Part shown: positions 1-64,000 of the stretch, one piece after another | How the letters are laid out: the number at the start of each line of letters is the position of its first letter | How positions within the stretch are numbered: the first letter of the stretch is position 1 | NCBI GenBank assembly: GCA_016712675.1 | Contig: JADJQR010000001.1 | Coordinates: 2,063,737-2,127,736, forward strand | Length of the DNA: 64,000 nucleotides | Direction: 5' to 3' | Source: a bacterium | GTDB lineage: Bacteria > Krumholzibacteriota > Krumholzibacteriia > LZORAL124-64-63 | Made by a program: the position numbers and the translations under genes | Notes under the pieces: generated by a model | Seen by the model: the letters and a program-made list of their open reading frames with translations, nothing else | Told to the model about the DNA's origin: nothing | Databases searched by the model: none

Positions 1-57
1 CAGGCTGAGCGTGCGCCGCGGTGCATTGAGGCTCCCCTCAAGTCAAAGGTTTGTCCC

Positions 58-2960
58 CCATGGACATGGATGATCGCGAACTGCTGGCGGAACTCGTCGT
101 CGAGTCGCAGGATCACCTCACGGCGATGGAACCGGACCTGCTGGCGCTCGAAAAGGGCGCCTCGCCGGACGAGACCATGGAACTCGTCAACCGGATCTTC
201 CGCGGTATCCACAGCATCAAGGGCGGTTGCGGGTTCCTCGGGATCACGTCCGTGCAGGAACTGGCGCACGCGATGGAGAGCGTCCTGATGAAGGTCCGCT
301 CGCGTCGCCTGGAGGTCACCCGGCCGATGGTCGACGTGCTGCTGGACGGCACGGACCGGGTCCGGACGATGCTGGCCGACGTGGCCAACGCCGGGACGGT
401 GGACGCGACGGACGTCTACCGCCGGCTGGACCCGTTCCTGGCGGAAGGCGAAGCGGCGGTGGTCCCGGCCGCAACCGAACCGGTGGCGGCGAGCGACGCG
501 GCACCGACCGGCACGCGCCGCAGCGGCTACATCCCCCTGACTACGCCGAACCGGGCGGACGAGCCCGAGATCGCACCGGCAGTGCCGGATCCGGAGCTGT
601 CGGCCGCCGCCGCGGTGCGCGAGATGCCGGAGCCGGCCGAACCGGCGGACGCGGCGGGAGTGGTCGCGAGCCATCGCGGCGCGGCCCCGGACGTGCTGCG
701 CGTCAAGGTGGACCTGCTCAACCGCCTGATGAACCTGGCCGGCGAACTCGTGCTGGCGCGCAACCAGCTGCTGCAGGCACTGGACCGCCGGTTCAGCGAG
801 ACCGCTGCCGGCGAGGCGGTCTTCGCCGCCACCAGGTCGGCTGTCGCCGAGGCGCAGCAGCGCCTGCGCGAGGTCGTCGACGGCAGCACGGGACGATCGA
901 CGGGTGACGAGGCGAAGGAGCGCTCCGAACAGATCGAGCGCGTGCTGGCGGAACTCGCCAGCCACATCGCCCAGGCCCTGCCCGGCCGCCTGAGCGAGCT
1001 GCCGGGCATGAACGCCACGATGGTCAATCTCGACGCGGTCACGACCAACCTGCAAGAGAACATCATGCGCACGCGCATGCAGTCGATCGAGACCCTTTTC
1101 GGCAAGCTGCCGCGCCAGATCCGCCAGTTGTCACGCCAGACCGGCAAGGAGATCGAGCTGGTGGTGACCGGCAACGAGGTCGAGCTGGACAAGTCGATCG
1201 TCGAGGCGCTTTCGGATCCGCTCAATCACCTGATCCGCAATTCGCTGGACCACGGCTTCGAGGCGCCGCTGGCGCGCGAGGCGGTGGGCAAGCCGCGCTC
1301 CGGGCGCCTGGATGTCAGGGCGTTCCATGAGGGCGGCCAGGTCAACATCGAGATCCAGGACGACGGGCGCGGCATCGATCCCGCCCGGATCCGGGCCAAG
1401 GCGGTCGAGAAGGGCATCATCACGGCGGAGCAGGCCGCGCGGCTGGATGACCGCGAGGCCGTGCTGCTGGTCTTCGCGCCGGGGTTCTCCACCGCCGAGC
1501 GCGTGAGCGACATCTCGGGGCGCGGCGTCGGCATGGACGTGGTGCGGACGAACATCGAGAGCCTCGGCGGCAGCATCGAGATCGACAGTCAGGTCGGCAT
1601 CGGCACCCGGACGCGCCTGAAGCTGCCGCTCACCCTCGCGATCATCCCCTCCCTGCTGGTGCGCGCCTGCGGACGGCGCTTCGCGGTGCCGCAGGTGAGC
1701 CTGGACGAGCTTGTGCGGCTGCGGCGCGGTCGCGACGACCAGCGCATCGAGCAGGTGCAGGGCGCCGAGGTCATGCGCCTGCGCGGTCACCTGCTGCCGC
1801 TGGTGCGCCTCTCCAGCCTGCTGGGCATCGAGGAGGCCGGCGCCACCGAGCGCCAGGCAACCTACGTCGCGGTGCTCAAGACGGGCGAGAACCGCTACGG
1901 GCTGATCGTGGACGAGGTGCTGGACAGCGAGGAGATCGTCGTCAAGCAGCTGCCCGGTTCGCTGAAGGATGCCCGCTGCTACGCCGGCGCCACGATCATG
2001 GGTGACGGCTCGGTGGCGATGATTCTCGACGTGCTGGGCATTGCCGACATCGCCGGCCTCCGGTTCACGGAGATCGCGCGGGCGGCCCAGGCGGACGACA
2101 GCACCGAGAGCTACCTGGACCGCACGGAGAGCCAGACGCTGCTCCTGTTCCGCAACGCGCCGGGCGGGGAGCGCTTCGCGCTGAACCTGGCGCTGATCTC
2201 GCGCATCGAGAAGGTCGCCGCCGGCGACATCCAGCGGGTCGGCAGCAAGGAGTACCTGCGCTTCCAGGGCGGCTCGCTGCGCCTGCTGCGCCTGCACGAC
2301 CACCTGCCGGTGCAGGCGCCGGTCGACGAGGCGGCGGAGCTCTACGTGATCATCCCGAAGCTGGTCAAACATCCGCTCGGGATCATCGCGCGCGAATGCG
2401 AGGACGTCGTCTCGGCGCGCGTGGAAGTGGACCGGGACAACGTGCGCGGCACGGGCATCCTCGGCTCGGGGATGATCAACGGGGACCTGACGGTCTTCCT
2501 GGACATTTACGGCCTCTTCGAGGCGGCCGAACCGGAGATCTACCGCCAGGGGGACCGGCGCGTGGCCCGGGTGGAGCAGGCGCGCATCCTGCTGGCCGAA
2601 GACACGTCGTTCTTCCGCGCGGTCGAGAAGAAGTACATCGAGGCCATGGGTGCCACGGTGACGGCCGTCAAGGATGGCCGCGAGGCCTGGCGCCTTCTGA
2701 GCGAGTCACCCGAGTCGTTCGACATGGTGGTCACCGATATCGAGATGCCGCTGATGGATGGCCTGGAACTGACCCGTCACATCCGCGGATCGGCGCGGCA
2801 TGCGGCGATCCCGGTCGTGGCGCTGACTTCGCTGGGATCGGATGAGAACCGCGAGGCGGGACTGGCGGCGGGCGTCAACGCCTACGAGGTCAAGCTGGAC
2901 AAGGACAGGCTGGCGGCGACCATCCGCCAGGTCCTGGAGGAGGTGCACGCACATGCGTGA
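58..2960 (+). CDS. cheA: CheA-type histidine kinase with fused C-terminal receiver (FrzE/WspE-like CheA-CheY hybrid)
   Basis: N-terminal Hpt motif (RIFRGIHSIKGGCGFLG), Pro/Ala-rich linker, HATPase_c G-boxes (DDGRGID, GRGVGMDVV), CheW-like domain, then a receiver domain (ILLAEDTSFF...FDMVVTDIEMPLMDGLEL). The track ORF starts at 51 (TTG); ATG at 58 with AAAGG 9 nt upstream. Confidence 0.9.
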
Positions 2961-3459
2961 CCAGCAGTACGTCTCGTTCGTCCTGGATCGTCACCTGCTG
3001 GGGATCGACATCCTGCTCGTGCGGGAGATCATCCGCAACGTCGACTTCACGCCCGTGGCCAAGGCGCCCCCGGCCGTGCGGGGGCTGCTCAACCTGCGGG
3101 GCCAGATCATCACCGTGCTGGACCTGGGTCCGGCGCTGGGCCTGCCGCTGCGGGAGATCGGGCCCGACTCGCGCTGCCTGATCCTGAAGTCGCCGGCCGA
3201 GACAGCCCCGCTGCTGGCGGCCGGCCTGGTCGATGAGGAACCGGTCGGCGAAGCGGTCGGGCTGCTGGTGGACGCCATCAGCGACGTCGTTCGCCCCGGC
3301 GAACAGGGCGTCGACGCGCCGCCGGCCAACGCCAACGGCATCGACACCGACCACCTGCGGGGCGTGGTGAGGCTGGAGGATCGGTTGCTGCTGATCCTGG
3401 GCCTGCGGAAGCTGATCGAGGAAGGGCTGGGACAGCGTGGGCAGGTCGCCCGCGTCTGA
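2953..3459 (+). CDS. cheW: CheW coupling protein
   Basis: The 168-aa protein opening MRDQQYVSFVLDRHLLGIDILLVREII is a CheW-like domain. Its ATG at 2953 overlaps the cheA stop by 8 nt. Confidence 0.85.
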   Translation: MRDQQYVSFVLDRHLLGIDILLVREIIRNVDFTPVAKAPPAVRGLLNLRGQIITVLDLGPALGLPLREIGPDSRCLILKSPAETAPLLAAGLVDEEPVGEAVGLLVDAISDVVRPGEQGVDAPPANANGIDTDHLRGVVRLEDRLLLILGLRKLIEEGLGQRGQVARV

Positions 3460-3504
3460 GCGTGGCTCCGCCGGGCACCGGCAAAGCAACGGAGAGGACG
3501 AGTC

Positions 3505-5277
3505 ATGATCCTGTCGAGGTTGTCGATCCGCGCGAAGGTGACGCTCGCGAGCGTGCTGCTGCCCACCGTGCTGTTCACCGTCCTGACGGTCGTCTGGGCG
3601 CGTGACGAGCGCCGCTCGGTGAACGAGCAGTACGTGGACAAGGCGCGCGCGGTGGTCCACGGCGCCGAAGGTGCCCGCGAGTACATGGAGGACAGCTGGC
3701 GCAGCGGCGTGTTCGACACCGCCATGATGCGGCGCTGGAGCGAGACCGGGCAGCTGGAACTCGCGATCAACGCGGTGCCGATCGTGGCCGGCTGGCGCAC
3801 CGCCATGGCCAACGCGGAGGACGGCGACTACGCGTTCAAGGTGCCCAAGTTCTCGCCGCGCAACCCGGACAACGAGCCGGACGAGACCGAGGCGCGCGCC
3901 CTGCGGCTGCTCGAGAAGGAACGCCTGCCGGAGTACTGGGAGATCGACCACGAGACGAACAACCTGCGCTTCTTCCGGCCGATCATCCTGACCGAGAACT
4001 GCCTGCTCTGCCACGGCGACCCGGGCACCAGCCGCCAGTTGTGGGGAACCAGCGACGGCACGGACATCACCGGCGCGCGGATGGAAGGCTGGAAGGTCGG
4101 CGAGGTGCACGGGGCCTTCGAGGTCCTGCAGTCGTTGGACAGCGCGGACGCCGCCTTCCGGGCGGGCCTGACGCGGATGATCGTCCTCGCGGTGGTGGGC
4201 CTGGCGGCGCTGGCCCTCCTGCTCCAGTTCACGCTGCAGCGCATCCTGATCCGGCCCCTGCAGGAGAGCGTCATGTTCGCCGACAAGCTGGCCGCCGGCG
4301 ATCTCGGCACGCGCGTGGCCCATGCCGAACGGCAGGACGAGATCGGGCGGCTCAGCCGTTCGCTCAACGCGATGGCCGAGAGCCTGCGCACGCTGATCTC
4401 CGACATGAAGTCCGGCAGCCGGACGCTCAAGACGTCCAGCGGCAGCCTGGGCACGCAGAGCGACAAGCTGGCCTCCGACTCGGAGTCGATGACCGACGTG
4501 GCCAATACGGTCAGTTCCGCCGGCGAGGAGCTCTCCTCGAGCATCGCGGGCATCGCCAGCAGCGCCGAGGACATGTCGAACATGCTCAATACGGTCGCCG
4601 CGAGCATCGAGGAGATGACAGCCTCGATCACCGAGGTGGCCAAGAACAGCGTGCGCAGCGCCGACATCGCCGACAACGCGAACCGTCAGAGCAAGTCCAC
4701 GGTCGAGATCATGGGGCAACTCAAGGCAGCGAGCGAGAAGATCGGCCGCGTCCTGGAGGTCATCTCCGACATCGCGGACCAGACGAACCTGCTGGCCCTC
4801 AACGCGACGATCGAGGCCGCCAGCGCTGGCGATGCCGGCAAGGGTTTCGCGGTCGTGGCCAACGAGGTGAAGGAACTCGCCCGCCAGACCACTCAGGCGA
4901 CCGAGGAGATCAATCGCGAGATCGACGACATGCGGCAGCGCACGACCGCGGCCGTGACGGCCGTTGAGAACATCAGCCGCGTGATCGGCGAGGTGAACGA
5001 GATCTCGACCTCGATCGCCGGTGCCGTCGAGGAGCAGTCCGCGACGCTGAACGAGATCGCCAAGAGCGGCGGCGTGGCCAACCAGGCGGCGCAGGAGATC
5101 TCGCGCCGGGTGAACGAGGGCGCCAAGGGCACGCAGGAGATCGCGCGGACGATCCAGGCCGTGCGCGAGGGCGTGCACGAGACCGACAAGGGGATCCAGG
5201 CCACGCGGCGCAACGCGGCGGAGCTGGCGGAACTGTCCGATCGCATGGACGAACTTGTGTCGCGCTTCGCCCTCTAG
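3505..5277 (+). CDS. Methyl-accepting chemotaxis protein with haem-c (CXXCH) periplasmic sensor domain
   Basis: TM1 at residues 15-33, a ~170-aa periplasmic domain carrying [11 protein letters not shown] (C166/C169/H170, nt 4000-4014), TM2, HAMP, then the MCP signalling domain ([31 protein letters not shown]). The sensor resembles Tll0287/DUF3365-type haem-c PAS-like sensors. Confidence 0.85.
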
Positions 5278-5304
5278 GGCGGACGCGGGGGAAGGGACAC
5301 CCGG

Positions 5305-6393
5305 ATGGGACTGCGGGCACTGGTGATCGAGGACAGCCTCGTCTTCCAGAAGATCATGGCCGAGGTGCTGCGGGGGCTGCCCGGCGTCGAGACCGTCGAC
5401 GTGGCCGGGCGGGGCGACGACGGCCTGGCGGCAGCGGGCCGTCACCAGCCGGACGTGGTCTTCCTCGACCTGCACCTGCCTGACATGGACGGGCTGGACG
5501 TCCTGGATCGGCTCAAGGCGCGGTGGCCCCGCCTGAAGGTGGTCGTCGTCAGCGGCCTGAGCATCGAGGGCGCCGACCTGACCATTGCCGCGCTGTCGCG
5601 CGGCGCCCAGCAATTCGTGCGCAAGCCGGCCGGGAGCGGGTTCCAGCAGTCGGTGGCCATGCTGAGGGCGGAGCTCGAGCCGGTGGTGGGCACCGTGCGG
5701 GCGCAGCTGGCCCCGGCGCCGGTCCCGCCGCGTCCCGTCGTCCCGTCGCCGGCCTCGTCGCCGCGGGCGAACGCCGCCGGCAGGCCCCACGGGGCGGGGT
5801 TCTGGGTGACGGCGATCGCCGTCTCGACCGGTGGTCCGGAAGCCCTGTCGCGCCTGGTGCCGCGGCTGCCGGCCGGCTATCCGATGCCGGTGGTCATCGT
5901 GCAGCACATGCCACCGCTGTTCACGCTATCGCTGGCGCGCAGTCTCGATGCCAAGTCGGCGTTGACGGTCGTCGAAGCCGCCGATGGCGATGTCCTGAAG
6001 CCCGGCACCGTGTACCTGGCCCCGGGCGGGCGGCACCTGACGGTCGTGCGCGAAGGCGCGCAGTCCGTCTGCCGCCTGAACGACGACCCGCCCGAGCAGA
6101 GCGTGCGGCCAGCGGCCGACGTGCTGTTCCGCTCGCTGGCGCGCATCGGCGGGACGCAGCGCGTGCTGGCGGTCGTGATGACGGGCATGGGCGAGGACGG
6201 GCTGGCCGGCGTGCGCCAGTTGAAGGCGGCCGGTGGGTGGTGCCTGACGCAAGCGGAAACGACGTGCGTCGTGTACGGGATGCCGCGGGCGATCGACACC
6301 GCCGGCCTGAACGACGAGTCGGTGGCGCTGGACGACCTGGCCGGGAGGCTGGCGAGCCTGGCGAACTGCGGGCGGGCCCCGGCCGGTGTCTGA
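5305..6393 (+). CDS. cheB: CheB protein-glutamate methylesterase with N-terminal receiver
   Basis: Receiver domain (LVIEDSLVF...DVVFLDLHLPDMDGL) followed by the CheB methylesterase domain (AIAVSTGGPEAL...VIVQHMP...GGRHL). Confidence 0.9.
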   Translation: MGLRALVIEDSLVFQKIMAEVLRGLPGVETVDVAGRGDDGLAAAGRHQPDVVFLDLHLPDMDGLDVLDRLKARWPRLKVVVVSGLSIEGADLTIAALSRGAQQFVRKPAGSGFQQSVAMLRAELEPVVGTVRAQLAPAPVPPRPVVPSPASSPRANAAGRPHGAGFWVTAIAVSTGGPEALSRLVPRLPAGYPMPVVIVQHMPPLFTLSLARSLDAKSALTVVEAADGDVLKPGTVYLAPGGRHLTVVREGAQSVCRLNDDPPEQSVRPAADVLFRSLARIGGTQRVLAVVMTGMGEDGLAGVRQLKAAGGWCLTQAETTCVVYGMPRAIDTAGLNDESVALDDLAGRLASLANCGRAPAGV

Positions 6394-6453
6394 GCCCGGG
6401 CGGCGGGACCGGCGGATTGACGGGCAGGGGCGGGTGCGGGAACCTGGAGGACC

Positions 6454-7494
6454 ATGGCAACGACGATCACCACGCGCGAGTTCGACCGGATCCGGGAGTT
6501 CCTGCAGCGCGAGACCTCCATCAGCCTGACCGACGACAAGGCCTACCTCGTCGAGACGCGCCTCTCGGAGATCATGAAGGCGCACGGGCTGCCCGATTTC
6601 GGGGCGCTGCTGTCGGCGCTCCAGGCCGGCCAGCCGCGCGGCCTGCGGGACCTGGTCATCGACGCGATGACCACCAACGAGACGCTCTGGTTCCGTGACG
6701 GCGCCCCGTTCGACGCCTTCCGGGAGCACCTGCTGCCGGCCTGGGCCGGCGAGATCGCGGCCGGCAAGCGGCAGAAGATCCGCATCTGGTCGGCGGCCTG
6801 CTCGACCGGGCAGGAGCCGTACTCGCTGGCGATGGTCTACCATGAGGTCGCGCGCCGCCTGCCCGCGCTCCGGCCGGAGCACCTGGACATCCTGGCGACC
6901 GACCTGTCCGACTCGGTCCTGGCGACCGCCAAGGCGGGCATCTACGGCGGCATGGCGATCCAGCGCGGCCTGCCCGCCGAGTACCTCGACCGCTGGTTCG
7001 TGCCGGCGGGGGACGGTCGTCACGAGGTGCGGCGCGAGATCCGGGACCGCGTGGTCTTCCGCAAGTTCAACCTGCGCGACTCGTTCATCATGATGGGGTC
7101 GTTCGACATCATCCTGACGCGCTACGTGCTCATCTATTTCCAGGATGACTTCAAGCGCGAGGTGCTGCGCAAGGCGCACGGGGCGCTGGACAAGGGCGGG
7201 GTGCTGTTCCTGGGCGCGAGCGAGAGCCTCCCGGACGGGATGCCGGGCTTCGCCGTGGTCCGCCGCGGCCGCACGACGTGGTACCAGAAGGCGGGCAACC
7301 CGACCGCCGCGCCGTCGGCGGCGGCGGCCCCGGGGGTAGCCGCACCTCGACCAGCGTCCAGACCAGTCACCTCGCCGCCGGCCGGCTCGGCGCCGCCAGC
7401 ATCGCCGGCGAATGCGGCGGGAGCCACCGCGGCGGCCGACCTCAATGAAGTGCTCCAGAAGCTTCGCGATCTTAACGCAAAATACGACAAATAG
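6454..7494 (+). CDS. cheR: CheR chemotaxis methyltransferase with a Pro/Ala-rich C-terminal tail
   Basis: CheR N-domain (REFDRIREFLQRETSISLTDDKAYLVETRL) and SAM-MTase domain (IWSAACSTGQEPYSLAM). The last ~70 aa are low complexity (PTAAPSAAAAPGVAAP...) and end in a short helix. Confidence 0.9.
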   Translation: MATTITTREFDRIREFLQRETSISLTDDKAYLVETRLSEIMKAHGLPDFGALLSALQAGQPRGLRDLVIDAMTTNETLWFRDGAPFDAFREHLLPAWAGEIAAGKRQKIRIWSAACSTGQEPYSLAMVYHEVARRLPALRPEHLDILATDLSDSVLATAKAGIYGGMAIQRGLPAEYLDRWFVPAGDGRHEVRREIRDRVVFRKFNLRDSFIMMGSFDIILTRYVLIYFQDDFKREVLRKAHGALDKGGVLFLGASESLPDGMPGFAVVRRGRTTWYQKAGNPTAAPSAAAAPGVAAPRPASRPVTSPPAGSAPPASPANAAGATAAADLNEVLQKLRDLNAKYDK

Positions 7495-7623
7495 TTAATT
7501 AGGCCGTGGCCGACGTCCGACGCCGGCCGCGGCCGCCCGCAGAGCCCGCAGCGATCCCTGACTGCCAAAATGGCAGGCTCCCCCGTCTAATTCATTTTTC
7601 GCCGCGCGCGCTTGCGGCACCCC

Positions 7624-7651
7624 TTGCCGTCGCTGGACGCTCCGGTATATT
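7624..7651 (+). promoter_or_regulatory. sigma70-like promoter for groES-groEL (TTGCCG-N16-TATATT)
   Basis: -35 TTGCCG at 7624-7629 and -10 TATATT at 7646-7651, immediately upstream of the CIRCE-like element. Confidence 0.5.
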
Positions 7652-7659
7652 GCCCGCAC

Positions 7660-7686
7660 TTAGCACTCGCAGGGCGAGACTGCCAA
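7660..7686 (+). promoter_or_regulatory. CIRCE-like HrcA operator (TTAGCACTC-N9-GACTGCCAA)
   Basis: Left arm matches the CIRCE consensus 9/9 and the right arm 7/9 (consensus TTAGCACTC-N9-GAGTGCTAA). It lies ~65 nt upstream of the groES start. Confidence 0.6.
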
Positions 7687-7751
7687 AGTGGGCATGAGCC
7701 CCCTCAGGGCGGTCTCGGACCGGACCAGACCATCGCAGGGAGGAACCGAGC

Positions 7752-8042
7752 ATGGCCATGAACATCAAGCCGCTGGCCGACCGCGTCATCGTCAAGCCGA
7801 TGGAGAAGGAAACGATGAAGGGCGGCATCATCATCCCGGACACCGTCAAGGAAAAGCCCATGCAGGGCACGATCGTCGCGGTCGGCCCCGGCCAGATCAG
7901 CGACAGCGGCGAGCGCGTCGCCCCCGAGGTCAAGAAGGGCGACGTGGTGCTGTACGGGAAGTACTCCGGGACCGAGGTCAATGTCGACGGCGTCGACTAC
8001 CTGATCCTGCGCGAGAGCGACGTGCTGGCCATCCTGGGCTAG
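7752..8042 (+). CDS. groES: co-chaperonin GroES
   Basis: The 96-aa protein [16 protein letters not shown]...GGIIIPDT...GKYSGTEV is canonical Cpn10. Confidence 0.95.
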
Positions 8043-8117
8043 CGCTGAACCGGTTCACAACCATGTGCCGGGGCGGATGAGCCGCCGACCGGTCGCAGAG
8101 CACAAGGAGAGTCAAGC

Positions 8118-9758
<1,641 letters not shown>

Positions 9759-9783
9759 TCCTGCGCCGGACCCCGCGTCCCCG

Positions 9784-9815
9784 AGGCCCCTGCCGGTGCG
9801 AACCGGCAGGGGCCT
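9784..9815 (+). terminator. rho-independent-type hairpin after groEL
   Basis: Perfect 13-bp inverted repeat AGGCCCCTGCCGG-tgcgaa-CCGGCAGGGGCCT, followed by a cttttg stretch. Confidence 0.6.
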
Positions 9816-9871
9816 TCGCGTGCGGCGGGACCGCTTTTGACGTCAGGGTCGCCGGGGGCTACACTGCGCGC

Positions 9872-11017
9872 ATGCACGTGCTCCACCTCGGCAAGTACTA
9901 CGCGCCGTACCGCGGCGGCATGGAGACCATCCTGCAGGAGATGGCCGAGGGCCTGCTCGACGAGGGCTGCGACGTCACGCTGGTCACTTCGGCGACCGGT
10001 GTCCACGCGCTCACCGAGACGATCCGCGGCCCGCACACGGGGCGCGGCGGTCGGCTGTTGCGCGTCGCGCGCCTGGGTCTCGTCAATTCGCAGCCTGTCA
10101 ACCCGGGTCTGGTGTCGGCACTGCGCCGGGAACTGGCTCGGGGCGGCGCGGACCTGCTCCACCTGCACCTGCCCAACCCGCTGGCGGCCGCCGCGTGCCT
10201 GGCGCTGCGGCGGGATCCGTCCGCGCGGCGCGTGCCGCTGGCTGTGTGGTACCACGCGGACATCACGCGGCAGCGCCTGGGGGCGCGGATGGTCACGCCG
10301 ATCGTGCGCGCCTGCCTGCGCGAGGCGGCCGGCATCTGCGTCTCGTCCGCGGCGTTGCGGGACCACTCGCCGGTGCTGGCGCCCTTCCGCGCGAAGGTGA
10401 CGGTCGTGCCGTTCGGCATCGCGCCGGCGCCGTGGCGCAGCGTGGAGCCCCGACCTGACGGCCCGTTCGTCTTCGTGGGCCGACTGGTGGGCTACAAGGG
10501 CGTCGACGTGCTGCTGCAGGCGCTGGCCGACGTGCCGGGCGCGCAGCTGGAGATCGTCGGTGACGGGCCGCTGGCGCCGGGCCTGCGCGACGAAGCGGTG
10601 CGCCTGGGGCTGGGCGGGCGCGTGGCGTTCCTGGGCGAGATGGACGGCGCTGGCATCGCGGGCCGCCTGGCGCGGGCGCGGGCGCTGGTCCTGCCGAGCG
10701 TCGACCGCAGCGAGGCGTTCGGGCTGGTGCAACTGGAGGCGATGGCCGCCGGCGTGGCGGTGATCTGCACCGACCTGCCGACGGGTGTGGCCGAGGTCGG
10801 CGTGCCGCATCGAACCTGCCTGCGCGTGCCGCCCGGCGATCCCGCCGCCCTCGGCGGCGCGCTGGCCACGCTGCTGGCCGACGGGGAGCTGGCCGGTCGC
10901 CTGGGCCGGGCAGGGCGGGCGCGCTACGACGAACTGTTCACGCGGGAGGCCATGGTGGGCCGACTCCTGGACTGGTACGGCACCGTGGCGGCGTCCGCCG
11001 CCGACCGGAGGGACTGA
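9872..11017 (+). CDS. glycosyltransferase family 1 (GT4-type)
   Basis: GT1 C-terminal domain signatures (FVGRLVGYKGVD, EAFGLVQLEAMAAGVAVI). Its stop overlaps the next start (TGATG). Confidence 0.8.
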   Translation: MHVLHLGKYYAPYRGGMETILQEMAEGLLDEGCDVTLVTSATGVHALTETIRGPHTGRGGRLLRVARLGLVNSQPVNPGLVSALRRELARGGADLLHLHLPNPLAAAACLALRRDPSARRVPLAVWYHADITRQRLGARMVTPIVRACLREAAGICVSSAALRDHSPVLAPFRAKVTVVPFGIAPAPWRSVEPRPDGPFVFVGRLVGYKGVDVLLQALADVPGAQLEIVGDGPLAPGLRDEAVRLGLGGRVAFLGEMDGAGIAGRLARARALVLPSVDRSEAFGLVQLEAMAAGVAVICTDLPTGVAEVGVPHRTCLRVPPGDPAALGGALATLLADGELAGRLGRAGRARYDELFTREAMVGRLLDWYGTVAASAADRRD

Positions 11018-11784
11018 TGGGTTTCGCGTTCATCGAGCCCTGGCACCTGTTCCTGCCCCGGCAGGCGGGCCATGTCGTGGCCATCTGCGGGTCCGGCGGC
11101 AAGACCTCGCTCCTGGGCGAGATTGCGCGCGTGTGGGCCGGCGACGGTCTGCCGGTGGTGGCGACCACGACCACGCGCACGGGCCCGGTGCCCGGCTTCT
11201 TCGGTGCGGGCCCCGGCGACGATGGCGACCGGCCGGTCGCCGGCAACCTGCCGTTCCGGCATGCGGGGACGCGACCGGACGGCAAGTGGCAGGGCCTGAC
11301 GGCGGCGGACGCCGACGCGCTGGAGGGCCTGGTGGTGGTGGAGGTGGACGGCGCCGCCGGGCTTCCCTTCAAGTACTATCGCGCGGGCGAGCCCGTGTGG
11401 CCGTCGCGCACCTCGCTGGCGATGGTGGTCATGGGTGTCGGGGGCGTGGGCGAGCCGGCTGGCAGCGTGGTGCACCGCCTCGGACGGTCCGGGGTGATCG
11501 ACCCGGTCGGGGTCGGTCCCGGCGACATCTGGCAATGGGACCACGCCCACGCCCTGCTGACGGCTCCCGGCGGCTACCTGGCACAGGTGCCGGCCGACGT
11601 GCCCGTCGTGCTGGTGCTGGCGGGACTCGAGCAGCAGCCGGACAGTGTCGGCCTGTTCGAATTCACCGGGCGCGCGATGGATCACCCGCGCGTGCCGCTG
11701 GTCGTGTTCTGCAGCCGCGGCGAGGAGGGCCTGGTCCTGCGGGCAGCCTGCCGGGAGGAATCCGGCGATGATGACGACGGCTGA
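11017..11784 (+). CDS. yqeC: selenium-dependent hydroxylase accessory protein, YqeC family
   Basis: HVVAICGSGGKTSLLGEIA...VVATTTTRTGP matches the YqeC (TIGR03172-type) P-loop protein. Confidence 0.7.
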   Translation: MGFAFIEPWHLFLPRQAGHVVAICGSGGKTSLLGEIARVWAGDGLPVVATTTTRTGPVPGFFGAGPGDDGDRPVAGNLPFRHAGTRPDGKWQGLTAADADALEGLVVVEVDGAAGLPFKYYRAGEPVWPSRTSLAMVVMGVGGVGEPAGSVVHRLGRSGVIDPVGVGPGDIWQWDHAHALLTAPGGYLAQVPADVPVVLVLAGLEQQPDSVGLFEFTGRAMDHPRVPLVVFCSRGEEGLVLRAACREESGDDDDG

Positions 11785-12433
11785 GCCGTCGGGCCCGGGC
11801 CGCGGCGATGTCGTGCTCGTGCTCTGCCGCGGGGCGAGCCGCAGGTTCGGCGCGCCCAAGGCGCTGGCGACCGTCGGGACCGACCCGCGACCACTGCTGG
11901 CGCGCGTGGCAGCCACGTACGCGCGCACGGATCTGGGCCTGCTCCTGGTGGTGACCACTGCGGACCAGGTGCAGGGCTGTTGCGCCTGCCTGGACGGGGC
12001 GGACGCACCGGCGTTCGCGGTGGTGGCCGGGACTGCGGGCGGCGACACGGCGCTGACGATGGCCCTGGCCTCGGCCTGGCTGCAGCAGCAGGGCCAAGCG
12101 GTCACCCGCGTGTGGGCCCACCCGGTGGACCTGCCCCGCGTGCGTCACCGCACGCTGGTGCAGCTGGCGCGCGTGGCTGCGTCCGTCCCCGCGCTGCCGG
12201 TGCGGCCGGCCTGGGGCGGGCAGCCGGGCCACCCGGTGGTCGTGCCGCACGAACTGCTGGCGCGGCTGGCGCCGGCCGCGTCGGCGAGCGACGTGTCGTG
12301 GCGCGCGTTCTATGCGGGCGAAGTGGCGGCGGGCCGTGCGCACGCCGCCGTCGAGGTGCCGGTGGCCGACCCGGGCGTGGTGCTGGACCACGACGATCCG
12401 GGTGACCCGGCCTGGCCGGACGGGGAGGGCTGA
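11768..12433 (+). CDS. MobA/MocA-like nucleotidyltransferase (YgfJ-family molybdenum hydroxylase accessory protein)
   Basis: VVLVLCRGASRRFGAPKALA is the MobA-like NTP-transferase motif. The start ATGATG at 11768 overlaps the yqeC end. Confidence 0.65.
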   Translation: MMTTAEPSGPGRGDVVLVLCRGASRRFGAPKALATVGTDPRPLLARVAATYARTDLGLLLVVTTADQVQGCCACLDGADAPAFAVVAGTAGGDTALTMALASAWLQQQGQAVTRVWAHPVDLPRVRHRTLVQLARVAASVPALPVRPAWGGQPGHPVVVPHELLARLAPAASASDVSWRAFYAGEVAAGRAHAAVEVPVADPGVVLDHDDPGDPAWPDGEG

Positions 12434-12436
12434 GCG

Positions 12437-13303
12437 ATGGCGGACGATCCCTGGCGCACGCCCTGCGAGGGCGATGTGCTGCTGGAACTGGCGGCCATGG
12501 TGCGCGAGCAGCGGGCGGGCGTGCTGGCCACCGTGATCGGGGCCGAACGGTCGACCCCGCGCCAGCCGGGCGCGAAGATGATCATCCACGCCGACGGCCA
12601 CCTGACCGGAAGCGTGGGGGGCGGCCGGGCCGAGGCACACGTGGTGGCGGAAGCGGCCCAGGTTGCTGCCGGCGGTGCCTGCCGCACCGTGTCGATCGAC
12701 CTGGACGGCGATCTGGGCGTGTGCGGCGGCCGGATGTCCGTCTTCCTCGAACCGGTGCTGCGGGCGGTCCCGTTCGTGGTCATCGGGTGCGGACACGTCG
12801 GCCGCGCCCTGGCGACGGTGGGGCGCACGCTGCCGTTCCGCTTCCTGCTGGTGGACGACCGCGCCGACATGCTGGTCGGCCTGCCCGCCGGCGGGAGCCT
12901 GCAGGCGGTGGCCTGCGGGCCCGGCGAACTGGCGGGCGTGCTCCAGGGCGCGGCGGGCGGGGCCGTGCTGGTGGCCAGCCGCGGCCACGCGTGCGACGCG
13001 GACTATCTCGAGGCCCTGCTGCGGGCCGAGGCCGCCCTGTCGCGACCGTTCGCCTTCATCGGCCTGCTCGGCAGCCGCGCCAAGTCGGCGCGCATCCTGG
13101 CCGAACTGGCGGACCGCGGCATCGGGGCCGAGGCGCTGGCCCGTGTGCGGGCGCCGGTCGGGCTGGATCTCGGGGACGAGACGCCGGCCGAGATCGCCCT
13201 CAGCGTGCTGGCCGAAGCGCTGGCCGTGCTGCGCGGGCGCGAGTTGCTGCGCGATGGCGACGGCCGGGAGCTGGGCATCCGCCTGCGGAGGCGGCGGACG
13301 TGA
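12437..13303 (+). CDS. xdhC: XdhC/CoxI-family molybdenum cofactor insertion protein
   Basis: XdhC_CoxI N-domain (VLATVIGAERSTPRQPGAKMIIHADGHLTGSVGGG) and Rossmann domain (FVVIGCGHVGRALA). Confidence 0.75.
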   Translation: MADDPWRTPCEGDVLLELAAMVREQRAGVLATVIGAERSTPRQPGAKMIIHADGHLTGSVGGGRAEAHVVAEAAQVAAGGACRTVSIDLDGDLGVCGGRMSVFLEPVLRAVPFVVIGCGHVGRALATVGRTLPFRFLLVDDRADMLVGLPAGGSLQAVACGPGELAGVLQGAAGGAVLVASRGHACDADYLEALLRAEAALSRPFAFIGLLGSRAKSARILAELADRGIGAEALARVRAPVGLDLGDETPAEIALSVLAEALAVLRGRELLRDGDGRELGIRLRRRRT

Positions 13304-14115
13304 GCAGCGGCGGTGGCATCTGGATCCAGGGCGCGGGCGAGCTGGGTTCGGCGGTAGCCGTGTGCCTGGTGCGCGCGGGCTACCGCGTGGTGCTCGCCGA
13401 GACAGCGCTGCCGATGGCGGTCCGGCGCCTGGTGTGCTTCGCCGAGGCGGTCTACGCCGGCCAGGTGGAGGTGGCGGGCATCGCCGGCCACCTGCGGGAC
13501 GGACACCAGGCGGGTTTCGGCGAGGGCGTCGTGGACATCATCGTCGATCCGGCCGGCGTGCAGCTGGTGCGCCTGCGTCCGCTCGCCTACGTCGACGCGC
13601 GCCTGGCCAAGCGTCCGCCGACGTCCCCTGACCCGGGCCCGATCCCGCGCATCGGTCTGGGGCCGGGGTTCACCTGCGGCGTGGATGCGGACCTGATCGT
13701 GGAGACCCATCGCGAGGCCGGGCCCGGGCGCGTGATCGAGCACGGCGCGGCGGCGCCCGACACGGGCGTGCCCGGGGTGGTGGGCGGGCAGGCGCTGGCC
13801 CGGCTGCTGCGCGCGCCGGCAGCCGGGCGGCTGCGCCCGCGGTGCGCCATCGGCGACCTGGTCACCCAGGGCCAGGTCGTGGGCGAGGTCGGGGGACTGC
13901 CGGTTGTCGCCGGGCTGGACGGGTTGCTGAGGGGCCTGGTGCACGAACGCGCGGAACTTCACGCGGGCGTCAAGGTTGGAGATGTCGATCCCCGCGGCGC
14001 CAGCATCGACCCGCGCGCCGTCTCGGACAAGGGGTGGGCCGTTGGCGATGGTGTGGTCGAGGCCCTGGCCCGGTTGGGTGTCAGCGCGGGCAGATGGGGC
14101 GGGGTCGCCGATTGA
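13300..14115 (+). CDS. yqeB: YqeB/EF2563-family selenium-dependent molybdenum hydroxylase system protein
   Basis: GTG start overlaps the xdhC stop (GTGA). The motifs IWIQGAGELGSAVAVCLVRAGYRVV...IGLGPGF...RVIEHGAAAPDTGVPG...RLLRAP...DVDPRG...SDKGWAVGDGVVEAL are characteristic of TIGR03309. Confidence 0.75.
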   Translation: MSSGGGIWIQGAGELGSAVAVCLVRAGYRVVLAETALPMAVRRLVCFAEAVYAGQVEVAGIAGHLRDGHQAGFGEGVVDIIVDPAGVQLVRLRPLAYVDARLAKRPPTSPDPGPIPRIGLGPGFTCGVDADLIVETHREAGPGRVIEHGAAAPDTGVPGVVGGQALARLLRAPAAGRLRPRCAIGDLVTQGQVVGEVGGLPVVAGLDGLLRGLVHERAELHAGVKVGDVDPRGASIDPRAVSDKGWAVGDGVVEALARLGVSAGRWGGVAD

Positions 14116-14233
14116 CAGAGAGGGGCCCCGGCAATTATGTAAGGGGGGGCTCCGGCTGCTCGACCGGGCCTTTCGTTTTCTGGGGGCGTCGGGTGCGACG
14201 CCGCAGCAGCTTTCCGTGGCTGGAGGTAAGCAC

Positions 14234-15421
14234 GTGATCGGATTGGGCATGAACCACGTGGGCAGGCGCGCATGGGTCGCGGCTCTCGGTCTGGCGGCGT
14301 TGTTGGGCGCCCGGGATGCCGCAGCGGAATGCCAGCCGGGGCAGATGCAGGAAGCCAACCTGCAGTACGTCGAGGCCAAGAAGGCACTCGACGCCCAGAA
14401 CTGGGATCAGGCGCTGCCGAGCCTTCAGTCCATCATCCAGACGTGCCCCGAGCATGTCGAGGCGATGCGGGGCATCGGCATCGCGCAGGTCGGCAAGGAG
14501 CAGTACGAACTGGCGGCGAGGGCTTTCCAGCGGGTCATCGAATTGCGCGGCGAGGACGTGCAGGCCGGGGACTTTGACAACCTCGCCCGGGCTTATGTTC
14601 GCCAGAAGCTCTACAAAGAAGCGCGCGCCGAGTACATGAAGGCCGAGCAGCTGGCGCCGGACGACTGCGGCCTGCTGTTCAACCTGGCGTCGATCCATGA
14701 TGCGGTCGGCTTCTCGACGCAGGCGGTCGACGTCTGTCAGCACCTGCTCGACCTCGACGCCGAATGCCCGAAGGCCCAGGAGAAGGTGCTGGTGCTGATC
14801 GCCAAGGCGGCCGGTCGCGCCAGCGAGCAGCAGAAGCGCGCTGGCAACAACGAGCGCGCCCAGTACTATATGGAGCTGTCGCAGCAGTACGGTGGCCAAG
14901 CCGGCGGTTCGACGACCAGCGACGTGGCCAAGCAGAAGATGAAGGCCGGCGACTACGCCGGCGCGGCGGCGCTCTACGAGAGCATGCTGGCCAAGAACGC
15001 GGAACTGACGAATGCTTGGCTGAACCTGGCCCGCGCCAAGGACCAGGCCGGGGACAAGCCGGGCAGCGTCGAGGCCTACGCGAAGTACCTTGCGCTCAAG
15101 CCGACCGACACCACGGAATGGGGCGCCATGCTGCAGGTGATGGTGGAGGCCGGTCGGTGCGGCGATGCGGCCTCCCAGGCCACGCGGGCCTATGACGAGC
15201 ACCGGGCGAAGGGCCACGAGGCGGTCGCGCCGATCCTGTTCTCGTGGGGCCTGGCGTTGGAATGCCAGAAGGAATACGATGCCGCGCGCACCAAGTTCGC
15301 GCAGTGCGCCGAGAGCGGCAGCGCGCGCTATTCGGCGGCGGCCCGGCAGCAGGTCGAGCGCATGGAAGGCCTCAAGGCCGTGGCCGAGGCGGAGCGGAAG
15401 AAGGCCGCCGGCGGCCGCTGA
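14234..15421 (+). CDS. secreted TPR-repeat protein
   Basis: GGAGG 6 nt upstream of the GTG start, an N-terminal signal peptide (AALGLAALLGA), and several TPR-like helical repeats. Confidence 0.65.
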   Translation: MIGLGMNHVGRRAWVAALGLAALLGARDAAAECQPGQMQEANLQYVEAKKALDAQNWDQALPSLQSIIQTCPEHVEAMRGIGIAQVGKEQYELAARAFQRVIELRGEDVQAGDFDNLARAYVRQKLYKEARAEYMKAEQLAPDDCGLLFNLASIHDAVGFSTQAVDVCQHLLDLDAECPKAQEKVLVLIAKAAGRASEQQKRAGNNERAQYYMELSQQYGGQAGGSTTSDVAKQKMKAGDYAGAAALYESMLAKNAELTNAWLNLARAKDQAGDKPGSVEAYAKYLALKPTDTTEWGAMLQVMVEAGRCGDAASQATRAYDEHRAKGHEAVAPILFSWGLALECQKEYDAARTKFAQCAESGSARYSAAARQQVERMEGLKAVAEAERKKAAGGR

Positions 15422-15522
15422 CCGGGGTGGATGAACCGCCCACGGTGTGCGATATTGTCCCCGCGGGTCGCGCAGGCGGCCCGCGGGGCTTTTTCGTGCC
15501 GCCGAGGGGCGGGGAGGTTCGC

Positions 15523-16677
15523 GTGGGACGCCTGCAGAAGCTGCCGCCATACCTGTTCGCCGCACTGGATGCGGCCAAGCGTCGGGCCCGCGAATCCGGA
15601 GCTTCGGTCATCGACCTGGGCATCGGCGATCCGGATCGGCCGACGCCCGCGGAGTTGATCCGCGTCATGACCGAAGCGATCGCCGACCCGGCTTGCCATC
15701 GGTACCCGGCGCAACGCGGCGATGCGGACCTCAAACGGGCCATCGCGGGCTGGTTGCGGCGGCGCCACGGCGTGGAAGTGGATCCGTCCACGCAGGTGCT
15801 GGTGCTGATCGGCAGCAAGGAAGGTCTGGCGCACCTGCCGGTCACCTGCGTGCAGGAGGGCGACAACACGCTGGTGCCCGACATCGGCTACCCCGTCTAT
15901 GCGCAGGCGACGATCCTGGCCGGCGGCACTCCGCGCACCTTCCGGTTGCGGGCCGCGAACGGCTTCCTGCCGGACCTGGACGAGGTGGCGGCGCTGATGG
16001 ACGACCGCACGCGCCTCCTCTTCCTGAACTACCCCAACAACCCGACCGGGGCAACCGCGGACCAGGGGTTCTGGCGTCGCGCCGCGGACCTCTGCGCGCG
16101 GCGGGGCGTGACGCTGGTCAATGATGCGGCGTACCTGGAGATGTCGCTGGATGGGCTGCCGCAGCCGTGCCTGCTGGGCACTGCCGACCCTGCGCGCGAA
16201 CGTGTGATCGAGTTGCACAGCCTCTCGAAGATGTTCAACATGACCGGCTGGCGCGTCGCCTTCGCGGTCGGGCATCCCGAGCTGGTCGAGGCACTCGGCC
16301 GGGTGAAGGACACGATGGACAGCGGCGTCTTCACAGCCATTCAGCGCACGGCGGCCTACGCCCTGGGTCCGGATTTCGACCGGCTGCTGGCCGGAGTCGC
16401 CGAGCCGTATGCCGCGCGTCGCGAGAAGCTGGTACCCAGGCTGGCTGCAGCCGGGTACGAGGTGTTTCCTTCCCGGGCGACGTTTTATGTCTGGTGCCGA
16501 ATCCCGGGCAACGAGGAGGCGGCCGCCTTCTGCCAGCGTGCGCTGTCCGAGATCGGTGTCGTGGTCACGCCCGGCACGGGTTTCGGCAGCGGGGGCGAAG
16601 GCTGGTTCCGCCTCAGCCTGACGGCGTCCGAGGTCGACCTCGAGGAGGGCGCACGGCGCCTGGCGGGCTGGACATGA
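15523..16677 (+). CDS. dapL: LL-diaminopimelate aminotransferase (class I aminotransferase)
   Basis: KLPPYLFAALDAAKRRARESGASVIDLGIGDPD...NYPNNPTGA; the PLP-binding lysine context (SLSKMFNMTGWRVAF) is present. Confidence 0.75.
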   Translation: MGRLQKLPPYLFAALDAAKRRARESGASVIDLGIGDPDRPTPAELIRVMTEAIADPACHRYPAQRGDADLKRAIAGWLRRRHGVEVDPSTQVLVLIGSKEGLAHLPVTCVQEGDNTLVPDIGYPVYAQATILAGGTPRTFRLRAANGFLPDLDEVAALMDDRTRLLFLNYPNNPTGATADQGFWRRAADLCARRGVTLVNDAAYLEMSLDGLPQPCLLGTADPARERVIELHSLSKMFNMTGWRVAFAVGHPELVEALGRVKDTMDSGVFTAIQRTAAYALGPDFDRLLAGVAEPYAARREKLVPRLAAAGYEVFPSRATFYVWCRIPGNEEAAAFCQRALSEIGVVVTPGTGFGSGGEGWFRLSLTASEVDLEEGARRLAGWT

Positions 16678-17069
16678 TCGACCGCCTGCGTCTGGTCGGC
16701 ATCGATGTCTACGCGTTCCACGGCGCCCACCCGGCCGAGCGCGAACTGGGCCAGAGGTTCAGCGTCGACGTCGAACTGGCTGCCGACCTGGAGGCGGCGG
16801 CCGTACGCGACGACCTGGCGCTCGGCATCGACTACGCGGCGGTGCATGCGAAGGTCGTGGAGACGGCCACCGGTTGCCGCTGCCTGCTGATCGAGGCGCT
16901 GGCGGCCCGGCTGTGTCGGGAGCTGCTGCTCGCGTTTCCCGCAGCCGCGGTGCAGGTGACGGTGCGCAAGACGCAGCCGCCGATCGAGGGCTTCTACGGA
17001 CACGCCGAGGTCACGCTGTCGCGCGACCGCGCCTGGCTGTTGCGCGCCGAGGGCGGGGCCCCGCGATGA
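16674..17069 (+). CDS. folB: dihydroneopterin aldolase
   Basis: MIDRLRLVGIDVYAFHGAHPAERELGQRFSVDVEL; the start overlaps the dapL stop (ATGA). Confidence 0.8.
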   Translation: MIDRLRLVGIDVYAFHGAHPAERELGQRFSVDVELAADLEAAAVRDDLALGIDYAAVHAKVVETATGCRCLLIEALAARLCRELLLAFPAAAVQVTVRKTQPPIEGFYGHAEVTLSRDRAWLLRAEGGAPR

Positions 17070-17653
17070 ACCGGCCTGGCGTGGTGGCCTATCTAGGACT
17101 GGGAAGCAACCAGGGCGACCGCCTGGCTGAGCTGCGGCACGCGGTGGCCGGTCTCTCGGGCCTGCCGGGCGTGGCGATCACGGCGGTCAGCGGCGTCTGG
17201 GAAACCGAACACGTGGGGGAGGGCTGCCAGGACCCGTACCTGAACGCCTGCGTCGAAGTGCGGACCGCTCTGGCCCCGCTGCAGCTGCTGGACGCCCTGA
17301 AGAGGCTCGAAGCCGCTGCCGGTCGCAGCCTGGACGGGCACGGGCAGCCACGGCCGATCGACCTGGACATTCTGCTCTATGGGGACCTGGTCTGCGCAGG
17401 CCCGCGCCTGCGGGTGCCGCACCCGGAACTGGCGAGGCGGGCGTTCGTCCTGGAGCCGTTGGCCCAGATCGCGGCCTCGGTGGTTTGCCCCGATTCGGGG
17501 GAGACAATCGGCGACTCGTGTGCGAAAATAAGGCGTAAAGGTGGGCCGTGGGTGCGGCCGTACTGCGGCGGGGGCCTGCGGGATCCGGGCCCGGCATGCG
17601 AACAAGGAGGACCGGGGTGCTGCCCTGGCGCTACATCGTCGTCGAAGGCGTGA
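17066..17653 (+). CDS. folK: 2-amino-4-hydroxy-6-hydroxymethyldihydropteridine pyrophosphokinase
   Basis: VVAYLGLGSNQGDR...PRPIDLDILLYGD...PHPELARRAFVL. Confidence 0.8.
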   Translation: MNRPGVVAYLGLGSNQGDRLAELRHAVAGLSGLPGVAITAVSGVWETEHVGEGCQDPYLNACVEVRTALAPLQLLDALKRLEAAAGRSLDGHGQPRPIDLDILLYGDLVCAGPRLRVPHPELARRAFVLEPLAQIAASVVCPDSGETIGDSCAKIRRKGGPWVRPYCGGGLRDPGPACEQGGPGCCPGATSSSKA

Positions 17654-18261
17654 TCGGGGTCGGCAAGACCAGCCTCACCAAGCTCCTGGCGACACGGCTG
17701 GGGGGGCGGCTCAACCTCGAGGTTGTCGAGGAGAACCCGTTCCTGGCGAAATTCTACCGCGACCGGGAAGCGTTCGCGTTCCAGACGCAGATCTTCTTCC
17801 TGCTCAGTCGCTACCGGCAGCAGCTGGGACTCGGTCAACAGGACCTGTTCAATGCGGCGCTGGTGTCGGACTACCTGTTCGCCAAGGACCGGATCTTCGC
17901 GAACCTGAACCTGGCCGACGACGAACTGGTGCTGTACGGTCAACTGGCCTCCATCCTCGAGCAGCGCGTGTTGAAGCCCGATCTGGTGATCTACCTGCAG
18001 GCGCGGACCGAGGTGCTGCAGCAGCGCATCCGCTGGCGCGGCCGCTCGTTCGAACAGGAGATGGAGCCGGAATACCTGGAGGCGCTCAATGCGGCCTACA
18101 GCTACTTTTTCCATCACTACAAGGACGCGCCGCTGCTGGTGGTCAACACGGACAATCTCGACTTCGTCAACGTGCCCGGGGATTTCGAGATGCTGTTCGG
18201 GCAACTGACCGAGAAGTTCGCGGGGACACGCTACTACGCGCCCGATTCCCGGCCGGCCTGA
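17617..18261 (+). CDS. deoxynucleoside kinase family protein
   Basis: AAGGAGG 6 nt upstream of the GTG start; RYIVVEGVIGVGKTSL P-loop and dNK-family motifs (ERSFEQ). Confidence 0.75.
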   Translation: MLPWRYIVVEGVIGVGKTSLTKLLATRLGGRLNLEVVEENPFLAKFYRDREAFAFQTQIFFLLSRYRQQLGLGQQDLFNAALVSDYLFAKDRIFANLNLADDELVLYGQLASILEQRVLKPDLVIYLQARTEVLQQRIRWRGRSFEQEMEPEYLEALNAAYSYFFHHYKDAPLLVVNTDNLDFVNVPGDFEMLFGQLTEKFAGTRYYAPDSRPA

Positions 18262-18306
18262 CCGGCCGCGCATCCCTGCCGGCGATGTCCGGCGGAAAGG
18301 CCTCCG

Positions 18307-19254
18307 ATGCAGGAACCGCGTCCGGCCGCGAGCCTCGACGTCTTCGCACGCAGCAAGCGCGAAGGGCGGCCCCTGGTGGTGCTGACCGCGTACGACCTGG
18401 CCAGCGCCCTGATCGGCCGGGGCGGCGGTGTCGATGCGCTGCTGGTTGGCGACTCGCTCGGCATGGTCATGCTCGGGCACGAGACGACGTTGCCGGTGAC
18501 GCTCGCCGATATGGTCCACCACTGCCGCGCCGTGCAGCGCGCCCGCACGGGGCTGCCGGTCATTGCCGACCTGCCGTACGGCACGTTCCATGTCAGCGCG
18601 GCGGACACCGCCAGGGCCGGGCTCAGGCTCGTGCAGGAGGCCGGCGTCCAGGCCGTGAAGCTCGAGGGTGGTCGCCGGCGTGCCGACGCCATCGCGGCCC
18701 TGCTCGATGCCGAGATCCCGGTGATGGGGCACCTCGGCCTGACGCCCCAGTCGGTGAACCGGCTGGGCGGCTACCGGGTGCAGGGACGGGGCGTCGCGGC
18801 CGAGGAGCAGGTGCTGGAGGATGCCGCGTTCCTGGCCGCGGCCGGCTGTTTCGCCATCGTGCTGGAGTGCGTGCCGGCACCGCTGGCGGCGCGGGTGACC
18901 GCAACGGTGGACGTGCCGACAATCGGAATCGGGGCGGGTCCCGGGTGCGACGGTCAGGTCCTGGTCTTCCACGACCTCCTGGGCCTGCTCCCGGGTGCGG
19001 CGCCGCGGTTCGTCAGGCGCTACGCCGATCTCGGGCGCCAGGCCACCGAGGCCGTTGCGGCGTACGCGTCCGACGTGCGGCAAGGGTTGTTTCCGGGCGC
19101 CGAGCACAGTTACGGCGGCGGACCCGTCGACGCCGCCACGGGGTCGAGCGCCGGGGCCAAGGGTGATCTGGCCAAGGGTGATCCGGCCGACGGTGACCTG
19201 GACGGGCCCGCCTATCCGGACGGCCGCGCGACGGACGGGGCGGTCGCCGGATGA
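18307..19254 (+). CDS. panB: 3-methyl-2-oxobutanoate hydroxymethyltransferase with a ~45-aa Gly/Asp/Ala-rich C-terminal extension
   Basis: VVLTAYD...LLVGDSLGMVMLGHETT...VKLEGG...GHLGLTPQS. Confidence 0.9.
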   Translation: MQEPRPAASLDVFARSKREGRPLVVLTAYDLASALIGRGGGVDALLVGDSLGMVMLGHETTLPVTLADMVHHCRAVQRARTGLPVIADLPYGTFHVSAADTARAGLRLVQEAGVQAVKLEGGRRRADAIAALLDAEIPVMGHLGLTPQSVNRLGGYRVQGRGVAAEEQVLEDAAFLAAAGCFAIVLECVPAPLAARVTATVDVPTIGIGAGPGCDGQVLVFHDLLGLLPGAAPRFVRRYADLGRQATEAVAAYASDVRQGLFPGAEHSYGGGPVDAATGSSAGAKGDLAKGDPADGDLDGPAYPDGRATDGAVAG

Positions 19255-20141
19255 TCGTCCTGCGCGGGTCCGGGGAACTGGGCAGGCTCGAGGCCCTTCG
19301 GGAGAACGCGCCGCTGGTGCTGGTGCCGACCATGGGGGCGTTGCACGAGGGCCACCTGACGCTGGTCCGGCAGGCCGCGGTGCATGGGCAGGTCGTCGTC
19401 ACGATCTTCGTGAACCCGACCCAGTTCGGGCCCGGCGAGGACTTCGCGGCCTACCCCCGCGACCTGGACGAGGACCTGCGGCTGCTGGCCGGGACGCCGA
19501 CCGTCGCCGTCTTCGCTCCAGCGGTGGGCGACGTGTACGGGCGTCCGGGCGAAGTGACCGTGCGGGCCGGGCGGCGCGCCGAGGGCCTGTGCGGCGCCCT
19601 GCGGCCGGGCCATTTCGACGGCGTGCTGACGGTCGTGGCCAAGCTCTTCGGCATGGTCCGGCCGAGCCTCGCCCTGTTCGGACGCAAGGACGCGCAGCAG
19701 TGCCTGGTGCTCGAGCAGATGGTCCACGACCTGCGGCTGCCGGTACGCCTGCTGGACGTGCCGACGGTGCGGGAACCGGACGGGCTGGCGATGTCCTCGC
19801 GCAACCGCTACCTGGATGCCGGGCAGCGGCAACGGGCACTGTGCCTGGCCCGCGCGCTGGCTGCCGGCCGGGCGTGCCTGGCGGACGGCCAGCGGGCGAC
19901 TGCCGCGGTCGAGGCGGCCATGCGCGCCGAACTGGTCGCTGCCGACAGCGTGGACTACGCGGCGGTCCGGCTGCTGCCGGAACTGGAGATGACGGCGTCG
20001 ATACAAGACGGTCGCGTGCTGCTGGCCGTGGCCGCGCGCGTCGGTCCGGCGCGCCTGATCGACAACCTCGCGTTGCGCGTCGAGCGCGGCGCCGTGATGG
20101 AAGCCGGCCTGATGGGCGGCGGCGATGCCGCCGGGACCTGA
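19251..20141 (+). CDS. panC: pantoate--beta-alanine ligase
   Basis: LVPTMGALHEGHLTLV...VVVTIFVNPTQF; the start overlaps the panB stop. Confidence 0.9.
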   Translation: MIVLRGSGELGRLEALRENAPLVLVPTMGALHEGHLTLVRQAAVHGQVVVTIFVNPTQFGPGEDFAAYPRDLDEDLRLLAGTPTVAVFAPAVGDVYGRPGEVTVRAGRRAEGLCGALRPGHFDGVLTVVAKLFGMVRPSLALFGRKDAQQCLVLEQMVHDLRLPVRLLDVPTVREPDGLAMSSRNRYLDAGQRQRALCLARALAAGRACLADGQRATAAVEAAMRAELVAADSVDYAAVRLLPELEMTASIQDGRVLLAVAARVGPARLIDNLALRVERGAVMEAGLMGGGDAAGT

Positions 20142-20171
20142 CGCGACGGGCAAGGACCATAGGAGAGGACC

Positions 20172-20936
20172 ATGGGACAGGACGACATCGAGATCTGGGG
20201 CGGGCCGGTGGACGCCATCGTGCTTGCGGCCGGCAAGGGCACGCGCATGAAGAGCGATCTGCCGAAAGTGCTCCACCGGCTGGCGGGGCGCCCGCTACTG
20301 GACCACGTGTTGGACACCGCGGCCGGCGCCGGCGTCGGCCACACGGTCGTGGTCGTCGGACACGAGGCGGAACTGGTCAAACGGACCTGCGGGCGCCCGG
20401 GACTCGACTTCGCGCTGCAGCAGCCACAGCTTGGGACCGGGCACGCCGCGCAGGTCGCAATGCCGGCCGTACGCACGGGCGGCTGGTGCGTGGTACTGGC
20501 GGGCGACGTTCCCCTGCTGCGGGTCTCCACGCTGCGACGCCTGATCGAAGGCACGGTGCGCGGTGGCGCGGCCGCCAGCGTCCTGACGTGCGTCGTCGAT
20601 GATGCCGGGGCCTACGGACGCATCGTCAAGGATCAGGCCGGCAATGTGCAGAGGATCGTCGAGGCGCGCGATGCCACGGCCGCCGAACTGGCGATCGGCG
20701 AATACAACAGCGGCGTCTTCTGCTTCCGCGCCGCCGACCTGGCCGAGGCGCTGGCGAACCTGACGACGGACAACGACCAGGGCGAGTACTACCTGACCGA
20801 CACGGTGGCGTACCTGGTGGGCCGGGGGCGCGCGGTCACGGCGGTCCGGGCGGATGACCCCGGAGAGGTTGTCGGGATCAACACGGTGGACGAACTGGCC
20901 GTGGCCGAGACGCTGCTGGCCGGGCGGGCGCGGTAG
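20172..20936 (+). CDS. sugar-1-phosphate nucleotidyltransferase (GlmU N-terminal-domain-like, no acetyltransferase domain)
   Basis: AIVLAAGKGTRMKSDLPKVLHRLAGRPLLDHVL matches the GlmU pyrophosphorylase domain. The protein stops at 254 aa with no left-handed beta-helix region. Confidence 0.7.
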   Translation: MGQDDIEIWGGPVDAIVLAAGKGTRMKSDLPKVLHRLAGRPLLDHVLDTAAGAGVGHTVVVVGHEAELVKRTCGRPGLDFALQQPQLGTGHAAQVAMPAVRTGGWCVVLAGDVPLLRVSTLRRLIEGTVRGGAAASVLTCVVDDAGAYGRIVKDQAGNVQRIVEARDATAAELAIGEYNSGVFCFRAADLAEALANLTTDNDQGEYYLTDTVAYLVGRGRAVTAVRADDPGEVVGINTVDELAVAETLLAGRAR

Positions 20937-20938
20937 GC

Positions 20939-21439
20939 ATGGATCGGCTGTGCACTCCGTGGAGGTACGGATACGTGAGCGGCGAGCGCCGGGAAGACGG
21001 ATGCATCTTCTGCAATCGGCTGTCGGGAGACGGTCGGGAACACTACGTGCTCCACCGCGGGCCTCGCTGGTACCTCATCCTGAACCTGTACCCGTACAAC
21101 AGCGGGCATCTGCTGCTGGTGCTGGGGCGGCACGCGGCGCGGCTGTCCGACTGCACTCCCTCGGAACTCGAGGATCTGGCCAGGATGCTCAAGCTCATGG
21201 AGGACGCGTTGCAGGAGGCGTTCAGGCCTGACGGCATCAATTGCGGGTACAACGGGGGTGCCAGCGCCGGCGCCGGGATCCCGGGGCACCTGCACGTGCA
21301 CATGTTGCCGAGGTGGGCCGGCGACACCAACTTCATGAGCACGATCGGCGAGACCCGCGTCATGCCCCAGACCCTGGACCAGGTCTGGGAACGCCTCAAG
21401 CCGGTGATCGACCGCCTGGCGGCGGAACTCGGCGGGTGA
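20939..21439 (+). CDS. HIT-family nucleotide hydrolase/transferase
   Basis: Histidine triad HLHVHMLPR plus CIFC near the N-terminus; starts 3 nt after the preceding stop. Confidence 0.8.
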   Translation: MDRLCTPWRYGYVSGERREDGCIFCNRLSGDGREHYVLHRGPRWYLILNLYPYNSGHLLLVLGRHAARLSDCTPSELEDLARMLKLMEDALQEAFRPDGINCGYNGGASAGAGIPGHLHVHMLPRWAGDTNFMSTIGETRVMPQTLDQVWERLKPVIDRLAAELGG

Positions 21440-21553
21440 CCGCAGGGCCAATCACCGGTTCCTTTGGCGCGGCGTGGATGCTATCTTGCGCCGGCGGGCG
21501 ACGATCGGCCGAGGTGGCCGCCGGCGGGCCGGCCCGGGGAAAGACGGAGGGCG

Positions 21554-21817
21554 ATGCGCAAGTCGCTGGGGACCGTGGTCCTGACCCTGATGGTGGGCGT
21601 GCTGATCGGCGCCATCGTGAGCGAGGTCCTCGGGCTCTTCCTGAGCAAGGGGAGCGTGGCCGAACAGCTTTTTGTGCGTTATGTAACCTTCGGCCCCGAG
21701 GTCACCCGCTGGAACCTGGTGATCCTCGACATCACGTTCGGGTTCCAGATCCACTTCAACCTCATGAGCGTGATCGGCGTCTTCATCGCCTCGCAGATCC
21801 TGAGGTGGTACCGCTGA
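21554..21817 (+). CDS. DUF4321-like small membrane protein
   Basis: An 87-aa hydrophobic protein (LTLMVGVLIGAIVSEVLGLFL...); GACGGAGGG sits upstream of the ATG at 21554 (in-frame start within the 21464 ORF). Confidence 0.55.
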   Translation: MRKSLGTVVLTLMVGVLIGAIVSEVLGLFLSKGSVAEQLFVRYVTFGPEVTRWNLVILDITFGFQIHFNLMSVIGVFIASQILRWYR

Positions 21818-21833
21818 GCCACGGGAGGCCGTG

Positions 21834-22094
21834 ATGGTTCCAGTGCCCGCATTCCTGGGGAACATCGGCTGGCAGGAGATGCTGGTCATCCTGGTGTTCA
21901 TCCTGCTCTTCTTCGGGCCGAAACGACTGCCGGAAGTTGCCGAGGCCTTCGGCAAGTCGATCCGCAAGTTCAAGAGCGCGACGCAGGACGCCACGCGCGA
22001 GGTGCGCCGCGAACTGGAGGACGCCGGCAACGGGCGGCCGACGGACGCGCCGCCGCCCGGCAACGGGAAGCCCGAGGGTCCGGCGCAGCCCTGA
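21834..22094 (+). CDS. tatA: twin-arginine translocase subunit TatA/E
   Basis: FGPKRLPEVAEAFGKSIRKFK preceded by a TM helix; GGGAGG upstream. Confidence 0.85.
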   Translation: MVPVPAFLGNIGWQEMLVILVFILLFFGPKRLPEVAEAFGKSIRKFKSATQDATREVRRELEDAGNGRPTDAPPPGNGKPEGPAQP

Positions 22095-22110
22095 CCGCAC
22101 GGAGGTCGGC

Positions 22111-24420
22111 TTGAACCTAGCGCAACTGCTGGACCAGCTGAAGGCCGACGAGCGATTCCTGCGCCACGTGACCCGGTGGGAGGTCATCCCGCCGCAGCCC
22201 GCCCGCACGGCGCCCTTCCCGGCGAGTCTCGACCCGCGGCTGGGTGAAGCCCTGCGCCGACGCGGCGTGGCCGACCTGTACACGCACCAGGCCGATGCGG
22301 TGGCGCTCGCGGCGGCGGGGCGTTCGTTCGTGGTGCCGACGCCGACGGCCAGCGGCAAGACCCTTTGCTACAATCTGCCGGTGCTGGACGCCGTGCTCCG
22401 CGATCCCCAGGCGCGCGCGCTCTACCTGTTCCCGACCAAGGCCCTGGCCCAGGACCAGATGCACGAAGTCCATGGACTGGTGACGGAGCTGGGCGCCGAC
22501 ATCCGCACTTTCACCTTCGACGGAGACACGCCGGAGACGGCGCGGCGCGCCATCCGCAGCTCGGGCCACATCGTGGTCACGAACCCGGACATGCTGCACC
22601 AGGGCATCCTGCCGCACCACACGCTGTGGGTGAAGCTGTTCGAGAACCTGCGCTTCGTGGTTGTCGACGAGGTTCACCAGTACCGCGGCGTCTTCGGCAG
22701 CCATGTGGCGAACGTGCTGCGCCGGTTGCGGCGTGTGGCGCGGTTCTATGGGGCGGACCCGCAGTTCATCTGCTGTTCGGCCACCATCGCCAATCCGCGC
22801 GAGCTGGCCGAACGACTGACCGGCCTGGAGATGGCCGAGGTCGCCGACAACGGTGCACCGCGCGGCCTCAAGCATTTCATCTTCTACAATCCGCCGGTGG
22901 TCAACCGCGAGCTGGGCATCCGCGCCTCGACGATCAAGACCACGCGTGCCATCGCTGAACGCTTCCTGGGCACCGGCGCCCAGATGATCGTGTTTGCCCG
23001 CAGCCGCATGCGGGTCGAGCTGCTGCTGACCTACCTGGAGAAGGCCGGGCGGAGGGTCGGGATCCGCAGCGGCGAGGTGCGCGGCTACCGGGGCGGCTAC
23101 CTGCCCGGCGAGCGGCGGGCGATCGAGCAGGGGTTGCGCGACGGCACGGTCAAGGCGGTGGTGTCGACCAACGCGCTCGAGCTGGGCATCGACATCGGGC
23201 GCCTGGACGTCTGCATCATGGCGGGCTATGCCGGTACGGTGGCTGCGACCTGGCAGCAGGCCGGGCGCGCGGGCCGGCGCCAGAACGTGAGCGCGGTGGT
23301 GCTGGTGGCCTCGAGCAGTCCTGCGGACCAGTACATCGTCTCGAACCCGGACTTCTTCTTCGGGCGCAGCCCGGAATACGCGACGCTCGATCCGGACAAC
23401 CTGATCGTCCAGATGAGCCACCTGAAATGCGCAGCCTTCGAGCTGCCGTTCGTCGAGGACGAGGACTACGGCGGCCACCGGGTGACGGAGATCCTCGAGT
23501 ACCTCTGCGAGAACCGGGTCCTGCACCGCGCCGAAGGGCGCTTCCATTGGATGGCCGAAACGTACCCGGCCGAGGACGTGAGCCTTCGCAGCGCGGCGCC
23601 GGACAATGTCGTGATCATCGATGACTCGCGGCCGGGTGGCCTGGTGATCGGCGAGATGGATCTCTTCAGCGCGCAGGAGATGCTCCACGACGATGCCATC
23701 TACATCCACGGGGCGCAGCAGTACCACGTCGACCGGCTGGACTGGGACCGGCGGGAGGCGCACGTGCAGCCGGTGCAGGTGGACTACTACACCGATGCGC
23801 AGCGTAAGAGCGAACTGAAGACGCTGACCGCCGACGAGGCCAAGCCCTGCGGCGACGGCGGGCTCGCCGTCGGCGAGATCGGGCTGGTCTCGAAGGTGAC
23901 CGTCTACAAGAAGATCAAGCTGGGCACGCACGAGAACGTGGGCGCGGGCCGGGTGCACCTTCCGGAGATGGAGATGCACACGACCGGCTTCTGGTGGGAA
24001 GTGCCCGAGTCGGCGGCGGGGGATCTGGCCGCCTCGGGCCTGGACCTCGGCGACGCGCTCAAGGGCCTGGCGCACCTGCTGGGCTGCGTGGCACCTGTCT
24101 TCGTGATGGCCGACAGCGCCGACCTGCATGCCACGGCGATGATCCGGTCCCCCTTCACGGGCAAGGCGACGCTCTACCTGTACGACAGCGTGCCGGGCGG
24201 TGCAGGCTTTGCGCGCCGGATCTACGAGCAGTTCGACGAGATCCGCGCCGCCGCGCGCAGCCACCTGACGGGCTGTCCCTGCGGCCGCGGCTGCCCGGCC
24301 TGCGTGGGCGCGACCGTCGAGTCGGGCGACACGGCGCGCGCGGGCGCGGCCCGGCTCCTGGCGCTGGCGCCCGGCGGCCGTGACGAGGCGGGTCCGCTGG
24401 TCTCCGCGGCGGGCGGTTGA
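22111..24420 (+). CDS. mrfA: MrfA/YprA-like DExH-box helicase with C-terminal DUF1998 zinc ribbon
   Basis: TTG start with GGAGG 5 nt upstream (the track ORF start at 21937 would overlap tatA). Walker A TPTASGKT, DEVH box VVVDEVHQ, helicase C domain, and C-terminal CPCGRGCPACVG. Confidence 0.8.
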   Translation: MNLAQLLDQLKADERFLRHVTRWEVIPPQPARTAPFPASLDPRLGEALRRRGVADLYTHQADAVALAAAGRSFVVPTPTASGKTLCYNLPVLDAVLRDPQARALYLFPTKALAQDQMHEVHGLVTELGADIRTFTFDGDTPETARRAIRSSGHIVVTNPDMLHQGILPHHTLWVKLFENLRFVVVDEVHQYRGVFGSHVANVLRRLRRVARFYGADPQFICCSATIANPRELAERLTGLEMAEVADNGAPRGLKHFIFYNPPVVNRELGIRASTIKTTRAIAERFLGTGAQMIVFARSRMRVELLLTYLEKAGRRVGIRSGEVRGYRGGYLPGERRAIEQGLRDGTVKAVVSTNALELGIDIGRLDVCIMAGYAGTVAATWQQAGRAGRRQNVSAVVLVASSSPADQYIVSNPDFFFGRSPEYATLDPDNLIVQMSHLKCAAFELPFVEDEDYGGHRVTEILEYLCENRVLHRAEGRFHWMAETYPAEDVSLRSAAPDNVVIIDDSRPGGLVIGEMDLFSAQEMLHDDAIYIHGAQQYHVDRLDWDRREAHVQPVQVDYYTDAQRKSELKTLTADEAKPCGDGGLAVGEIGLVSKVTVYKKIKLGTHENVGAGRVHLPEMEMHTTGFWWEVPESAAGDLAASGLDLGDALKGLAHLLGCVAPVFVMADSADLHATAMIRSPFTGKATLYLYDSVPGGAGFARRIYEQFDEIRAAARSHLTGCPCGRGCPACVGATVESGDTARAGAARLLALAPGGRDEAGPLVSAAGG

Positions 24421-25634
24421 GCATGGACCTGCGCAGCAGGCTGGCGAAACTGGACCGGGCGGCCGGGCGACCGGCCCCCGGCTCCGCGCCGGCGGGAACG
24501 GGCGACCGACAGGCGCGGGCGGTCGTCGGCGAGCTGCCGGCGGAACTGGGCCTGCGCGAGGAGGCGACCCCGGACGGTCCCTGCTGGTACCGCGAGTGGC
24601 GCGAGTGCGCCGACGGGCCGGACGAGGTGCTGCCGGATCTCGGCGGCATCTTGACCCACCGCCAGCCGCGGGCTGCCGCGCGCGGCGACGTGCTGCTCCT
24701 GGACACCGAGACGACCGGACTGGCGGGCGGCACCGGCACGCTGGCGTTCCTGGTCGGGGTGGGCTGGTGGGAAGGATCCGAGCTTGTCGTCCGCCAGCTG
24801 TTCCTGCCGGGTCCGGGCCGCGAAGCCGGGCTCCTGGCAGCACTCGCCCAATGGTCGGCCCGGTTCAGCGCGGTCGTCACCTACAACGGGGCGTCCTTCG
24901 ACCTGCCTCTGCTGCGCACGCGGGCGCTGATGAACCGACGGGCCGACCCGTTGGGCCACCTGGACTCGTGGGATCTGCTGCCGGCTGCGCGCCGCCTGTG
25001 GGGGCGGGTCCTGCCCGATTGCCGGCAGCAGACGGTGGAAGCTTCGATCTGCGGGCTGGCGCGGGCGGAGGGCGACATCGAGGGCTTCCGCATCCCCGAG
25101 GTCTGGCGCGACTGGCTGGGCGGGAGCGGGACCGACGACCTCCTGTGCGTCCTGAGGCACAACCAGCGTGACGTGCGCGGCATGGCGGCCATCCTCGGCC
25201 GCGCCTGCGCGGCGCGCCAGGCCCTGGACCGCCCGGCGGCTCCCGGCCCGGGTGACCCGCTGCGCGCGTGGACCCTGGCGCGCGTGGCGCAGCGACGGCG
25301 GGACCACGCTGCGGCCGCCGACTGGATCACCGTGGCCTTGTCAACCGGTTCCGGGCCCGCTGGGGTGGACGGACAGCTGCTGGCGCGCGACGCGGTGCCG
25401 ATGCTCAAGCGGGTGGGCCGCTGGAGCGAACTGGAACGACTGCTGGGAGCGCGGATCGCCGCGGGCGCCGGCGCCTGGGCGCACCGCGAGGCGGCGATCC
25501 TCTACGAGCGACGCCTGCATCGGCTGGACAAGGCCCTGTTCCATGCCGGGCAGGCGGATGAGTCGGCGCGCGTGGCGCGCCTGAAGCGGCGGCTGGAGCG
25601 GGCCGCCGGAACGCGAAAGGCGGAGGGACCATGA
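24417..25634 (+). CDS. mrfB: MrfB/YprB-like RNase-H-fold 3'-5' exonuclease
   Basis: VLLLDTETTGL (DEDD exonuclease motif I) and a TPR-like C-terminus; ATGA overlap with the mrfA stop. Confidence 0.7.
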   Translation: MSMDLRSRLAKLDRAAGRPAPGSAPAGTGDRQARAVVGELPAELGLREEATPDGPCWYREWRECADGPDEVLPDLGGILTHRQPRAAARGDVLLLDTETTGLAGGTGTLAFLVGVGWWEGSELVVRQLFLPGPGREAGLLAALAQWSARFSAVVTYNGASFDLPLLRTRALMNRRADPLGHLDSWDLLPAARRLWGRVLPDCRQQTVEASICGLARAEGDIEGFRIPEVWRDWLGGSGTDDLLCVLRHNQRDVRGMAAILGRACAARQALDRPAAPGPGDPLRAWTLARVAQRRRDHAAAADWITVALSTGSGPAGVDGQLLARDAVPMLKRVGRWSELERLLGARIAAGAGAWAHREAAILYERRLHRLDKALFHAGQADESARVARLKRRLERAAGTRKAEGP

Positions 25635-26062
25635 TCAGGCTGGCACGGCACGAGGGGCACCTGTTCGTTGCGGGCGTGCGTGTGCTGGTGCATCGCCTGG
25701 GCCGGGGCCCGACGCCGCAGGAACTGGCCGACCTGCTCGCGGCGAACGAGAGCCAGGTGCGTCTGCAGGCCGCGGCGCTGGAGGACCTGGGGGCCATCGC
25801 GCTGGTCAGCAGTGCGTTCGAGACGCACCTGGAGCTCCGCGACCACCTCCGCCTGGAGCAGCTCGCTGAGAGCGACGGTCCTGCCATCAGCGACGCCTTG
25901 CGCGATTTCGACGAACGCAAGCGCGAGGAAGCCGAGAAGATGGCGCGCCTGTTCGACACGGGCGAAGCGGAGCAGCAGCGCCAGGACCAGCTGCGGCGGA
26001 TGGACGACGACCTGCGCGACTTCCGGCGCAAGCGTCCGCGAAACCCGTTCAGCGAGGAATGA
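25631..26062 (+). CDS. hypothetical 143-aa protein coupled to mrfB (possible wHTH N-terminus plus charged coiled coil)
   Basis: ATGA overlap with the mrfB stop; PTPQELADLLAANESQVRLQAAALEDLGAI is helix-turn-helix-like, and the C-terminus is E/R/D/Q-rich. Confidence 0.45.
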   Translation: MIRLARHEGHLFVAGVRVLVHRLGRGPTPQELADLLAANESQVRLQAAALEDLGAIALVSSAFETHLELRDHLRLEQLAESDGPAISDALRDFDERKREEAEKMARLFDTGEAEQQRQDQLRRMDDDLRDFRRKRPRNPFSEE

Positions 26063-26109
26063 AGCGAAGAGCCTGCGATGCTCGCCACGACGGGCCCGGA
26101 ACGGGACGG

Positions 26110-26131
26110 CCCGGGACATGTGCGTCCCGGG
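26110..26131. terminator. bidirectional hairpin between convergent genes
   Basis: CCCGGGAC-atgtgc-GTCCCGGG (8-bp stem) between the + strand orphan and - strand ppiD. Confidence 0.5.
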
Positions 26132-26159
26132 CCAATGTCGACCGTAGGGCTGTCCCCGC

Positions 26160-27959
26160 TCAGCCGTCGCGGCGCAATTCCGCTCGGCGGTCCTCGATCT
26201 TGGCGGCGCCCACCTGTTCCTGCAGCCACTTCTCGACGGCCTCGTTCTGGGCCTGCATCATCAACGCCTGCTGAATGCCGGCCCGACGGGCGCCGAAATC
26301 GGCTTCGTCGATGGGCTTGATCCACAGCGGCATCCCGGCGTAGACGCCCCGCGCGGTTTCGACTTCCGGCGTCAACCGCCCGACCAGTCCCTCGATGACC
26401 TGCTTGTTGAAGTCGGTGCCGAAGCCGATCTCGGGTACGTTGCTGTTGTAGGAGAAGGTATCGGTCACGGCGTACTTGAGCCCGTGCTGCGCGGCGGCCT
26501 GGCTGACCGCGGCGCCGGTGTTGATGGCGGCGAGCGCCGGGGCCAGGCGCTGCTTCGCGACCTGGATGTTATGCTGGTTGCGCAGGGCCAGCATGACCTG
26601 GCTTCGGACCTCTTCCAGGGGGCGCAAGCCGGCGGGCTCCACGCGCTCGGCCAGGACGACATAGAAGCACTCGTCGTTCTCGAAGACCGGGCTGATCGCC
26701 CCGGCCGAGACACCGAAGAGCCAGCTGGTACCCTGCAGCGAGAGCGGCAGGCCTGGGATGTCGCGCCCGCGCGAGATGGCCGCGGGCTTGAGCAGGTCGT
26801 GCGCCTCGGCCTCGGCCGTGGTGACGAAGCTCCCGGCGTTCACGCGCTGGCGGAACGACGCGGCGCTCTCGGCGATCTGGTCGATGGTCTGCGGTCCGGG
26901 CGTGATCTTCATCAGGATGTGGCGGGCGGTGACCTGGCCGGCCGCCTCGTCGCGCGCCGTCACCTCGATCAGGTGGAAACCGAACTGCGTGCGCACGGGC
27001 TCACTGATCTGGCCGACGGCCAGGCCGAATGCAGCCTCGGTGAACTCCGGGACCATGCGGGTGCGATCGAACGCACCGAGGTCGCCGCCGCGCTGACCGC
27101 TGCCGGTGTCGTCGCTGTACTGCCGCGCGGCCGTGGCGAAGTCGAGCTTGCCGGCGGCGATGTCGGACTTGATCTCGGCGAGCGTGTCGAGGACATCCTT
27201 CTCGTCGGCACTGCTGGCCGCCTTCGGGAAGCGCACCGCCTTGCAGTAGGCCAGTCCGTCGTGGCTGTAGTCGTCGGGATGGGCGACATACCAGGCTTCG
27301 ATCTCCTGGTCGGTCGGGCTGTAGCCGTCGCTGATGTCGTTGAAGGCGACTCCGACGTACTCCGCCATGGCGCGACCCGACTGCCGCAGGTACTCGCGAC
27401 GCACATCCTCTTCCGGCACCACGGCCTGGCCGGCGATGCGATCGGCGAGCTTCTGGGTCAGCATGACCTGCCGGACATAGGCCTCGACCGGGCCCCAGTT
27501 GTTCTGGGGATTCTGCAGATCGGCGCGGTAGCGCGCGATGTCGATCTGCCCGTTCTCGTCACGGTACTGCTGCAGGATCTCGGCCGGGGGATCGTTCAGG
27601 AAGCGGTCGAGAAGCTCCTGGTCCGTGACCTTCAGCTTCGCGTCAGCGATGGCCTTGTCGATGATCGTCTGCTGGACCAGCGATTCCCAGGCGCGGTCCT
27701 GCGCCGCAGCATACTGGTTGGCATTGAGCTCGCGGTCCGGCGATTGCTGGCGCATCATCGCCACCTGCTGGCGCACGGTGTTCTCGAAGTCCTCGGCCGT
27801 GATCTGCCGGCCGTTGACCGACCCGATGACACCCGACGCGATCTGGCCGCCGCCGCGGTTGCAGCCCGCATCGCCGAAGCCGAGGTAGACGAAGGCCAGG
27901 AACGACAGGGCGATCACCCAGTAGAACAGCTTCGCCCTCGAACGCAGGAACTGGAACAT
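26160..27959 (-). CDS. ppiD: periplasmic chaperone PpiD (SurA-N domain plus parvulin PPIase)
   Basis: MFQFLRSRAKLFYWVIALSFLAFV membrane anchor, SurA_N-like region, parvulin domain (FGFHLIEVTARDEAA). Start chosen at the internal Met of the 646-aa track ORF. Confidence 0.8.
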   Translation of the reverse strand: MFQFLRSRAKLFYWVIALSFLAFVYLGFGDAGCNRGGGQIASGVIGSVNGRQITAEDFENTVRQQVAMMRQQSPDRELNANQYAAAQDRAWESLVQQTIIDKAIADAKLKVTDQELLDRFLNDPPAEILQQYRDENGQIDIARYRADLQNPQNNWGPVEAYVRQVMLTQKLADRIAGQAVVPEEDVRREYLRQSGRAMAEYVGVAFNDISDGYSPTDQEIEAWYVAHPDDYSHDGLAYCKAVRFPKAASSADEKDVLDTLAEIKSDIAAGKLDFATAARQYSDDTGSGQRGGDLGAFDRTRMVPEFTEAAFGLAVGQISEPVRTQFGFHLIEVTARDEAAGQVTARHILMKITPGPQTIDQIAESAASFRQRVNAGSFVTTAEAEAHDLLKPAAISRGRDIPGLPLSLQGTSWLFGVSAGAISPVFENDECFYVVLAERVEPAGLRPLEEVRSQVMLALRNQHNIQVAKQRLAPALAAINTGAAVSQAAAQHGLKYAVTDTFSYNSNVPEIGFGTDFNKQVIEGLVGRLTPEVETARGVYAGMPLWIKPIDEADFGARRAGIQQALMMQAQNEAVEKWLQEQVGAAKIEDRRAELRRDG

Positions 27960-28209
27960 CGAACGAACCCCTTGCCGGTGGTTGACCAGGCCGACCGGCC
28001 GGCGGGCGCCTGCAAACGGGCCCGAACGGACGGAATCGGCACAACAAGTCACGGCGTCGCCGGACGGACCGGCTCGCCGCGCAGCAAATCGACTCCCCAT
28101 GATGGCAGAAACGGGCCGGATTCACAAGTTGCGCGTGGCCCGCGACGCGCTTTGCGCTAGACTGCGCCGGCCGGCGTGAGTGCTGCCCGGCAACCAACGG
28201 GAGGATGCC

Positions 28210-28647
28210 GTGCAGTGGAACGCGGGCCTGGTGGCCCTGCTGAGCGGCCTGCTGGCACAGGCGGGCAAGGTGGTCTGGGAGGCGGCGGCGCATCGGCGCT
28301 GGCGCCCCTGGTTGTTTTTCGCGAACGGTGGCATGCCCAGCTCGCATGCGGCCACGGTCACGACCCTGGCCCTGCTGGTCCGGCGGGCAGATGGGGCCGG
28401 TTCGGCGCAGTTCTCCCTGGCCATCGTCTTCGGCGTCTTCGTACTGTTCGAAGCGACGGGGCTGCGCCAGGAGATGGGTAAGCAGGCGCGCCTGCTGAAC
28501 GAACTGCGGGAAGCCCTGCACGACGGACGCAGGCTGCCGGGGGCGCCCTTGCGGGAGCTGGTCGGGCATACCTGGGGCGAGGTTTGCGGGGGTGTGGTCT
28601 GGGGCGTGGGGGGGTACTACCTGCTGCGCGCATTGGTCATGGGGTAA
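28210..28647 (+). CDS. DUF212 / divergent PAP2-like membrane protein
   Basis: GGMPSSHAATVTTLALLV motif; GTG start with GGAGG 5 nt upstream. Confidence 0.55.
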   Translation: MQWNAGLVALLSGLLAQAGKVVWEAAAHRRWRPWLFFANGGMPSSHAATVTTLALLVRRADGAGSAQFSLAIVFGVFVLFEATGLRQEMGKQARLLNELREALHDGRRLPGAPLRELVGHTWGEVCGGVVWGVGGYYLLRALVMG

Positions 28648-28845
28648 CCCGATGATCACGGCTGCGTGACATCGTAAGGGGATCATTATTTTTGCTGTTG
28701 ACAACAACCCCGGCGGCGCTAGGGTCGACGGTGGTGGCGTACGTGTTCCCGAGGCAGGGCTCGCGCACGACGCGCCGTGGCGCTGCCCGGGCTGGAGGCC
28801 CGTGCACGTGGGAGGACCCGCGATCCATGGTCGAAAGGATTCGGC

Positions 28846-29919
28846 ATGCGCGTCGTAGCCTTGGCCAACCAGAAAGGTGGTTGCGGAAAGACCACCACCG
28901 CGACCAACCTCGCCGCCGCCCTGGCCCAACTCGGACACAAGGTCCTGCTGCTCGACAACGACCCGCAGGGGCACGCGACGCTGTCCTTCGGCTTCCGTGA
29001 GCGCGACTTCACGCTCAGCACCTACGACCTGTTCCTCACCACCGACATCCTGGTCGAGGACGCGTTTCTCGAGATCGAGCCGGGGTTGCACCTGGTGCCA
29101 GCGGGCGTGGAGCTGAGCGCGGTCGAGATGGCGCTGGCCCGGGAGCCCGAGCGTGACGTGCGCCTGCGCGACAACCTGCGGCGCAGCGCGCTGCCATACG
29201 ACTACATCCTGATCGACTGCCCGCCCAGTGTCGGCCTGCTCACGTTCAACGCGCTGCTGGCCAGTGGCGAGGTCATCATCCCGGTCGACCCGAGCTGCTA
29301 CGGGCTGCAGGCCGTGCGCAAGATGCGCGAGACGCTGACGATGCTGCGCCAGAAGAAGGGGCACGACGTCGTTCCGCGGGTCCTGATGTCGGGCTTCGAC
29401 ACCCGGCCGTTGTTCGTGCGGAAGATCATGGAGGAACTGGCGGAGCTGTACCCTGACGACCTCATGGAGACGATCATTCACCACACGGTGCGCTTCCGCG
29501 AGGCTGCGGGAGCGGGGCTACCTGTTGCCCGGCTCGATCCCGATTCGCGCGGCGCCCATGATTTCCGGATGCTCGCGCGCGAGGTAGCGGGCAAGGAGTC
29601 TCTCGTGGCGGTGCCGGCACTGGACCACTGGACGGCCCTGCTGCATGGCCCGCAGGTGACGAAGGCGGGCGTTCGCTTCGAGGCGGATTTCCCCAGGGCG
29701 CGCTCGGTGCGTTTGACCGGGACATTCTGCAACTGGTCGGCCAAGGGTCTGGCGCTGGCCAAGCGCGAGGATGGTATCTGGGAGGCCCATCTGCAGTTGG
29801 AGAACGGCCGGCACCAGTACCGCTTCATCGTCGATGGCGCCTGGCTGCCCGATCCGCACAACACCGAAACGGTAGCCAACGAATTCGGCGGGGCCAACAG
29901 CCTGCTGCTCGTGCCTTGA
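28846..29919 (+). CDS. ParA/Soj-family P-loop ATPase fused to a C-terminal CBM48 (AMPK-beta glycogen-binding-like) domain
   Basis: Deviant Walker A VVALANQKGGCGKTTTATNLAAALA and LLLDNDPQGHAT. The C-terminal ~90 aa read VRLTGTFCNWSAKGLALAKREDGIWEAHLQLENGRHQYRFIVDGAWLPDPHNTETVANEFGGANSLLLV, which is the CBM48 / AMPK1_CBM pattern. Confidence 0.8.
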   Translation: MRVVALANQKGGCGKTTTATNLAAALAQLGHKVLLLDNDPQGHATLSFGFRERDFTLSTYDLFLTTDILVEDAFLEIEPGLHLVPAGVELSAVEMALAREPERDVRLRDNLRRSALPYDYILIDCPPSVGLLTFNALLASGEVIIPVDPSCYGLQAVRKMRETLTMLRQKKGHDVVPRVLMSGFDTRPLFVRKIMEELAELYPDDLMETIIHHTVRFREAAGAGLPVARLDPDSRGAHDFRMLAREVAGKESLVAVPALDHWTALLHGPQVTKAGVRFEADFPRARSVRLTGTFCNWSAKGLALAKREDGIWEAHLQLENGRHQYRFIVDGAWLPDPHNTETVANEFGGANSLLLVP

Positions 29920-29947
29920 CGCCGGCCGGCTGCGTGGCGCTGCCGGG

Positions 29948-30799
29948 ATGCACCAGGGAACCGGAGACCACGGCATGATGGGTTGGCCACGACAGGGTGG
30001 TGGCGCCGGCGGCGGCAGCCGTGCACACCACATCGACGAGATCGCCCACCATTTCCTGGCCGAGGACGACGTCCCGCCGGCGGATATTCCGGCGGTGGTC
30101 GTCGATGCCGCCATTGCGGCGGCCGGGCCGGGGCGCGCGGCGGCCTGCGCAGCCGCCGGTTTGGCGGTCGCGGCCGGGACGATCGGGCTTGGCAGCTGCC
30201 TGATCGAGGACGATGCGGTGGCCTGGTCCTCGTTCTCCTTCCTCGGCCAGTCCCCGCCGCGGGCACTGCCACCGCCGCTGGCCGCGGATCTGCCACGAGG
30301 GGTTCGCTGCCGGAGGGTCGATGACGGCGCGCCGGTACCGCGCTCGTGGGTGCGTTGGCGTCTGCTGGGCGAAGCGTCGGAGGAAACTCTCGCCGCGTGG
30401 GAAGTGCCGAGCGGGCTGCCGGCGGCGGCGCGCGCCCGTATGCCACGCTGGGGAGCACTGGTGTGGTGCGTGGCACCACACGACGCGGCCTTGTCTGCGG
30501 CGCAAGATGCGCTGCGCCGCCTCGTGGGACTGCTTGAGCCGTCGCACGTGGAGTTCCTGGTGCTGCCGACGGCCTGGGACGCGCGGCCCGGCGGCTGGCG
30601 GCTGATCGGTCGGCGCAGCGACCCAGGCTGGCACAACCTGGCGCATCTGCAGGAGGTGGTTCGCGCGGCGGTGGGCGAGCGTCCGGCGGTCGTGCGCCTG
30701 GTTCCGGATGTCGGCGTCGCCGGGGCCGAGGCGGTGGCCGTCCTGGCCGAAATCGCCGGCGCGGTGGCCGGGTCGTCCGCTGCGCGGGCGGCGGGCTGA
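29948..30799 (+). CDS. hypothetical Ala-rich protein immediately downstream of the ParA-CBM48 gene
   Basis: 283-aa ORF 28 nt after the ParA stop, same strand. I recognise no motifs in it. Confidence 0.4.
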   Translation: MHQGTGDHGMMGWPRQGGGAGGGSRAHHIDEIAHHFLAEDDVPPADIPAVVVDAAIAAAGPGRAAACAAAGLAVAAGTIGLGSCLIEDDAVAWSSFSFLGQSPPRALPPPLAADLPRGVRCRRVDDGAPVPRSWVRWRLLGEASEETLAAWEVPSGLPAAARARMPRWGALVWCVAPHDAALSAAQDALRRLVGLLEPSHVEFLVLPTAWDARPGGWRLIGRRSDPGWHNLAHLQEVVRAAVGERPAVVRLVPDVGVAGAEAVAVLAEIAGAVAGSSAARAAG

Positions 30800-30867
30800 A
30801 CCACGGCCTCGTTTTCGGTGGACCGCGCGCCGCCCCTGACCTACCGTGCCGGCGTTGCCGTTCAGTC

Positions 30868-32280
30868 ATGCCCCATGGCTCGAGGTGCCCCGCGCCGATG
30901 CCCGCTTCGCCGTCCGGTCCCACATTGCCCCCGCTGGCCCTCGGGCTCTGGTGCGCGGCTTTGTTTACCCTCCCGTGGGTGGGCGCGGACCTGATCATCC
31001 TGCTGACCGGTCGCGATGCCGGGGCCGGGTTGCAACCGTCGTGGCTACTGGCGGCCGGCGCCTGGCTGGCCGCTGGCCGGCCTCGGCACCGGTGGCGCGT
31101 GCCCACCGTCTGGCGCCGAGTGGCGCTGCTGGCGGGGGCGGCCGTCCTGGTGTCGGGCGCCGGCCTGGTCGTGGCGCCGGCTCCGGTGGGTTGGGATCTC
31201 GCACTTGTGCGATTTCTCAAGCAAATCCTGCAACTAGCTGTCATGGCAATGTTTATGGCTTGGCCTGTCGTGCATCTGGTGGGCTCGCGTGAATGGAAGC
31301 GCACGGCGCAGTGGCTGGTGGCGGGCGCCCTCCTGCAGGCGGCCTACGGGGCGCTGCAGCAGGTCTCCGGTGCCGAGCCGTTGCCCCTGCTCGCGGCATT
31401 GGACGCGGTCTTCACGTCGAACCCGTCGATCCTCAGTGGATCGACGATGCTCTACGTGGGGGATCGCTTCGTCGACGTGCCGCGGCTGCGCGGCACCGCC
31501 TGCGAACCGCTCTACCTGGGCAACTACCTGCTGCTGGTGCTGCCGATGTTGGTGCTCACCGGCTGGCGACGGCGCTGGCGCCTGAGCGCTGCGGCGGTGC
31601 TCGGCCTGCTGTTGCTGCTGACCTGGTCCCGCGGCGCCTGGCTGGGGGCCGGAGCCGCTTGGGTGGTGGCGGCCTGGTGGGGACCGAGGGGCGCCGCATC
31701 TGCCCCCGCAACGCCTCGCCACCGGTGGCGGCGGTGGGTGGCCGGGCTTGCCGGGGCGTCGGGGCTGATCCTGCTGGCGATGGCCGCGGGCTGGGAGGAG
31801 GCCGGACTGCCTCTGCGGCGCTTGGCGCAGTCGTTCAGCCATCACGACTGGTCCAATCTCACGCGTCTCTACTCTGTGCAGGCCGCGTGGCGGGCGTGGC
31901 TTCTGAGTCCGGTGGTCGGCATCGGCTGGGGACAGTTCGGCTGGCACTTCCCGGCCCTCGTCGACCCGACCGGCCTGCAGGCGATGTTCACCTGGCCGGT
32001 GGTGGGCAACCTCCCGCTCCTGATTCTGTGCGAAACGGGACTGGCCGGCGCGGCAGCGCTCATCTGGGCCGCGGCCGGGCTGGCGCGTGGCGTCGTGCGT
32101 GCCCGACGGGAGCTTCGCTCGGCGGAAGGCCAGCGCGTCGGGGCCTGCGCGATCGCGGCAACGGGCATCGCAGTGCAGTACCTGTCGTTCTCGCAGTACA
32201 ACCTTGCCCATGCCTGGGTGGCCCTGGGCCTGCTGGCGACGGCGCTGCTGGAGGCCCGGCGCACGGGGAAGCCGGCATGA
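30868..32280 (+). CDS. O-antigen ligase / polymerase family (Wzy_C) membrane protein
   Basis: Multi-TM protein with the LLLLTWSRGAWLGAG O-antigen-ligase motif. Confidence 0.7.
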   Translation: MPHGSRCPAPMPASPSGPTLPPLALGLWCAALFTLPWVGADLIILLTGRDAGAGLQPSWLLAAGAWLAAGRPRHRWRVPTVWRRVALLAGAAVLVSGAGLVVAPAPVGWDLALVRFLKQILQLAVMAMFMAWPVVHLVGSREWKRTAQWLVAGALLQAAYGALQQVSGAEPLPLLAALDAVFTSNPSILSGSTMLYVGDRFVDVPRLRGTACEPLYLGNYLLLVLPMLVLTGWRRRWRLSAAAVLGLLLLLTWSRGAWLGAGAAWVVAAWWGPRGAASAPATPRHRWRRWVAGLAGASGLILLAMAAGWEEAGLPLRRLAQSFSHHDWSNLTRLYSVQAAWRAWLLSPVVGIGWGQFGWHFPALVDPTGLQAMFTWPVVGNLPLLILCETGLAGAAALIWAAAGLARGVVRARRELRSAEGQRVGACAIAATGIAVQYLSFSQYNLAHAWVALGLLATALLEARRTGKPA

Positions 32281-33410
32281 CGGCGCGTCCGGTCATCGTG
32301 CTTGAGGCGCTGTCCGTGCGCAACGAGCCGACGGGCGTGGCGGGCAGCGCGCGCGAGTTGATCATGGCGCTGGCGGCAAGGGAGCGCGGCTTCGACTTCG
32401 TCGTCGTTGCCGGTGACGGGACGGCGTTCGCCGACCTTGCCGACCTTCCCGACTGGAGCGTCCGCACGGCCGGCGCGGCAGGGGTTGGGCGGCGCGAGTG
32501 GGCACGCCAGGTGTTCGTGCCGGCGGTGTGTCGGCGGGTGGACGCGGCACTGGTCCACGCACTGCAGCCGGTGGCGCCGTGGGCGGCGCCCTGCCCGGTC
32601 GTCCTGACGGTGCACGACCTGGTCTGGCGGACGCTGCCGCACGTGATCGCGCAGCCGCGCCGGGCCTGGCTGCGCGCAGCGGTCCCTTTCTCGCTGGCCC
32701 GCGCGCACCTGCTATTGGCCAACAGCCGCGCGACGGCCTCGGCGCTGGCCACCGCATTCCCTCGCCTGGCCACGCGCGTGCGCGAGGTGCCGTTCGGAAC
32801 GCCGGGCTGGGCACTTGCGGGTGCCGGTCCAGCCCCTCCTCGGGCCGGCCGCGATTTCTTCCTCTTTGTGGGTACGATCGAGCCCCGCAAGAACCTGCCA
32901 CGCCTGCTCGACGCCTACGAGATCCTGCTCGCGCGGACGGCGGGAGAGGCCCCGGACCTCTGTCTGGCCGGGCCGCCCGGCTGGGGCCTGGGGCCGGTGA
33001 TGGAGCGTCTTGCGCGGCCTTCGCTCGCAGAGCGGGTCCGCCTGACCGGGTGGTGCGAACCGGAAGCCCTACGCGTGCTCTACGGCACGGCGCTGGCCCT
33101 GGTCTTTCCGTCGTTGGACGAAGGTTTCGGGTTGCCCGTGCTCGAGGCGATGGGCAGCGGCCTGCCCGTGCTCACGGCCGACCGCGGGGCGACTGCCGAG
33201 GTTGCCGGCGGCGACGCGCTTCTGGTCGATCCGGACGATACCATCGCCATCGTTGACGGCATGGCACGTCTGGCCCGCGATCCGGCCCTGCGCGCGCGCC
33301 TGGCGGCGGCAGGCCGGCGCCGGGCAGCGGCCTGGACCTGGACGCGCACAGCTGACTTGACGGCAGCGGCTTACGCCGAGATCGCCGCTCCTGCCGCAGC
33401 CAGAAAGTGA
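32277..33410 (+). CDS. glycosyltransferase family 1
   Basis: FVGTIEPRKNLPRLLDAY...EGFGLPVLEAMGSGLPVL; ATGA overlap with the upstream stop. Confidence 0.8.
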   Translation: MTARPVIVLEALSVRNEPTGVAGSARELIMALAARERGFDFVVVAGDGTAFADLADLPDWSVRTAGAAGVGRREWARQVFVPAVCRRVDAALVHALQPVAPWAAPCPVVLTVHDLVWRTLPHVIAQPRRAWLRAAVPFSLARAHLLLANSRATASALATAFPRLATRVREVPFGTPGWALAGAGPAPPRAGRDFFLFVGTIEPRKNLPRLLDAYEILLARTAGEAPDLCLAGPPGWGLGPVMERLARPSLAERVRLTGWCEPEALRVLYGTALALVFPSLDEGFGLPVLEAMGSGLPVLTADRGATAEVAGGDALLVDPDDTIAIVDGMARLARDPALRARLAAAGRRRAAAWTWTRTADLTAAAYAEIAAPAAARK

Positions 33411-33478
33411 TTGCCTGCCCAGCGGGCTTGCCGTAGCTTGCAGCCAGCGCCCGACTTCCTGCGGGGTCGGACGGATCG

Positions 33479-34756
33479 GTGTCGGTGGGAGGTAACGTGG
33501 AGCTCGAAATCGTCGCACTGCTGGGGTTCGCGGCAGCGTTCCTGATGTCGTGGCTGGTCCAGCCGCACTTCCGGAACCTCGGTTTCCTGACCGAGATCGT
33601 CGACCATCCCGGCTACCGGCGCGCGCACCGCGAGCCGGTGCCACGCACAGGCGGCATGGCGATCTTCATCTCGTTCTTCTGCGCGCTGTTCTTCCTGGAA
33701 CACGTCATCCTCGACACCCGCCTGCCCTGGTCATGGCTGGGTATCCTCAGTGGCGCCGGGCTGGCGATCCTGGCCCTGGGTGTCGGTGACGACCGCTTCG
33801 GGATCCATGCCGAGAAGAAGCTCTATGGCCAACTGGTGGTGATCCTCGCGCTGATGCTGTTCGGGCAGCGCCTCGACACGGTGACCATGCCCCTGGTCGG
33901 GACGGTCCCGCTGGGAGGCTGGGCCTGGCCGGTGACGCTGCTGTGGTACCTGGGCTTCATCAACTCGATGAACCTGATCGACGGACTGGACGGCCTGGCC
34001 AGCGGCATCAGCGTTCTGGCATCGGCGGCGCTCGTGGTCATCTCGATGGCCGTGCAGGAGATGTTCTCGACGCTCTTTGCAGCCACCGTCTGCGGTGCCA
34101 CCATGGCCTTCTTCTATTGGAACGTCAGCAAACGGAAGATCTTCCTGGGTGATTCCGGCAGCATGTGGATGGGGCTGGTGCTGGCCAGCCTGATGTTGAA
34201 CCTCAGCCAGATCGCGCCCATCCAGCTGCCGGTCCTGCTGGCGCCGATGATCGTGCCGATCTGGGACACGGGCACGACCATCATCCGCCGCTACCGCCGG
34301 CGCACCTCGATTTTCCAGGCTGACGACTTCCACCTGCACCACCGGCTGCTGCGGCTCGGGTTCTCGCCGGCAGGCGCGACCCTCTGTCTCCTGCTGGTGA
34401 CCACGGGCACGACGCTGTTCGCGCTGAGCGATTTCCTGGATGCGGCCTGGCTCGGTCTGCCCGCGATGGGGATGTGGATGGTCGCGGCGCAGCTTGGCGC
34501 CCAGCGGCACCTCCGGAACCGGCAACACGGCCTGGATCTCTTCAGCGAGTTGTCGTACGCGCTGGGCCTGGACGACCGGCTGGACAAGCTGACCGGACGC
34601 ATCGAACAGGACGTTGCCGACATCATCGACCTGCAGGCCGAACGGCAACGCGTGGCCCGTCTGAGGGCCGGCCGGCGCGACGGGACAACCGGAGCGGTGG
34701 CCGAGACGGAGGATGCACCGGTTGTCGTTCGACCCCGTTCCGGCGACCATTACTGA
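33479..34756 (+). CDS. WecA/MraY-family polyprenyl-phosphate N-acetylhexosamine-1-phosphate transferase with a ~100-aa C-terminal extension
   Basis: NSMNLIDGLDGLASG hallmark and a multi-TM profile. Confidence 0.8.
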   Translation: MSVGGNVELEIVALLGFAAAFLMSWLVQPHFRNLGFLTEIVDHPGYRRAHREPVPRTGGMAIFISFFCALFFLEHVILDTRLPWSWLGILSGAGLAILALGVGDDRFGIHAEKKLYGQLVVILALMLFGQRLDTVTMPLVGTVPLGGWAWPVTLLWYLGFINSMNLIDGLDGLASGISVLASAALVVISMAVQEMFSTLFAATVCGATMAFFYWNVSKRKIFLGDSGSMWMGLVLASLMLNLSQIAPIQLPVLLAPMIVPIWDTGTTIIRRYRRRTSIFQADDFHLHHRLLRLGFSPAGATLCLLLVTTGTTLFALSDFLDAAWLGLPAMGMWMVAAQLGAQRHLRNRQHGLDLFSELSYALGLDDRLDKLTGRIEQDVADIIDLQAERQRVARLRAGRRDGTTGAVAETEDAPVVVRPRSGDHY

Positions 34757-35378
34757 ACTCTGCCGGGGAGCGTCGGCGTCCTGGCGGGCCCTGGAACTGG
34801 GCTGCGGCGACGGCCAGATGCGGGCGCACGTACGCGCCGCCGGTGCCTGGTGCGCCGGCCTGGACTGCGCGCCCCGCGGCCTGGCAGCCGCCGTCGATGT
34901 CCGCGGTGATGCCCGCCACCCGCCGCTGCGGGCCCGTTCGCTGGATCTGGTCCTGGCGGCCAACCTGGTCCGCCATCTGGTCCCCGGCGATCCGGAGTTG
35001 CGGTTCCTCGCCTCCTGGCTGGAGCTGTTGCGACCGGGCGGTTCGGTGTTCGTGCTGGAGGATGAGCCGTCATCCGGGGCCGCGGCCGCCAACCATCGCG
35101 ACCTCCAAGCGCTCCTGGCCCGGTTGGCCCCGACGGCGCGCGGGCCCTTGCTGGCCAAAGATACATTCGAGACCTTGTTGCCCGCGCACCTGCGCAGGTG
35201 CGTCGTGGCCGGTGGCACCGAAGCCAACCGGTGGCGGCAGGACGCGGCCGCTGCCATGGCGATGCTCGCCAGTGGACACCCGCGCGCGGGCGGGGAAGCG
35301 GACCGCTTGCTGTCGGCGATCCGCCGGCACGGACTGGAGTGCGGCCGCATGTGGTGGCTGCGCCTGCAGGCCGAATGA
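34713..35378 (+). CDS. class I SAM-dependent methyltransferase
   Basis: ALELGCGDG motif I. Overlaps the wecA-like 3' end by 44 nt, so the start is uncertain. Confidence 0.6.
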   Translation: MHRLSFDPVPATITELCRGASASWRALELGCGDGQMRAHVRAAGAWCAGLDCAPRGLAAAVDVRGDARHPPLRARSLDLVLAANLVRHLVPGDPELRFLASWLELLRPGGSVFVLEDEPSSGAAAANHRDLQALLARLAPTARGPLLAKDTFETLLPAHLRRCVVAGGTEANRWRQDAAAAMAMLASGHPRAGGEADRLLSAIRRHGLECGRMWWLRLQAE

Positions 35379-35390
35379 ACCGATAGGCGA

Positions 35391-35435
35391 CGGACCGACA
35401 GACGATGGACCGACAAGCAAGGGACCGACAAGGCG
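35391..35435 (+). repeat. three direct repeats of GGACCGACA with 15-bp period
   Basis: GGACCGACAgacgat / GGACCGACAagcaag / GGACCGACAaggcgt between the methyltransferase stop and the likely start of the downstream orphan. Confidence 0.7.
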
Positions 35436-35467
35436 TGAAGCGACGAGTCCGGACGGGGAGGGGCGGC

Positions 35468-36766
35468 ATGGCGCGACGCAGGCGCGGCGTTCTGATGGTC
35501 ACGCTGGTCGGGGCGCTGGCTGGCCTGGCCTTCCTGACGGCTGGACAACCGGGTGCGGTGGATTGGCGTCGCCTGCGCGCCGTGGCCTTGCACAGTGACG
35601 ATTGGGGTTTGGCGGGCTTCGTGCCGTCGGTCGACGCCTGGGTCGGCTTGGACAGGGCAGCCCTGTCTCCTGGGCGCTTCCCGGACGTCTACTGGAATTC
35701 GACGCTCGAGGACAGCGCCTGCGTGGCCCGGTTGGCGGCGGTTTTGGCCGGCGGCCGCGGGCGCGACGGGCGCCCGGCCGTCCTGCAGCCGAACTACGTG
35801 GTGTCGGCGCTGGACTGGACCGGCGGACAGTGGGTCCGGCGAGACCTGCCCGACTTCCCGGAGACCTACCGACGGCCCGGGCTGTGGCAGGCGATGGCCG
35901 AAGCCATGTGGGCCGGGGTTTGGTATCCCGAGTACCATGCGGCCTGGCATTACGACCCGCAACGGCGACGTCAGGCGGTCGCTGCCGGCGGCGTGGCCCT
36001 GGCGGCGGCCGAACGGGGGGTCATGCTCTTCCCGGGCAGCGAAGCGGCGCGGGAATTGGGCCCGTGGCGTCCGACCTCCGAACTTGCCGCGGAGCTCGAT
36101 GCCGGACTGGCCGTGTTCACGGCGGCCTTCGGACGGGGTCCGGGTTCCATCATCGCACCTGATTACACCTGGGATGGCCGCTGCGAGGACCTGTGGGAAT
36201 CCCGGGGGCTGACCGTGATCCAGGCCAAACGCGAGCAGCGCCACCCGGGTCTGCCGCCGGGCGCTGGTGGCCGGGTGCTCAAGGTCCTGGATCGGCAGTG
36301 GTCGCGGGCGCGCCATCGCGGCCGGATCTACCTCGAGCGCAATTGCCGGTTGGAGCCGGCACAGGCGCCTGACGCGGGTGCGGTTGTGGCGGCGTGCCTG
36401 GATCAGACGCGGCGCGCTTGGCGGTGCGGAGAGCCAGCCATCGTCGAGACCCACCGCGTGAATTTCGCGCACGGCGACGCGGCCGTGGCTGCGGCCGGAC
36501 GCGAGGCCTTGGCCGTCTATCTTGCCGGGCTGGCAGGGCTGGGGGAGACGGGCCCGGTATTCCTGGTCGATGCCGAGATCGCCTCCCTGGTTCGCCGGGG
36601 GACAAGCCTGGTCGAGGCTGGCGACGTCCTGGTGGCACGAAACGGCACCCGTTCGCGGCGCCTGGCGATCCCGGTCGCGCCGGCGGGTCCGCCGAAGGGG
36701 ACGGTAGCGTTGTACCTGCTCGAAGGAGGGTTCCAGGGCCTGGTGGCGGCCGGGCGTTCTCGCTGA
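35468..36766 (+). CDS. hypothetical secreted protein (RRRR plus hydrophobic N-terminus)
   Basis: MARRRRGVLMVTLVGALAGLAFLTA is signal-like, possibly Tat. Otherwise unrecognised; HSDDWGL is weakly deacetylase-like. The track ORF starts at 35405, within the repeats. Confidence 0.45.
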   Translation: MARRRRGVLMVTLVGALAGLAFLTAGQPGAVDWRRLRAVALHSDDWGLAGFVPSVDAWVGLDRAALSPGRFPDVYWNSTLEDSACVARLAAVLAGGRGRDGRPAVLQPNYVVSALDWTGGQWVRRDLPDFPETYRRPGLWQAMAEAMWAGVWYPEYHAAWHYDPQRRRQAVAAGGVALAAAERGVMLFPGSEAARELGPWRPTSELAAELDAGLAVFTAAFGRGPGSIIAPDYTWDGRCEDLWESRGLTVIQAKREQRHPGLPPGAGGRVLKVLDRQWSRARHRGRIYLERNCRLEPAQAPDAGAVVAACLDQTRRAWRCGEPAIVETHRVNFAHGDAAVAAAGREALAVYLAGLAGLGETGPVFLVDAEIASLVRRGTSLVEAGDVLVARNGTRSRRLAIPVAPAGPPKGTVALYLLEGGFQGLVAAGRSR

Positions 36767-36846
36767 CATCGGTCCGGCGTCGGTCTTCGAACATGGCCTG
36801 TCAATTATGATTATTTTGAGAGGCGGACGTGGCTACTTTTGTGTCA

Positions 36847-36875
36847 TTGACCAATTTTGCCGTCTTTGGTATAGT
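36847..36875 (+). promoter_or_regulatory. near-consensus sigma70 promoter TTGACC-N17-TATAGT in an AT-rich island
   Basis: -35 TTGACC at 36847-36852, 17-nt spacer, -10 TATAGT at 36870-36875. The local AT-rich patch (36800-36880) sits in a 70 % GC genome. It lies ~255 nt upstream of the C25 protease start. Confidence 0.6.
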
Positions 36876-37130
36876 CTAGGGACCGCCCACGGGAGCATTC
36901 GCACCAACTTCGGCGCTTGGCCGCTGCGGGAACACGATTCCCGCCCAGCGGTCGATCGGGAGGAAGCCAGGTCTCTCTGTTAACGAGCAGCAGTCCCGGT
37001 ATTTGAACGGCAGCCACCCGTTCGGTACTCGGGCAGGATCGACCAGAGGTTCCCGAGGTTCGCGCCTCGTCACGACTGTTGACGTCACCGTCCGTTCATT
37101 CGGGCGTTCGCCCCGACCGGAGGCCAGCAG

Positions 37131-40100
37131 ATGAATGCGTCCGTCATCCGTGTCTTGTCCCGCTTCGCCCTCGCGGGCACGCTCGCGATCCTGGCTCCCC
37201 TCAGCGCCCTGGGCGCCGGTGCGGGCGTCGTGGTCCATGAAGGTTCGTTCGCGGCGCGCGATCTCGCCTGGGAGCGCGATCGCGACGGCGCGGCCTATCC
37301 CGCGCTGCCCGGTCTGCGCGGCATCGATGATCCCGGCAGCCCACGCCTGCCGTTGCAGACGCTGCTGTTGCTCGTGCCAGCTGACGCGAACGTCGTCGAC
37401 GCCTGGATCGAGCCGCTGCAGACGCACGCCGAGAAGGTCCCCGGCCCGCTGGCGCGGGGCGAGGCCCTGTTCACCGACACCGGCGGGAAGGTGTTGACCA
37501 AGCGCCTTCCCGATGACGGTGCGACCTACCCGGCCGCCTGGGGTCGCTTCGCCGGCACCCACACCTGGCGCGGCTACCGCCTGCTCGCCGTCGAGGTCTA
37601 TCCCCTGCGGCAGGCCGGCGAGGGCGACGAGATCACGCTGGAGTTCCTGGACCGCTACGCGGTACGCGTCGCCTACGGCGCGACGCCGCCCTCTGACGAC
37701 ATGGCCATTCGCGGCCGTCTGTCCGCGGCCGAGGTGAAGGCGAACAACGACATGCTGGCACGCCTGGTGGCCAACCCCGGCGAACTTGCCGGCTACCGGC
37801 GCGAACACGGCGTGGCCGTGGCGACGCCAGCCGGCGGCTTCAGTCCCGACAAGACGCCTAGCTTGTCCGGCAGCGCGGTCGAGTACCTGATCATCACGAA
37901 CGAGGCGATGAAGCCGGCGTTCGAGGTGCTGGCGGCCCACAAGACGGCCCAGGGTCTGCCGACGGTCGTCGCCACGCACGAGTTCATCGAGGCGAACTAC
38001 CGGCAAGGCGCGGATCTGCAGGAATCGGTGCGGATGTTCATCCGCGACGCCTACGAGAAGTGGGGTTTGGAGTATGTGCTGCTGGGTGGCGACTCGGACG
38101 TCCTGCCTCCGCGCTACGTGATCAATTCCTTCTACCCTATCAGCGGTTCCACGGCGATCCCCTGCGATCTGTACTTCGCGTGTCTTGACGGCAGCTGGAA
38201 CGCGGACGGGGACCATCTCTATGGCGAACCGGTCACCGCCACGACCACGGGTGACCTGGCCGACTTCGCCGAGGAGGTCTACATCGGGCGCGCAGCGGTC
38301 TCGACGCCGGAAGCCGCGACCGTCTTCGTGAACAAGGTGATCGGCTACGAGGGTGTGCCCGCGGGCGCCGCCTGGACGAACCGCGCGCTGTTCGCGGCCG
38401 AGGTGCTGTTCCCGGAGGACTTCCAGCACGAGGGTTACATCATCCTGGACGGCGCGAAGTTCGCCCACGAGCAGATCGTCAACCACATCCAGCCGTGCAC
38501 CGACATGGAGTACACCCGGATGTACGAGACCGACCTGCAGTACCCGCGTGACGCGGGTCTGACGCGGGCGGCATTGGTCGACACGCTGGACACCGGCCAC
38601 TACGGCATCGTCAACCAGATCGGCCACGGCTACTACTTCAACATGTCTGTTGGCGACGCGAACTTCATGACGACCGACGCCGACAACCTGACCAACGCCG
38701 GGCGCCCGTTCATGATCTACGCGCTCAACTGCGCCTCGGCCGCCTTCGACAACAGTTGTCTGCTCGAGCGGTTCGTGCAGAACCCGGGCGGCGGTGCCGT
38801 CTGCTCGATCGGGTCGGTTCGCGCGGCATTCCCGAACAACTCGAACGCCTACCAGCAGGAGTTCTTCAGCGAGTTGTACTGTACGGCGGAGAACCGCGTC
38901 GGCCGTCTGCTGGCGCTGAGTCGGCTGCCGTTCATCGGGTTGACGGCCAACAATTACGTCGACCGCTGGACGTTCGAGAACTACACGCTGCTCGGGGATC
39001 CGACGCTGCCGATCTGGACCGGCGTTCCGCAGGCGGCGTCGGTGGCGGCTCCGGCTTCGCTCGCCGTCGGCGCGCAGGTCCTGCCGGTCACCGTCACCGT
39101 TGCCGGGATGCCCGTCGCCGGCGCGCGCGTTTGCCTGCAGAAGGCAGGCGAGGAACTGGCCTGGGGCCTGACCGATGGGGCCGGGCAGGTCAGCCTGTCC
39201 GTCCTGCCGACCAGCCCCGGTTCGGCCACCCTCACGGTGACGGGACGCAATCTGGCCCGGTACGCGGCCACGCTGCCGGTGGTCGCCGGCGGCGCCTATC
39301 TGAAGGTCGAATCCGCGTTCATCGCGGACAACGGTGTCGGGGGGAGCGACGGCAACGGGGACGGTTTCGCCGACGCGGGCGAGACCATCGCGATCTGGAT
39401 GGTCCTGCGCGAGACGGGGGGCGTGCCGGCGACCGGCCTGGTCGGCACGGTCAGCTGCGCGCAGCCCGGGGTGACGATCCTGGTGCCGACGGCTTCGTTC
39501 GGGTCGGTTCTGGCGGGGGGCACCGCCCCGGCTCTGACCCCGCTCGTGGTGGCGATCGATCCGGCAGTGGTCGACGCGGCGACGCTGGTGTTCACGATGG
39601 ACGTCGCGCACGGCGGCGGCAGTTCGTTGTCGGAGTGGCCCCTGACGGTGAGGGCGCCCGAGCTCGAGGTCGCCCTTCTGGACTGGGAAGACGCGACGTG
39701 GGGCGACGGGGACGGCATGCTCGAGATCGGCGAACGCCTGGGTGTGACGGTGGCCGTCAAGAACTACGGCACCGGGGCGAGCGGCCCGGTGACCGGCGTC
39801 CTGCGGACCGACAGCGCCTTCGTGACGCGCTACGACTCGCTGGCGACCTGGGCGACCCTGGGCCTGCTGGAAGAGGGGACCGGCGGCCCCGCGTTCTCGA
39901 TGGCAATCGATCCCAGCCGCAACAGTGCCGCGCGGATCGTCCTGACGGACGCTCACGGACGCACGCTGCGGCACGACTTCACGCTGCCGCGGCCGGACAC
40001 GCCGACGGGGATCAATACCGACACTTCGCTGGGCGCCGATGTCATCGCCATCTCCTGGGCGCCATCGGTGGCGACGGACATCCGTGGGTATCACGTGTAC

Positions 40101-41966
40101 CGCAGCCAGTCGGTCGATGGACCTTGGACGCGGGCCAATCAGGACCTCGTGCTGGGGTCCTCGTACTTCGCCGACACGGGTCTGGCGCAGTTGACGACGT
40201 ACTACTACAAGGTCGGCGGCGTGGACCAGTCGGGAGTGCCGAGCAACCTGTCGGCCGCGGTCAGCCGCAGCACGGCGCCGGCCGAGGCGCCGAACTTCCC
40301 GGCGGCGTTCGGCGGCGAGACCAGCAGTCCCCTGGCTGTGGGGGACGTCGACGGGGACGGGGACCTCGAGATCGTCGTGGCAAGCAACCAGGTCTACGTT
40401 TGGCACCATAGCGGCCTGGAGCTGCTCGACGGTGACAACGACTCGCAGACGCTCGGCAATTTCACCGATTTCGCGCCGGGCGCGGTCCTGCAGCCGGCGG
40501 CGGTCGCCCTGGCCGATCTCGATGGCGAGCCGGGCCTGGAGATGATCATCAGCGAACGGGCCCCAAATTACAGTATCCATGTCTACACGAAGACGGGCGA
40601 GGAGCTGGCCGGCTGGCCGCGCTCGCTCGAACTCCCGGTGGCCCGTGCCTGGAACTGGGCCGCGCCGGCCGTGGGAGACATTGACGGCGATGGCGAGCCC
40701 GAGATCGTGGTCAACACGCTCAATGGCACAGTCTGGGCCTGGAACGCGGACGGCAGCGAGGTGCGCGACGGGGATGCCAATCCGGCGACCTCGGGTGTCT
40801 TCTACAAGCGTGCCGGAGCCGAATACGAGTGGTCCCGCAGCGGCCCGACCCTGGTCGACCTCGACGCGGACGGTGCGCTGGATATCGTCTTCGGCACGAA
40901 GAACGACAGCTCGGGGCTGAAGCGTGTCATGGCGCTGAAGTACGATGGGTCGTTCGTGCCCGGCTTCCCGCAGGTCGTGGACGGCGGGGTGAATACCGAC
41001 GTCGTCTGCGGCGATCTGGACGGCGACGGGCAGCTCGAACTGGTTCTGTACACGACTGCGGGCACGGTGTACGCGCTGCACGCGAACGGGACCAACTATC
41101 CGGGGTATCCGAAGTCGACGGGCCTGGCCTCGATTCCCGACTGGGTCACGGTGCCGGCATTGGGCGATATCAACGGTGACGGCTTCCTGGAGATCGTCTA
41201 CGCGCCCAACCAGTCCGGCCTGATCGGCAGACTGGTGGCCCTGTCGACCAACCATGTCGCCGGTACCAGTGGCCTGTTCGTGCCGGGTTGGCCGGCGACG
41301 TTGCCGGGCAGTTCGGAGGGCAGCCCGGTGATCGGGGACATCGACGGCAACGGCTCGCCGGAGATCCTGCACGGGATCGGGGGCGGCGACGCGGCGGCGC
41401 CGTACAACCTGTACGCGTTCCATGCGGACGGCACGTCGGTGCCCGGCTTCCCGATCACGCTCAGTGGCCCGTTGATGAACGGCGTGACGATCACCGACCT
41501 GGATGCCGACGGCGACGTGGACATCGCCTACGCGGGTTGGGACTTCCTCTGCCACGTGTGGGACATGCCGTTCGCCTACGACCGTCACGCCGTGCCCTGG
41601 CCGACGTTCAAGGGCAACGTGCGCCGGACCGGGGTCTACTTCCCGGTCCAGCTGGTGGGGGTGGACGACGGACCGGCCGTGCCCGCGGCGGCCCTGCAAC
41701 TGGACCGTCCGTATCCGAACCCCTTCAACCCGACCACGAGGTTCAGCCTCTACGTCGCTGCGCGCGGCGACCTGCAGGTGGACATCTACGATGTGCAGGG
41801 ACGGCGCGTGAGGGAACTCCACACCGGACCGATCGAGGCGGGCTGGCACACGCTGGTGTGGGACGGTCGCGACGACGAGGGACGCGGGCAGGCCAGCGGC
41901 GTCTATCTGGTGCGGGCCCGCGCGGCGGGCGAGGCGAGCCTCCAGAAGATGACCCTCGTGAAATAG
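37131..41966 (+). CDS. gingipain-family (C25) cysteine peptidase with FG-GAP/VCBS repeats and a T9SS C-terminal sorting domain
   Basis: Signal peptide; C25 His/Cys dyad context (NQIGHGYYFN ... YALNCASAAFDN); at least 7 FG-GAP-like repeats (GDVDGDGDLEIVVAS, GDIDGDGEPEIVVNT, VDLDADGALDIVFGT, GDLDGDGQLELVLYT, GDINGDGFLEIVYAP, GDIDGNGSPEILHG, TDLDADGDVDIAYAG); C-terminal PYPNPFNPTTRFSLYV...VDIYDVQGRRVREL...GWHTLVWDGRDDEGRGQASGVYLVRA matches Por_Secre_tail. Confidence 0.85.
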   Translation: MNASVIRVLSRFALAGTLAILAPLSALGAGAGVVVHEGSFAARDLAWERDRDGAAYPALPGLRGIDDPGSPRLPLQTLLLLVPADANVVDAWIEPLQTHAEKVPGPLARGEALFTDTGGKVLTKRLPDDGATYPAAWGRFAGTHTWRGYRLLAVEVYPLRQAGEGDEITLEFLDRYAVRVAYGATPPSDDMAIRGRLSAAEVKANNDMLARLVANPGELAGYRREHGVAVATPAGGFSPDKTPSLSGSAVEYLIITNEAMKPAFEVLAAHKTAQGLPTVVATHEFIEANYRQGADLQESVRMFIRDAYEKWGLEYVLLGGDSDVLPPRYVINSFYPISGSTAIPCDLYFACLDGSWNADGDHLYGEPVTATTTGDLADFAEEVYIGRAAVSTPEAATVFVNKVIGYEGVPAGAAWTNRALFAAEVLFPEDFQHEGYIILDGAKFAHEQIVNHIQPCTDMEYTRMYETDLQYPRDAGLTRAALVDTLDTGHYGIVNQIGHGYYFNMSVGDANFMTTDADNLTNAGRPFMIYALNCASAAFDNSCLLERFVQNPGGGAVCSIGSVRAAFPNNSNAYQQEFFSELYCTAENRVGRLLALSRLPFIGLTANNYVDRWTFENYTLLGDPTLPIWTGVPQAASVAAPASLAVGAQVLPVTVTVAGMPVAGARVCLQKAGEELAWGLTDGAGQVSLSVLPTSPGSATLTVTGRNLARYAATLPVVAGGAYLKVESAFIADNGVGGSDGNGDGFADAGETIAIWMVLRETGGVPATGLVGTVSCAQPGVTILVPTASFGSVLAGGTAPALTPLVVAIDPAVVDAATLVFTMDVAHGGGSSLSEWPLTVRAPELEVALLDWEDATWGDGDGMLEIGERLGVTVAVKNYGTGASGPVTGVLRTDSAFVTRYDSLATWATLGLLEEGTGGPAFSMAIDPSRNSAARIVLTDAHGRTLRHDFTLPRPDTPTGINTDTSLGADVIAISWAPSVATDIRGYHVYRSQSVDGPWTRANQDLVLGSSYFADTGLAQLTTYYYKVGGVDQSGVPSNLSAAVSRSTAPAEAPNFPAAFGGETSSPLAVGDVDGDGDLEIVVASNQVYVWHHSGLELLDGDNDSQTLGNFTDFAPGAVLQPAAVALADLDGEPGLEMIISERAPNYSIHVYTKTGEELAGWPRSLELPVARAWNWAAPAVGDIDGDGEPEIVVNTLNGTVWAWNADGSEVRDGDANPATSGVFYKRAGAEYEWSRSGPTLVDLDADGALDIVFGTKNDSSGLKRVMALKYDGSFVPGFPQVVDGGVNTDVVCGDLDGDGQLELVLYTTAGTVYALHANGTNYPGYPKSTGLASIPDWVTVPALGDINGDGFLEIVYAPNQSGLIGRLVALSTNHVAGTSGLFVPGWPATLPGSSEGSPVIGDIDGNGSPEILHGIGGGDAAAPYNLYAFHADGTSVPGFPITLSGPLMNGVTITDLDADGDVDIAYAGWDFLCHVWDMPFAYDRHAVPWPTFKGNVRRTGVYFPVQLVGVDDGPAVPAAALQLDRPYPNPFNPTTRFSLYVAARGDLQVDIYDVQGRRVRELHTGPIEAGWHTLVWDGRDDEGRGQASGVYLVRARAAGEASLQKMTLVK

Positions 41967-41990
41967 GGGATCCAGCGAGGCGCTCATGCG

Positions 41991-42017
41991 GCCGCCGGGC
42001 GAAACCAGCCCGGCGGC
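41991..42017 (+). terminator. hairpin after the C25 protease gene
   Basis: GCCGCCGGGC-gaaacca-GCCCGGCGGC, a 10-bp stem. Confidence 0.5.
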
Positions 42018-42102
42018 TGCTGCGTCCTTGTGGGCGTAGATTGACGGGAGGGACGGGACCCCGGTAAGCTCAGCGTGCGCCAGATGGCGCCGGAGGACGA
42101 GC

Positions 42103-43749
42103 ATGGACGTGCGGCACGGGACGCGGGCGACGACGGCCGGGCGGGCGGCCTTGGGCTGGGCGCTGGCCTTGGCGCTCCTGGCCGGCTGCAGCCGGCGCGA
42201 GGGAGCGCCTCCGGCCGCGCGGGATCCGGTTCCGGTGTCGGGAGGCACGGCCCTGGTGGCGTTGGCCTCCGAACCGGACGTCCTGAACCCGCTGCTTCAT
42301 GCCTCGGCCACGGCGGGGCAGGTCATTGCGGAACTGCACGACGGACTGACCGACATGGATGAGTCGCTCGAGTACGTGCCGCGCATCGCGCGCAGCTGGG
42401 ACCTGGCTCCGGACAGCCTGTCGATCACCTACCACCTGAAGCCATGGCGCTGGTCGGACGGGCAACCGCTGACCGCGCGGGATGTCGTGGAATCGCTCGG
42501 TCTGTTCAAGGACGAGCGTGTCGCGAGCCGCCGCCGCAGCCTGTACGACGCGGTGACCGGCGCTGTCGCGCTCGATGACAGCACCGTGCGCTACGACCTG
42601 GCACGGCCGCTGCCGGATCCCGTTCAGGCGACCTGGCACCATGTCCTGCCCTGGCACGTTGTCGGCGGGCTGGATCCGGCGACCGTGGCCTCCTGGTCGA
42701 TCAATCGCCAGCCGCTGGCCTCGGGCGAGTTCCAACTCGAGTCCTGGGCCCCCGGGCGGGAGCTGGTGCTGACCCGCAACCCGTACTATCCGGGCAGGGC
42801 AGCGCGGTTGGAACGCGTGGTCTTCCGTATCGTGCCGGAAGAGGCGACGCGCCTGCTCATGCTCGAGACCGGGGAAGTCGACGTCGCGGACGGCGTCTCG
42901 CCCGCGGCGGCCGGCAGGCTGGAGGCGCGCGGTGACCTGCGCCTGGTGGCAACCGGGGGGCGGCGCATCTATTACCTGCAATGGAACTGCCGCAACCCCG
43001 CCCTGGCCGACGCGGGGACGCGGCGGGCGCTGTCCTTGGCGTTGGACCGCGACCGCATGGTGGCCACCCTGCTCGCCGGCTACGGGCGCACGGCCGTGGG
43101 GCCGATTCCACCCGTGATGTGGAATCATCACCGGGACCTGGCGCCGCCAGCATGCGATCCGCCGGCCGCACGGCGCGAACTGGCGGCGGCCGGTTGGACC
43201 GACAGCGACGGCGACGGCGTCCTGGAGCGGGGCGGTCGTCCGTTGAAGTTGGAGATGCTGACGCGCAGCGGCGATCCGGTGCGTGAACAGGGCGCGGTGA
43301 TCATCCGGGAGAACCTGCGCGCGGTGGGTGCCGACGTCCAGGTGCGCACGATGGAACAGGTGGCCGGCCTCGAACGCGTGCGTGAAGGGCTGTTCGACGC
43401 CTATTTCGGGTTGCTGGTCGCGAACCTGCACGGGAACCCGTCGCCGTACGTGCGATCGACTGCGGTCGGCGAGTACAACCAGGGTCACTACGCCAACGCG
43501 ACCGTTGATTCCCTGCTGGACACGGCACTTTCGGAACCCGATCGGCAGCGCGCGCTGCCCGCCTGGTTGCGCCTGCAGGAGGTCCTCGCCGCGGATCCTC
43601 CCTCGGCGTACCTGTTCTATCCCGATATCCTGGTGGCGGTGAACCGTCGCCTGCGTGACGTGCGCCCCCACCTGCTGTCGCCGGTCAACAACCTGGCCGA
43701 ATGGTGGATCGCGCCGGCCTCAATGCGCAGAGGGAAGGTCTCCGAATGA
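42103..43749 (+). CDS. ABC transporter substrate-binding lipoprotein, family 5 (peptide/nickel type)
   Basis: Lipobox LLAGCS; SBP_bac_5 features (NPLL...DGLT, RNPYYPG). Confidence 0.8.
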   Translation: MDVRHGTRATTAGRAALGWALALALLAGCSRREGAPPAARDPVPVSGGTALVALASEPDVLNPLLHASATAGQVIAELHDGLTDMDESLEYVPRIARSWDLAPDSLSITYHLKPWRWSDGQPLTARDVVESLGLFKDERVASRRRSLYDAVTGAVALDDSTVRYDLARPLPDPVQATWHHVLPWHVVGGLDPATVASWSINRQPLASGEFQLESWAPGRELVLTRNPYYPGRAARLERVVFRIVPEEATRLLMLETGEVDVADGVSPAAAGRLEARGDLRLVATGGRRIYYLQWNCRNPALADAGTRRALSLALDRDRMVATLLAGYGRTAVGPIPPVMWNHHRDLAPPACDPPAARRELAAAGWTDSDGDGVLERGGRPLKLEMLTRSGDPVREQGAVIIRENLRAVGADVQVRTMEQVAGLERVREGLFDAYFGLLVANLHGNPSPYVRSTAVGEYNQGHYANATVDSLLDTALSEPDRQRALPAWLRLQEVLAADPPSAYLFYPDILVAVNRRLRDVRPHLLSPVNNLAEWWIAPASMRRGKVSE

Positions 43750-43784
43750 TGGTCATCCGCGGGCTGATCCCGTATATTCAGGTC

Positions 43785-45353
43785 ATGAAGTCCCACGTAC
43801 AAGCAGGCGGAAGGGTCCTGGTCCTGGCTGCGGCGGTGCTGCTGGCGCCCGGCTGCGGGGGCGATGACGACACGACCGGTCCTGGCCCGGATCCGGTGAT
43901 CGGCTTCGCGCCCCTGGTCCAGGGACAGACGCTGGTCATCGGCGACAGCCGGCAGTTCAGCACCACGGTCCAACCGGAAGGCGCGCTGGCCGTGGTTTGG
44001 CGTCGCGGCGGTACGGTTGTCGGCGACCAGCGCGAGTATCTCTATGCCGCGCAGCACGTGGGTCGTGACACGCTGCGGGTGCGTGCCGAAGCGGGGACCG
44101 TCAACCGCGAGTTCTACTGGGTGGTGGACGTGGAGGCGGCACCGTCGACCGTGCCTCCGCTGGTGCCGGGCGTCGGGGTGGCTCCGGGACCGGAACCGAC
44201 CGAAGTCGTGGTGACGTGGACGCGGGTGGCGGGCGCGACCTACCCGATCGTCGCCTACGAAATCGTGATGAGCTACGCCGGAATCGTCACGACGGAGAAC
44301 TGGTCACAGGCGATCCACCTCGGCGAGACCGCACATGTGTCGGGGCAGTCCGGATACAGCGCGACGTTCAGCCGCGCGAACGGGAACCTGACGCCCGGGG
44401 CGGAGGCCTGGTTTGCGGTCCGGGCGCGCGATGACCGCGGCCAGCTCTCCGGGACGCTGGTCAGCCGCGAGACGCGTATCACTACGGAGTGGTGGATCGA
44501 CGGGCGGGTGCTCGACGACCTGGGACAGCCCATTCTCGGCGTGATCACCGCGACGACGGCGCCCATCCACAACGACAACAGCGACGGGGAGGGGCTGTTC
44601 AGGCTCGGGCCCTATCGAAGTGTCGATACGGTGACCGTGGCGACGATCCCGCCGACAGGTTACTACGCGTTCCGCACCGGCAAGATCACCAGCACCGGAG
44701 ACATCTCGCTCGACATCGTGCTGCCGCAGCGCTACGAGCTGGCCCCCGAATGCACATTCGCTTCGTACGGCGGCAACTACCTGAACTGGTTCCGTCAGAT
44801 GACCCGCACGGCCACCGTGGCCGGCGATAGCGCCGCTTCCAGACTCTGGAAGTGGGAGCACTGGCCGGTGACCGTGTTCCTGCCCGACTCCACGCTGGCC
44901 ACAGGACGCGACATGGATCAGGCAGCAAGGGAGATGATGGAGCTTTGGAACCAGTCGCTCGGGCGGGAATTCCTGGTCGAAACCACATCGTGGGCGACGG
45001 CCAACATCTACTTCGCCTGGGTGGACGACGCCTCGGGCGGCTATGGGCAGGCCTCGCTCGAACTGCCGGCAGGCGGCGTGCTGGGCGACGTGCGGCCCGT
45101 GCGTGTGCGCGTCGAGCTGGAGACCGGAATTCAGGCCGACCAGTTCTTCCGGGAGGTCTGCCTGCACGAGTTGGGCCACGCGCTCGGTCTTGCCGCCCAC
45201 TCGCTGGAGTGCGACGGTGCCGGACACCTCATGGTCCTCGGAGCGGCGGGGAACCTGTCCCTGGAGCATCCGATCCACCCCGACGAGGTCCGTGCCGTGC
45301 GGTTGCTGCGCGTGCTGCCGCAGGGTGTCGACATGCGGTCCTTCACGCCCTGA
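43785..45353 (+). CDS. lipoprotein with Ig-like repeats and a C-terminal HExxH (near-metzincin) zinc-protease-like motif
   Basis: Lipobox LLAPGCGG; C-terminal VCLHELGHALGLAAHSLECDG. Confidence 0.5.
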   Translation: MKSHVQAGGRVLVLAAAVLLAPGCGGDDDTTGPGPDPVIGFAPLVQGQTLVIGDSRQFSTTVQPEGALAVVWRRGGTVVGDQREYLYAAQHVGRDTLRVRAEAGTVNREFYWVVDVEAAPSTVPPLVPGVGVAPGPEPTEVVVTWTRVAGATYPIVAYEIVMSYAGIVTTENWSQAIHLGETAHVSGQSGYSATFSRANGNLTPGAEAWFAVRARDDRGQLSGTLVSRETRITTEWWIDGRVLDDLGQPILGVITATTAPIHNDNSDGEGLFRLGPYRSVDTVTVATIPPTGYYAFRTGKITSTGDISLDIVLPQRYELAPECTFASYGGNYLNWFRQMTRTATVAGDSAASRLWKWEHWPVTVFLPDSTLATGRDMDQAAREMMELWNQSLGREFLVETTSWATANIYFAWVDDASGGYGQASLELPAGGVLGDVRPVRVRVELETGIQADQFFREVCLHELGHALGLAAHSLECDGAGHLMVLGAAGNLSLEHPIHPDEVRAVRLLRVLPQGVDMRSFTP

Positions 45354-45394
45354 CCCGGGTGGCTACCGGGCAGCCCCGGCGTGCGTCCGGGCGC

Positions 45395-45736
45395 TCAACC
45401 AGGCGGCCAGGCAAGGGGCCGGCCGCCGAGCACGTGCAGATGCAGGTGCCCCACGGCCTGGCCGCCGTCCTGCCCGCAATTGATGACGAAACGGTAACCG
45501 CCCGGGGCCAGCCCTTCAGCGTGGGCAGCGACGACGCCAGCTCCGAGGAGCCCGTCAGCGGCGCCGCGGTCAGGACCGACCAATTCGTTCAAGCCGCCGA
45601 TATGCCGACGCGGCACCACCAGCACATGGCTGGGGGCTTTGGGACTGATGTCGCGGAAGGCCACGAAATCCGCGTCCTGATGGATGATGTCGGCCGTGAT
45701 GCGACCGGCGGCGATCTCGCAGAAAAGGCACGTGCT
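45395..45736 (-). CDS. hinT: HIT-family protein (Hint-like)
   Basis: CLFCEIAAGR...HLHLHVLGG. The track ORF extends to 45826; I place the start at the internal Val/GTG. Confidence 0.7.
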   Translation of the reverse strand, partial: STCLFCEIAAGRITADIIHQDADFVAFRDISPKAPSHVLVVPRRHIGGLNELVGPDRGAADGLLGAGVVAAHAEGLAPGGYRFVINCGQDGGQAVGHLHLHVLGGRPLAWPPG

Positions 45737-45960
45737 CACGGCGTCGGCTCCCGCGCTGGAGTGGAAGGATGGCGACCGGAGGTTAGCATGTACCGCCTCC
45801 TGCCGACAACGGCGTCGATGATCCATTTTCTCTCTTTCTTCGCTGGACTTTCACCAAGATTTCGTCTACTGTGGCCGGGCCGGTCGGGGACCGGTGGGAG
45901 GGGTGCGGCCACCGGCGGCCCCGTGCCCGAGCGTGCCGACCAAGCCCGAGGAGGGAACCG

Positions 45961-46566
45961 ATGGGACTGACGCCACGCCAGGCCGAGATCCTGGCCTTCG
46001 TGACCGCATACACCGAGGAGCGCGGATTTGCGCCCACGTTGCAGGAGATTGGCGATCGTTTCGGCCTGTCATCGGTCGCCACGGTGCACAAGCACGTGCG
46101 CCACCTCGTCGATAAAGGTTACCTGCGGCGCGAGCGGCCCAATGCCAGCCGCGACATCGAGGTCGTCGCCGACGGCGATGGGGGGCTCGCCACCATCCCC
46201 CTGCTGGGGACCGTGGCGGCCGGACGGCCCATCGAGGCCCTGGCCGAGCACGAGCAGTTGCGGGTGCCGGAAGAATGGCTGGGCAAGGGGCGAACCTACG
46301 CCCTGAGGGTGCGTGGCGATTCGATGATCGACGAACAGATCCGCAACGGTGATACGGTAGTGGTCGAAGCCCGCGAAACCGCGCGTAACGGGGAGACCGT
46401 GATCGCCCTGCTGGACGGTGAATCGGTCACCGTCAAGCAGTACTTCCGCGAGGGCGCCCTGATCCGACTCCAGCCGGCCAATCCCGCCGTCCCGGTCATG
46501 CGCTTCCCGGAGGAACGCGTGACCGTGCAGGGCGTGGTCATCGGCGTGCTGCGACGCTACAGCTGA
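45961..46566 (+). CDS. lexA: LexA repressor
   Basis: MGLTPRQAEILAFV... wHTH, AG cleavage site (GTVAAGRPIEA), and the S24 peptidase Ser/Lys (VRGDSM...VKQY). GAGGAGG upstream. Confidence 0.9.
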   Translation: MGLTPRQAEILAFVTAYTEERGFAPTLQEIGDRFGLSSVATVHKHVRHLVDKGYLRRERPNASRDIEVVADGDGGLATIPLLGTVAAGRPIEALAEHEQLRVPEEWLGKGRTYALRVRGDSMIDEQIRNGDTVVVEARETARNGETVIALLDGESVTVKQYFREGALIRLQPANPAVPVMRFPEERVTVQGVVIGVLRRYS

Positions 46567-46724
46567 ACGGCTCGCGGGTCCGGGCGCGGTGGGCGCCGGG
46601 CCTGGTTAACGGGGCCGGCCGCCCCCGGCGGCTCCCCCTAGGTTGACGCCCCCGCCTTCGGCAGGTAGCATACCCGGAAGTCACGCATGCACTTTCGGGC
46701 TTCCTGGCGCGGAGCGGGGCGAGC

Positions 46725-47159
46725 ATGGGCAGCAAGGACAGGCCTGGCGACCTGGAAGAGATCTTCGAGATCCTCGTGACCGCCTACGCCCAGAAGGGCG
46801 GGACGGTGCCCGGGGAGAGCGATCTCTGCTGGCGCCCGGCGACCGATGCCTACGAGACCGACGACGCCTTCATCGTGCAGATGGACCTCGCCGGCCTGGA
46901 CCCGACCCGGATCGAGGTGTTGGCCGACGAGAAGAGCCTGCTCGTGCGCGGCATCCGGCCCGACGCCTCGGGTCCCGGCAAGAAGCACTTCCACAAGATG
47001 GAGATCAGCGTGGGGCCGTTCGCCCGGCGCGTGCCGATCTCCGTGGCGGTCGACCCCGCCTCGGCCACGGCGCGGTACCGGGGCGGCTTCCTCTACGTCA
47101 CCTTCCGCAAGGGCGGCGGGGGCCGGGGCGACCGGCGGCAGATCACGATCGAGCGCTGA
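46725..47159 (+). CDS. Hsp20/alpha-crystallin small heat-shock protein
   Basis: ACD domain (AFIVQMDLAGLDPTRIEV...GFLYVTF). Confidence 0.85.
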   Translation: MGSKDRPGDLEEIFEILVTAYAQKGGTVPGESDLCWRPATDAYETDDAFIVQMDLAGLDPTRIEVLADEKSLLVRGIRPDASGPGKKHFHKMEISVGPFARRVPISVAVDPASATARYRGGFLYVTFRKGGGGRGDRRQITIER

Positions 47160-47237
47160 GGCGCCCGGACCGGGCGGGGTGTACAGGGATCGCCGGGCGG
47201 GCTCGCGCCGCGCGGACACGGGAAGGAGCTCCACGTC

Positions 47238-49622
<2,385 letters not shown>

Positions 49623-49648
49623 CGCCGGCCGGGCCGGGAAGGGACACG

Positions 49649-50851
49649 GTGTCCGAACACAAGCTGATCAGCGCCGTGCTGCGGCCGTTCTTCCGGAAGG
49701 GGACCGGCGCGCGCTTCAGTCTGCCTGACTGCGTCAGGGACGATTCGCGGGTGCTCTGCATCGACGCCGGCTGCCTCAGCGACGTTCTGTTCCACATGCC
49801 GCTGCTGACGGCGATCCGGCGCCGCTGTCCCGGTGCCGTGATGGACTTCCTGATGCCGGAGAAGCATGCGGCGCTGGTGGTGCCAAGCGGACTGGCGCGG
49901 CAGTGCCTGGTCTACAAGGCGGCGCAGCTGAATCCCTGGCGGCCGGCTTTCGCTTCGCTCCTGCGGCAGGTGCAGTCCGGTGGCTACGACCTGGCCGTCG
50001 TGATGTCGCATTCGCCGCAGCCGGCGCTGGAGATGGCAGCGCTGGCCAGTGGGGCTGCATTGAGATTCGGACCCTCGCACGAGCAGGCGTGGCCCGCGCT
50101 CAATTTCGAATTGCGCTCGTCGCCGGATCGCTACCTCGGTGATCGGCTGCGGCACGCCGCGCCGCTGTTCGGCTTCTGTCCGGCGGACCTCGTGCCGCGC
50201 TGGCCGTTGCCGATGGACAAGGTGCGCCAGATGGCGCAGCAGGTGCACTTCCACAAGCCGAACCCGCGCCAACTCCTGGTCGGGGTCGATTCCGGCCTGC
50301 CCTTGACGGGAGCCGCCTGGCCCCTCGAGACGTTCCAGGCTGTCGCGCGCACGCTCTCCTCGAACCTCGAGTGCCGCGTCCTGCCACTCGGGCATCCGCA
50401 GGAACAGGAGCGCCACGCCCGGCTGGAAGTCCTGCTCAGCAGCGTACCGGCCGGGCTCAACCGCGACACGCTCCTGGAGGTCGTGTTGCTGTTGTCGCAA
50501 TGCGACCTGTTCGTGGCCGGGAACACGGACTGTTTCCACTTCGCGGTGGCGATGGGGGTCCCGGCGGTCGGGTTGTTCCGCCCGGACGATCCCGCCCGTT
50601 GGCGCCCAGTGCCGAGCCCGCGCGTTCGGTTGCTGGCCCCGGATGACACCGGGCAGGTGGACCCGGACGACCTGGTCGCTGCCGTCGACGCGGTCGCGGG
50701 TGATCGCCGGCGGGCGGCCGGTGCGACCGTAGTCCCAGCCGCCATTGCGACGGAGGTCGATGCTTCCGCCGCGATACCCGACACCCCGGACGCCGCCGGT
50801 GCAGCGGACCCGGCGCCGACGCCCGGCGCGCGCGATGAAGCCCTTCCGTAG
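49649..50851 (+). CDS. glycosyltransferase family 9 (LPS heptosyltransferase-like)
   Basis: GT9 fold signatures (VLCIDAGCLSDVLFHMPLL...) and a C-terminal Ala/Pro/Asp-rich tail. Confidence 0.7.
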   Translation: MSEHKLISAVLRPFFRKGTGARFSLPDCVRDDSRVLCIDAGCLSDVLFHMPLLTAIRRRCPGAVMDFLMPEKHAALVVPSGLARQCLVYKAAQLNPWRPAFASLLRQVQSGGYDLAVVMSHSPQPALEMAALASGAALRFGPSHEQAWPALNFELRSSPDRYLGDRLRHAAPLFGFCPADLVPRWPLPMDKVRQMAQQVHFHKPNPRQLLVGVDSGLPLTGAAWPLETFQAVARTLSSNLECRVLPLGHPQEQERHARLEVLLSSVPAGLNRDTLLEVVLLLSQCDLFVAGNTDCFHFAVAMGVPAVGLFRPDDPARWRPVPSPRVRLLAPDDTGQVDPDDLVAAVDAVAGDRRRAAGATVVPAAIATEVDASAAIPDTPDAAGAADPAPTPGARDEALP

Positions 50852-51989
50852 CAGGCGGCAGCCTTGCCGCATCCTCCTGGTCGCACCGAACTGGCTGGGC
50901 GACCTGGTCATGACCCTTCCGGCGCTGGATTGGCTGGCCGCAGCGCGACGGGCGCCCGGCGCGCCTGAGTTCTCCCTGACGGTTGCCGTACGTGCCGTCT
51001 GGGCGCCCCTGCTGACTGGTGACCGGCGCCTGGACAGCCTCCTGGTGACGGAAAGACCGGGACGGCACGGGGGTGTGGCCGGTGCGGTCCGCCAGGCCGC
51101 GCAATGGCGATCCGGTCGTTTTGACGCCGTCCTCCTGGGACCGCCTTCACTGCGCGCGGCGGCCGTGGCTGCTGCCGCCGCGATCCCGCTGCGAATCGGC
51201 CACCGGGGCGACCTGCGCTCTCCGCTGCTGACATGGGCGCTGCCGCGCGAACCTCGCGGCCGGCGCCATTTCAGCCAGGAAATGGTCGACCTGGTCAGGG
51301 CGCTGGCCGCCGCGCGCGGCTGGTCGGACGCGGTCGTGGCGACGGCGGAGTCGGCCGAACCCGGACATCTGACCGGAGCGATCGCGACCAGGCGCTTGCC
51401 GGACGACGCGCGCCCGCTGTGGTCGCTCGGGGCGGGGGCGACCTTCGGTCCCGCCAAAACCTGGCCGCCGGCGCGTGCGGCCGAATTCGTCCGGGCAGTC
51501 GTCGCCGCCGGCGGACGCGTGCTCGTGCTGGGCGACGACTCGGCTGCCCCTTTGGTGGCGGCTCTCAAGACGGAAACGGCCGGCCTGTCTTGGGGGCGAG
51601 GCGAGGCGTCGGTGGCCGCGGAACCCGAGGCCGATGTCATCGATCTGGCCGGCGTGACCGACCTGGCCGGCGTGACCGGCTGGCTGCGATCGAGCGTGGC
51701 GTTCGTGGGCAACGATAGCGGCCTGATGCATCTGGCGGCTGCGCTCGGCGTGCCGACAGTCGGGTTGTTCGGATCTTCGAACCCCGACTGGACGCGTCCG
51801 CTCGGTCCGCGAGCGGTCGCGCTGGCTGCGGACGGTTTCGCGTGCCGGCCTTGCTACCGCCGCACGTGCAACCAGCGTGCGTTCTGCCTCGACACGCTCG
51901 ACGGTGGCCGCGTCCACGAGGCGGCGCGTGCCCTCCTGTCCGCCAGGGAACGTACCGCCGTGGCCCCGTGGAAGGGGACCAGCCCATGA
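50835..51989 (+). CDS. waaF: glycosyltransferase family 9, heptosyltransferase II-like
   Basis: ILLVAPNWLGDLVMTLPAL...GNDSGLMHLAAALGVPTVGLFGSSNP; contains an in-frame 18-bp tandem duplication (DLAGVTDLAGVT). Confidence 0.7.
   Translation: MKPFRSRRQPCRILLVAPNWLGDLVMTLPALDWLAAARRAPGAPEFSLTVAVRAVWAPLLTGDRRLDSLLVTERPGRHGGVAGAVRQAAQWRSGRFDAVLLGPPSLRAAAVAAAAAIPLRIGHRGDLRSPLLTWALPREPRGRRHFSQEMVDLVRALAAARGWSDAVVATAESAEPGHLTGAIATRRLPDDARPLWSLGAGATFGPAKTWPPARAAEFVRAVVAAGGRVLVLGDDSAAPLVAALKTETAGLSWGRGEASVAAEPEADVIDLAGVTDLAGVTGWLRSSVAFVGNDSGLMHLAAALGVPTVGLFGSSNPDWTRPLGPRAVALAADGFACRPCYRRTCNQRAFCLDTLDGGRVHEAARALLSARERTAVAPWKGTSP
51643..51678 (+). repeat. 18-bp in-frame tandem duplication (17/18 identical) inside the waaF-like gene
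   Basis: atctggccggcgtgaccg / acctggccggcgtgaccg. Confidence 0.8.
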
Positions 51990-52597
51990 TCTGGCGTGCA
52001 CCGCCCGGCCCGGTGCCCCGCGATGGGCCGATCCTGTTCATCGACCGTGACGGCGTGCTCATCGTCGACAGGGACTACTTGGCGGATCCCGCCGGCGTCG
52101 AGTTGATTCCTGGCGTGCCGGCAGCGCTACGCGCGGCGGCTGCCGCCGGCTATGCCCTGGTCGGGATCTCCAACCAGAGCGGCGTGGGGCGTGGCCGATT
52201 CGGCCAAGCCGAACTGACAGCCGTGATGGAGCGGGTGGACGAGGCACTGGCGGAAGCCGGCGCCGGCCTCGACGCGATGTATTACTGCCCGCACGCCCCG
52301 CAGGACGATTGCCGTTGCCGCAAGCCGGGGCCGGGCCTGATCGAAGAGGCGTCCGCCTCGTTCCGCTGGGACGTGGGCCGTGCGTGGGTGATCGGCGACA
52401 AGGCCAGCGATGTCGAACTCGGTCGCCGGCTGGGTCTCGGCGCCGTGCTGGTGGCGACCGGCTACGGCGCCGGCGAGCGAGCCCTGGTTGCGGCCGCGCG
52501 TCCGGGCGACGAGCGCGTGCGGTTCGCCGCGGACCTGTCGGCCGCCGTTGAGGTCATCCTCTCCCTTGCGCCGGACGCTGGCGGGGGGACGCCATGA
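51986..52597 (+). CDS. gmhB: D,D-heptose 1,7-bisphosphate phosphatase (HAD-IIIA)
   Basis: LFIDRDGVL...CPHAPQDDCRCRKPGPGL (the Zn-binding CxH...CxC of GmhB); ATGA overlap with the waaF stop. Confidence 0.8.
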   Translation: MIWRAPPGPVPRDGPILFIDRDGVLIVDRDYLADPAGVELIPGVPAALRAAAAAGYALVGISNQSGVGRGRFGQAELTAVMERVDEALAEAGAGLDAMYYCPHAPQDDCRCRKPGPGLIEEASASFRWDVGRAWVIGDKASDVELGRRLGLGAVLVATGYGAGERALVAAARPGDERVRFAADLSAAVEVILSLAPDAGGGTP

Positions 52598-53709
52598 GTT
52601 GGTTCCTGGCGGAACGGCGCCTCTCACGCGTGCTGGTCACGCGCTTGCGCTACCTCGGGGACATCGTCATGGCCACGGCGGTCATCGAAGCCCTGAGGCA
52701 TGGCGATGCCGGGCTGGAAATCGGGTTCCTCTGCGAGCAGACACATGCCGCGGTCCTGACAGGGCACCCGGATCTCGCGCGCATCCACGAACTCGACGCC
52801 CGGCGTCGTGGAAGCGATGCCCGAGCGCGCGTGGGCAGTCGATTGGGTATGGGAGCCGGCACGCTGGCGATGGTGCGCGAGTTGCGTGACACCAGGTACG
52901 ACGCGGCGGTCGATCTCTTCTTCAACCCGCGCAGCGCCTGGTTGCTGTGGATGGCGGGTATTCCGGCGCGACTGGCCGGGCCGGCAGGTGGTCGGCGTCA
53001 CCTCTTCACACACGGCAGCGCGCCGGGCACCGCGGCGTGGCCGGTGGACCTTGCTGAGGTGGCGCCGGGGGGCCTTGGCGAACACCTGTCGCGGCTGGCA
53101 CCGCTGGTCCACGGCGAATCCGGGTTGTCCTTCGCCTCCTGGTTCCGGCGCGAGGGCCTCAGGGCCACCACGCGCTTGGCGCCGCGCGCCGGTGGCCGTA
53201 CCGGCGAACCACCACCGGTGCTCCTGGCGCCGGGTGCTACGTGGGCCACGAAGCGCTGGCCGGTGAGCCATTGGCGCGAACTGGCGGCCACGCTGGCGGC
53301 GGGGCAGGAGCGGCCCGTGCGCGTGCTGCCGCCGCCGGGTGGGTCCGCCCTCGCCGCCGCCATCGCCGACGTGCAGAGTGCGGGCGATGTGAAGGCCCTG
53401 CCGGAATCGTCGCTGACCGAGGTCCTGGACCATTTGGCGGGCGCGGCAGGCCTGGTCGCCGTGGACGGCGGCATCATGCACGCAGCGGTGGCGTTGGGCG
53501 TGCCGACGCTGGCGCTGTTCGGACCGACCGACCCCGGGCTCTGGTTTCCCTACGAGGGTTCCGGGCCGTTCCGCGTGCTGGCGACCAGACCGGCATGCCA
53601 CCCCTGCCACCTGCACGAATGCCCGGCGTTCGTCTGTCTGCCCGAACTGCAGCCCGCAACCGTGGCCGACGCTGCGCAGGCATTGTTCCGTGGCGAAGGC
53701 GAGCGATGA
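52594..53709 (+). CDS. glycosyltransferase family 9 (heptosyltransferase-like)
   Basis: VLVTRLRYLGDIVMATAVIEAL...VDGGIMHAAVALGVPTLALFGPTDP. Confidence 0.7.
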   Translation: MSWFLAERRLSRVLVTRLRYLGDIVMATAVIEALRHGDAGLEIGFLCEQTHAAVLTGHPDLARIHELDARRRGSDARARVGSRLGMGAGTLAMVRELRDTRYDAAVDLFFNPRSAWLLWMAGIPARLAGPAGGRRHLFTHGSAPGTAAWPVDLAEVAPGGLGEHLSRLAPLVHGESGLSFASWFRREGLRATTRLAPRAGGRTGEPPPVLLAPGATWATKRWPVSHWRELAATLAAGQERPVRVLPPPGGSALAAAIADVQSAGDVKALPESSLTEVLDHLAGAAGLVAVDGGIMHAAVALGVPTLALFGPTDPGLWFPYEGSGPFRVLATRPACHPCHLHECPAFVCLPELQPATVADAAQALFRGEGER

Positions 53710-54776
53710 TGGGGCAGGCGCGCAGCGATTTCCGACGTATCCTCCTGATCCGCCGCAAGGCGCTGGGAGACGCGTTGGTCAGCCTGCCGGCCGTGGCCGC
53801 GATCGCCGAGGCGTGGCCCAAGGCCGCGATCGACCTGGTCATCGACCGGCCGTTGGCAGGCCTCCTGGGCGCCCTGGCGCCGGGAGTGCACGTGATCTCG
53901 TACCCGGACGGAGCGGAAGGCCCCTGGCTTCGTTGGCTGCGCGCGCGGCGCTACGAGCTGGTGGTCGACTGGTTGGGCAGCCCCCGCACCGCGGTGTGGA
54001 CTGCACTCTCGGGTGCGCGCCTGCGCGTCGGCTATGACTTGCCCGGACGGCGTTGGGCCTACAATCTGCGCGTGCCGCGCCATCGGTCGCGTGATCATGG
54101 AGTACGCTGTTTCGCGGGCGAAGCGTTCCTTGATCCCGTGCGCGCGCTGGGCCTGGATCCGTCGCCGTGGCGACAGGGACCGGCCGCGAACGCGGTCCCC
54201 GCGCCGCCCGCCGGGGGCCCGTTCGGGCCCTGGCTGGAGGACTGGCTGGCGACCGGCTCCGGTCCGCGCGTCGTGCTCGTGATGAGCGCCACCTGGCCGG
54301 CGAAGGCCTGGCCAGCCCGGCACGTGGCCGCCCTGTGGCTGAGTCTGACGGCGGCCGGAGCCAGGGTGGTGTTGGCCCCCGGCCCGGGTGACGAGGAACT
54401 GGTCGCGGCCGTGCGGAGGGAACTGCCGCCGTCGGCGGTGGCGCCGCCGTCCTCGCTCGCGGAGATGGCGACGCTGCTGCGGGCCAGCGACCTGATGGTC
54501 GGCACGGACAACGGCCTGCGCCACCTGGCGGTGCTGCTGGGGTTGCCGACCGTGACTGTCTTCGGCCCCACCGACCCACATGGGTGGAACCCGCCCGGTG
54601 CGCGCCACGTTAGCGTGTCACGGGGCGAGCCCTGCTCGCCCTGCGACCTGAAGGCGTGTCCCGTGCCGGGGCACCCCTGCCTGGAATCGCTCCCGGCCGA
54701 GGCGGTGGCTGCGGCGGTGCTTCCGCTGATAGGCCTGGCCGGTCGCCGGGAAGACGGGAAGGTGCCTGCGTGCTGA
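53706..54776 (+). CDS. glycosyltransferase family 9 (heptosyltransferase-like)
   Basis: ILLIRRKALGDALVSLPAV...GTDNGLRHLAVLLGLPTVTVFGPTDP; ATGA overlap. Confidence 0.7.
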   Translation: MMGQARSDFRRILLIRRKALGDALVSLPAVAAIAEAWPKAAIDLVIDRPLAGLLGALAPGVHVISYPDGAEGPWLRWLRARRYELVVDWLGSPRTAVWTALSGARLRVGYDLPGRRWAYNLRVPRHRSRDHGVRCFAGEAFLDPVRALGLDPSPWRQGPAANAVPAPPAGGPFGPWLEDWLATGSGPRVVLVMSATWPAKAWPARHVAALWLSLTAAGARVVLAPGPGDEELVAAVRRELPPSAVAPPSSLAEMATLLRASDLMVGTDNGLRHLAVLLGLPTVTVFGPTDPHGWNPPGARHVSVSRGEPCSPCDLKACPVPGHPCLESLPAEAVAAAVLPLIGLAGRREDGKVPAC

Positions 54777-55654
54777 GAAGCCACGAATCGACAGGTGGAC
54801 CTGGCCGCGGCAGCGCGGTGACCGCGGCGCTGGTGGTGGCCGGGTGGATCGCCCTGGTCGCGCCCGTGTGCACGGGCTCGGCCGGCGGGGCCAGGGCGGA
54901 CACCCTGCCGGCAGCGGCACCGGTTGACGCCGCGCCGCCGACGGTCGAGACTGCCGAAAGGACGGTGGCCGCACGGTGTGTCTACGGTCCCGGCGAGCGG
55001 CTCGTGTTCGAGATCAGCTATGGACCCGTCAATGCAGGCGAAGGTACGCTGGAGGTCGTGGGGACCGTCGAACACGGCGGGCGCACGTGCTATCATGTGG
55101 AGAGCACCGCGAACAGCAACCGGTTCTTCTCGTCGATCTACAAGGTGCGCGACAAGATCGTCACTTACATCGACAGTACCGACTTCAGCAGCGCCTATTT
55201 CTACAAGCGACTGCGAGAAGGCGACTACAAGAAGACGGTGGAGATCTCGTTCGATCGGGAACTGGGGGTTGCCAAGTACGGCGATGGCCATGTCATGCCG
55301 GTTCCGGTCGGGGTGCAGGACGAGTTGTCGGCCTTCTACTTCGTGCGCAACCTCGATCTGGAGGTTGGGCGCGACCTGGTCCTGCCGGCGCACACCTCGC
55401 GGCGGAACTACGAGATGAAGGTCGTCGTTCATCGTCGGGAGACGGTCTCGGTTCCGGCCGGACGGTTCGATTGCTTCGTCGTCGAGCCTGTCCTGGAGGG
55501 CGAGGGGCTGTTCAAGCACGAGGGGAGAATCACGTTGTACATCAGCGCCGACGACCGCCGCGTGCCCGTGCTGATGAAGACGAAGGTGCCGGTCGGGACG
55601 ATCGACGTGGCTCTGAAGGAGTACCGGGCCGGCCTGCCGCCGGCCGAACGCTGA
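54770..55654 (+). CDS. DUF3108-like secreted protein
   Basis: Signal-like N-terminus, then the ERLVFEISYGPVNAGEGTLEV...YHVESTANS pattern. Confidence 0.55.
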   Translation: MLRSHESTGGPGRGSAVTAALVVAGWIALVAPVCTGSAGGARADTLPAAAPVDAAPPTVETAERTVAARCVYGPGERLVFEISYGPVNAGEGTLEVVGTVEHGGRTCYHVESTANSNRFFSSIYKVRDKIVTYIDSTDFSSAYFYKRLREGDYKKTVEISFDRELGVAKYGDGHVMPVPVGVQDELSAFYFVRNLDLEVGRDLVLPAHTSRRNYEMKVVVHRRETVSVPAGRFDCFVVEPVLEGEGLFKHEGRITLYISADDRRVPVLMKTKVPVGTIDVALKEYRAGLPPAER

Positions 55655-55698
55655 ACCCTGGCGACCGCCCGCAGGTGGTCCCTTCCCGAGGCGGATGC

Positions 55699-57288
55699 AT
55701 GACCCCTGATCATCGCCGCTCGCCGTTCGTGCCACCGGCCGACTGGCTGGCCGACGTCGATGCCCCGCACGTGGGCGCCCCCGGCGCCGGCTTCCTGTTC
55801 CTGATGACCCTGCTGGCTGCCGTGCCACGACTGCTGGGGGTGCAGGCCCAGTCCCTGTGGGTGGACGAGATCATGACCTGGCAGTCGGTCCGTCCCGGCG
55901 CGGGACTCGAGTTCCTGGAACAGATCCACGACACGATCCAGGGTCCTCTCTACACCGCGGTCGCCTGGTTGCTGGTCCGGCTGGGTGATCCCGAACTGAT
56001 GCTGCGCCTGCCGATGGCCGTGGCGGGCGTCCTGACGGTGCCGTTGTTCGGGCTGCTGGCTGGGAGGCTCGTGGACGGGCGGTCGGCGCGCCTGGCGGTG
56101 CTGCTGCTGGCAATCAACCCGTTCCACGTCTGGTACAGCCAGGAGGGACGCGGCTATGCGTTCCTGATGCTGTTCGCTGTCGTTGCGGCGCTGGCCTACC
56201 TCGACCTGGCAGCGGGGCGGCTGCGTCGTCGTCACATCACGCTCTTCATCGCGTCGGTCTCCGCCTGCGTGCTGAGCAACCTGTCCGGCCTGTTCCTCTG
56301 GGGGGCCATGGCCCTGTCGATGGCGTTCGTCGACCGGCCGCGACAGGGGCGCGACCGCGTGCTTGTCACGCTGGCCTTCGGATGCGTGCTGCTTGTCGCC
56401 ATGCCCTGGCTGCTGCAGGCCGCGGGGATCTGGGCCGTGGACCGCATCGTGCCGGGCATGGCCACGGGTGACGCCTTGCGGGGCGAGACGACGTTCGCGC
56501 CGGCCGCGCTGCCGTACACGCTGCTGTCGTTCCTGTACGGATACAGTCTGGGCCCTTCACTCGCGGAACTCCACCGGCCGGACCGACTGGACCTGGTGCG
56601 CGCCGCCCTGCCGTTGCTGTCGGTCGCAGGGCTCGCGGCGGTCGTGGCGCTGGCTTTCGGGCTGGGGCGACGTCCCGATCGGTCGCGGGCGCGGCTGCTG
56701 ATCTGGATCCTGGTACCGACGCTGATCCTGTTGGCGCTGGCTCTCCGCAACGTGAAACCCTGGAATCCGCGCTACGTGTCGGTGGTGCTGCCGTTCGTGC
56801 TCCTGCTGGTGGCCCGCGGGCTGGTCAGTCTGCCGCGAGCAGCCGGCGCGATCACGGCGACGGTGCTGCTGGGGTTGACGGTGTGGTCGCTTGGCGCAGG
56901 CCGCTCCGATCCCCGCTATGCACGGGAGGATGTGCGCGAAGCCGTTCGCGTCGTGGCGGCTGCGGCCGCGCCCGGTGATCCGGTGCTGGTACCGGTGGTC
57001 ACGGGCGTCTACGAGTACTACGACCGGGGCCGCCGGCCTCTCATCCACACCTACGGCCGTGCCCGACTGGCCGGCGCCGCCGAAGCGGATGCATTCTGCG
57101 CCGAGGCCCTGGCCGGCAGGGACCGCTGCTGGGTCGTGCTCGCGCGTGAATGGGATTTCGATCCCGGCGCGCAACTGACCGCCGCCCTGGGCCGGTCCGG
57201 ATCGCTGAGGCTCGTGGCCCAGCCGGCCGGGACGAGGATCTTCGCCTGGGAACGCGGTCCCGCCGCCGGGGTCATTCATGGCCGCTGA
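55699..57288 (+). CDS. GT39/GT83-type (ArnT/PMT-like) polyprenyl-phosphate-sugar-dependent membrane glycosyltransferase
   Basis: Multi-TM protein with SLWVDEIMTW and PFHVWYSQEGRGYAF motifs. Confidence 0.65.
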   Translation: MTPDHRRSPFVPPADWLADVDAPHVGAPGAGFLFLMTLLAAVPRLLGVQAQSLWVDEIMTWQSVRPGAGLEFLEQIHDTIQGPLYTAVAWLLVRLGDPELMLRLPMAVAGVLTVPLFGLLAGRLVDGRSARLAVLLLAINPFHVWYSQEGRGYAFLMLFAVVAALAYLDLAAGRLRRRHITLFIASVSACVLSNLSGLFLWGAMALSMAFVDRPRQGRDRVLVTLAFGCVLLVAMPWLLQAAGIWAVDRIVPGMATGDALRGETTFAPAALPYTLLSFLYGYSLGPSLAELHRPDRLDLVRAALPLLSVAGLAAVVALAFGLGRRPDRSRARLLIWILVPTLILLALALRNVKPWNPRYVSVVLPFVLLLVARGLVSLPRAAGAITATVLLGLTVWSLGAGRSDPRYAREDVREAVRVVAAAAAPGDPVLVPVVTGVYEYYDRGRRPLIHTYGRARLAGAAEADAFCAEALAGRDRCWVVLAREWDFDPGAQLTAALGRSGSLRLVAQPAGTRIFAWERGPAAGVIHGR

Positions 57289-57961
57289 GTGGTTCTACGG
57301 GGATCGTGGCGGTTTCGAGGCGTTCGTCGGCCCGGTGTTTCGCGTCGGACGGGGCGATCGTGCGTACCGGGTTCTCAAGCGCGCGTTCGATATCGCCGCG
57401 GCCGCCGGTGGCCTGTGTCTGCTGCTGCCCCTGCTGCCGTTCATCGTCGCGCTGATCAAGCTCGAGACCTCGGGCCCGGTGCTGTTCCGGCAGCGGCGGG
57501 TTGGGCATTGCGGTCAGCTGTTCGATTGCTACAAGTTCCGTTCGATGGCCGCGGACGCGGAAACGCTCAAGGACGACCTGCGGCACCTCAACGAGGCTAC
57601 CGGTGCGGCGTTCAAGATCAAGGACGACCCACGCATCACGGGTGTCGGGCGCTTCCTGCGCCGCAGCAGCCTCGACGAGTTTCCGCAGCTGCTCAACGTG
57701 CTGCGCGGCGACATGTCGATCGTCGGACCCCGGCCGCAGATACCGTCCGAAGTCGCCGGCTACAGCCCGCACGATGCCCAGCGGCTGCTGGTCAAGCCTG
57801 GCCTGACCTGCCTATGGCAGGTGTCAGGGCGCAGCCACCTGGACTTCCGGGAGTGGATGGAACTGGACAGGCAGTACGTGGCGGCAGCCTCGCCGGGGCT
57901 CGATCTGAGCATCCTGTTGCGGACCCTTCCGGCGGTCATCCAGCGAAAGGGCGCGTATTGA
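57278..57961 (+). CDS. polyprenyl-phosphate sugar phosphotransferase (Bac_transf, PglC/WbaP C-domain type)
   Basis: VLKRAFDIAAAAGGLCLLLPL...RQRRVGHCGQLFDCYKFRSM...LDEFPQLLNVLRGDMSIVGPRP. Confidence 0.8.
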   Translation: MAAEWFYGDRGGFEAFVGPVFRVGRGDRAYRVLKRAFDIAAAAGGLCLLLPLLPFIVALIKLETSGPVLFRQRRVGHCGQLFDCYKFRSMAADAETLKDDLRHLNEATGAAFKIKDDPRITGVGRFLRRSSLDEFPQLLNVLRGDMSIVGPRPQIPSEVAGYSPHDAQRLLVKPGLTCLWQVSGRSHLDFREWMELDRQYVAAASPGLDLSILLRTLPAVIQRKGAY

Positions 57962-58344
57962 GTCTGCACGGCATCGGCGTCGACATCGTCGACATCGCGC
58001 GGATCCAGAGGCTGCTCGATCGCCACGGCGAGCGCTTCCTGGCGCGCTGCTTCCGGCCGGGCGAACTGGGTTCCGCCGCGGACGGCCGTGATCGCTTCGG
58101 TCTTGCCGCACGCGTGGCCGGGCGTTGGGCCGTCAAGGAGGCGTGCCTCAAGGCGATGGGCGGCGATCTCCGGGGGATCCCCTACGCGGACATCGAGGTC
58201 TCGCGCGAACAGGGCGCCGGACCTTCGGTGACGCTCCACGGGCGTGCCGCGGCCGCCCACGCCGACCGCGGCGGCGGACGCATCTTGGCCAGCCTGAGCC
58301 ATGAACGGCGAGCGGCCGTGGGGATGGTGGTGATCGAAGGTTGA
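57958..58344 (+). CDS. acpS: holo-[acyl-carrier-protein] synthase
   Basis: HGIGVDIVDIARIQRL...AVKEACLKAMG; TTG start, with AAAGGG 7 nt upstream. Confidence 0.75.
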   Translation: MSLHGIGVDIVDIARIQRLLDRHGERFLARCFRPGELGSAADGRDRFGLAARVAGRWAVKEACLKAMGGDLRGIPYADIEVSREQGAGPSVTLHGRAAAAHADRGGGRILASLSHERRAAVGMVVIEG

Positions 58345-58468
58345 GTAGCCGCCGCGCGATCGGCTTGGCCAGGTCCGGCGGTTGTGCTAGATTCTCGCGA
58401 GAAGAGCCGGCCCCGGGTGCTGTCCTGGTCACCGGCATGAGCCGACGGACACGGACGGACGCCACGCG

Positions 58469-59371
58469 ATGGAACTGGACTTCCTGCTCATCGACGTCTT
58501 CACCGACCGCCCCTTCGGGGGCAGTCGGCTCTACCTGTTCCCGGACGGGGGCGACGTCGGCGAGATCCTCATGCAGAAGCTGGCGATGGAGATGGGCGCC
58601 GGCGAGACGGCTTTCATCGTGCCGGCGCGTGCGGGCGGTGCGGCGGCGGGGCTGCGGGTGTTCACCCCCAGCGGCGAGATCCCGTTCGGCGGCCATTCGG
58701 TGCTCGGCGCCACCTTCGCGCTCGTCGAACTCGGACGCTGGTCCGGAGCGGGCGAGCCGTTCATCTGGCAGCTGGAGGCGGGTCGATTCGCGGTGGAACG
58801 GCGCCCGGCGGCGGAACGTCCGCTCTATTTCCTGACCCAGGAACCTCCGGTCTTCATGGGGCAGTACTTCCAGCGGGGCAAGGTGGCGCGGACCCTGGGG
58901 ATTTCCGAGGACGAGATCGCGATCACGGGGTTGCCTTGTGAGGTGATCTCGACGGGCCTGCCCATCCACATCGTTCCGGTGGCATCGCTGGAGGTAATGG
59001 CCGCGATCAATCTGCGGCGCCGCGAAGCCGACGGCATCGCCCGAGATCTCGGTTTCGGGGACCTGTTCGTCTTCACGTGCGAAGTGGAGGACCCTGAATC
59101 GACCGTGCATTGCCGCATGTTCGCGCCCCATTTCGGCATTCCCGAGGATGCCGCGAGCGGGACCGCGACCGGTGCGTTGATCGCGTACATGGTCCGGCAC
59201 CGGCTGGTGAAGTGCGACAGCAAGGTGCGGATCGTCAGCGAGCAGGGCCTGGAGATGGGGCGCCCCAGCCGCATCGTGGCCGAAGCCGACGTGCGCGGCG
59301 GGCAGGCCAGCGATATCCGCGTCGGCGGGTCCTGCGTGCTGGTCGGTCGCGGCCGGCTCGACGTTTCCTGA
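58469..59371 (+). CDS. PhzF-family isomerase
   Basis: FLLIDVFTDRPFGG...GETAFIV...EIPFGGHSVLG...EDAASGTATGAL. Confidence 0.8.
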   Translation: MELDFLLIDVFTDRPFGGSRLYLFPDGGDVGEILMQKLAMEMGAGETAFIVPARAGGAAAGLRVFTPSGEIPFGGHSVLGATFALVELGRWSGAGEPFIWQLEAGRFAVERRPAAERPLYFLTQEPPVFMGQYFQRGKVARTLGISEDEIAITGLPCEVISTGLPIHIVPVASLEVMAAINLRRREADGIARDLGFGDLFVFTCEVEDPESTVHCRMFAPHFGIPEDAASGTATGALIAYMVRHRLVKCDSKVRIVSEQGLEMGRPSRIVAEADVRGGQASDIRVGGSCVLVGRGRLDVS

Positions 59372-59457
59372 ACGCCAGCCCGCTCGCCGGCACGCGGCGG
59401 GCGGCATCACCGTGGGCACGCGGCCGTACACGGTCGCGCGGAAAGAGGAACCGCCGC

Positions 59458-61116
59458 ATGAATGCTCCCGCTGGACTCGCGCCCGAGATGAGCGCGATGG
59501 TGCTGCAGACTCTGCGTCAGGTCGTCGGACGCGAACTGACCGACCACCGCATCATGGAAATGGACGAGCAGGACGCCTTCCCGACGGAGCTGATCCAGAA
59601 GCTCCTCTCGCCCGATGTGGGCCTGCACCTGATCTTCCTGCCGGAGGACTGCGGTGGGCTGGGCGGCGGCGCGCGTGATATCTGCCGCATCAGCGAGGAG
59701 ATGGCGGCGTGGGACCTGGGCGTGGCCACCGCCTTCCTGGCGATCTGCCTGGGTACGGACCCGATCCTTGTGGGCGGCACGACGGAGCAGAAGCAGCGCT
59801 GGTTGACGCGCATCGCGGCCGAAGGCCTGATCGTCGCCTATGGCGTCACCGAACCGGAGGCGGGTAGCAACGTCGCCTCGCTCAAGACGACGGCCGACCC
59901 CGTGGTGGATGCGAGCGGGAACGTGACGGGCTACCGCCTGAATGGCGCCAAGCAGTTCATTACCAACGGCGGTGTGGCGGACCTCTACACCATCCTGGCG
60001 AAGACTCCCGGGGGCCCCAGCTTTTTCGCGGTCGAGAAGGGGACACCTGGCCTGGGGGTCGGCAAGAAAGAGGAGAAGCACGGCATCCGCGCCTCCAATA
60101 CGACGGGCGTGCTGCTGGAAGACGTGGTGGTGCCGGTTGACCACCTGATCGGCGGCGTGGAGGGCCAGGGCCTCAAGCAGGCGAACGCCGTCTTCGGCTA
60201 CACGCGGCTGATGGTGGGTGCCTTCGGCCTGGGCGGGGGGCAGGCGCCGCTGCGGCGCGCGCTGGCCTACGGGAAGACCCGCGAGCAGTTCGGTTCGCCG
60301 CTTGTCGAGAAGGAAGGCTACCTTCTGAAGCTGCTGGTCGAACCGTGGGTGGACCTGGCCGCCGGCCGGGCGTACATGGAGCAGACAGCGCTGCGTATCG
60401 ACGGGGGCCAGACCGAGCTGACGACAGAGGGCTCTATCGCCAAGTATTGGTGCACCGAGGCGGGCAATCGCGCCGCGGACGCGGCCATCCAGGCGCTCGG
60501 CGGCTACGGCTACGCCCGCGAGTACGTTGTCGAGAAGATGCGCCGCGACGTTCGCATCACGACTATCTACGAGGGCACGAACGAGATCCAGCAGAGCATC
60601 ATCTCGATGTTCCGCTGGAAGGAGACGGTGCGCTCCAAGGGAGCGTTCTATGGCGAGGCCGCCGCGGCGCTGGACGCGCTCGCGGCCCGCGACGGCACGG
60701 TCGGCGCCGACCTTGCCGCAGCCACCCTGCGCGCATTGAACGAGACCGTTCTGGCCATGCACCAGGCCAAGCTGACGCGCAGCCAGATGGTGATGTTCAC
60801 GTTTGCCGACATGATGACCGTGGCCGAGGTCTGTGCGGCCTTCGCGGCGCGTGCCGTGCGCGGCGAACCGGACGCGTTCCTGCCGCAGAGTGCGGTGGCG
60901 CCGATGAGCAGGGCCTTTGCGCGCAAGGCGGCGCGCCAGGTCCGCCAGGGCGCCGAGCTCTGCGCCGGCTGCCTTCTTGCCGACGGGCAGCCGGGGTCGG
61001 CGGACGCTGGCCGTGCCCTCCTGGCGCAAGTGGACGAGCTGTTGCCAACGGCGGCGACAGCCGGTCTGTGGGACGACATGAACGTGGTGGGTGCCGCGCT
61101 CAAGGCGCTCGCGTGA
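59458..61116 (+). CDS. acyl-CoA dehydrogenase family protein
   Basis: YGVTEPEAGSNVASL...GAKQFITNGG...IYEGTNEIQ; AAAGAGGAA upstream. Confidence 0.85.
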   Translation: MNAPAGLAPEMSAMVLQTLRQVVGRELTDHRIMEMDEQDAFPTELIQKLLSPDVGLHLIFLPEDCGGLGGGARDICRISEEMAAWDLGVATAFLAICLGTDPILVGGTTEQKQRWLTRIAAEGLIVAYGVTEPEAGSNVASLKTTADPVVDASGNVTGYRLNGAKQFITNGGVADLYTILAKTPGGPSFFAVEKGTPGLGVGKKEEKHGIRASNTTGVLLEDVVVPVDHLIGGVEGQGLKQANAVFGYTRLMVGAFGLGGGQAPLRRALAYGKTREQFGSPLVEKEGYLLKLLVEPWVDLAAGRAYMEQTALRIDGGQTELTTEGSIAKYWCTEAGNRAADAAIQALGGYGYAREYVVEKMRRDVRITTIYEGTNEIQQSIISMFRWKETVRSKGAFYGEAAAALDALAARDGTVGADLAAATLRALNETVLAMHQAKLTRSQMVMFTFADMMTVAEVCAAFAARAVRGEPDAFLPQSAVAPMSRAFARKAARQVRQGAELCAGCLLADGQPGSADAGRALLAQVDELLPTAATAGLWDDMNVVGAALKALA

Positions 61117-61127
61117 GGACGGGCCCG

Positions 61128-61871
61128 GTGTCCGATCTCGAGGACAGGATTTCCGAGTGCCGCCGGCGCTGGACCGCGTCGCCCGAATCGCGGGCGTTCA
61201 TCCCCTTGGCGGACGCGCTGCGCCAGGCCGGGCTCTGCGACGAGGCTCTGGCGGTGCTCGAAAAGGGCCTGACCCTGCATCCGCGTGCCCTGGGCGGACT
61301 GGTGACGCTCGCCCGTACCCTGTCGGCGGCGGGCCGGGCGGAGCGCGCGGCTACCGTCGCGTCGCGCATCCTCGAGCAGGATCCGGACAACCTCGTCGCG
61401 CTCGAGATGTTGGGTGAGGACGAACGGAGGCGTGGGGACACGACTTCGGCGATCGGCTATTACGAACGATTGGCTCAACTGGAGCCGGGCGATCGTCACT
61501 GGAGCGCCATCCTGGCGGGACTGCGCGCCCAGCGGGATACCGGCCCGGACGAGAGCGGTGACCCCGACGCCGGGCTGGTGACGCTGACGTTGGTGGACCT
61601 CTACCTGGCGCAAGGATACCGCCTGAAGGCGGAGGCCATGCTCCGGCGATTGGCCGCGGCCCGCCCGGACGACCCCGCCCTCAGCCAGCGGCTGGCCCAG
61701 TTCGAGGCCGAACGGTCGCCGGTGGCGGATCTGGGGTCGATCGCGGCTGTTCCGGTGCTGCCGGCACCGCCAACGGTCGCACCGGCGAGCGCCGCCAGGC
61801 GGGAGCAGTCACGGGAGCAGTTCGCGTCGTGGATCGAGCGCCTCCGGGCCGAACGCGGAGCTGCCCCGTGA
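61128..61871 (+). CDS. TPR-repeat protein
   Basis: TPR-like helices (AIGYYERLAQLEPGDRH, AEAMLRRLAAARPDDPALSQRLAQ); GTG start in frame with track ORF 60345. Confidence 0.55.
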   Translation: MSDLEDRISECRRRWTASPESRAFIPLADALRQAGLCDEALAVLEKGLTLHPRALGGLVTLARTLSAAGRAERAATVASRILEQDPDNLVALEMLGEDERRRGDTTSAIGYYERLAQLEPGDRHWSAILAGLRAQRDTGPDESGDPDAGLVTLTLVDLYLAQGYRLKAEAMLRRLAAARPDDPALSQRLAQFEAERSPVADLGSIAAVPVLPAPPTVAPASAARREQSREQFASWIERLRAERGAAP

Positions 61872-62311
61872 GCCGACCCCGTGTCCATGTCCTGAACGGT
61901 CCCAACCTGTCGCGCCTTGGGCGGCGCGAGCCGGAGGTCTACGGCACGACGACGCTGGCCGAACTGGCTGCCCTGTGTGGTGGTTGGGCGGACGGACTCG
62001 GCCTGGACCTGGTATTCGAGCAGTGCGAAGGCGAAGGCGAACTGGTCGCGCTCATTCACCGGGCCGGTGATCAGGCCGCGGGCCTGATCCTCAATGCCGC
62101 GGCCTACACGCACACGTCGGTGGCGGTCCGGGATGCTGTCTGCGCGATCGCGATCCCGGTGGTGGAGGTTCATCTGAGCAATCCCGCCGCGCGCGAGCCG
62201 TTCCGGCGCCGAAACCTCTTGGAGGACGTCGTTTACGCGGGTGTCCGGGGCTTCGGAACCGAGGGCTATCGGCTGGCGTTGGAGGGCCTGGCGGCTCGCT
62301 TGCGGGACTGA
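61868..62311 (+). CDS. aroQ: type II 3-dehydroquinate dehydratase
   Basis: VHVLNGPNLSRLGRREPEVYG...EGELVALIH...NAAAYTHTSVA...EVHLSNP. Confidence 0.85.
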   Translation: MSRPRVHVLNGPNLSRLGRREPEVYGTTTLAELAALCGGWADGLGLDLVFEQCEGEGELVALIHRAGDQAAGLILNAAAYTHTSVAVRDAVCAIAIPVVEVHLSNPAAREPFRRRNLLEDVVYAGVRGFGTEGYRLALEGLAARLRD

Positions 62312-62466
62312 TCCGATGGGTGGTGGGGTCCGCAACGGGCATTGCCTAGACGCAGGGCGCATGTTATCAATACCGGGTTGGCCCATGATGGACCCGGGCG
62401 GTGCGGCCGCTCAAGGGGGCCCCCGAACCCGGCCCCTACCCCAGGGACACCGAAGCGAGGACGGCA

Positions 62467-63024
62467 GTGGCGGATACCAGTGACTTTCGTACGGGCTTCA
62501 CGTTGCGGTTCAAGGAACAGCTCTGGTCGATCGTCGACTTCCAGCACGTGAAGCCGGGCAAGGGCGGCGCCTTCGTGCGCACCAAGCTCAAGAACATCAA
62601 GAACGGCAAGGTGGTGGAGGAGACCTTCCGCGCGGGCGAGAAGGTGGATGAAGTCCGCCTGGAACGTCGGGAGTTCCAGTACCTTTACCCCGACGGCGAC
62701 TTCCTGGTCTTCATGAACAAGGAGACCTATGATCAGATGCAGTTGCACCGGGATGGCCTGGGCGACCTCCTGCTGTACCTGAAGGAGAGCGAAACCTGCA
62801 CGATGCTCCTGGAAGAGGAGACCCCGCTGACGGTCGAGCCTCCGTTCACCGTCGAGTTGGCCGTGCAGACGACGGACCCCGGGCTGCGTGGTGACACCGC
62901 GCAAGGTGGCTCCAAGCCGGCAACCATGGAAACCGGCCTGGTGGTCCAGGTCCCGCTTTTCATCGAGGAAGGCCAGGTCCTGAAGATCGACACGCGGACC
63001 GGCAAGTACTTGGGACGCGTCTGA
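62467..63024 (+). CDS. efp: elongation factor P (Lys-type, PGKGGA loop)
   Basis: FRTGFTLRFKEQLWSIVDFQHVKPGKGGAFVRTKLKN; GTG start. Confidence 0.9.
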   Translation: MADTSDFRTGFTLRFKEQLWSIVDFQHVKPGKGGAFVRTKLKNIKNGKVVEETFRAGEKVDEVRLERREFQYLYPDGDFLVFMNKETYDQMQLHRDGLGDLLLYLKESETCTMLLEEETPLTVEPPFTVELAVQTTDPGLRGDTAQGGSKPATMETGLVVQVPLFIEEGQVLKIDTRTGKYLGRV

Positions 63025-63051
63025 GACCCCGCGCGCACCGGAGGCGAACGC

Positions 63052-63540
63052 ATGGATATCGATAAAGTCCGGGAACTGGTGAAACTGGTCGAGCAGAGCG
63101 GCATCGAGGAACTGGAGATCGTCAACAAGGACACGACGATCCGCATCCAGAAGTCGCCCGCCGCCGCCGTCGGGGCTCCGGCCTTCGCCCCGGCCGCCGC
63201 GCCGGTTGCCGCCGCCCTAATGGCGGCGCCGCCTGCGCCGTCTGCCGCTGCGGCCGGCACGGTTGCCGTGCCGCCGCCACCGGATGCGGCCAGGGCGCGC
63301 TGGAAGGAGCAGCGATCACCGATCGTCGGGACCTTCTACAGTGCGGCCTCGCCCACCAGCCCGGCGTTCGTGAACGTGGGCGACCGGGTCAAGCGCGGTC
63401 AGCCCCTCTGCATCATCGAAGCCATGAAAGTCATGAACGAGATCGAGGCCGAGCTGGACGGGACGATCCGCGAGATCCTGGTCGAGAACGGCAGCCCGGT
63501 GGAGGCGGAAGCCGTTCTGTTCCTGGTCGATCCCGACTGA
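63052..63540 (+). CDS. accB: biotin carboxyl carrier protein of acetyl-CoA carboxylase
   Basis: Ala/Pro linker and the biotinyl motif [14 protein letters not shown]. Confidence 0.85.
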
Positions 63541-63758
63541 GGCGCGCCCGCGGTGGTGCCGGCCCCGGCGCGGACCCCGCGCCCGGATGAATGCCCGGTG
63601 GCCCGTTTCCCGACCCGGGAGGCGGGCTGCCGTGTTTCCGCCGCCCGCGACGTTGAACAGCGTTCAAGTCCGGTCCACTCCTGCCGAAACCCGTGCGGAG
63701 AGCTACCAGCCGTCCGGCCGGACGCCGGCGCGGCCCTCTTTGGCAGGAGCGGGCCCAA

Positions 63759-64000
63759 TGTTGGACATCAAGCGGATCTTGAAGGAAATGATCGCCCGCG
63801 GGGCCAGCGACCTGCACCTGAAGGTCGCGTCCCCGCCCGTGTTCCGGATCAACGGCACCCTGGTGTTCGGGGACTACGAGGCCCCGAACGTGCAGGACAT
63901 GGCCGCCGTGTGCCAGCAGATCCTGGCCCCGGCCCAGCGCGAGCAGTTCGAGGCCACCAAGGAGATCGACTTCGCGTTCGGCGTGCCCGGCGTGGCCCGG
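63759..64000 (+). CDS. pilT: type IV pilus retraction ATPase PilT (5' partial; runs off the window)
   Basis: MLDIKRILKEMIARGASDLHLKVASPPVFRINGTL. Confidence 0.8.

Follow-up and report, generated by a model that had tools for sequence, protein, structure and literature searches.

A chemosensory five-gene operon, with one receptor that carries a periplasmic sensor of the c-type-haem Cache kind, is real and lies at positions 60 to 7494 of the window, i.e., the whole 64-kb stretch of DNA that was analysed. The genes cheA-REC, cheW, mcp, cheB and cheR are all encoded on the forward strand, and the locus is laid out as follows.

60..2960, + strand: cheA-REC, hybrid kinase of 966 aa from the ATG at 60 (Pfam)
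2953..3459, + strand: cheW, coupling protein of 168 aa, overlapping the end of cheA by 8 nt (Pfam CheW, E 6.5e-25)
3505..5277, + strand: mcp, 590 aa (Pfam Tll0287-like, HAMP and MCPsignal)
5305..6393, + strand: cheB, receiver plus methylesterase, 362 aa (Pfam)
6454..7494, + strand: cheR, methyltransferase with a C-terminal extension, 346 aa (Pfam CheR_N and CheR)
7624..7686, + strand: downstream boundary, with a promoter-like site (7624-7651) and a CIRCE-like inverted repeat (7660-7686), followed by groES

Spacings between successive genes, from cheA-REC to cheR, were computed as -8, +45, +27 and +60 nt, which bears out the tight packing described in the original prediction. The five genes named there were likewise recovered, but the start given for the operon, position 58, is 2 nt out of frame; cheA-REC starts with the ATG at 60, with an alternative in-frame TTG at 51. 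Catalytic and phospho-acceptor motifs were intact in CheA, CheB and CheR upon motif inspection, and the CheB active-site motifs STGGP, VQHMP and GMGEDG were found. Because a promoter-like site and a CIRCE-like repeat stand before groES, groESL was regarded as a separate unit.

The same operon was found in assemblies of Krumholzibacteriia and Acidobacteriota and has thus been kept as a unit in two phyla; in most Krumholzibacteriia relatives it lies between housekeeping genes. The description of its receptor as the only one holds with the operon, not the genome, as its scope. A stand-alone cheY had been reported as absent and indeed none was found in the operon, while the upstream flank of the relatives (uvrB-nadC-birA-coaX), which reaches past the upstream edge of the window, contains no response regulator. 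The cluster likewise lacks cheZ, cheC/D/X and cheV.

As judged from sequence and modelling, the receptor is predicted to be a two-pass membrane protein with the following parts.

3538..3600, + strand: transmembrane helix 1, aa 12-32, preceded by a basic N-terminus (hydropathy)
3613..4128, + strand: periplasmic sCache_heme (Tll0287-like/DUF3365) sensor, aa 37-208 (PF11845, AlphaFold2, Foldseek)
4000..4014, + strand: CLLCH, predicted c-type haem attachment motif, on a short helix between strands (alignment, model)
4174..4242, + strand: transmembrane helix 2, aa 224-246 (hydropathy)
4246..4392, + strand: HAMP, aa 248-296, directly after transmembrane helix 2 (Pfam, E 4.5e-10)
4393..5274, + strand: cytoplasmic signalling hairpin with its tip near D443

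The protein has exactly two cysteines, both in CLLCH at aa 166-170 (nt 4000-4014), and the coordinates of the CXXCH motif reported earlier (C166, C169 and H170) match. This motif is predicted to be periplasmic, as had been proposed, because it lies between the hydrophobic helices at ~12-32 and 224-246 and because HAMP follows straight after the second of these. C166, C169 and H170 were invariant across an alignment of 84 relatives, and only three CXXCH motifs occur in the six frames of the window; CLLCH is therefore no chance motif. In the same alignment, H202 was invariant while M193 and M61 were conserved in 96% and 93% of the relatives, respectively, with Met61 placed on the long N-terminal helix, in a conserved face made up of E55, R58, M61 and W65.

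The Pfam scan matched PF11845 (Tll0287-like) to aa 37-208 with 107 bits (cut-off 24.1, E 1.4e-30), confirming the suggested resemblance to DUF3365, and the precomputed Pfam annotation of the orthologues agrees with this assignment. In an AlphaFold2 model of the sensor domain (pLDDT 93, haem-free), the CXXCH helix is placed at aa 167-170 between strands 153-161 and 201-210, which is the canonical inserted-helix position between beta3 and beta4. The modelled fold is of the Cache type, and Foldseek returned, in this order, 5B82 (Tll0287), a WalK sCache model and GSU0935. The structural part of the original prediction was hence upheld for the CXXCH helix and the Tll0287-like fold but not for the PAS-like class, as the domain is now considered Cache-like. 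A 2026 preprint renames the DUF3365/Tll0287-like family sCache_heme, reports CXXCH to be conserved in 99% of its members and lists fusions to chemoreceptors (MCPs) as a frequent architecture (10.64898/2026.02.01.703092). Since such fusions have already been described, novelty is lower than was originally implied, and the operon represents neither a new system nor a new kind of sensor.

The preprint further reports that a signalling-linked member without the distal Cys binds NO and releases it slowly, without forming a stable complex with O2, and that stand-alone Cys/His members resemble redox proteins whereas gas sensing is assigned to the signalling-linked ones (10.64898/2026.02.01.703092). 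The stand-alone P. putida protein lets go of NO within seconds to minutes. The literature evidence on NO for signalling-linked members comes from one HAMP-only protein.

The cytoplasmic half of the receptor is that of an MCP, with the HAMP domain (E 4.5e-10), an MCPsignal match (E 8.9e-36) and a conserved tip. The arms of the hairpin measure ~147 aa, or ~21 heptads, each; compared to TM1143 (44H) they are one heptad per arm shorter, and compared to Tsr (36H) there is a symmetric one-heptad gap near the tip. Three sites fit the methylation consensus [ASTG]xx[EQ][EQ]xx[ASTG], at aa 338-345, 366-373 and 506-513, and the C-terminus of the protein has no linker and no pentapeptide.

Pfam also identified the C-terminal receiver that makes the kinase a CheA-receiver hybrid, as had been predicted, together with the other domains of the protein.

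78-386, + strand: Hpt, with its His in GIHSIKGG (aa 49-56)
690-1070, + strand: dimerisation domain with an insertion of ~60 aa
1215-1634, + strand: HATPase_c
1653-2045, + strand: CheW-like P5
2163-2528, + strand: second CheW-like domain (27.4 bits, cut-off 23.5)
2586-2924, + strand: C-terminal receiver, with its Asp in MVVTDIEMP

CheA orthologues are 73-85% identical in the relatives L001-L006. The closest characterised kinase found was the Azospirillum Che1-type CheA (38% identity), to which CheA aa 319-961 aligns unbroken over aa 293-928, a stretch that covers P4, P5, the second P5-like domain and the receiver. Azospirillum Che1 is a flagellar system of the F5 type (PMC6759762). As this system shares the architecture, a CheA-receiver fusion is not diagnostic of a non-flagellar output, and the earlier argument from the fusion to a Frz/Wsp-like output did not stand.

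The unusual low-complexity tail attributed to CheR is present, comprising 48 residues (19 Ala and 11 Pro) followed by DLNEVLQKLRDLNAKYDK, and it can be divided in two.

7294..7437, + strand: linker of the CheR tail, aa 281-328, Ala/Pro/Ser-rich, varying in length and sequence among orthologues
7438..7491, + strand: conserved C-terminal motif DLNEVLQKLRDLNAKYDK, predicted to form a short amphipathic helix

The motif is kept in L001-L006, in L051 and in most of the ~45 long CheR homologues retrieved, and the CheR proteins of other che cluster types lack it. This combination of a variable linker and a conserved helix motif is a mildly new detail. In a bolder reading, which appears unlikely, the operon is a portable single-input N-oxide/redox module and belongs to a Che lineage of Krumholzibacteriota and Acidobacteriota outside the well-studied classes, and the CheR tail works as a "reverse tether" for adaptation enzymes. 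The usual tether is a C-terminal pentapeptide on the receptor; here CheR itself would carry a flexible arm and a conserved helix (..DL.E[IV].[KQ]RL[QR][DE][LM]NA[KR][YH]..), whose docking partner might be the receptor, a receiver domain or the additional P5-like domain of CheA.

On the likeliest interpretation, the operon couples a haem switch, responsive to NO or redox, to a CheA pathway that adapts by methylation. The more specific version of this interpretation, a self-contained operon with an NO-responsive haem receptor driving this pathway and an output encoded elsewhere, seems to us only slightly short of evenly balanced. In this version, C166 and C169 would hold a c-type haem covalently on the periplasmic side, and H170 would probably be the proximal iron ligand. 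Because the distal Cys of Tll0287 is missing, the sixth coordination site may be labile and occupied by water or by one of Met61, Met193 or His202, all conserved in the subfamily. NO binding at this site would expel the weak ligand, and the ensuing change in the haem pocket would move the second transmembrane helix and HAMP. The hairpin tip could pass this movement to CheW and the CheA P5 domain(s), altering CheA autophosphorylation at the Hpt His. Phosphate would then be transferred to CheB, which together with CheR would provide methylation adaptation (at the three EE consensus sites), and possibly also to CheA's own receiver, acting as sink or relay; the response regulator behind the behaviour would sit elsewhere in the genome.

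With regard to the input, the original prediction listed redox, O2 and NO; redox and NO are reasonable given that the periplasmic domain is a c-haem sensor of the Tll0287/DUF3365 type, while the only signalling-linked member studied biochemically speaks against O2. The neighbourhood provides weak context for NO: in some relatives, a receptor with a PilJ domain and an INLAGRQRM motif sits within or beside the operon, the PilJ domain of McpN being known to bind nitrate (PMC6381276). Such a neighbour was seen, however, in only 4 of 88 sequences. Also, a conserved Met or His could give a six-coordinate haem, an arrangement compatible with redox sensing and NO sensing alike. With the same anatomy, the cue could be ambient redox potential or oxidant level and not NO; haem reduction would let a conserved Met, with Met61 as the best candidate, bind the iron, oxidation would free it, and the spin or ligand switch would be the signal, as proposed for GSU0582/GSU0935 and DcrA. 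The conservation of Met61 and its helix face favour this reading, as do its distance past the first transmembrane helix, which is about that of GSU0935 Met60, a redox-linked distal ligand (PMC8396549), and the steep redox gradients of stratified lakes and sediments, from which the assemblies of the nearest relatives come. Nevertheless, Met61 corresponds to the Geobacter Met60 by position only, and redox behaviour has been assigned to the stand-alone Cys/His members of the family and not to signalling-linked ones (10.64898/2026.02.01.703092), so that redox as the cue in place of NO is tenable but rather doubtful. The NO and redox readings are not mutually exclusive. Energy taxis, in which the haem would exchange electrons with periplasmic carriers and the receptor report on the cell's own electron transport chain, could draw on the resemblance of stand-alone family members to redox proteins and on the predicted location of the haem in the periplasm, where respiratory cytochromes work. 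Yet no partner cytochrome or respiratory gene was linked to the operon in the window or in relatives, and a member without the distal Cys should have a labile site open to ligands, which makes this explanation highly improbable. Against the NO-responsive version, Pfam scans of ~50 ORFs in the 64-kb window revealed no genes for cytochrome c maturation or denitrification.

An NO or redox input is compatible with an alternative cellular function of the Wsp/Frz kind, in which the CheA receiver or an unlinked regulator would control biofilm formation, c-di-GMP, pili or development and not flagella. This output is suggested by a core cluster that is complete, has a single dedicated receptor and a CheA-receiver hybrid, and lacks cheY, cheZ, cheC/D/X and cheV, by a divergent EAL gene upstream of the operon in one relative, and by the C-terminal extension of CheR, which recalls WspC and FrzF although theirs is a TPR domain. 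By contrast, no output regulator of the WspR/GGDEF or FrzZ type was found downstream in the window or in exact five-gene relatives, and a 192-aa receiver-only protein occurs in the L087-type variant only. Also, the closest characterised CheA architecture is that of the flagellar Che1 system, and a set comprising most flagellar and chemotaxis genes has been reported for at least one Krumholzibacteriota genome (PMC10936416). A pilT gene placed by the original prediction at the far end of the window was not found, as Pfam scans of ~50 ORFs in the window gave no match to the T2SSE/PilT family and a six-frame search of the window gave no PilT-type Walker A; the only P-loops in its coding-like ORFs are those of a deoxynucleoside kinase and of Lon, and the hint at surface motility is therefore unsupported. 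On balance, an alternative function is possible, but we lean against it.

With one receptor, one kinase, one adaptation pair and nothing else, kept across two phyla, the operon is a clean candidate for in vitro reconstitution from haem to kinase, with NO and redox as the cues to be compared. The preferred reading, an NO- or redox-responsive haem switch, would bring uncultured lake and sediment bacteria at oxic-anoxic interfaces into the range of NO/redox taxis, the Krumholzibacteriota and Acidobacteriota hosts representing two poorly known phyla.

Among known sensors, Tll0287 of Thermosynechococcus elongatus (PDB 5B82) is the best match in sequence and fold; CXXCH and its flanking strands align, with the window CLLCH opposite CLACH. 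Tll0287, however, is soluble, stands alone and ligates its haem through Cys68/His145, whereas the window MCP lacks the third Cys, has Ile93 at the Cys68 position by alignment extrapolation, and has His202 in place of Arg. The Cache_heme-HAMP receptor of P. azotoformans (Deshpande et al., 10.64898/2026.02.01.703092 and 10.64898/2026.05.25.727664), likened here by description, has the same periplasmic single Cache domain with an inserted-helix CXXCH, no distal Cys, two membrane helices and HAMP, but it is HAMP-only and docks a Ser/Thr kinase, while the window MCP has a full hairpin in a che operon. Older MCPs with a periplasmic haem-c sensor are Geobacter sulfurreducens GSU0582/GSU0935 and Desulfovibrio vulgaris DcrA. 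The mechanism proposed for them is a switching of the distal ligand, Met60 or water, and they bind NO and CO; in GSU0582/GSU0935, both gases displace Met60 (PMC8396549). The Geobacter haem domains are shorter than that of the window MCP, show no detectable sequence similarity to it and match its fold weakly (3B42, E 0.058).

Among Che systems, Pseudomonas Wsp and Myxococcus Frz, by description, share the CheA-receiver hybrid, the single in-cluster receptor and CheB/CheR adaptation. They differ in having a linked output regulator (WspR and FrzZ), which the window operon does not have, and a TPR domain as the extension of WspC and FrzF, where the window CheR has a linker and a short helix. Azospirillum Che1 (cheA-cheW-cheY-cheB-cheR) has cheY, an F5 trait absent from the window operon, where the latter has mcp. 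Its CheR has no tail and its receptors are predicted to be 38H, while the window CheR is tailed and the window MCP has ~21 heptads per arm, more than 19. Around the mcp/cheY slot, the gene order of the two is the same, and their CheB and CheR proteins are 33% and 37% identical, respectively.

The left edge of the window, which has a G+C content of about 70%, was resolved by combining an ORF listing with third-position G+C and Pfam scans, and carries five che genes that all run in the same direction, followed by groES and groEL:

60-2960, + strand, cheA-REC (start at ATG 60, or at an in-frame TTG at 51)
2953-3459, + strand, cheW
3505-5277, + strand, mcp, encoding a methyl-accepting chemotaxis protein (MCP) of 590 aa
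5305-6393, + strand, cheB
6454-7494, + strand, cheR
7624-7651, promoter-like site before groES
7660-7686, CIRCE-like inverted repeat before groES, TTAGCACTC-N9-GACTGCCAA, with 2 mismatches (none expected by chance)

Successive che genes are separated by -8, +45, +27 and +60 nt. The original prediction had located this unit well, apart from a start at 58, a 2-nt slip that falls out of frame. The CIRCE-like repeat indicates HrcA-type heat-shock control of groESL. Because groESL has this repeat and a promoter-like site of its own, it was ruled out as a member of the che operon and the che unit ends at 7494; the downstream genes are not the same in one more distant relative.

Two hydrophobic helices lie at approximately aa 12-32 and 224-246 of the receptor encoded by mcp; the second leads directly into a HAMP domain (aa 248-296), which is followed by the MCP signalling domain. 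Since the stretch between the helices is flanked in this way and HAMP follows immediately after the second, this stretch is predicted to be periplasmic. It matched Pfam family PF11845 (Tll0287-like, formerly DUF3365) with 107 bits and an E-value of 1.4e-30, as the original prediction had anticipated, and the CXXCH lies where it had been placed (CLLCH, aa 166-170, nt 4000-4014); the only two cysteines of the protein are both within this motif. When the PDB was searched by sequence and by profile, Tll0287 (5B82), a stand-alone haem protein of Thermosynechococcus elongatus, was found with both CXXCH motifs in register. In an AlphaFold2 model of aa 1-249 (mean pLDDT 93), CLLCH sits on a short helix flanked by two strands, and Foldseek ranked 5B82 first (E 3.5e-6), a WalK single-Cache model second and the Geobacter sulfurreducens chemoreceptor GSU0935 third. 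The fold of this family is now assigned to Cache rather than to the PAS-like type that had been proposed. A direct sequence relation to GSU0582 and GSU0935 was dropped, as neither single-sequence nor profile searches with the sensor gave a match to them even at E ≤ 10, leaving the weak fold match alone. Across 84 aligned relatives, C166, C169, H170 and H202 are invariant, and M193, M61 and M101 are conserved in 96%, 93% and 89%, respectively. By extrapolation, as the profile alignment to Tll0287 ends at residue 74, Tll0287 Cys68 corresponds to Ile93 of the MCP and His202 lies opposite an Arg. Judged from these comparisons, the receptor shows a predicted periplasmic sCache_heme domain with a conserved CXXCH and without the distal Cys.

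Receptors of this kind have been described before. In an analysis of Pfam family PF11845 by Deshpande, Xing, Gumerov, Crane and Zhulin, the CXXCH was kept in 99% of members, the fold was assigned to Cache, the domain was named sCache_heme, and GSU0582 and GSU0935 were counted as members (bioRxiv 10.64898/2026.02.01.703092). Desulfovibrio DcrA has been cited as the first haem-c chemoreceptor (PMC8396549), and according to a follow-up preprint what such receptors do is still unknown. As both the family and the architecture have already been described, the window receptor belongs to a known type, and the reading of its input in the original prediction, while sound, is not new.

The cytoplasmic part of the MCP has a canonical hairpin tip and three methylation-consensus sites. 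Each of the two signalling arms, at about 147 aa, corresponds to 21 heptads; TM1143 (44H) is longer by one heptad per arm, and comparison with Tsr (36H) leaves a gap of one heptad, placed symmetrically near the tip. By length, the receptor therefore looks 42H-like, and a search for "42H" chemoreceptors returned no match. Its C-terminus is the end of the hairpin (...VSRFAL), without a linker or pentapeptide.

From its N-terminus, CheA consists of Hpt, a long linker rich in Ala and Pro, dimerisation and ATPase domains, a CheW-like P5, a second CheW-like domain and a receiver, and has no P2 domain. About 60 residues are inserted in the dimerisation domain (690-1070), the second CheW-like domain (2163-2528) is divergent (27.4 bits, above threshold), and the acidic pocket, Thr and Lys expected of a receiver are all present in the C-terminal one. 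Catalytic motifs were found in both CheB and CheR, and at the level of sequence the Che components, methylation sites included, are shown to be intact. The CheR tail (7294-7491), which had been regarded as low-complexity, starts with 48 mostly Ala/Pro residues, a linker that varies freely between orthologues, and is completed at the C-terminus by a retained motif, DLNEVLQKLRDLNAKYDK, some 18-20 aa long. This motif (rough consensus LEKAT.DL.EIVKRLQ[DE][LM]NA[KR][YH]) was found at seven of the related loci (L001-L006 and L051) and in most of about 45 long CheR homologues retrieved (325-365 aa, down to about 41% identity), spanning Krumholzibacteriota and Acidobacteriota, and was not found in CheR of other che cluster types or in Azospirillum CheR. 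It may represent a docking helix, and its receptor partner has no C-terminal tether. A CheR tail that ends in a conserved helix is a mildly new observation. In addition, the protein match P0047, from a 1150-bp Logan contig, shares 100% identity with CheR of the window across 54% of its length, and the source organism therefore occurs in public read sets.

Sensor motifs were used to scan 185,579 species genomes, in which at least 496 loci were confirmed, and phmmer against 1.84 billion cluster representatives retrieved 915 sensor relatives (555 at E ≤ 1e-10). The nearest loci are in Candidatus Krumholzibacteriia assemblies, with sensor identities of 84% and 81% and GroEL identities of 96-98%, which assigns the window to this lineage. 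All six of the closest loci have the identical five-gene layout, followed by groESL in five (L001-L004 and L006); two Acidobacteriota loci (L051 and L069) have the same gene order with a CheA-receiver identity of about 57%, and the architecture was confirmed in five further contigs by independent gene calls and precomputed Pfam annotation. The conservation of this operon in Krumholzibacteriota and Acidobacteriota is likewise mildly new. The haem receptor of most other phyla either stands alone as an orphan or lies beside different che clusters. The region 5' of cheA, which is cut off in the window, carries uvrB, nadC, birA and coaX in the relatives, with no cheY and no output regulator upstream of cheA. 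One match, P0020, was rejected as a sensor-CheB fusion; a sensor fragment is joined mid-receiver on a short Logan contig, and it is most likely an assembly artefact or chimera.

Some variants of the operon have additional components:

L087, 3423-5075, PilJ-domain receptor
L087, 8423-9001, receiver-only protein
L085, 10513-12198, PilJ-domain receptor

In L087, and apparently L034, a PilJ-domain receptor is inserted ahead of the haem receptor and CheR lacks the tail; L087 also has a second cheB and a receiver-only protein (192 aa, helical C-terminus) that is a candidate output regulator and is missing in the window version. In L085, a PAS receptor and the PilJ receptor are convergent downstream and an EAL gene is divergent upstream. 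These PilJ-type receptors carry an INLAGRQRM motif (NarX/McpN-like, P-box-like) and occur in only 4 of the 88 sequences considered. Nitrate is the ligand of the PilJ domain in McpN (PMC6381276), and the neighbours thus give a weak hint of a possible N-oxide theme.

Elsewhere in the window, 28777-29919 encodes an unusual fusion of a ParA/MinD-like ATPase (AAA_31, CbiA) to a C-terminal AMPK1_CBM/CBM48 glycogen-binding module, which might position or partition glycogen granules. A DEAD-box helicase with an MrfA Zn-binding domain, followed by an RNase_H-superfamily protein (21937-25634), forms an MrfAB-like DNA repair pair. A 1611-aa protein (37131-41966) combines a Peptidase_C25 (gingipain-like) domain with FG-GAP repeats and has a FlgD_ig-like domain at its C-terminus; the relatives L082 and L085 have a similar gene close to the che operon. 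At 45871-54776, lexA, hsp20 and lon are consecutive and precede four heptosyltransferase-like (GT9) genes.

With regard to mechanism, haem c, which depends on a maturation system for its attachment, would be bound to C166 and C169 with H170 as the proximal ligand, and a labile distal site could be occupied by water or by Met61, Met193 or His202. Binding of NO, or a redox-linked ligand change, would shift TM2 and HAMP and thereby alter CheA activity, CheB and CheR would provide receptor adaptation, and the CheA receiver could serve as a sink or a relay. Of two family members contrasted biochemically, the one from P. azotoformans, which is HAMP-linked and lacks the Cys, binds NO and releases it slowly, autoxidises quickly and does not form a stable O2 complex, while the other, a stand-alone Cys/His protein, has the behaviour of a redox protein (10.64898/2026.02.01.703092). 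GSU0582 and GSU0935 bind both NO and CO, and their distal site exchanges water and Met60 with redox state (PMC8396549). We tentatively favor NO as the primary cue, at close to an even chance; redox potential in this role, which is compatible with NO sensing, is somewhat less likely, at about one chance in three.

The original prediction had also taken the CheA-receiver fusion to point to a non-flagellar output and a pilT gene to hint at surface motility. No PilT/T2SSE gene was found in the window by Pfam analysis of about 50 ORFs and two Walker-A regex searches, and the link to surface motility was dropped. An alternative, non-motility function is possible, at somewhat less than an even chance: a single in-cluster receptor and the lack of cheY resemble the layout of alternative-function systems, but most flagellar and chemotaxis genes have been reported in at least one Krumholzibacteriota genome (PMC10936416), and the fusion is a weak basis for this inference, as the best characterised relative found, which was taken from a plasmid collection (a biased sample), is the flagellar Che1 of Azospirillum, an F5 system with swimming speed as its output (PMC6759762). 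CheA of the Azospirillum cheA-cheW-cheY-cheB-cheR cluster aligns with the window protein in one unbroken stretch that covers P4, P5, the second P5-like region and the receiver. The window CheA and Azospirillum Che1-type CheA have in common a tandem P5 combined with a receiver.

Follow-up and report, generated by a model that had tools for sequence, protein, structure and literature searches.

The stretch of DNA analysed here (the window, 64,000 nucleotides) carries at positions 9872 to 14115 a single operon, with a predicted leaderless transcript, that is characteristic of Krumholzibacteriota and in which a glycosyltransferase gene of CAZy family GT4 stands ahead of yqeC, a nucleotidyltransferase gene, xdhC and yqeB. 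We lean, by no wide measure, towards reading it as a stand-alone maturation operon whose hydroxylase is encoded elsewhere and whose GT4 gene is co-transcribed as its first member. Going by established knowledge of the protein families, the last four genes would form an accessory set that matures molybdenum hydroxylases of the xanthine oxidase family. The MobA/MocA-like transferase would add a nucleotide to Mo-molybdopterin with the P-loop protein YqeC as its partner, XdhC would hold the cofactor and insert it into the apo-enzyme, and YqeB would help to install a labile selenium ligand, using selenophosphate from SelD. The client hydroxylase (or hydroxylases) and selD would then be sited elsewhere in the 4.7 Mb genome, and the GT4 gene would be both co-transcribed with and translationally coupled to yqeC. 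What is new here is the fixed partnership with a GT4 enzyme; there is nothing unusual in the helper proteins or in how far they stand from the target enzyme.

All five genes lie on the forward strand at the positions the earlier note had given them: the GT4 gene (9872-11017, 381 aa), yqeC (11017-11784, 255 aa, a P-loop protein), the gene for a divergent MobA/MocA-like nucleotidyltransferase (11768-12433, 221 aa; the NTP transferase), xdhC (12437-13303, 288 aa, an XdhC-family Moco-binding/insertion chaperone) and yqeB (13300-14115, 271 aa, YqeB/EF2563 family). As had been described, one base (in TGATG) belongs to both the GT4 stop and the yqeC start, and the Shine-Dalgarno sequence of yqeC, GGAGG, is located within the 3' end of the GT4 gene. 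The four maturation genes had been called overlapping throughout; this is so for yqeC and the NTP transferase gene (17 nt) and for the xdhC stop and the GTG start of yqeB (GTGA), but 3 nt separate the NTP transferase gene from xdhC. The only promoter-like site between 9600 and 14400 (shuffled sequences average 0.0), found by promoter scan and conservation, is a forward-strand sigma-70-type promoter, TTGACG-17 nt-TACACT, at 9837..9865. It stops 6 nt ahead of the GT4 ATG and no Shine-Dalgarno sequence is present, so a leaderless mRNA is predicted. In 11 species TTTGAC and CTAnAnT are invariant and keep a constant distance to the ATG, while the spacer around them has diverged. Upstream, 3' of groEL, RNA folding of 9759-9871 gives a forward-strand, G+C-rich hairpin at 9783..9815 (15-bp stem, no T run) that probably ends the groESL transcription unit; an equivalent is seen in 5 of 10 aligned relatives, all of high G+C (L001, L005, L008-L010). 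A terminator scan places a hairpin with a T-rich tail at 14151..14185 of the same strand, closing the operon.

This arrangement can be followed through about 60 Krumholzibacteriota loci, which were compared with an outgroup sample of 46 YqeB loci. The genes form a tight operon with the conserved leaderless promoter, always flanked by groESL and a TPR gene. Inside the operon the median spacers run from -1 to -4 nt, while the median distance to the next gene is 143 nt (yqeB to TPR, 91-231 nt in 39 loci); these tight inner spacers, the conserved promoter and the terminator-like site after yqeB together argue for one operon. The downstream TPR protein had been named a lipoprotein: it has a signal peptide but lacks a canonical lipobox (…AAAEC). 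The gene called dapL stays under the cut-offs of the DapL model (443 versus 507). Three genes beyond the operon are folB and folK.

The motifs on which the proteins had originally been assigned (GSGGKTS, IGLGPGF, DTGVPG and DVDPRG) are all present, and two of the three marker families hold up against curated models. YqeC scores 90.7 bits on TIGR03172 (cut-off 73.05) and 76 bits on Pfam PF19842, with its Walker A motif GSGGKTS at residues 24-30, and the one distant orthologue tested also exceeds the curated cut-off. YqeB reaches 228.7 bits on TIGR03309, above the equivalog cut-off of 220, over profile positions 2-254 of 256, and shows 100% identity with MBK8165997.1, a protein already listed by NCBI as belonging to the EF2563-family SDMH system. 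Its predicted structure (pLDDT 87.5) has no full-length PDB match, only local stretches of ~65-75 residues that are biotinyl/lipoyl-type barrel-like. The selenium-cofactor utilisation trait is defined as SelD + YqeB + YqeC (Zhang 2008, Peng 2016); YqeB and YqeC co-occur here in one operon.

The third marker fails. The NTP transferase scores 25.7 bits on TIGR03310 (MocA/YgfJ), where the cut-off is 186.45, and is not a bona fide YgfJ/MocA; the superfamily domain alone is recognised (PF12804, NTP_transf_3, 52 bits). Transferases of relatives reach 50.9-54.7 bits on the same model and outgroup copies 150-204 bits, with 203.7 for one copy in a classical locus. Phylum-conserved motifs are [AC]RG.S.R.G.PK, GG.TA.T, HPVD[LMV]P and GHP, so that catalytic-type G, R, K, D and GHP residues are retained, but in two motif regions the residues depart from those of classical copies (AAGES.RM and [KE]GM.TS). 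These two regions probably set nucleotide specificity. The protein is a distant MobA/MocA relative, and its distance from MocA makes its nucleotide, and even its substrate, uncertain. The XdhC-type assignment stands: both Pfam domains (PF02625, XdhC_CoxI, 70 bits; PF13478, XdhC_C, 110 bits) and the conserved Cys (…LGVCGGR…), the hallmarks of chaperones of this family, are found, though the protein falls under both NCBIfam equivalog cut-offs (TIGR02964, 117.9 versus 161.6; NF045664, XdhC_rel_AOR, 160 versus 350). The top-scoring curated models for the transferase and XdhC are Desulfovibrio-type families, namely the DVU_1551 NTP transferase and the XdhC-family aldehyde oxidoreductase maturation factor. 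The window proteins are not members of either (51 versus 315 and 160 versus 350 bits), and the DVU_1551 model spans 359 residues as against 221.

Searching the window for a client confirmed what the earlier note had reported. Pfam annotation of ~50 ORFs, six-frame tblastn and profile searches of the 64 kb found neither a subunit of a molybdenum hydroxylase nor a SelD/AIRS protein, nor any gene of Moco biosynthesis, and no Moco riboswitch or tRNA is present there. The same holds for client hydroxylase, selD and Moco-biosynthesis genes within 8-10 kb on either side of 42 Krumholzibacteriota-type loci (L001-L040, L087 and L088; tblastn and profiles, with a SelD query validated at 619 bits on NF002098). 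Neither the window nor these relatives have the nearby MoCoBD, FAD_binding_5 and 2Fe-2S domains of a classical SDMH locus. It had been supposed that described systems adjoin both a hydroxylase and selD, which overstates the case. Within ~10 kb of the 46 outgroup yqeB genes, a hydroxylase FAD subunit occurs in 11, a Mo-binding subunit in 6 and selD in 1, and loci with hydroxylase subunits also hold purine-catabolism genes. In genomes that also have Sec or SeU traits, selD is distant from TIGR03309 genes (Haft & Self); in Clostridioides difficile, the sole genetically tested case, yqeB adjoins neither yqeC nor selD nor a hydroxylase (Johnstone & Self 2024); and xdhC-mocA operons standing alone are known (Neumann & Leimkuhler review). 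Since both the literature and the outgroup loci show remote clients, a target encoded elsewhere is the ordinary expectation and no anomaly. The undescribed client that the earlier note had offered instead may exist, but nothing in these data points to one.

Alternatively, these genomes may lack selD altogether, with YqeB and YqeC assisting in sulfur-ligand or general cofactor insertion into a sulfur-type or undescribed molybdoenzyme. Consistent with this, selD was found in none of the loci examined, some genomes that lack a full selenium trait carry YqeB or YqeC homologues, which may act independently of selenium (Peng et al.), and the YqeB and YqeC scores in the window barely exceed their cut-offs. 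However, TIGR03309 was confined to selD-positive genomes in the original survey (Haft & Self), selD is typically distant, and the distant orthologues in L088 and L039 reach 260 bits on TIGR03309. We regard a selenium-free cassette as improbable.

Among known systems, the E. coli ygeW-ygfM region (yqeB-yqeC-ygfJ(mocA)) and E. faecalis EF2563/EF2564/EF2569 (Haft & Self 2008) have in common with the window YqeB, YqeC, a MobA-like transferase and an XdhC-type domain, and the same predicted role of maturing selenium-dependent molybdenum hydroxylases. In the window, by contrast, xdhC and yqeB overlap but are two genes and not a fusion, the transferase falls under the TIGR03310 cut-off, 64 kb hold no hydroxylase, purine-catabolic gene or selD, and a GT4 gene heads the operon. 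Fusions in other taxa, namely YqeC-MocA proteins in four outgroup loci and the frequent XdhC-YqeB fusions (Haft & Self), agree with the window's gene order. C. difficile (yqeB, yqeC-mocA; Johnstone & Self 2024) likewise keeps maturation genes apart from selD and yqeB also from a hydroxylase, so dispersal is compatible with function. It differs in that its yqeB and yqeC are apart, whereas all four window genes are translationally coupled, and in that deletion of yqeC alone has no obvious phenotype, whereas an intact Walker A motif in YqeC goes together with the presence of YqeB in Krumholzibacteriota. The xdhC-mocA operons of the Oligotropha carboxidovorans chromosome and Arthrobacter nicotinovorans pAO1 also place a chaperone and a cytidylyltransferase away from structural genes, possibly for several client enzymes; unlike the window, they lack YqeB, YqeC and a glycosyltransferase.

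The glycosyltransferase itself had been labelled GT1, in error, as the Pfam 'group 1' corresponds to CAZy GT4. The protein, with an N-terminal Glyco_transf_4 domain (72 bits) and a C-terminal Glycos_transf_1 domain (101 bits), is a retaining enzyme of GT-B fold. Its AlphaFold2 model (pLDDT 91.6) is closest to MshA, the sucrose-phosphate synthase-like Tll1590, BshA and PimA; the first three align with it at TM-scores of 0.77-0.81. BshA-type and PimA structures are matched over the full length in profile searches. With BshA/MshA/PimA, the pteridine glycosyltransferases BGluT/PGT and SenB it shares the GT-B fold and nucleotide-sugar-binding motifs, but it reaches no NCBIfam equivalog cut-off. It falls short of the models for BshA (TIGR03999, 74.1 versus 273.7 bits), MshA (TIGR03449, 51.5 versus 462.5) and SenB (TIGR04348, 20.2 versus 300, E = 2.6e-4, C-terminal half only), and SenB is missing from the best 60 PDB profile matches and the best 50 fold matches.

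Its link to yqeC, whose conservation the earlier note had wanted checked, holds across the phylum: in 31 of 39 loci the two genes overlap or no more than 10 nt separate the GT4 stop from the start of yqeC. Elsewhere the pairing is absent, with a GT4 gene adjoining YqeB or YqeC in 0 of the 46 outgroup loci. The only candidate GT4-YqeC fusion, P0208, proved to be a frameshift artefact. About 50 loci retain the full set, and they span 42-76% G+C and 51-85% YqeB identity. At least four lineages have an operon cut back from its 3' end, always with the GT4 and YqeC-like genes spared. Of the TPR-anchored loci, all 18 that extend far enough upstream have GT4, and all 17 inspected have a YqeC-like ORF (that of L091 runs on to 422 aa); among them are six from which YqeB, XdhC and/or the transferase have been lost. 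Persistence of GT4 in lineages without XdhC and YqeB points to an activity independent of them. Wherever YqeB is present (34 loci) YqeC keeps an intact Walker A, whereas 5 of the 6 loci lacking YqeB have lost it (Fisher p = 9e-6; at least three independent lineages). This pattern connects the NTPase of YqeC with YqeB, in line with the trait definition. The P-loop-less YqeC-like proteins of lineages without YqeB no longer match TIGR03172 and are still under purifying selection (dN/dS ~0.38), like GT4. A stand-alone maturation operon leaves their retention beside GT4 unaccounted for, and gives no reason for the phylum-wide translational coupling of GT4 and yqeC.

The constant presence of GT4 and a YqeC-like ORF, the constraint on the P-loop-less proteins and the close spacing of GT4 and yqeC favour a second, rather unlikely reading. 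In it GT4 joins with the YqeC-like protein and the divergent nucleotidyltransferase in a module of their own that makes or uses a modified cofactor or metabolite, with XdhC and YqeB as a dispensable add-on. Such a module could combine nucleotide activation with glycosyl transfer to a small molecule; a pterin, or even the cofactor, is a possible acceptor. A phylum-specific motif at the N-terminus of YqeC, FxF[ILV][ED]PWHxFLPR..GHV, present in 45 Krumholzibacteriota-type loci and 0 of 46 outgroup loci, fits this reading, as do the non-classical transferase motifs, the small-molecule or lipid-headgroup acceptors of BshA, MshA and PimA, the GT4 membership of pterin glucosyltransferases and the nearby folB and folK. 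However, the order of retention (GT4 > YqeC > NTP > XdhC > YqeB) is simply the gene order, and 3'-end deletions sparing an essential first gene would give the same pattern. The transferase matches MobA/MocA-type models only, dozens of other members of the GT4 family are at least as close to this enzyme as the pterin glycosyltransferases are, and neither outgroup neighbours nor a true fusion link GT4 to YqeC. A variant that we consider quite improbable takes GT4 and a YqeC-like adaptor, usually with the nucleotidyltransferase, as a stable unit acting on the pterin cofactor or its Se/S donor; possible reactions include pterin glycosylation, attachment of an unusual nucleotide or formation of a SenB-like sugar-bound chalcogen carrier. 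If so, the molybdenum cofactor pathway of this phylum would be a variant with new chemistry, with YqeC bridging nucleotide-sugar and Moco chemistry.

Returning to the stand-alone maturation operon, selection on its genes bears on whether the four maturation genes function at all. That they are decaying relics, and their adjacency to GT4 a historical accident, might be suggested by the loss of parts of the cassette in several related lineages and by constraint weaker than in housekeeping neighbours. It is nevertheless very improbable indeed: the window ORFs, motifs and Shine-Dalgarno sites are intact, dN/dS values of 0.19-0.47 indicate purifying selection on all five genes (0.26-0.27 for GT4; 0.37-0.47, the operon's highest, for the transferase), and the full set persists across the wide range of G+C content and divergence given above. 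Long antisense ORFs over the cassette are high-G+C artefacts that vanish in relatives of 42-53% G+C. The GC3 of the operon genes (0.89-0.93) equals that of the remaining genome, which marks the operon as native.

[quoted passage not shown] The stretch between groEL (8118-9758) and the gene for a secreted TPR protein (14249-15421) contains five + strand genes (9872-14115), just where the earlier note had placed them. These encode a glycosyltransferase (9872-11017), YqeC (11017-11784; TIGR03172), a MobA-like nucleotidyltransferase (11768-12433; PF12804), XdhC (12437-13303; both Pfam XdhC domains) and YqeB (13300-14115; TIGR03309). The glycosyltransferase had been labelled GT1, but the "group 1" of Pfam is family GT4 of CAZy, and GT4 is used here. 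Three junctions overlap, namely GT4/yqeC (TGATG, 1 nt), yqeC/transferase (17 nt shared) and xdhC/yqeB (GTGA, 4 nt). A spacer of 3 nt separates the transferase gene from xdhC, so an unbroken run of four overlapping genes does not hold at this point. A GGAGG-type ribosome-binding site precedes each internal gene of the cassette, and none was found before the GT4 gene in the window sequence. Gene calling on the basis of GC3 alone failed inside the cassette, where antisense frames look coding-like at 76% G+C; the calls were settled through homology and low-G+C relatives. The long antisense ORFs of the window vanish in low-G+C relatives (loci of 42-76% G+C) and are therefore compositional artefacts.

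The families of the maturation proteins can be assigned with curated models. YqeC scores 90.7 bits on TIGR03172 (cut-off 73.05) and YqeB 228.7 bits on TIGR03309 (cut-off 220), which bears out two of the three marker families that had been proposed from motifs. The third does not stand, as the transferase reaches 25.7 bits on TIGR03310 against a cut-off of 186.45, and the superfamily domain is its sole match. XdhC carries its two Pfam domains, yet falls under the NCBIfam equivalog cut-offs. YqeB, YqeC and XdhC are thus members of their families, and the window YqeB (MBK8165997.1) is already named by NCBI as an EF2563-family protein of the selenium-dependent molybdenum hydroxylase (SDMH) system. 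The Krumholzibacteriota transferase retains the G, R, K, D and GHP positions, with [AC]RG and GG.TA.T in place of the classical AAG and [KE]GM.TS. In MobA and MocA, two transferase motif regions set guanine versus cytosine specificity; since these regions are divergent here, the nucleotide used cannot be assigned. Purifying selection acts on each of the five genes (dN/dS 0.19-0.47), with the transferase evolving fastest. The YqeB family (window 13300-14115) is without a solved structure to date. Over its full length, the predicted model of the window protein (pLDDT 87.5) matches nothing in the PDB; the matches are confined to local stretches of ~65-75 residues, of a biotinyl/lipoyl-type barrel-like form. 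These echo the AccB similarity of YqeB reported by Johnstone & Self.

The glycosyltransferase is less easily placed. Its AlphaFold2 model (pLDDT 91.6) has a standard GT-B fold, with MshA, a sucrose-phosphate synthase-like protein, GlgM and BshA as top fold matches, and the best full-length PDB profile matches are the BshA-type enzymes of B. anthracis and B. subtilis, and PimA. No cut-off was reached among the curated equivalog models, and several orthologues carry the JGI label "rhamnosyl/mannosyltransferase". Two specific functions were considered and gained no particular support. A SenB-like selenosugar synthase gave a sole, partial match of 20 bits, and SenB is not among the top structural matches. 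As for a pterin glycosyltransferase, tetrahydrobiopterin glucosyltransferases rank lower, amid many other GT4 matches, and the protein is no closer to them than to many other GT4 enzymes. The 548-aa homologue P0208 looked like a fusion of GT4 and YqeC, but a frameshift carries its reading on into the yqeC region, giving a tail that is out of frame and rich in Arg; it is an artefact of assembly or annotation.

The cassette is a feature of the phylum. Among species-representative genomes, the nearest relatives in a scan with a YqeB alignment are MAGs labelled Candidatus Krumholzibacteriia or Krumholzibacteriota, with YqeB identities of 51-73%; the neighbouring TPR and aminotransferase proteins reach 89-94%. 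The order groESL-GT4-yqeC-transferase-xdhC-yqeB-TPR-aminotransferase-folB-folK is found in every sufficiently long Krumholzibacteriota-type locus, whether gathered through YqeB (L001-L040) or through GT4 (L087 and L088). The tight GT4-yqeC junction is kept in these relatives, as the earlier note had proposed to check, with a median spacer of -1 nt and ≤10 nt in 31/39 loci. The three following junctions (yqeC to transferase, transferase to xdhC, xdhC to yqeB) each have a median of -4 nt, and the spacer from yqeB to the TPR gene has a median of 143 nt (minimum 91 nt). From these lengths the operon can be defined as GT4 to yqeB. The sole promoter-like site in the region, TTGACG-17-TACACT, lies 5' of GT4, and a terminator-like hairpin lies 3' of yqeB. 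The -35, the -10 and their distance to the GT4 ATG are invariant in 11 species, within a spacer that has otherwise diverged. In the alignment of this region (A3; window 9837-9874) the -10 element stops 6 nt 5' of the ATG with no Shine-Dalgarno sequence, so the GT4 transcript is predicted to be leaderless. The G+C content of the cassette is 75-77% versus 66-70%, an excess seen in codon positions 1 and 2 that arises because the proteins are rich in Ala, Gly, Arg and Pro. Horizontal transfer was rejected as its source: GC3 equals that of the neighbouring genes, and there is no sign of recent transfer. In all relatives folB and folK (window 16125-17653), which belong to the pterin branch of folate synthesis, are found two to three genes 3' of the operon; this proximity may be due to chance in a conserved block of housekeeping genes.

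Absence of a client hydroxylase and of selD from the window, as claimed from the first inspection, was borne out by several approaches. Pfam annotation of ~50 ORFs across the window gave chemotaxis genes, groESL, folate and pantothenate genes, LexA, Hsp20, Lon, a C25 peptidase, envelope/LPS glycosyltransferases, acyl-CoA dehydrogenase, EF-P and BCCP, with no molybdenum hydroxylase subunit, SelD/AIRS protein or Moco-biosynthesis gene in the 64 kb. No match was obtained by tblastn with hydroxylase subunits from outgroup loci (YqeB loci of other phyla) or with an E. coli SelD sequence (619 bits on NF002098), nor did six-frame profile searches return a client hydroxylase or SelD. The window also holds no Moco riboswitch and no tRNA, tRNA-Sec included. 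In the literature, no pairing of Krumholzibacter* with xanthine dehydrogenase was found, and selenium, molybdenum, xanthine and purines go unmentioned in two papers on the phylum. In the supplement of one paper, Prokka "hcrA" counts are 1 in a MAG of 71% G+C and 0 in the two cassette carriers BB18 and BB39, though Prokka names are too unspecific for this purpose.

This separation had been seen as an anomaly, but it proves to be ordinary. Haft & Self found TIGR03309 confined to selD-positive genomes, with selD far from the TIGR03309 genes where the genome also has selenocysteine or selenouridine traits. The yqeB gene of C. difficile has pyrimidine genes on either side and lies apart from yqeC, selD and the hydroxylases, and it is nonetheless required for selenium-dependent growth on xanthine and urate. 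In addition, xdhC-mocA operons standing alone are on record. Across the 46 outgroup loci (Eisenbacteria, Bacillota, Chloroflexota, Desulfobacterota and others), an FAD subunit lies within ~10 kb of YqeB in 11/46, a molybdenum-binding subunit in 6/46 and selD in 1/46; these are lower bounds, many of the loci being on short contigs. Where present, the outgroup neighbourhoods comprise adenine deaminase, YgeW-like carbamoyltransferases, carbamate kinase, amidohydrolases and a Bmp transporter, a classical purine-catabolic set in agreement with the selenium-dependent purine pathway of the literature. In the Eisenbacteria-type loci L041, L042 and L044-L046, YqeB is part of a cluster for purine catabolism. 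The order in L044 is transferase-XdhC-YqeB-FAD subunit-two YgeW-like carbamoyltransferases-carbamate kinase-adenine deaminase-MFS transporter-Bmp, with an aminotransferase directly 5' of the cluster; the other four share its FAD subunit, carbamate kinase, adenine deaminase and Bmp.

On the best-supported reading, the Krumholzibacteriota operon is a maturation system that stands alone, with its client(s) and selD presumably encoded elsewhere in the genome. Going by the literature on these families, a nucleotide would be attached to the cofactor, XdhC would handle and insert the cofactor, and insertion of the selenium ligand would depend on YqeB/YqeC. How the proteins pair off can be approached through gene fusions. 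In four outgroup loci, YqeC and a MocA-like transferase form a single protein of 451-469 aa in the same order as in the window, encoded by one ORF with YqeC at the N terminus (L067:8125-9480, L068:8572-9972, L071:10810-12189 and L077:9078-10487); the hosts are Anaerolineaceae, Peptococcaceae, Syntrophomonadaceae and Bacillota MAGs. XdhC-YqeB fusions are common in other taxa (Haft & Self), whereas in the window these are separate, overlapping genes. Together with the gene order here, the fusions point to two functional pairs, YqeC-transferase and XdhC-YqeB.

Shortened variants of the operon add a further line of evidence. A metagenome scan anchored on the downstream TPR protein gave 37 further loci, 18 with enough upstream sequence, of which 12 have the full operon and six are shortened from the 3' end. 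L100 and L102 keep GT4, a YqeC-like protein without the P-loop (YqeC'), the transferase and XdhC, and lack YqeB; L121 and L125 (L120 is similar) keep GT4, YqeC' and the transferase; L109 keeps GT4 and YqeC'; and L124 keeps GT4 and YqeC. Judged by GT4 and aminotransferase similarity, these come from no fewer than four distinct lineages. In 5/6 YqeB-less loci YqeC has lost its Walker A motif, and those proteins no longer match TIGR03172; the motif is intact in 34/34 distinct YqeB-positive sequences. YqeB presence and the Walker A motif therefore covary (Fisher's exact p = 9e-6 with kinship ignored; three independent losses). Taken with the YqeC-MocA fusions and the XdhC/YqeB coupling, this pattern suggests that YqeC is partnered with the nucleotidyltransferase step and its NTPase with YqeB.

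YqeC' is still under purifying selection without its P-loop (dN/dS 0.38-0.39, close to the 0.31-0.35 of GT4 between the same genomes). These proteins retain, at least partly, a phylum-specific motif, FxF[ILV][ED]PWHxFLPR..GHV, which lies N-terminal to the region modelled by TIGR03172 and occurs in none of the outgroup loci. A YqeC-like ORF is present in 17/17 inspected TPR-anchored loci (in L091 it extends to 422 aa) and GT4 in 18/18, and GT4 lies beside neither YqeB nor YqeC in any of the 46 outgroup loci. The coupling first noticed in the window is thus a conserved, previously undescribed feature. Alternatively, GT4 and YqeC, perhaps with the transferase, could form a functional module of their own, and this is a live alternative. 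The maturation reading leaves two observations unexplained: the translational coupling of GT4 to yqeC across the phylum, and the keeping of YqeC' beside GT4 after YqeB, XdhC or the transferase has been lost. However, the order of retention is also the order of the genes, and deletions from the 3' end would lead to this pattern as well, provided that the first gene is essential and is kept. A functional coupling would imply cofactor chemistry as yet unknown; if there is none, what the locus encodes is no more than the form that a known maturation system takes in Krumholzibacteriota. Together with the truncated variants, the conserved GT4 coupling makes the locus a variant form of that known system. 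In the sole genetic study yqeB was needed and yqeC was without obvious phenotype, and on the roles of YqeB and YqeC the phylum offers a natural experiment.

Several other features of the window were recorded. Two ORFs, 35387-36766 (459 aa) and 43659-45353 (564 aa), have coding-type composition and no Pfam match. A ParA/MinD-type ATPase (28723-29919) carries a C-terminal glycogen-binding module (AMPK1_CBM/CBM48), an unusual combination. Four consecutive GT9 (heptosyltransferase-like) genes with a HAD-type phosphatase between them (49541-54776) belong to a large LPS-core/envelope glycosylation region, followed 3' by a DUF3108 protein, a PMT_2 protein and a Bac_transf sugar transferase. Directly 5' of groESL is a chemotaxis cluster (30-7494) of CheA with a C-terminal receiver domain, a putative CheW-like ORF (its syntenic counterpart in the relative L005 is CheW by Pfam), an MCP with a Tll0287-like sensor domain, CheB and CheR. 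This 5' neighbour varies among relatives, where it can be UvrB-QRPTase-BPL-PanK or a C25 peptidase. The window itself encodes a 1,627-aa protein (37083-41966) with a C25 (gingipain-type) peptidase domain, FG-GAP repeats and a C-terminal FlgD_ig domain, and similar C25 proteins flank groESL in the related loci L006 and L088.

Follow-up and report, generated by a model that had tools for sequence, protein, structure and literature searches.

A ParA-type ATPase carrying an AMPK-beta-like glycan-binding module and its pseudo-ATPase neighbour: a candidate glycogen-positioning pair conserved across bacterial phyla

ATPases of the ParA/MinD family are general positioning machines of bacterial cells, with chromosomes, plasmids, carboxysomes, chemoreceptor arrays, the divisome, flagella and secretion machines as their known cargos. 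Storage granules can also be held on the nucleoid, as by PhaM of Ralstonia eutropha, a passive tether that binds both DNA and PHB granules and involves no ATPase cycle. To our knowledge, the spacing and inheritance of bacterial glycogen particles are essentially unstudied, and we know of no characterised ParA system whose cargo module sits on the ATPase rather than on an adaptor. Our searches of the accessible literature for a ParA joined to CBM48, to glycogen or to carbohydrate binding found no relevant paper, in line with an earlier note on this DNA, whose author knew of no described ParA system for glycogen or for a polysaccharide assembly machine. Within chromosomal ParABS systems, the ParA-binding motif at the N-terminus of M. 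xanthus ParB consists of hydrophobic residues that surround one central R/K, R13 (PMC12462528).

The locus presented here lies in a 64-kb window, i.e. the whole stretch of DNA that was analysed, and comprises a ParA-CBM48 fusion gene followed by a second gene on the same strand (Table 1). The 28846 ATG was accepted as the start of the fusion because AGGA stands 7–11 nt upstream and because the 81 homologues (81/81) share the N-terminus MR..A..NQKGGCGKT. The strings previously quoted from this protein (KGGCGKTT, DNDPQGHAT, LTGTFCNW, GRHQYRFIVDGAWLPDP and NSLLLV) were each found in its sequence. A public MAG protein with 100% identity to the 28846-29919 product bears the sole label ‘AAA family ATPase’, and the annotation of all fusion copies is generic, JGI using ‘chromosome partitioning protein’. 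The promoter-like element upstream, within an AT-rich island of the DUF212/parA gap, went unscored in the consensus scan because its -10 hexamer agrees at just 3/6 positions. The hairpin at the end of the second gene is at most suggestive of a two-gene transcription unit, since such sites are no commoner than in shuffled sequence; overall, promoter and terminator scans of the region gave no excess over the shuffled expectation.

Table 1. Features of the fusion locus, with positions counted from the first letter of the window.
Feature	Coordinates	Strand	Extent	Basis
Promoter-like element TTGACA-16 nt-TAGGGT	28698..28725	+		read from sequence; weak
ParA-CBM48 fusion gene	28846..29919	+	357 aa plus stop	ORF, Pfam
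Soj-type ParA ATPase domain	28846..29595	+	aa 1-250	Pfam, PDB matches, Foldseek, residue conservation
Flexible linker	29596..29652	+	aa 251-269	AF2 model, low conservation
AMPK-beta-type CBM48 beta-sandwich	29653..29916	+	aa 270-357	Pfam, PDB matches, residue conservation
Partner gene, predicted ParA/MinD-fold pseudo-ATPase	29975..30799	+	274 aa	longest ORF from 29948
N-terminal peptide SRAHHIDEIAHHFLA of partner	30017..30061	+	aa 15-29	alignment, motif enrichment, AF2 model
Strand 1 of partner, with degenerate P-loop and beginning of helix 1 (VVVDAAIAAAGPGRAAAC)	30095..30148	+		alignment, secondary structure, hhalign register
Terminator-like hairpin and T-run, overlapping partner stop codon	30793..30819	+		scan; weak

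The ParA identity that had been read from the N-terminus of the fusion was recovered by Pfam, AAA_31 scoring 157 bits (cut-off 27) and CbiA 68 bits over this domain. Its top PDB sequence matches were M. xanthus ParA 8RAY (E 1.9e-47) and T. thermophilus Soj, and Foldseek aligned it to Soj/ParA structures with TM scores of 0.87–0.92, the value of 0.92 being reached with both B. subtilis Soj and M. xanthus ParA. The Walker A motif is of the deviant type (NQKGGCGKTT), with the signature lysine K10 and K15 both invariant; K10, G11, G12, C13, G14, K15 and T16 show no variation among the 81 homologues, which come from more than ten phyla, and the same holds for D37 and D39 of Walker A' (in DNDPQ) and D124 of Walker B (in LIDCPP). 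Among the positions that bear on DNA binding, R187, the counterpart of B. subtilis Soj R189, is retained in 79/81 homologues, and basic residues are kept at K/R216 and at K/R218 in 75/81 each. In addition, of the six residues that make up the ParB pocket in M. xanthus ParA, four (L150, L152, L155 and L187) correspond to conserved hydrophobic positions of the fusion family (129, 131, 134 and 166). Judged from these residues, the fusion is predicted to be a catalytically intact Soj-like ATPase, whose ATP-bound dimer most likely binds the nucleoid non-specifically. The linker that follows is little conserved among homologues, and its aa 253-266 have a pLDDT below 50 in the AF2 model, flanked by two confident domains.

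The second gene had been described as an unrecognisable, Ala-rich protein of 283 aa, starting 28 nt downstream of the fusion, that could be its partner. The gene is genuine, with 28 homologue clusters at identities down to 45% and a coding-type GC3 of 0.81, and alanine indeed makes up 21% of the protein. Its boundaries were revised: homologues and public annotation use the ATG at 29975, with GGAG 9–12 nt upstream, instead of 29948, so that the protein is probably 274 aa long and the gap to the fusion 55 nt, not 28 nt. The protein also proved recognisable. Neither Pfam nor NCBIfam gave a match; the structural model shows a SIMIBI fold of the ParA/MinD type in which the P-loop is destroyed, and the N-terminus bears a diverged ParB-like peptide. 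The loop (AAGPGRAAAC) has neither GK[ST] nor the signature lysine, and the strand where Walker B would stand (ALVWCV) is without Asp. Fold and homology both place the protein in the SIMIBI ParA/MinD group, the link of the window's own partner clade to ParA being fold-level and transitive. For instance, hhalign detected nothing between ParA and a narrow alignment of the partner clade nearest the window, and against MinD-like partners this alignment matched by its N-terminal motif alone (probability 10.6%); homology was detected once deep-branching Krumholzibacteriota members had joined the alignment. As modelled, this fast-evolving gene would encode a ParA/MinD paralogue that lost its nucleotide-binding loop.

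The N-terminal peptide connects the partner to relatives in other lineages. Its canonical form there is LG(R/K)GL..SHLFLS, KLGRGLEDVSHLFLS, while SRAHHIDEIAHHFLA of the window is a diverged LG(R/K)GLxDVSHLFLS, in which HH replaces the (R/K)G of relatives and which hhalign aligns with the canonical motif. R16, H18, I20, D21, A24, H25 and F27 are invariant among 27 homologues, and the AF2 model shows the peptide as a lone helix (aa 19-27) within a tail of low confidence. Like the ParB motif, LG(R/K)GLxDVSHLFLS places hydrophobic residues about one central R/K, and we propose that it is a ParA-binding and activating peptide. Its position is strongly tied to the fusion: across the 81 loci, the strict motif occurred 38 times within 200 nt past the fusion stop vs 11 times elsewhere in six-frame space, and a relaxed motif was found in at least 50 of them, in the gene after the fusion and within 1.3% of the search space. 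The converse search, in which motif-bearing metagenome contigs were found with a degenerate DNA pattern, yielded 118 assessable contigs; 99 of these (84%) had a CBM directly upstream, comprising 81 with ParA plus CBM and 18 with a CBM on contigs that end before the ParA.

Gene order supports the proposed partnership as well. The partner family stands directly downstream of the fusion in every Krumholzibacteriota locus reaching far enough, and the three partner homologues looked up in reverse (3/3) all adjoin an upstream ParA-AMPK1_CBM gene. Beyond Krumholzibacteriota, a motif-bearing partner follows the fusion in many phyla, and none was recognised in many Omnitrophota- and Planctomycetota-group loci. 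The same full-length architecture of the fusion is found in Krumholzibacteriota, Omnitrophota, Planctomycetota, Myxococcota, Desulfobacterota, Acidobacteriota, Gemmatimonadota, Nitrospirota and others, and a profile search returned at least 7996 proteins at E <= 1e-20; conservation of the system extends over at least ten bacterial phyla. Its members cluster in phyla that have received little study, among them Omnitrophota, Planctomycetota, Krumholzibacteriota and Acidobacteriota.

The explanation that we favour, while granting it slightly less than an even chance, is that the pair constitutes a two-component positioning module of the ParA/MinD type, made of an ATPase and its activator, that is coupled to glycogen. 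The ATP-bound dimer of the Soj-like ATPase would bind the nucleoid non-specifically, and each of its subunits would hold alpha-glucan (glycogen) through a CBM48 on a flexible linker. The partner would contribute a pseudo-ATPase body and a disordered N-terminal tail bearing the ParB-like peptide. Glycogen particles would in this way be held on the nucleoid by dynamic tethering and spread over it, and thus be spaced and inherited by both daughter cells. Weighing against this explanation are the lack of glycogen genes in the window, the divergence of the window's own peptide, the fold-level and transitive nature of the link between its partner clade and ParA, the many Omnitrophota- and Planctomycetota-group loci without a recognised partner, and the CBM-free ParAs described next.

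An unlikely, but serious, contender is a glycogen-sensing regulator, in which the ParA/partner couple would position or regulate some other cargo, set by its partner proteins (the MinD-like pseudo-ATPase and, in other phyla, a NucS-like protein), and the CBM48 would only report or exploit the carbon-storage state, as in AMPK beta, for instance with glycogen sequestering the ATPase. Known systems do have their cargo specified by the partner. Moreover, about 9% of the motif-bearing partners pair with a ParA of the same subfamily that has an acidic tail in place of the CBM, so that the CBM is to be seen as an accessory module and not as the core of the system. The peptide is also modular, the protein that bears it being MinD-like in some cases and PD-(D/E)xK/NucS-like in others, and three-gene modules whose third protein is NucS-like are common in other phyla. 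An anti-phage defence role, raised by this nuclease-like third gene, was considered and dropped: PADLOC gave weak candidate-family matches there and nothing for the pair, apart from trivial P-loop matches for the fusion. Against the regulator stands the strong constraint on the CBM, present in 84% of the motif-linked ParAs, together with a gene neighbourhood in which the recurrent cross-phylum members are alpha-glucan enzymes and in which no candidate alternative cargo gene was seen to be conserved near the fusion. Because the CBM is not obligatory in the couple and because one of its sugar-contact positions is unconserved, glycogen is a cargo that we infer.

The nature of the C-terminal domain bears on a second alternative. 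Its assignment to CBM48/AMPK-beta, made in the earlier note, was borne out by AMPK1_CBM (PF16561, aa 285-356, 47.5 bits, E 2.1e-12, cut-off 26.8) and by CBM_48 (PF02922, 27.6 bits, cut-off 22.4). In the AF2 model, aa 270-356 fold into a beta-sandwich of eight strands (block pLDDT 84–94), and W297, W312, Y325, W333 and D336 show little or no variation among the 81 homologues. The top PDB sequence matches were the CBMs of AMPK beta2 and beta1 (E ~1e-9). The CBM region by itself, searched against 1.8 billion representative proteins, returned 9044 matches, which were mostly proteins with tandem CBM48 copies and uninformative on the distribution of the fusion. The same search was the source of the domain-association data, in which the closest relatives from other architectures belong to GH13 amylase/pullulanase and GH57 enzymes. 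A sandwich of this type could nevertheless have ceased to bind sugar and now act as a protein-protein or dimerisation module for an unknown cargo, which we consider rather improbable. We take the sugar-contact residues of AMPK beta1 (structure 1Z0M) to be W100, K126, W133, L146 and N150. The position of W100, one of the two stacking tryptophans, has no conserved aromatic in the fusions, where positions 280-282 vary, and this also speaks against glycogen as cargo; furthermore, for many of the CBM48 domains that branching and debranching enzymes carry, glycan binding is not known. Conversely, four of the five contact positions are conserved across more than ten phyla, with R/K326 in 78/81 homologues, W333 in 81/81, F/Y347 in 61/81 and N/D351 in 81/81, and both domain associations and gene neighbourhoods indicate alpha-glucan. 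The CBM48 of the fusion most likely binds alpha-glucan, i.e. glycogen.

The gene neighbourhood differs between the window and the other phyla. In agreement with the earlier note, Pfam identifies DUF212, Wzy_C, GT4/GT1 and WecA-like GT4 genes around the pair, together with a methyltransferase gene, and the 64-kb window holds no glycogen genes that we could find. DUF212 lies upstream of the fusion in 16/16 Krumholzibacteriota loci, and was set aside because no other phylum has it beside the fusion. The neighbours that recur across phyla are instead the alpha-glucan enzymes GH57, GlgB and GlgC: a GH57 gene stands ~650 nt upstream of the fusion in 12–14 Omnitrophota-type loci, GH57 with a GlgA-like gene, GlgB and GlgC lie less than 5 kb from it in three loci (L023, L076 and L080, respectively), and three PVC-group contigs with the fusion carry DUF4912 plus a GH57/BE_C branching enzyme. 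The earlier proposal of a new cargo-positioning module, for glycogen or for a polysaccharide assembly machine, stands as regards the fusion and its conserved partner, which belong to a widespread family and are not peculiar to this genome, while the assembly-machine link is unsupported because the Wzy_C, GT4 and WecA-like neighbours are confined to one Krumholzibacteriota clade in which the entire 10-kb region is syntenic. That the pair positions or regulates an envelope polysaccharide machine, in a BcsQ-like role, is hence very unlikely. This possibility draws on the same-strand order of the pair, Wzy_C, GT4, WecA-like GT4 and methyltransferase in the window and its close relatives, and on a score of 55 bits for Pfam CBP_BcsQ on the fusion. 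However, the BcsQ equivalog TIGR03371 reaches 87 bits, under its cut-off of 158, envelope-glycan genes are absent beside the fusion in all other phyla examined and dispersed through the whole window, and the relatives of the fusion CBM sit on alpha-glucan enzymes. Finally, an ordinary chromosome-partitioning ParA with an incidental extra domain, as the chromosomal Soj/ParA identity of its nearest solved relatives and the labels of several databases, JGI's among them, could suggest, is hardly credible given that no ParB-type gene adjoins the fusion in any locus examined, that the neighbour has a ParA/MinD and not a ParB fold, that the NCBIfam ParA_partition equivalog scores 124 bits under a cut-off of 180, and that the fusions form their own subfamily with an invariant KGGCGKT, present in Myxococcota, which have a separate canonical ParAB (PMC12462528).

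Should the glycogen-positioning module be confirmed, the fusion family would add a carbohydrate cargo to the ParA/MinD repertoire, along with a new design in which the cargo module is carried by the ATPase and a pseudo-ATPase paralogue acts as activator, and with a portable ParB-like peptide that moves among unrelated partner proteins. We suggest, with a little more reserve than for the module itself, that this could be the first ParA/MinD system with a polysaccharide storage granule, glycogen, as cargo, with its binding module on the ATPase and a dead paralogue bearing a ParB-like peptide as activator, in at least ten phyla. As the family is very large and found in poorly studied phyla, one biochemical characterisation would inform the annotation of thousands of genes that at present go under the name ‘AAA family ATPase’ or ‘chromosome partitioning protein’.

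Compared with described systems, the pair combines features that are otherwise found apart. The CBM48 resembles that of AMPK beta, its top PDB match, in conserving the counterparts of K126, W133, L146 and N150; unlike in AMPK beta, the counterpart of W100 is unconserved and the module is borne by a P-loop ATPase instead of a kinase scaffold subunit. BcsQ/BcsR likewise ties a ParA/MinD-family ATPase with a small partner to polysaccharide biology, but the equivalog score is far under its cut-off, the window has no bcs genes, and the context across phyla is one of cytoplasmic alpha-glucan enzymes, not of a secretion machine. PhaM is close in concept, a storage granule held on the nucleoid passing to both daughters, with no homology to the pair. 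With ParABS (chromosomal ParA/Soj plus ParB), the fusion shares the Soj-type fold with its deviant Walker A, the counterpart of the DNA-binding arginine and a mostly conserved hydrophobic pocket for a partner peptide, and the partners of relatives have an LG(R/K)GL-type N-terminal peptide with one central basic residue, of which the window shows a diverged form. It differs from ParABS in that the partner has a P-loop NTPase fold with a pseudo-ATPase body in place of the HTH and CTPase (ParB/Srx) domains of ParB, that there is no parS context, and that a CBM48 ends the ATPase. McdA/McdB, PomXYZ, PpfA/TlpT and ParC/ParP also set an orphan ParA-type ATPase beside a small, fast-evolving partner, whose N-terminus would be the activator, with the nucleoid as presumed matrix. 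Those systems carry their cargo on the partner, whereas the putative cargo module is here on the ATPase, an arrangement whose route to a Brownian-ratchet gradient is not obvious. Unlike in them as well, the cargo would be a polysaccharide instead of an assembly of proteins, and the partner appears to be a degenerate ParA/MinD paralogue.

Pfam scores, start-site evidence and homologues of both genes confirmed the fusion of a ParA ATPase to a CBM48 domain that had been proposed for this locus, and corrected the start of the partner gene downstream. The 357-aa fusion product matched AAA_31 (157 bits) and CbiA over residues 1-250, and over residues 269-356 both AMPK1_CBM (47.5 bits, E 2e-12, cut-off 26.8) and CBM_48 (27.6 bits, cut-off 22.4), each above its cut-off. 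AGGA lies upstream of its start, with which the MR..A..NQKGGCGKT opening of all 81 homologues in our cross-phylum comparison agrees, and in the AF2 model (pLDDT 86.7, pTM 0.70) a low-confidence linker (residues 253-266) connects two confidently modelled domains. The fusion product matches a public MAG protein at 100% identity, named there only 'AAA family ATPase', and close relatives of it carry the label Candidatus Krumholzibacteriota. The ORF that follows is likewise a genuine gene (28 homologue clusters, identity down to 45%, numerous invariant Trp, His, Arg and Cys residues), with a consensus start at 29975, preceded by GGAG, that yields 274 aa.

Walker A (KGGCGKT), D37/D39 and Walker B D124 were invariant across the 81 fusion homologues from many phyla, and the nearest solved proteins to the ATPase half were chromosomal ParA/Soj proteins, namely M. 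xanthus ParA (8RAY, E 1.9e-47) and the Soj proteins of T. thermophilus and H. pylori by sequence, and B. subtilis Soj and M. xanthus ParA (TM 0.92), followed by McdA, by fold. R187, the putative counterpart of the DNA-binding R189 of Soj by alignment, was retained in 79/81 homologues, and basic positions 216 and 218 in 75/81 each. Mapping the pocket for the ParB peptide in M. xanthus ParA (V116, L150, L152, L155, L187 and L192; PMC12462528) onto the family through the alignment to 8RAY revealed four conserved hydrophobic equivalents (V/L129, L131, F134 and L/M166), a partly hydrophobic position 171 and a polar Q95.

The partner had been called unrecognisable, which holds for Pfam, NCBIfam and PADLOC, where it had no match, but not for its predicted structure and remote homology. 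Its AF2 model, built with 27 homologues (pLDDT 78.6), showed a disordered N-terminal tail with a single short helix (residues 19-27), followed by an alpha/beta fold of the P-loop type. The strand-loop-helix at the expected P-loop reads AAGPGRAAAC and the Walker B strand ALVWCV; the partner is a predicted pseudo-ATPase, because the homologue alignment has no GK[ST] and no Asp at the nucleotide-binding sites. Among the 81 loci, this orphan family proper lies directly 3' of the fusion only in Krumholzibacteriota-type loci, and in other phyla the gene after the fusion usually encodes a ~300-aa protein classified as ParA/CbiA by Pfam. These MinD-like partners, often with a degenerate Walker A, share homology with the ParA domain (hhalign 97.7%, E 1.4e-12) and matched a broadened orphan alignment (hhalign probability 95.4%, E 2e-8) from an N-terminal motif through strand 1, the loop and helix 1 to strand 2.

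This motif, a proposed ParA-binding and activating peptide, opens the MinD-like partners and deep Krumholzibacteriota members as [KR]xLG[RK]GL[ED]D[VI]SHLFLS and takes the diverged form SRAHHIDEIAHHFLA in the window's partner. Its position is highly non-random, the strict form occurring 38 times within 200 nt past the fusion stop versus 11 times in all other six-frame space of the 81 loci, and a relaxed form in 50/81 loci within 1.3% of the search space. The motif resembles the ParA-binding peptide of M. xanthus ParB, which turns helical within the pocket of the ParA dimer (PMC12462528). A PD-(D/E)xK/NucS-like protein, which is a separate third gene in other lineages, carries the motif in Acidobacteriota, Gemmatimonadales and some loci labelled Deltaproteobacteria; judged from these sequences, the peptide is modular across partner proteins. 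The third component (~200-230 aa), conserved after the pair in many phyla and absent from the window, has a PD-(D/E)xK/NucS-like signature (..IDLLAVD..g.l.iIDvd..), no Pfam match and weak matches to PADLOC candidate families (PDC-S18, PDC-S11). It is the second gene after the fusion at loci L016-L026, L036, L073 and L085-L090, and the first at L064 and at L033, L035, L042, L043, L068 and L071, where it bears LGRGLEDVSHLFLS itself and replaces the MinD-like protein.

A tblastn scan covering a single genome for each GTDB species recovered 80 loci with a near-complete match to the fusion (residues 1 to at least 339), distributed over Krumholzibacteriota, Eisenbacteria, Omnitrophota, Planctomycetota (Phycisphaerae, Pirellulales and others), Myxococcota, Desulfobacterota, Thermodesulfobacteriota, Acidobacteriota, Gemmatimonadales, Nitrospirae, Margulisiibacteriota and one Thiogranum. 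A profile search gave at least 7996 matches with E <= 1e-20 among 8000 scored candidates; in the 120 matches listed, PF16561 was always present and the only names were 'AAA family ATPase' and 'chromosome partitioning protein'. The two genes also proved to be conserved together, since, besides the Krumholzibacteriota-type loci, three of three orphan homologues looked up in reverse (57%, 49% and 45% identity) sat directly behind a ParA-AMPK1_CBM gene.

Reciprocally, a degenerate DNA pattern encoding GLEDVSHLFLS matched 120 metagenome contigs: 81 with ParA and CBM immediately upstream, 18 with an upstream CBM and the contig end reached before ParA, two with the CBM only, two with the same ParA subfamily lacking a CBM, and nine from one Acidobacteria-like group in the order partner then ParA, whose ParA ends in an acidic tail with no CBM. 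These upstream-gene counts establish the ParA/partner couple as the core and the CBM as a dominant (84%), not obligatory, addition; a cognate pair of ParA and putative activator is supported with good confidence. A motif partner beside a KGGCGKT ParA of this subfamily, which scores about 340 bits against the ParA profile of the family, without CBM48 is seen at L202, L207, L208, L144, L177 and L196, the partner coming first in L202, L207, L208 and L144; the inverted order of the Acidobacteria-like group accompanies an acidic disordered C-terminus.

The best PDB sequence matches of the fusion's CBM were the AMPK beta2 and beta1 CBMs (E about 1e-9). Of the AMPK beta sugar contacts, which we take to be W100, K126, W133, L146 and N150, the last four have equivalents in R/K326 (78/81), W333 (81/81), F/Y347 (61/81) and N/D351 (81/81), whereas no conserved aromatic occupies the W100 position in the 81 homologues; glycan binding by this domain is therefore plausible, not assured. 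Elsewhere, its closest kin are tandem copies on GH13 amylase/pullulanase and GH57 catalytic domains. The main alternative to a role in positioning glycogen is that the CBM would be a sensor or sequestration handle, the true cargo being set by the partner proteins.

Across phyla, the recurrent functional neighbours of the fusion were alpha-glucan enzymes: GH57 ~650 nt upstream in 12-14 Omnitrophota-type loci, GH57 with a GlgA-like gene at one Thermodesulfobacteriota locus, GlgB 1.4 kb downstream at one Desulfobacterota locus, GlgC at one Omnitrophota locus, and DUF4912 with a GH57/BE_C branching enzyme 2.5-4.5 kb downstream on three PVC-group contigs. This represents about 5-6 independent lineages among 65 loci outside Krumholzibacteriota versus roughly one locus by chance, on a rough estimate that assumes about 6 glycogen genes among about 3000 genes and about 10 genes neighbouring each locus. 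No glycogen gene lies within the 64-kb window, and we link the fusion/partner system to alpha-glucan with moderate confidence. At L087, L088 and L089, the three-gene module is followed by Cu-oxidase_4 (YfiH/PgeF-like), DUF4912, which may itself be glycogen-related, and a GH57 branching enzyme with BE_C. An Omnitrophota-type clade (L038, L040, L049, L054, L058, L060, L061, L065, L066, L070, L072, L074, L075, L077 and L079) has a different conserved neighbourhood, in which an alginate-export-like porin and GH57 come first, a 191-aa membrane protein lies directly before the fusion, and after it follow a 108-aa membrane protein (some loci), a 134-aa protein rich in lysine and a DUF134 regulator; no LGRGL..SHLFLS partner was recognised in this clade.

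The link to envelope-polysaccharide machinery suggested in the earlier note found no support past clade synteny: DUF212 upstream and Wzy_C, GT4, WecA-like GT4 and methyltransferase genes downstream of the pair recur as an arrangement only in a single clade of Krumholzibacteriota, which shares synteny throughout the region, and envelope-glycan genes are scattered and do not cluster at the pair, because GT9 and Bac_transf genes lie elsewhere in the window. All 16 Krumholzibacteriota-type loci have the DUF212 (divergent PAP2) gene directly 5' of the fusion, and in no other phylum is it next to the fusion. The window has ~70% G+C and nearly all genes on the + strand; the helicase and RNase_H_2-superfamily genes look like a MrfAB-type DNA-repair pair.

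Features of the window, with coordinates in nucleotides
Position	Strand	Feature	Remark
51-7494		Chemotaxis cluster	CheA-CheW-receiver hybrid kinase, MCP with Tll0287-like sensor domain, CheB, CheR
10000-14000		Highest G+C of window	75-77%
10924-12105; 13003-14379	-	ORFs	Coding-like GC3
21937-25634		DEAD/Helicase_C/MZB helicase (MrfA-like) and RNase_H_2-superfamily protein	4-nt overlap; followed by 143-aa protein without Pfam match
25502-26119	-	205-aa ORF	Coding-like GC3; with PpiD-like gene, the only other such minus-strand ORFs
26160-28100	-	PpiD-like gene	Coding-like GC3
28180-28647		DUF212 gene	198 nt before fusion
28698-28725		TTGACA-16-TAGGGT	In AT-rich island of DUF212-fusion gap
28846-29919	+	ParA-CBM48 fusion	
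29975-30799	+	Partner	
35405-36766		453-aa ORF	Coding-type GC3, no Pfam family; directly after WecA-like gene and methyltransferase
37131-41966		1611-aa protein	Peptidase_C25 (gingipain-type), FG-GAP repeats, C-terminal FlgD_ig-like domain
43701-45353		550-aa ORF	Coding-type GC3, no Pfam family
45871-50851; 52594-53709; 57278-57961		LexA, Hsp20, Lon, then two GT9 genes; Bac_transf further on	GT9 heptosyltransferase-like; Bac_transf sugar transferase

No paper on a ParA-CBM48 fusion or on ParA-based glycogen positioning was found, in line with the claim that no such system had been described, although an earlier description is possible because literature coverage was incomplete. We tentatively propose, as a reading that falls slightly short of probable, that glycogen granules would be dynamically tethered to, and distributed over, the nucleoid by the ParA/partner pair. 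Such a role would resemble the positioning of carboxysomes by McdAB, and would be alike in concept only to that of PhaM on PHB granules.

Follow-up and report, generated by a model that had tools for sequence, protein, structure and literature searches.

A conserved glycan gene cluster adjoins the gene for a gingipain-type peptidase with a T9SS C-terminal domain in Krumholzibacteriota

Introduction

The gingipains RgpB and Kgp of Porphyromonas gingivalis are C25 peptidases and type-A cargo of the T9SS, with a Sec signal, a prodomain, a caspase-like His/Cys domain, an IgSF domain, a haemagglutinin/adhesin region and a type-A C-terminal domain (CTD). Type-A cargo is joined by an amide bond to a linking sugar of A-LPS that bears an amine and whose synthesis needs the CE4 enzyme VimE (PMC7468200), and the cargo anchor is a complete, WaaL-ligated LPS (PMC13086638). 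In Cytophaga hutchinsonii, a cultured member of the Bacteroidota, gene deletion showed that type-A CTD cargo need a single O-antigen-ligase gene for WaaL-dependent anchoring to the outer membrane (PMC12860637), which is the generic form of the link that we draw below from gene neighborhood only. The A-LPS/Wbp-Vim pathway of P. gingivalis and T. forsythia comprises WbaP, GtfC/F, VimF, VimE, VimA, Wzy and WaaL, together with a PorU/PorZ attachment complex. Its genes in Porphyromonas are dispersed, away from the gingipain genes, whereas those of the locus described here adjoin a gingipain-like cargo gene.

Dedicated O-oligosaccharyltransferase (O-OTase) loci, such as pilin-TfpO/PilO pairs and S-layer slg clusters with WsaB/WsfB, resemble this locus in placing a Wzy_C enzyme, an initiating transferase, one or more glycosyltransferases and a methyltransferase beside the gene for a highly expressed surface protein. 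Their substrates are pilins or S-layer proteins, unlike the T9SS cargo of the locus.

We analyzed a 64,000-nucleotide stretch of DNA (the window) from an uncultured member of the Krumholzibacteriota, a phylum that we take to be an FCB-superphylum relative. For this reason, a T9SS tag is unsurprising here, although a sequence-only reading of the window had pointed to a module for T9SS cargo outside Bacteroidota. T9SS and CTDs have been described as a feature of the FCB superphylum (PMC12398890). The same reading had called the DNA 70% GC and non-Bacteroidetes-looking; the GC content is 0.67-0.77.

A gingipain-type peptidase with a type-A CTD

Positions 30868-41966 hold six co-oriented genes, all on the + strand (GC3 gene calls, start codons checked), with the glycan set 5' of the C25 peptidase gene as first described. 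Family assignments were made by Pfam and NCBIfam profile search. The peptidase gene (37131-41966, +) encodes a gingipain-type C25 cysteine peptidase of 1611 aa (Peptidase_C25, 195 bits) with a signal peptide (residues 1-~30), a prodomain (~31-220), a catalytic domain (252-627), an IgSF domain (633-720), a beta-sandwich region, an FN3 domain (956-1046), eight FG-GAP repeats (~1060-1500) and a T9SS type-A CTD (1523-1611; window 41697-41963). Eight DxDxDG FG-GAP-type loops were counted where seven repeats had been reported. The gingipain identity was borne out by the invariant catalytic residues H499 and C534 and by a fold that matches the prodomain, catalytic and IgSF domains of RgpB/Kgp (TM 0.69-0.75). 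Compared with RgpB/Kgp, identity in structural alignments is only 17-20%, the beta-sandwich domains, FN3 and FG-GAP repeats take the place of the haemagglutinin/adhesin region, the host is a high-GC member of the Krumholzibacteriota and the transcript carries a structured leader of its own.

The proposed Por_Secre_tail-type C-terminus was confirmed by the TIGR04183 model of NCBIfam (27.4 bits versus a cutoff of 23); FlgD_ig was also matched in the protein (Pfam, 44 bits). The CTD ends in PNPFNP...GxY...KMTLVK, and the same domain closes a great many unrelated proteins, in related loci exactly at the C-terminus. Among the best 150 of 198,074 representatives, ~75 proteins had a single CTD match (90-1624 aa), and essentially all of these matches reach the last residue or stop close to it. 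Searches of the window and of 1.6 Mb of related loci revealed no T9SS core genes.

Could the C25 protein be an attachment enzyme instead of cargo, combining a PorU-like sortase with a fused PorZ-like propeller for the presentation of glycolipid made next door? PorU is the top NCBIfam match of the C25 part and the length and sequence of the protein are unusually conserved phylum-wide; PorU and PorZ also retain a CTD, and PorZ is made of beta-propellers (PMC12398890). However, the PorU model scores 100 bits versus a cutoff of 420, sequence and profile matches favor RgpB, and the layout is that of a gingipain zymogen (prodomain, catalytic domain, IgSF) and not that of PorU, with a PorU TM of only 0.18. 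Recurrent tandem and dispersed C25 duplication is atypical of core machinery, and no PorV gene is adjacent to the C25 gene. We consider this alternative very improbable.

The peptidase gene has its own promoter and leader

A sigma-70-type promoter, cATTGACC-N17-(TG)GTATAGT, precedes the peptidase gene (36845-36875, +). It is the sole 10/12 promoter-like site in 28-46 kb and is invariant across a 10-locus alignment; the window and 32 loci (33 sources) have one copy of the motif each, ~30-380 nt 5' of the C25 reading frame or at its start where the offset was measured. It is followed by a 5' mRNA leader of ~250 nt (36882-37130, +) with a structured conserved core (36923-37074) that matched no Rfam family. 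A single copy of the leader motif was found in the window, against an expected 0.01, and 25 loci have one copy each. The leader model R1 yielded 23 matches, all on the + strand and at the position expected just 5' of the C25 gene, with the window's own copy scoring only 9.1 bits. Covariation values as high as those observed were reached by 0 of 500 shuffles, and the score of 0.320 compares with at most 0.099 when slid. Promoter and leader are likewise present ahead of the dispersed paralogue L012 and of the second copy in the L067 tandem. Because the peptidase gene has its own promoter and leader, and some copies have no glycan genes ahead of them, these results count against a 'dedicated' module.

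The OppA-like gene downstream (42103-43749, +) encodes an SBP_bac_5 lipoprotein (PF00496, 267.6 bits; lipobox LLAGC) and is probably co-transcribed with the peptidase gene. Most main-clade loci have it 3' of the C25 gene, and no ABC permease genes were found near it. The next gene (43785-45353, +), conserved downstream across the main clade, encodes a lipoprotein (lipobox LAPGC) with a metzincin-type HELGHALGLAAH motif, read from the sequence, and without Pfam or NCBIfam matches.

Five glycan genes upstream of the peptidase gene

The glycan genes form a tight operon, with overlaps or short gaps throughout, and are spaced alike in relatives. The first (30868-32280, +; start 30961 and 439 aa in the NCBI version) encodes a polytopic membrane protein of the Wzy_C family (O-antigen ligase/polymerase/O-OTase superfamily), which passes PF04932 marginally (Pfam, 36.1 bits versus a cutoff of 31.7). 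We found 248 homologues; the 120 listed are Krumholzibacteriota-type orthologues, each with PF04932, and the family has the invariant motifs TWSRGAW and GWGQFGWHF. No solved structure, that of WaaL included, was matched by sequence, and ligase, polymerase and O-OTase are not separable by sequence in this family. The checked start codon of the GT4 glycosyltransferase gene (32277-33410, +; Glycos_transf_1 87.8 bits, Glyco_transf_4 43 bits), at 32277, forms ATGA with the Wzy_C stop, an overlap that couples translation of the two genes. Next are genes for a WecA-type polyprenyl-phosphate HexNAc-1-phosphate transferase, the initiating enzyme (33479-34756, +; Glycos_transf_4 PF00953, 116.9 bits), and a class I SAM-dependent methyltransferase (34713-35378, +; Methyltransf_11, 40.5 bits), which starts within the 3' end of the WecA-type gene, in relatives too. 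The WecA-type protein belongs to the WecA/MraY superfamily, with TIGR02380 at 124.6 bits (under the cutoff of 326) and the NCBIfam mraY model at just 52.9 bits.

The Wzy_C domain is common to ligases and O-OTases, and the enzyme might be an O-OTase of the PglL/TfpO/WsaB type that transfers a short, methylated Und-PP glycan to the abundant protease or to many surface proteins, as in slg clusters and pilin-tfpO pairs. Consistent with this, a short pathway with a methyltransferase adjoins a gene whose promoter is strong and whose leader is long, as for abundant surface proteins, and the enzyme lacks sequence similarity to solved WaaL. Protein O-glycosylation nevertheless appears unlikely: the Bacteroidetes sequon D(S/T)(A/I/L/V/M/T) is not enriched in the protease (3 observed versus 6.1 expected), dispersed C25 paralogues have no neighboring O-OTase and an O-OTase is not distinguishable from a ligase here.

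The fifth gene (35405/35468-36766, +), previously taken for a secreted orphan, is predicted to encode a membrane-anchored CE4/NodB-fold de-N-acetylase-like protein. It matched no Pfam or NCBIfam family, PF01522 included, and its 211 homologues are restricted to Krumholzibacteriota, none with a Pfam domain. The AF2 model (pLDDT 89.9, pTM 0.90) has a single N-terminal helix (residues 2-24) with MARRRR ahead of it, and the protein is probably periplasmic. The best Foldseek matches are polysaccharide deacetylases (3rxz, ArnD 8t0j, HP0310, IcaB, Agd3 and PgaB), and SDDWG and H157/H161 are family invariants. The fold and Asp/His/His metal motif are shared with the CE4/NodB de-N-acylases ArnD, PgaB, IcaB and PgdA, compared with which TM scores are only 0.4-0.6 and the protein has ~150 additional residues, no Pfam match and a single-phylum family. 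VimE belongs to the same enzyme class; the protein was rejected as a VimE orthologue.

Four enzyme classes of the A-LPS pathway have predicted counterparts at this locus: an initiating phosphoglycosyl transferase, a GT4, a CE4-fold deacetylase and a Wzy_C-family enzyme (PMC7468200, PMC13086638). Compared with that pathway, the initiator is WecA-type instead of WbaP-type, a methyltransferase is added and the CE4-like enzyme is membrane-anchored and too divergent for PF01522. Profile searches of the window revealed no flippase, Wbp-pathway gene or gene for a VimA-like aminoacyl transferase.

Ahead of the glycan genes lie a ParA/MinD-like P-loop ATPase fused to CBM48/AMPK1_CBM (28846-29919, +; AAA_31 157 bits, AMPK1_CBM 47 bits), a 283-aa orphan without Pfam or NCBIfam match (29948-30799, +) and a weak terminator-like hairpin (30793-30809). 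The ParA-CBM gene is found 5' of the glycan genes wherever the upstream flank is visible, in both main and deep clades, and is a possible member of the glycan module. The ATPase and the orphan might form a co-polymerase/kinase-like pair in a Wzy-dependent exopolysaccharide or capsule system, with Wzy_C as polymerase and the CE4 enzyme partially deacetylating the polymer like PgaB and IcaB, which with Agd3 are among its fold matches. In the deep clade, the orphan's position is taken by a 640-710-aa protein, and one of two tested (L072 1775-3904) gives a weak GNVR match, but at 21.6 bits this is below cutoff. The ATPase matches BY-kinase models weakly, but is far better as ParA/MinD and lacks a Tyr cluster, and the window contains no flippase or Wza-like export gene. 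We regard a capsule role as quite improbable.

Conservation across Krumholzibacteriota

Of 48 informative loci, 35 have the complete set of five glycan genes 5' of the first C25 gene and another 4 have four of these genes there, so that the adjacency anticipated from the window holds phylum-wide. These loci include the deep clade (L072, L074, L079 and L080), where ClpB replaces SBP5/LexA/Lon downstream. On the other hand, CTD-bearing C25 genes occur without glycan genes at five dispersed paralogue loci and at outgroup/Eisenbacteria loci (L082-L085), and collinearity extends over >20 kb to unrelated housekeeping genes (DUF212, LexA, Hsp20 and Lon). Because the region is collinear with unrelated genes, glycan-C25 adjacency is weak evidence.

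It is accordingly possible, if somewhat doubtful, that the glycan is a conserved envelope glycan (LPS O-unit/core extension or ECA-like common antigen) without anchoring role, that the protease and the OppA-like and metzincin lipoproteins form an independent protein-degradation/peptide-capture operon and that adjacency is inherited synteny. Besides the collinearity and the separate conserved promoter and leader, this explanation is favored by the SBP5 gene lying 5 nt after the protease gene in L003, by both downstream products being lipoproteins and by C25 paralogues that work without adjoining glycan genes. Outgroup L082 keeps DUF212, ParA-CBM and an Mzn550-like gene, then ClpB and C25, without glycan genes, and LPS-core genes 8-20 kb downstream of the locus (four GT9, PMT_2 and Bac_transf) point to a general envelope region. 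However, the glycan-to-C25 junction is kept in the deep clade despite changed downstream neighbors, the glycan genes mirror the A-LPS-specific classes and the content of the glycan module is invariant phylum-wide, which is unusual for an O-antigen locus.

Discussion

Our tentatively preferred explanation is that the locus comprises two adjoining envelope units, separately transcribed and both conserved across Krumholzibacteriota. Unit 1 (30868-36766), the five-gene operon, would produce a short undecaprenyl-linked glycan. The WecA-type enzyme would place HexNAc-1-P on Und-P, the GT4 enzyme would add a sugar and the SAM methyltransferase would modify it; after flipping, the CE4-fold enzyme would strip an N-acyl group to give a free amine, as ArnD likewise frees an amine on an undecaprenyl-linked sugar. 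The Wzy_C enzyme would then join the product by ligation (or polymerization) to an acceptor on the periplasmic face, for which lipid A-core is the most likely candidate. Unit 2 (36845-45353), with its strong promoter and leader RNA, would supply the two lipoproteins and the protease, a putative zymogen with an FG-GAP propeller that would be exported by Sec and translocated by a T9SS in a CTD-dependent manner. By analogy with Porphyromonas and Cytophaga, the protease would then be anchored to a WaaL-dependent LPS-type glycolipid, for which unit 1 is the best candidate maker.

The original proposal of a glycan-anchoring module for T9SS cargo is therefore partly supported: the C25 type, the CTD, the adjacency and the parallel between the CE4-like enzyme and VimE (PMC7468200) speak for it, while the word 'dedicated' is not supported. 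Gene adjacency points to the five-gene sugar-lipid pathway as the builder of the protease's surface anchor without proving this role. A generic LPS-type anchor pathway at this locus is plausible, and one dedicated to the C25 peptidase is unlikely. If unit 1 makes the anchor glycolipid, it would serve all type-A cargo generically and not this protease alone.

Glycan genes upstream of the C25 peptidase

All of the genes flagged by the sequence-only reading, encoding a Wzy_C protein, a GT4 glycosyltransferase, a WecA-like transferase, a methyltransferase, an orphan and a C25 peptidase, were recovered by gene calls and family profiles. Nearly all genes of the window lie on the + strand, and because its G+C content is 67–77%, genes were called by third-position GC, after which start codons were checked. 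The Wzy_C gene (30868–32280, +) scored 36.1 bits against PF04932 (cutoff 31.7) and is followed by the GT4 gene (32277–33410, +), whose corrected start at 32277 forms an ATGA overlap with the preceding stop. The WecA/MraY-superfamily transferase gene (33479–34756, +; PF00953, 116.9 bits) is overlapped by a SAM methyltransferase gene (34713–35378, +). The transferase reached 124.6 bits with TIGR02380, under the equivalog cutoff of 326, and the MraY model was much weaker.

The Wzy_C protein has several hydrophobic segments that can be read from its sequence, PF04932 was found in every orthologue listed, and R224 (TWSRGAW) and H329 (GWGQFGWHF) are invariant among orthologues. It had no match in NCBIfam, and a profile of 25 orthologues compared with solved structures matched no WaaL at E ≤ 10. 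Judged from sequence, the protein is a member of the superfamily, at a level that does not separate ligase, polymerase and O-OTase. Its reading as a PglL-like enzyme of protein O-glycosylation is improbable, as the Bacteroidetes O-glycosylation sequon showed no enrichment in the peptidase. Wzy-dependent exopolysaccharide synthesis, the polymerase reading, we regard as very improbable. Further along the window, 49541–57961 holds four consecutive GT9 (heptosyltransferase-like) genes followed by DUF3108, PMT_2/ArnT-like and Bac_transf (WbaP-type) genes. No Wzy_C gene occurs in this LPS-core/envelope region, which leaves the gene at 30868 as the sole ligase candidate of the window. Profile scans of the 64-kb window found neither Wbp genes nor a VimA-like aminoacyl transferase.

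Wherever the flank could be seen, the glycan genes were preceded by a ParA/MinD-like ATPase fused to a CBM48/AMPK glycogen-binding domain (28846–29919 in the window). A 283-aa protein matching no family is encoded at 29948–30799; four deeply branching loci (L072, L074, L079 and L080) have a 640–710-aa protein instead, one of which gave a sub-threshold GNVR (co-polymerase) match. The window opens with a chemotaxis cluster (CheA, CheW, an MCP with a Tll0287-like sensor, CheB and CheR) and then groES/groEL (30–7494), unrelated to the genes discussed here.

A CE4-like protein in the glycan operon

The last of the five glycan genes (35468–36766, +) encodes the protein described earlier as a secreted orphan. 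That description stands for family searches, in which no Pfam or NCBIfam family was matched, but not for the fold, which Foldseek placed in CE4/NodB. The predicted structure (pLDDT 89.9, pTM 0.90), with a single N-terminal helix after MARRRR, matched 3rxz, 8t0j (ArnD) and 3qbu with probability 1.00 (TMt 0.55–0.61), and the top matches were all CE4/NodB de-N-acylases: 3rxz, Salmonella ArnD, HP0310, IcaB, Agd3, PgaB and BpsB. The substrate of ArnD is an undecaprenyl-linked sugar. Among orthologues, SDDWG (D44–D45) and H157-x3-H161 are invariant, and these residues would fit the NodB Asp/His/His metal site. The protein did not match PF01522, a permissive Pfam scan (E ≤ 10) covering six of its orthologues as well as the 283-aa orphan gave nothing usable, with one weak GH57 match only, and its profile gave nothing useful against the sequences of solved structures. 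The family has 211 members; all those listed are Krumholzibacteriota-type, annotated as 'hypothetical' and without Pfam domains. The fold is of interest because P. gingivalis requires a CE4 enzyme, VimE, for exposing the amine of the linking sugar that is amide-bonded to T9SS cargo (PMC7468200).

In two related loci from long-read MAGs (L038 and L062, about 7–10 kb), the CE4-like gene is apparently missing between the methyltransferase and C25 genes. Reading frames in L062 and in another locus, L057, are fragmented, and the absence may thus stem from assembly indels.

A gingipain-type peptidase

The 1,611-aa C25 peptidase (37131–41966, +) lies behind a 364-bp gap and combines a Peptidase_C25 domain (PF01364, 195.1 bits against a cutoff of 23, residues 252–627) with FG-GAP repeats, FlgD_ig (44 bits) and TIGR04183. 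We counted eight DxDxDG-type loops, which corrects the seven FG-GAP repeats reported previously. A putative Sec signal peptide, MNASVIRVLSRFALAGTLAILAPLSALGA, was read directly from the N-terminal sequence. The catalytic residues H499 (NQIGHG) and C534 (LNCAS) align with the GHG and Cys motifs of RgpB and were invariant in two alignments, of 13 and of 37 homologues. Among solved structures RgpB was the best match, both by sequence (45 bits) and by family profile (68.6 bits), compared with 19 and 42.7 bits for PorU; Kgp scored 37.4 bits. An AlphaFold model of residues 1–750 (pLDDT 70) matched the catalytic and IgSF domains of Kgp and RgpB (TM 0.69–0.75, E 1e-19 to 1e-21) and, separately, their N-terminal prodomains (Foldseek, E 1e-7 to 1e-5). 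Membership of the gingipain family is thus borne out by profile, His/Cys dyad and the layout of prodomain, catalytic domain and IgSF domain, and the sequence and fold matches to RgpB and Kgp, prodomain included, predict a gingipain-type zymogen. Porphyromonas gingipains carry adhesin domains, whereas the Krumholzibacteriota peptidase has FN3 and an FG-GAP propeller instead.

An NCBIfam PorU match, the propeller and strong conservation had prompted the idea of an 'attachment enzyme' in the form of a PorU/PorZ fusion. Thresholds, profile scores and fold led us to reject it: NF033707 (PorU) reached 100.1 bits against a cutoff of 420 in an alignment limited to the C25 core, RgpB was the preferred match, and PorU was distant by Foldseek (TMt 0.18). 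A PorU-like role for the peptidase is accordingly highly improbable.

More than 120 full-length homologues of the peptidase (1,590–1,650 aa, 47–88% identity) come from sources named Krumholzibacteria or Krumholzibacteriota, and a scan of species-representative genomes gave 80 loci in Krumholzibacteriia MAGs plus three Eisenbacteria-type loci (35–37% identity). MAGs with the locus are often labelled 'uncultured Fibrobacteraceae bacterium', 'Gemmatimonadales bacterium' or 'Gemmatimonas sp.' (L009, L013, L015, L023, L024, L037, L047 and others), probably as taxonomic mislabels.

Two lipoprotein genes follow. An OppA-like SBP_bac_5 lipoprotein gene (42103–43749) lies 5–190 nt 3' of the peptidase gene across loci, and the 5-nt gap in one of them (L003) makes co-transcription with the peptidase gene probable; no ABC permease or ATPase genes were found near it. 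The next gene (43785–45353) encodes a lipoprotein matching no family, with the lipobox LAPGC and a metzincin-type HELGHALGLAAH motif; main-clade loci keep it 3' of the peptidase and SBP5 genes, and the outgroup locus L082 has a relative 5' of its C25 gene. These partners suggest an operon for protein degradation and peptide capture.

The C-terminal domain behaves as a sorting tag

The proposed Por_Secre_tail-type C-terminus was confirmed by TIGR04183 at residues 1528–1606 (27.4 bits against a cutoff of 23); the domain ends in the motifs PNPFNP...GxY...KMTLVK. Searched as an HMM, the last 90 residues recurred in related loci on unrelated proteins of ~230–890 aa, placed exactly at the C-terminus. 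In an exhaustive search of 1.84 billion representatives the domain matched 198,074; among the best 150 of these, ~75 were single-match proteins (90–1,624 aa), in essentially all of which it reaches the last residue or nearly so, and the rest carried 2–16 copies of the same Ig-like fold per protein, with 9–16 in the largest. The top-scoring matches (P0361–P0376 and others) are giants of 1,250–4,000 aa with 9–16 internal tandem copies of the FlgD-Ig-like fold. Given such internal repeats together with terminal copies, the fold serves both as a repeat and as a sorting tag. The pattern of C-terminal placement is that of a putative sorting tag and not of FlgD; the concern that this might be a FlgD-Ig-like domain without a sorting role is answered in favor of sorting by its position at the very end of unrelated proteins.

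T9SS core genes (SprA/Sov, PorV, PorK/L/M/N and PorU) were found neither in the 64-kb window nor in 1.6 Mb of related loci, and no SprA-sized reading frame occurred near the paralogue and outgroup loci, whose neighbors are radical-SAM, Ddl-like, RND efflux, ClpB, UvrD-type helicase and GlnS/GluRS-type genes. Our literature search returned nothing on T9SS in Krumholzibacteriota or neighboring candidate phyla. Krumholzibacteriota branch with the FCB superphylum. Because T9SS and its CTDs have been counted among the features of that superphylum (PMC12398890), T9SS-type cargo outside Bacteroidota is unsurprising in itself.

Promoter and leader RNA of the peptidase gene

Within 18 kb, the one strong sigma-70-like site (36845–36875), TTGACC-17-TATAGT with a TG extension, falls in the gap before the peptidase gene. 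Its form CATTGAC-N17-TGGTATAGT is invariant among aligned relatives and has a single occurrence in the window and in each of 32 loci; measured offsets place it about 30–380 nt 5' of the C25 reading frame or right at its start. Promoter and leader also precede a dispersed paralogue (L012) and the second copy of a tandem pair (L067), and therefore go with the peptidase gene, not the glycan operon.

An Rfam scan of 28–46 kb at E ≤ 1 found nothing, including in the ~250-nt leader. A covariance model, R1, built from ten sequences of a sister clade of the window and run on 1.6 Mb, gave 23 matches, all on the + strand and at the expected site just 5' of a C25 gene (L003 9769–9933, L014 9728–9901, L019 9040–9188 and 20 further loci). 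Covariation in the leader alignment is strong: 92.6% of cells pair, with double-sided changes at ten pairs; none of 500 shuffles reached the observed covariation, and the score was 0.320 compared with ≤0.099 for slid controls. The structure consists of a long-range enclosing helix, a variable hairpin with covariation at all five of its pairs and a GAGG/CCUC hairpin that does not vary. The copy in the window (core 36923–37074) is a divergent variant to which R1 gives 9.1 bits, not significant, and its homology rests on shared sequence blocks and the motif match. Here the 5' strand GGGAAC has two possible pairing partners, one local (UUCCCG) and one distal (GUUCCC), a hint of alternative leader structures. 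With its conserved promoter, the leader is a candidate new cis-regulatory RNA motif in an uncultured phylum.

Conservation of the arrangement

The proposal that the glycan genes lie directly upstream of the C25 gene held up across relatives. We compared the window's proteins with six-frame reading frames of 85 loci and took counts from the 48 with at least 6.8 kb 5' of the first C25 gene. All five glycan genes were upstream in 35 of the 48 and four of the five in another four, while one (L085) showed a weak GT4 match only. None were present in the remaining eight, comprising dispersed paralogues (L021, L028, L031, L049 and L076) and outgroup/Eisenbacteria loci (L082–L084). The deep clade, at 37–39% identity, retains the ParA-CBM, Wzy_C, GT4, WecA, methyltransferase (where detected), CE4 and C25 genes, with four of the five glycan genes in L074; there, ClpB, rather than SBP5, LexA, Hsp20 and Lon, follows a pair of tandem C25 genes.

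Duplication of the C25/FG-GAP/CTD gene has been recurrent, giving tandem pairs after the CE4 gene (L037, L047, L048, L052, L056, L063, L064, L067, L070–L072, L074, L075, L077, L079 and L080) and dispersed copies amid radical-SAM, Ddl-like and RND-efflux genes (L021, L023, L028, L031, L049, L066 and L076). A neighbor-joining tree identified the dispersed copies as recent lineage-specific duplicates and the tandem copies as old. Three of these loci (L021, L028 and L031) also encode, 5–9 kb upstream, a small protein of about 230–250 aa with a CTD.

The content of the five-gene module does not vary across the phylum, unlike that of typical O-antigen loci, which indicates a conserved glycan. The main clade is also collinear over >20 kb with plainly unrelated genes, and in the outgroup locus L082, DUF212, ParA-CBM and Mzn550-like genes lie upstream of ClpB and C25 with the glycan genes absent; adjacency alone is therefore weak evidence. 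The main rival explanation, that the glycan genes (30868–36766) and the peptidase unit (36845–45353) are functionally unrelated neighbors, is a serious possibility.

A proposed anchor, generic rather than dedicated

The 'dedicated' glycan-anchoring module of the sequence-only reading is unlikely: the peptidase gene has its own promoter and leader, paralogues and outgroup orthologues retain the CTD without glycan neighbors, unrelated genes share the collinearity, and the lipoprotein genes 3' of the peptidase gene point to a degradation and peptide-capture role. An anchor glycolipid would moreover serve all type-A cargo and not one protein. We tentatively favor, at somewhat less than even confidence, a generic relation. 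The five genes would make a short Und-PP-linked glycan, methylated and de-N-acetylated, which the Wzy_C enzyme would join to lipid A-core; the protease, as T9SS type-A cargo, may then be tethered to a WaaL-dependent LPS-type molecule, after the examples of Porphyromonas (PMC13086638) and Cytophaga (PMC12860637).

A more specific version of this tether appears doubtful. It would make the Krumholzibacteriota module a compact five-gene equivalent of the Porphyromonas A-LPS linker pathway, with a WecA-type initiator, a GT4, a methyltransferase, Wzy_C as the ligase and the periplasmic CE4 de-N-acetylase freeing the acceptor amine, that builds the glycolipid for transpeptidated type-A cargo and is kept beside the phylum's flagship gingipain-like protease under previously undescribed leader-RNA control. 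The linker genes are dispersed in Porphyromonas, whereas the five Krumholzibacteriota genes are compact.

To our knowledge, the tethering of T9SS cargo to the cell surface is understood in a few Bacteroidota only, where the anchor pathway requires about eleven dispersed genes. If the five-gene module does make the anchor, it would amount to a minimal pathway conserved across the phylum, in which a simple de-N-acetylated amino sugar suffices as cargo acceptor, and CTD-based surface display could be engineered from a defined set of genes. Should the link not be real, an envelope-glycan operon and a secreted-protease operon simply lie side by side here, as an ordinary juxtaposition. All of the proteins belong to known families, as new members; a conserved and functional pairing of a compact, CE4-containing glycan pathway with a gingipain-like T9SS protein would be a new variation on the theme of A-LPS anchoring.
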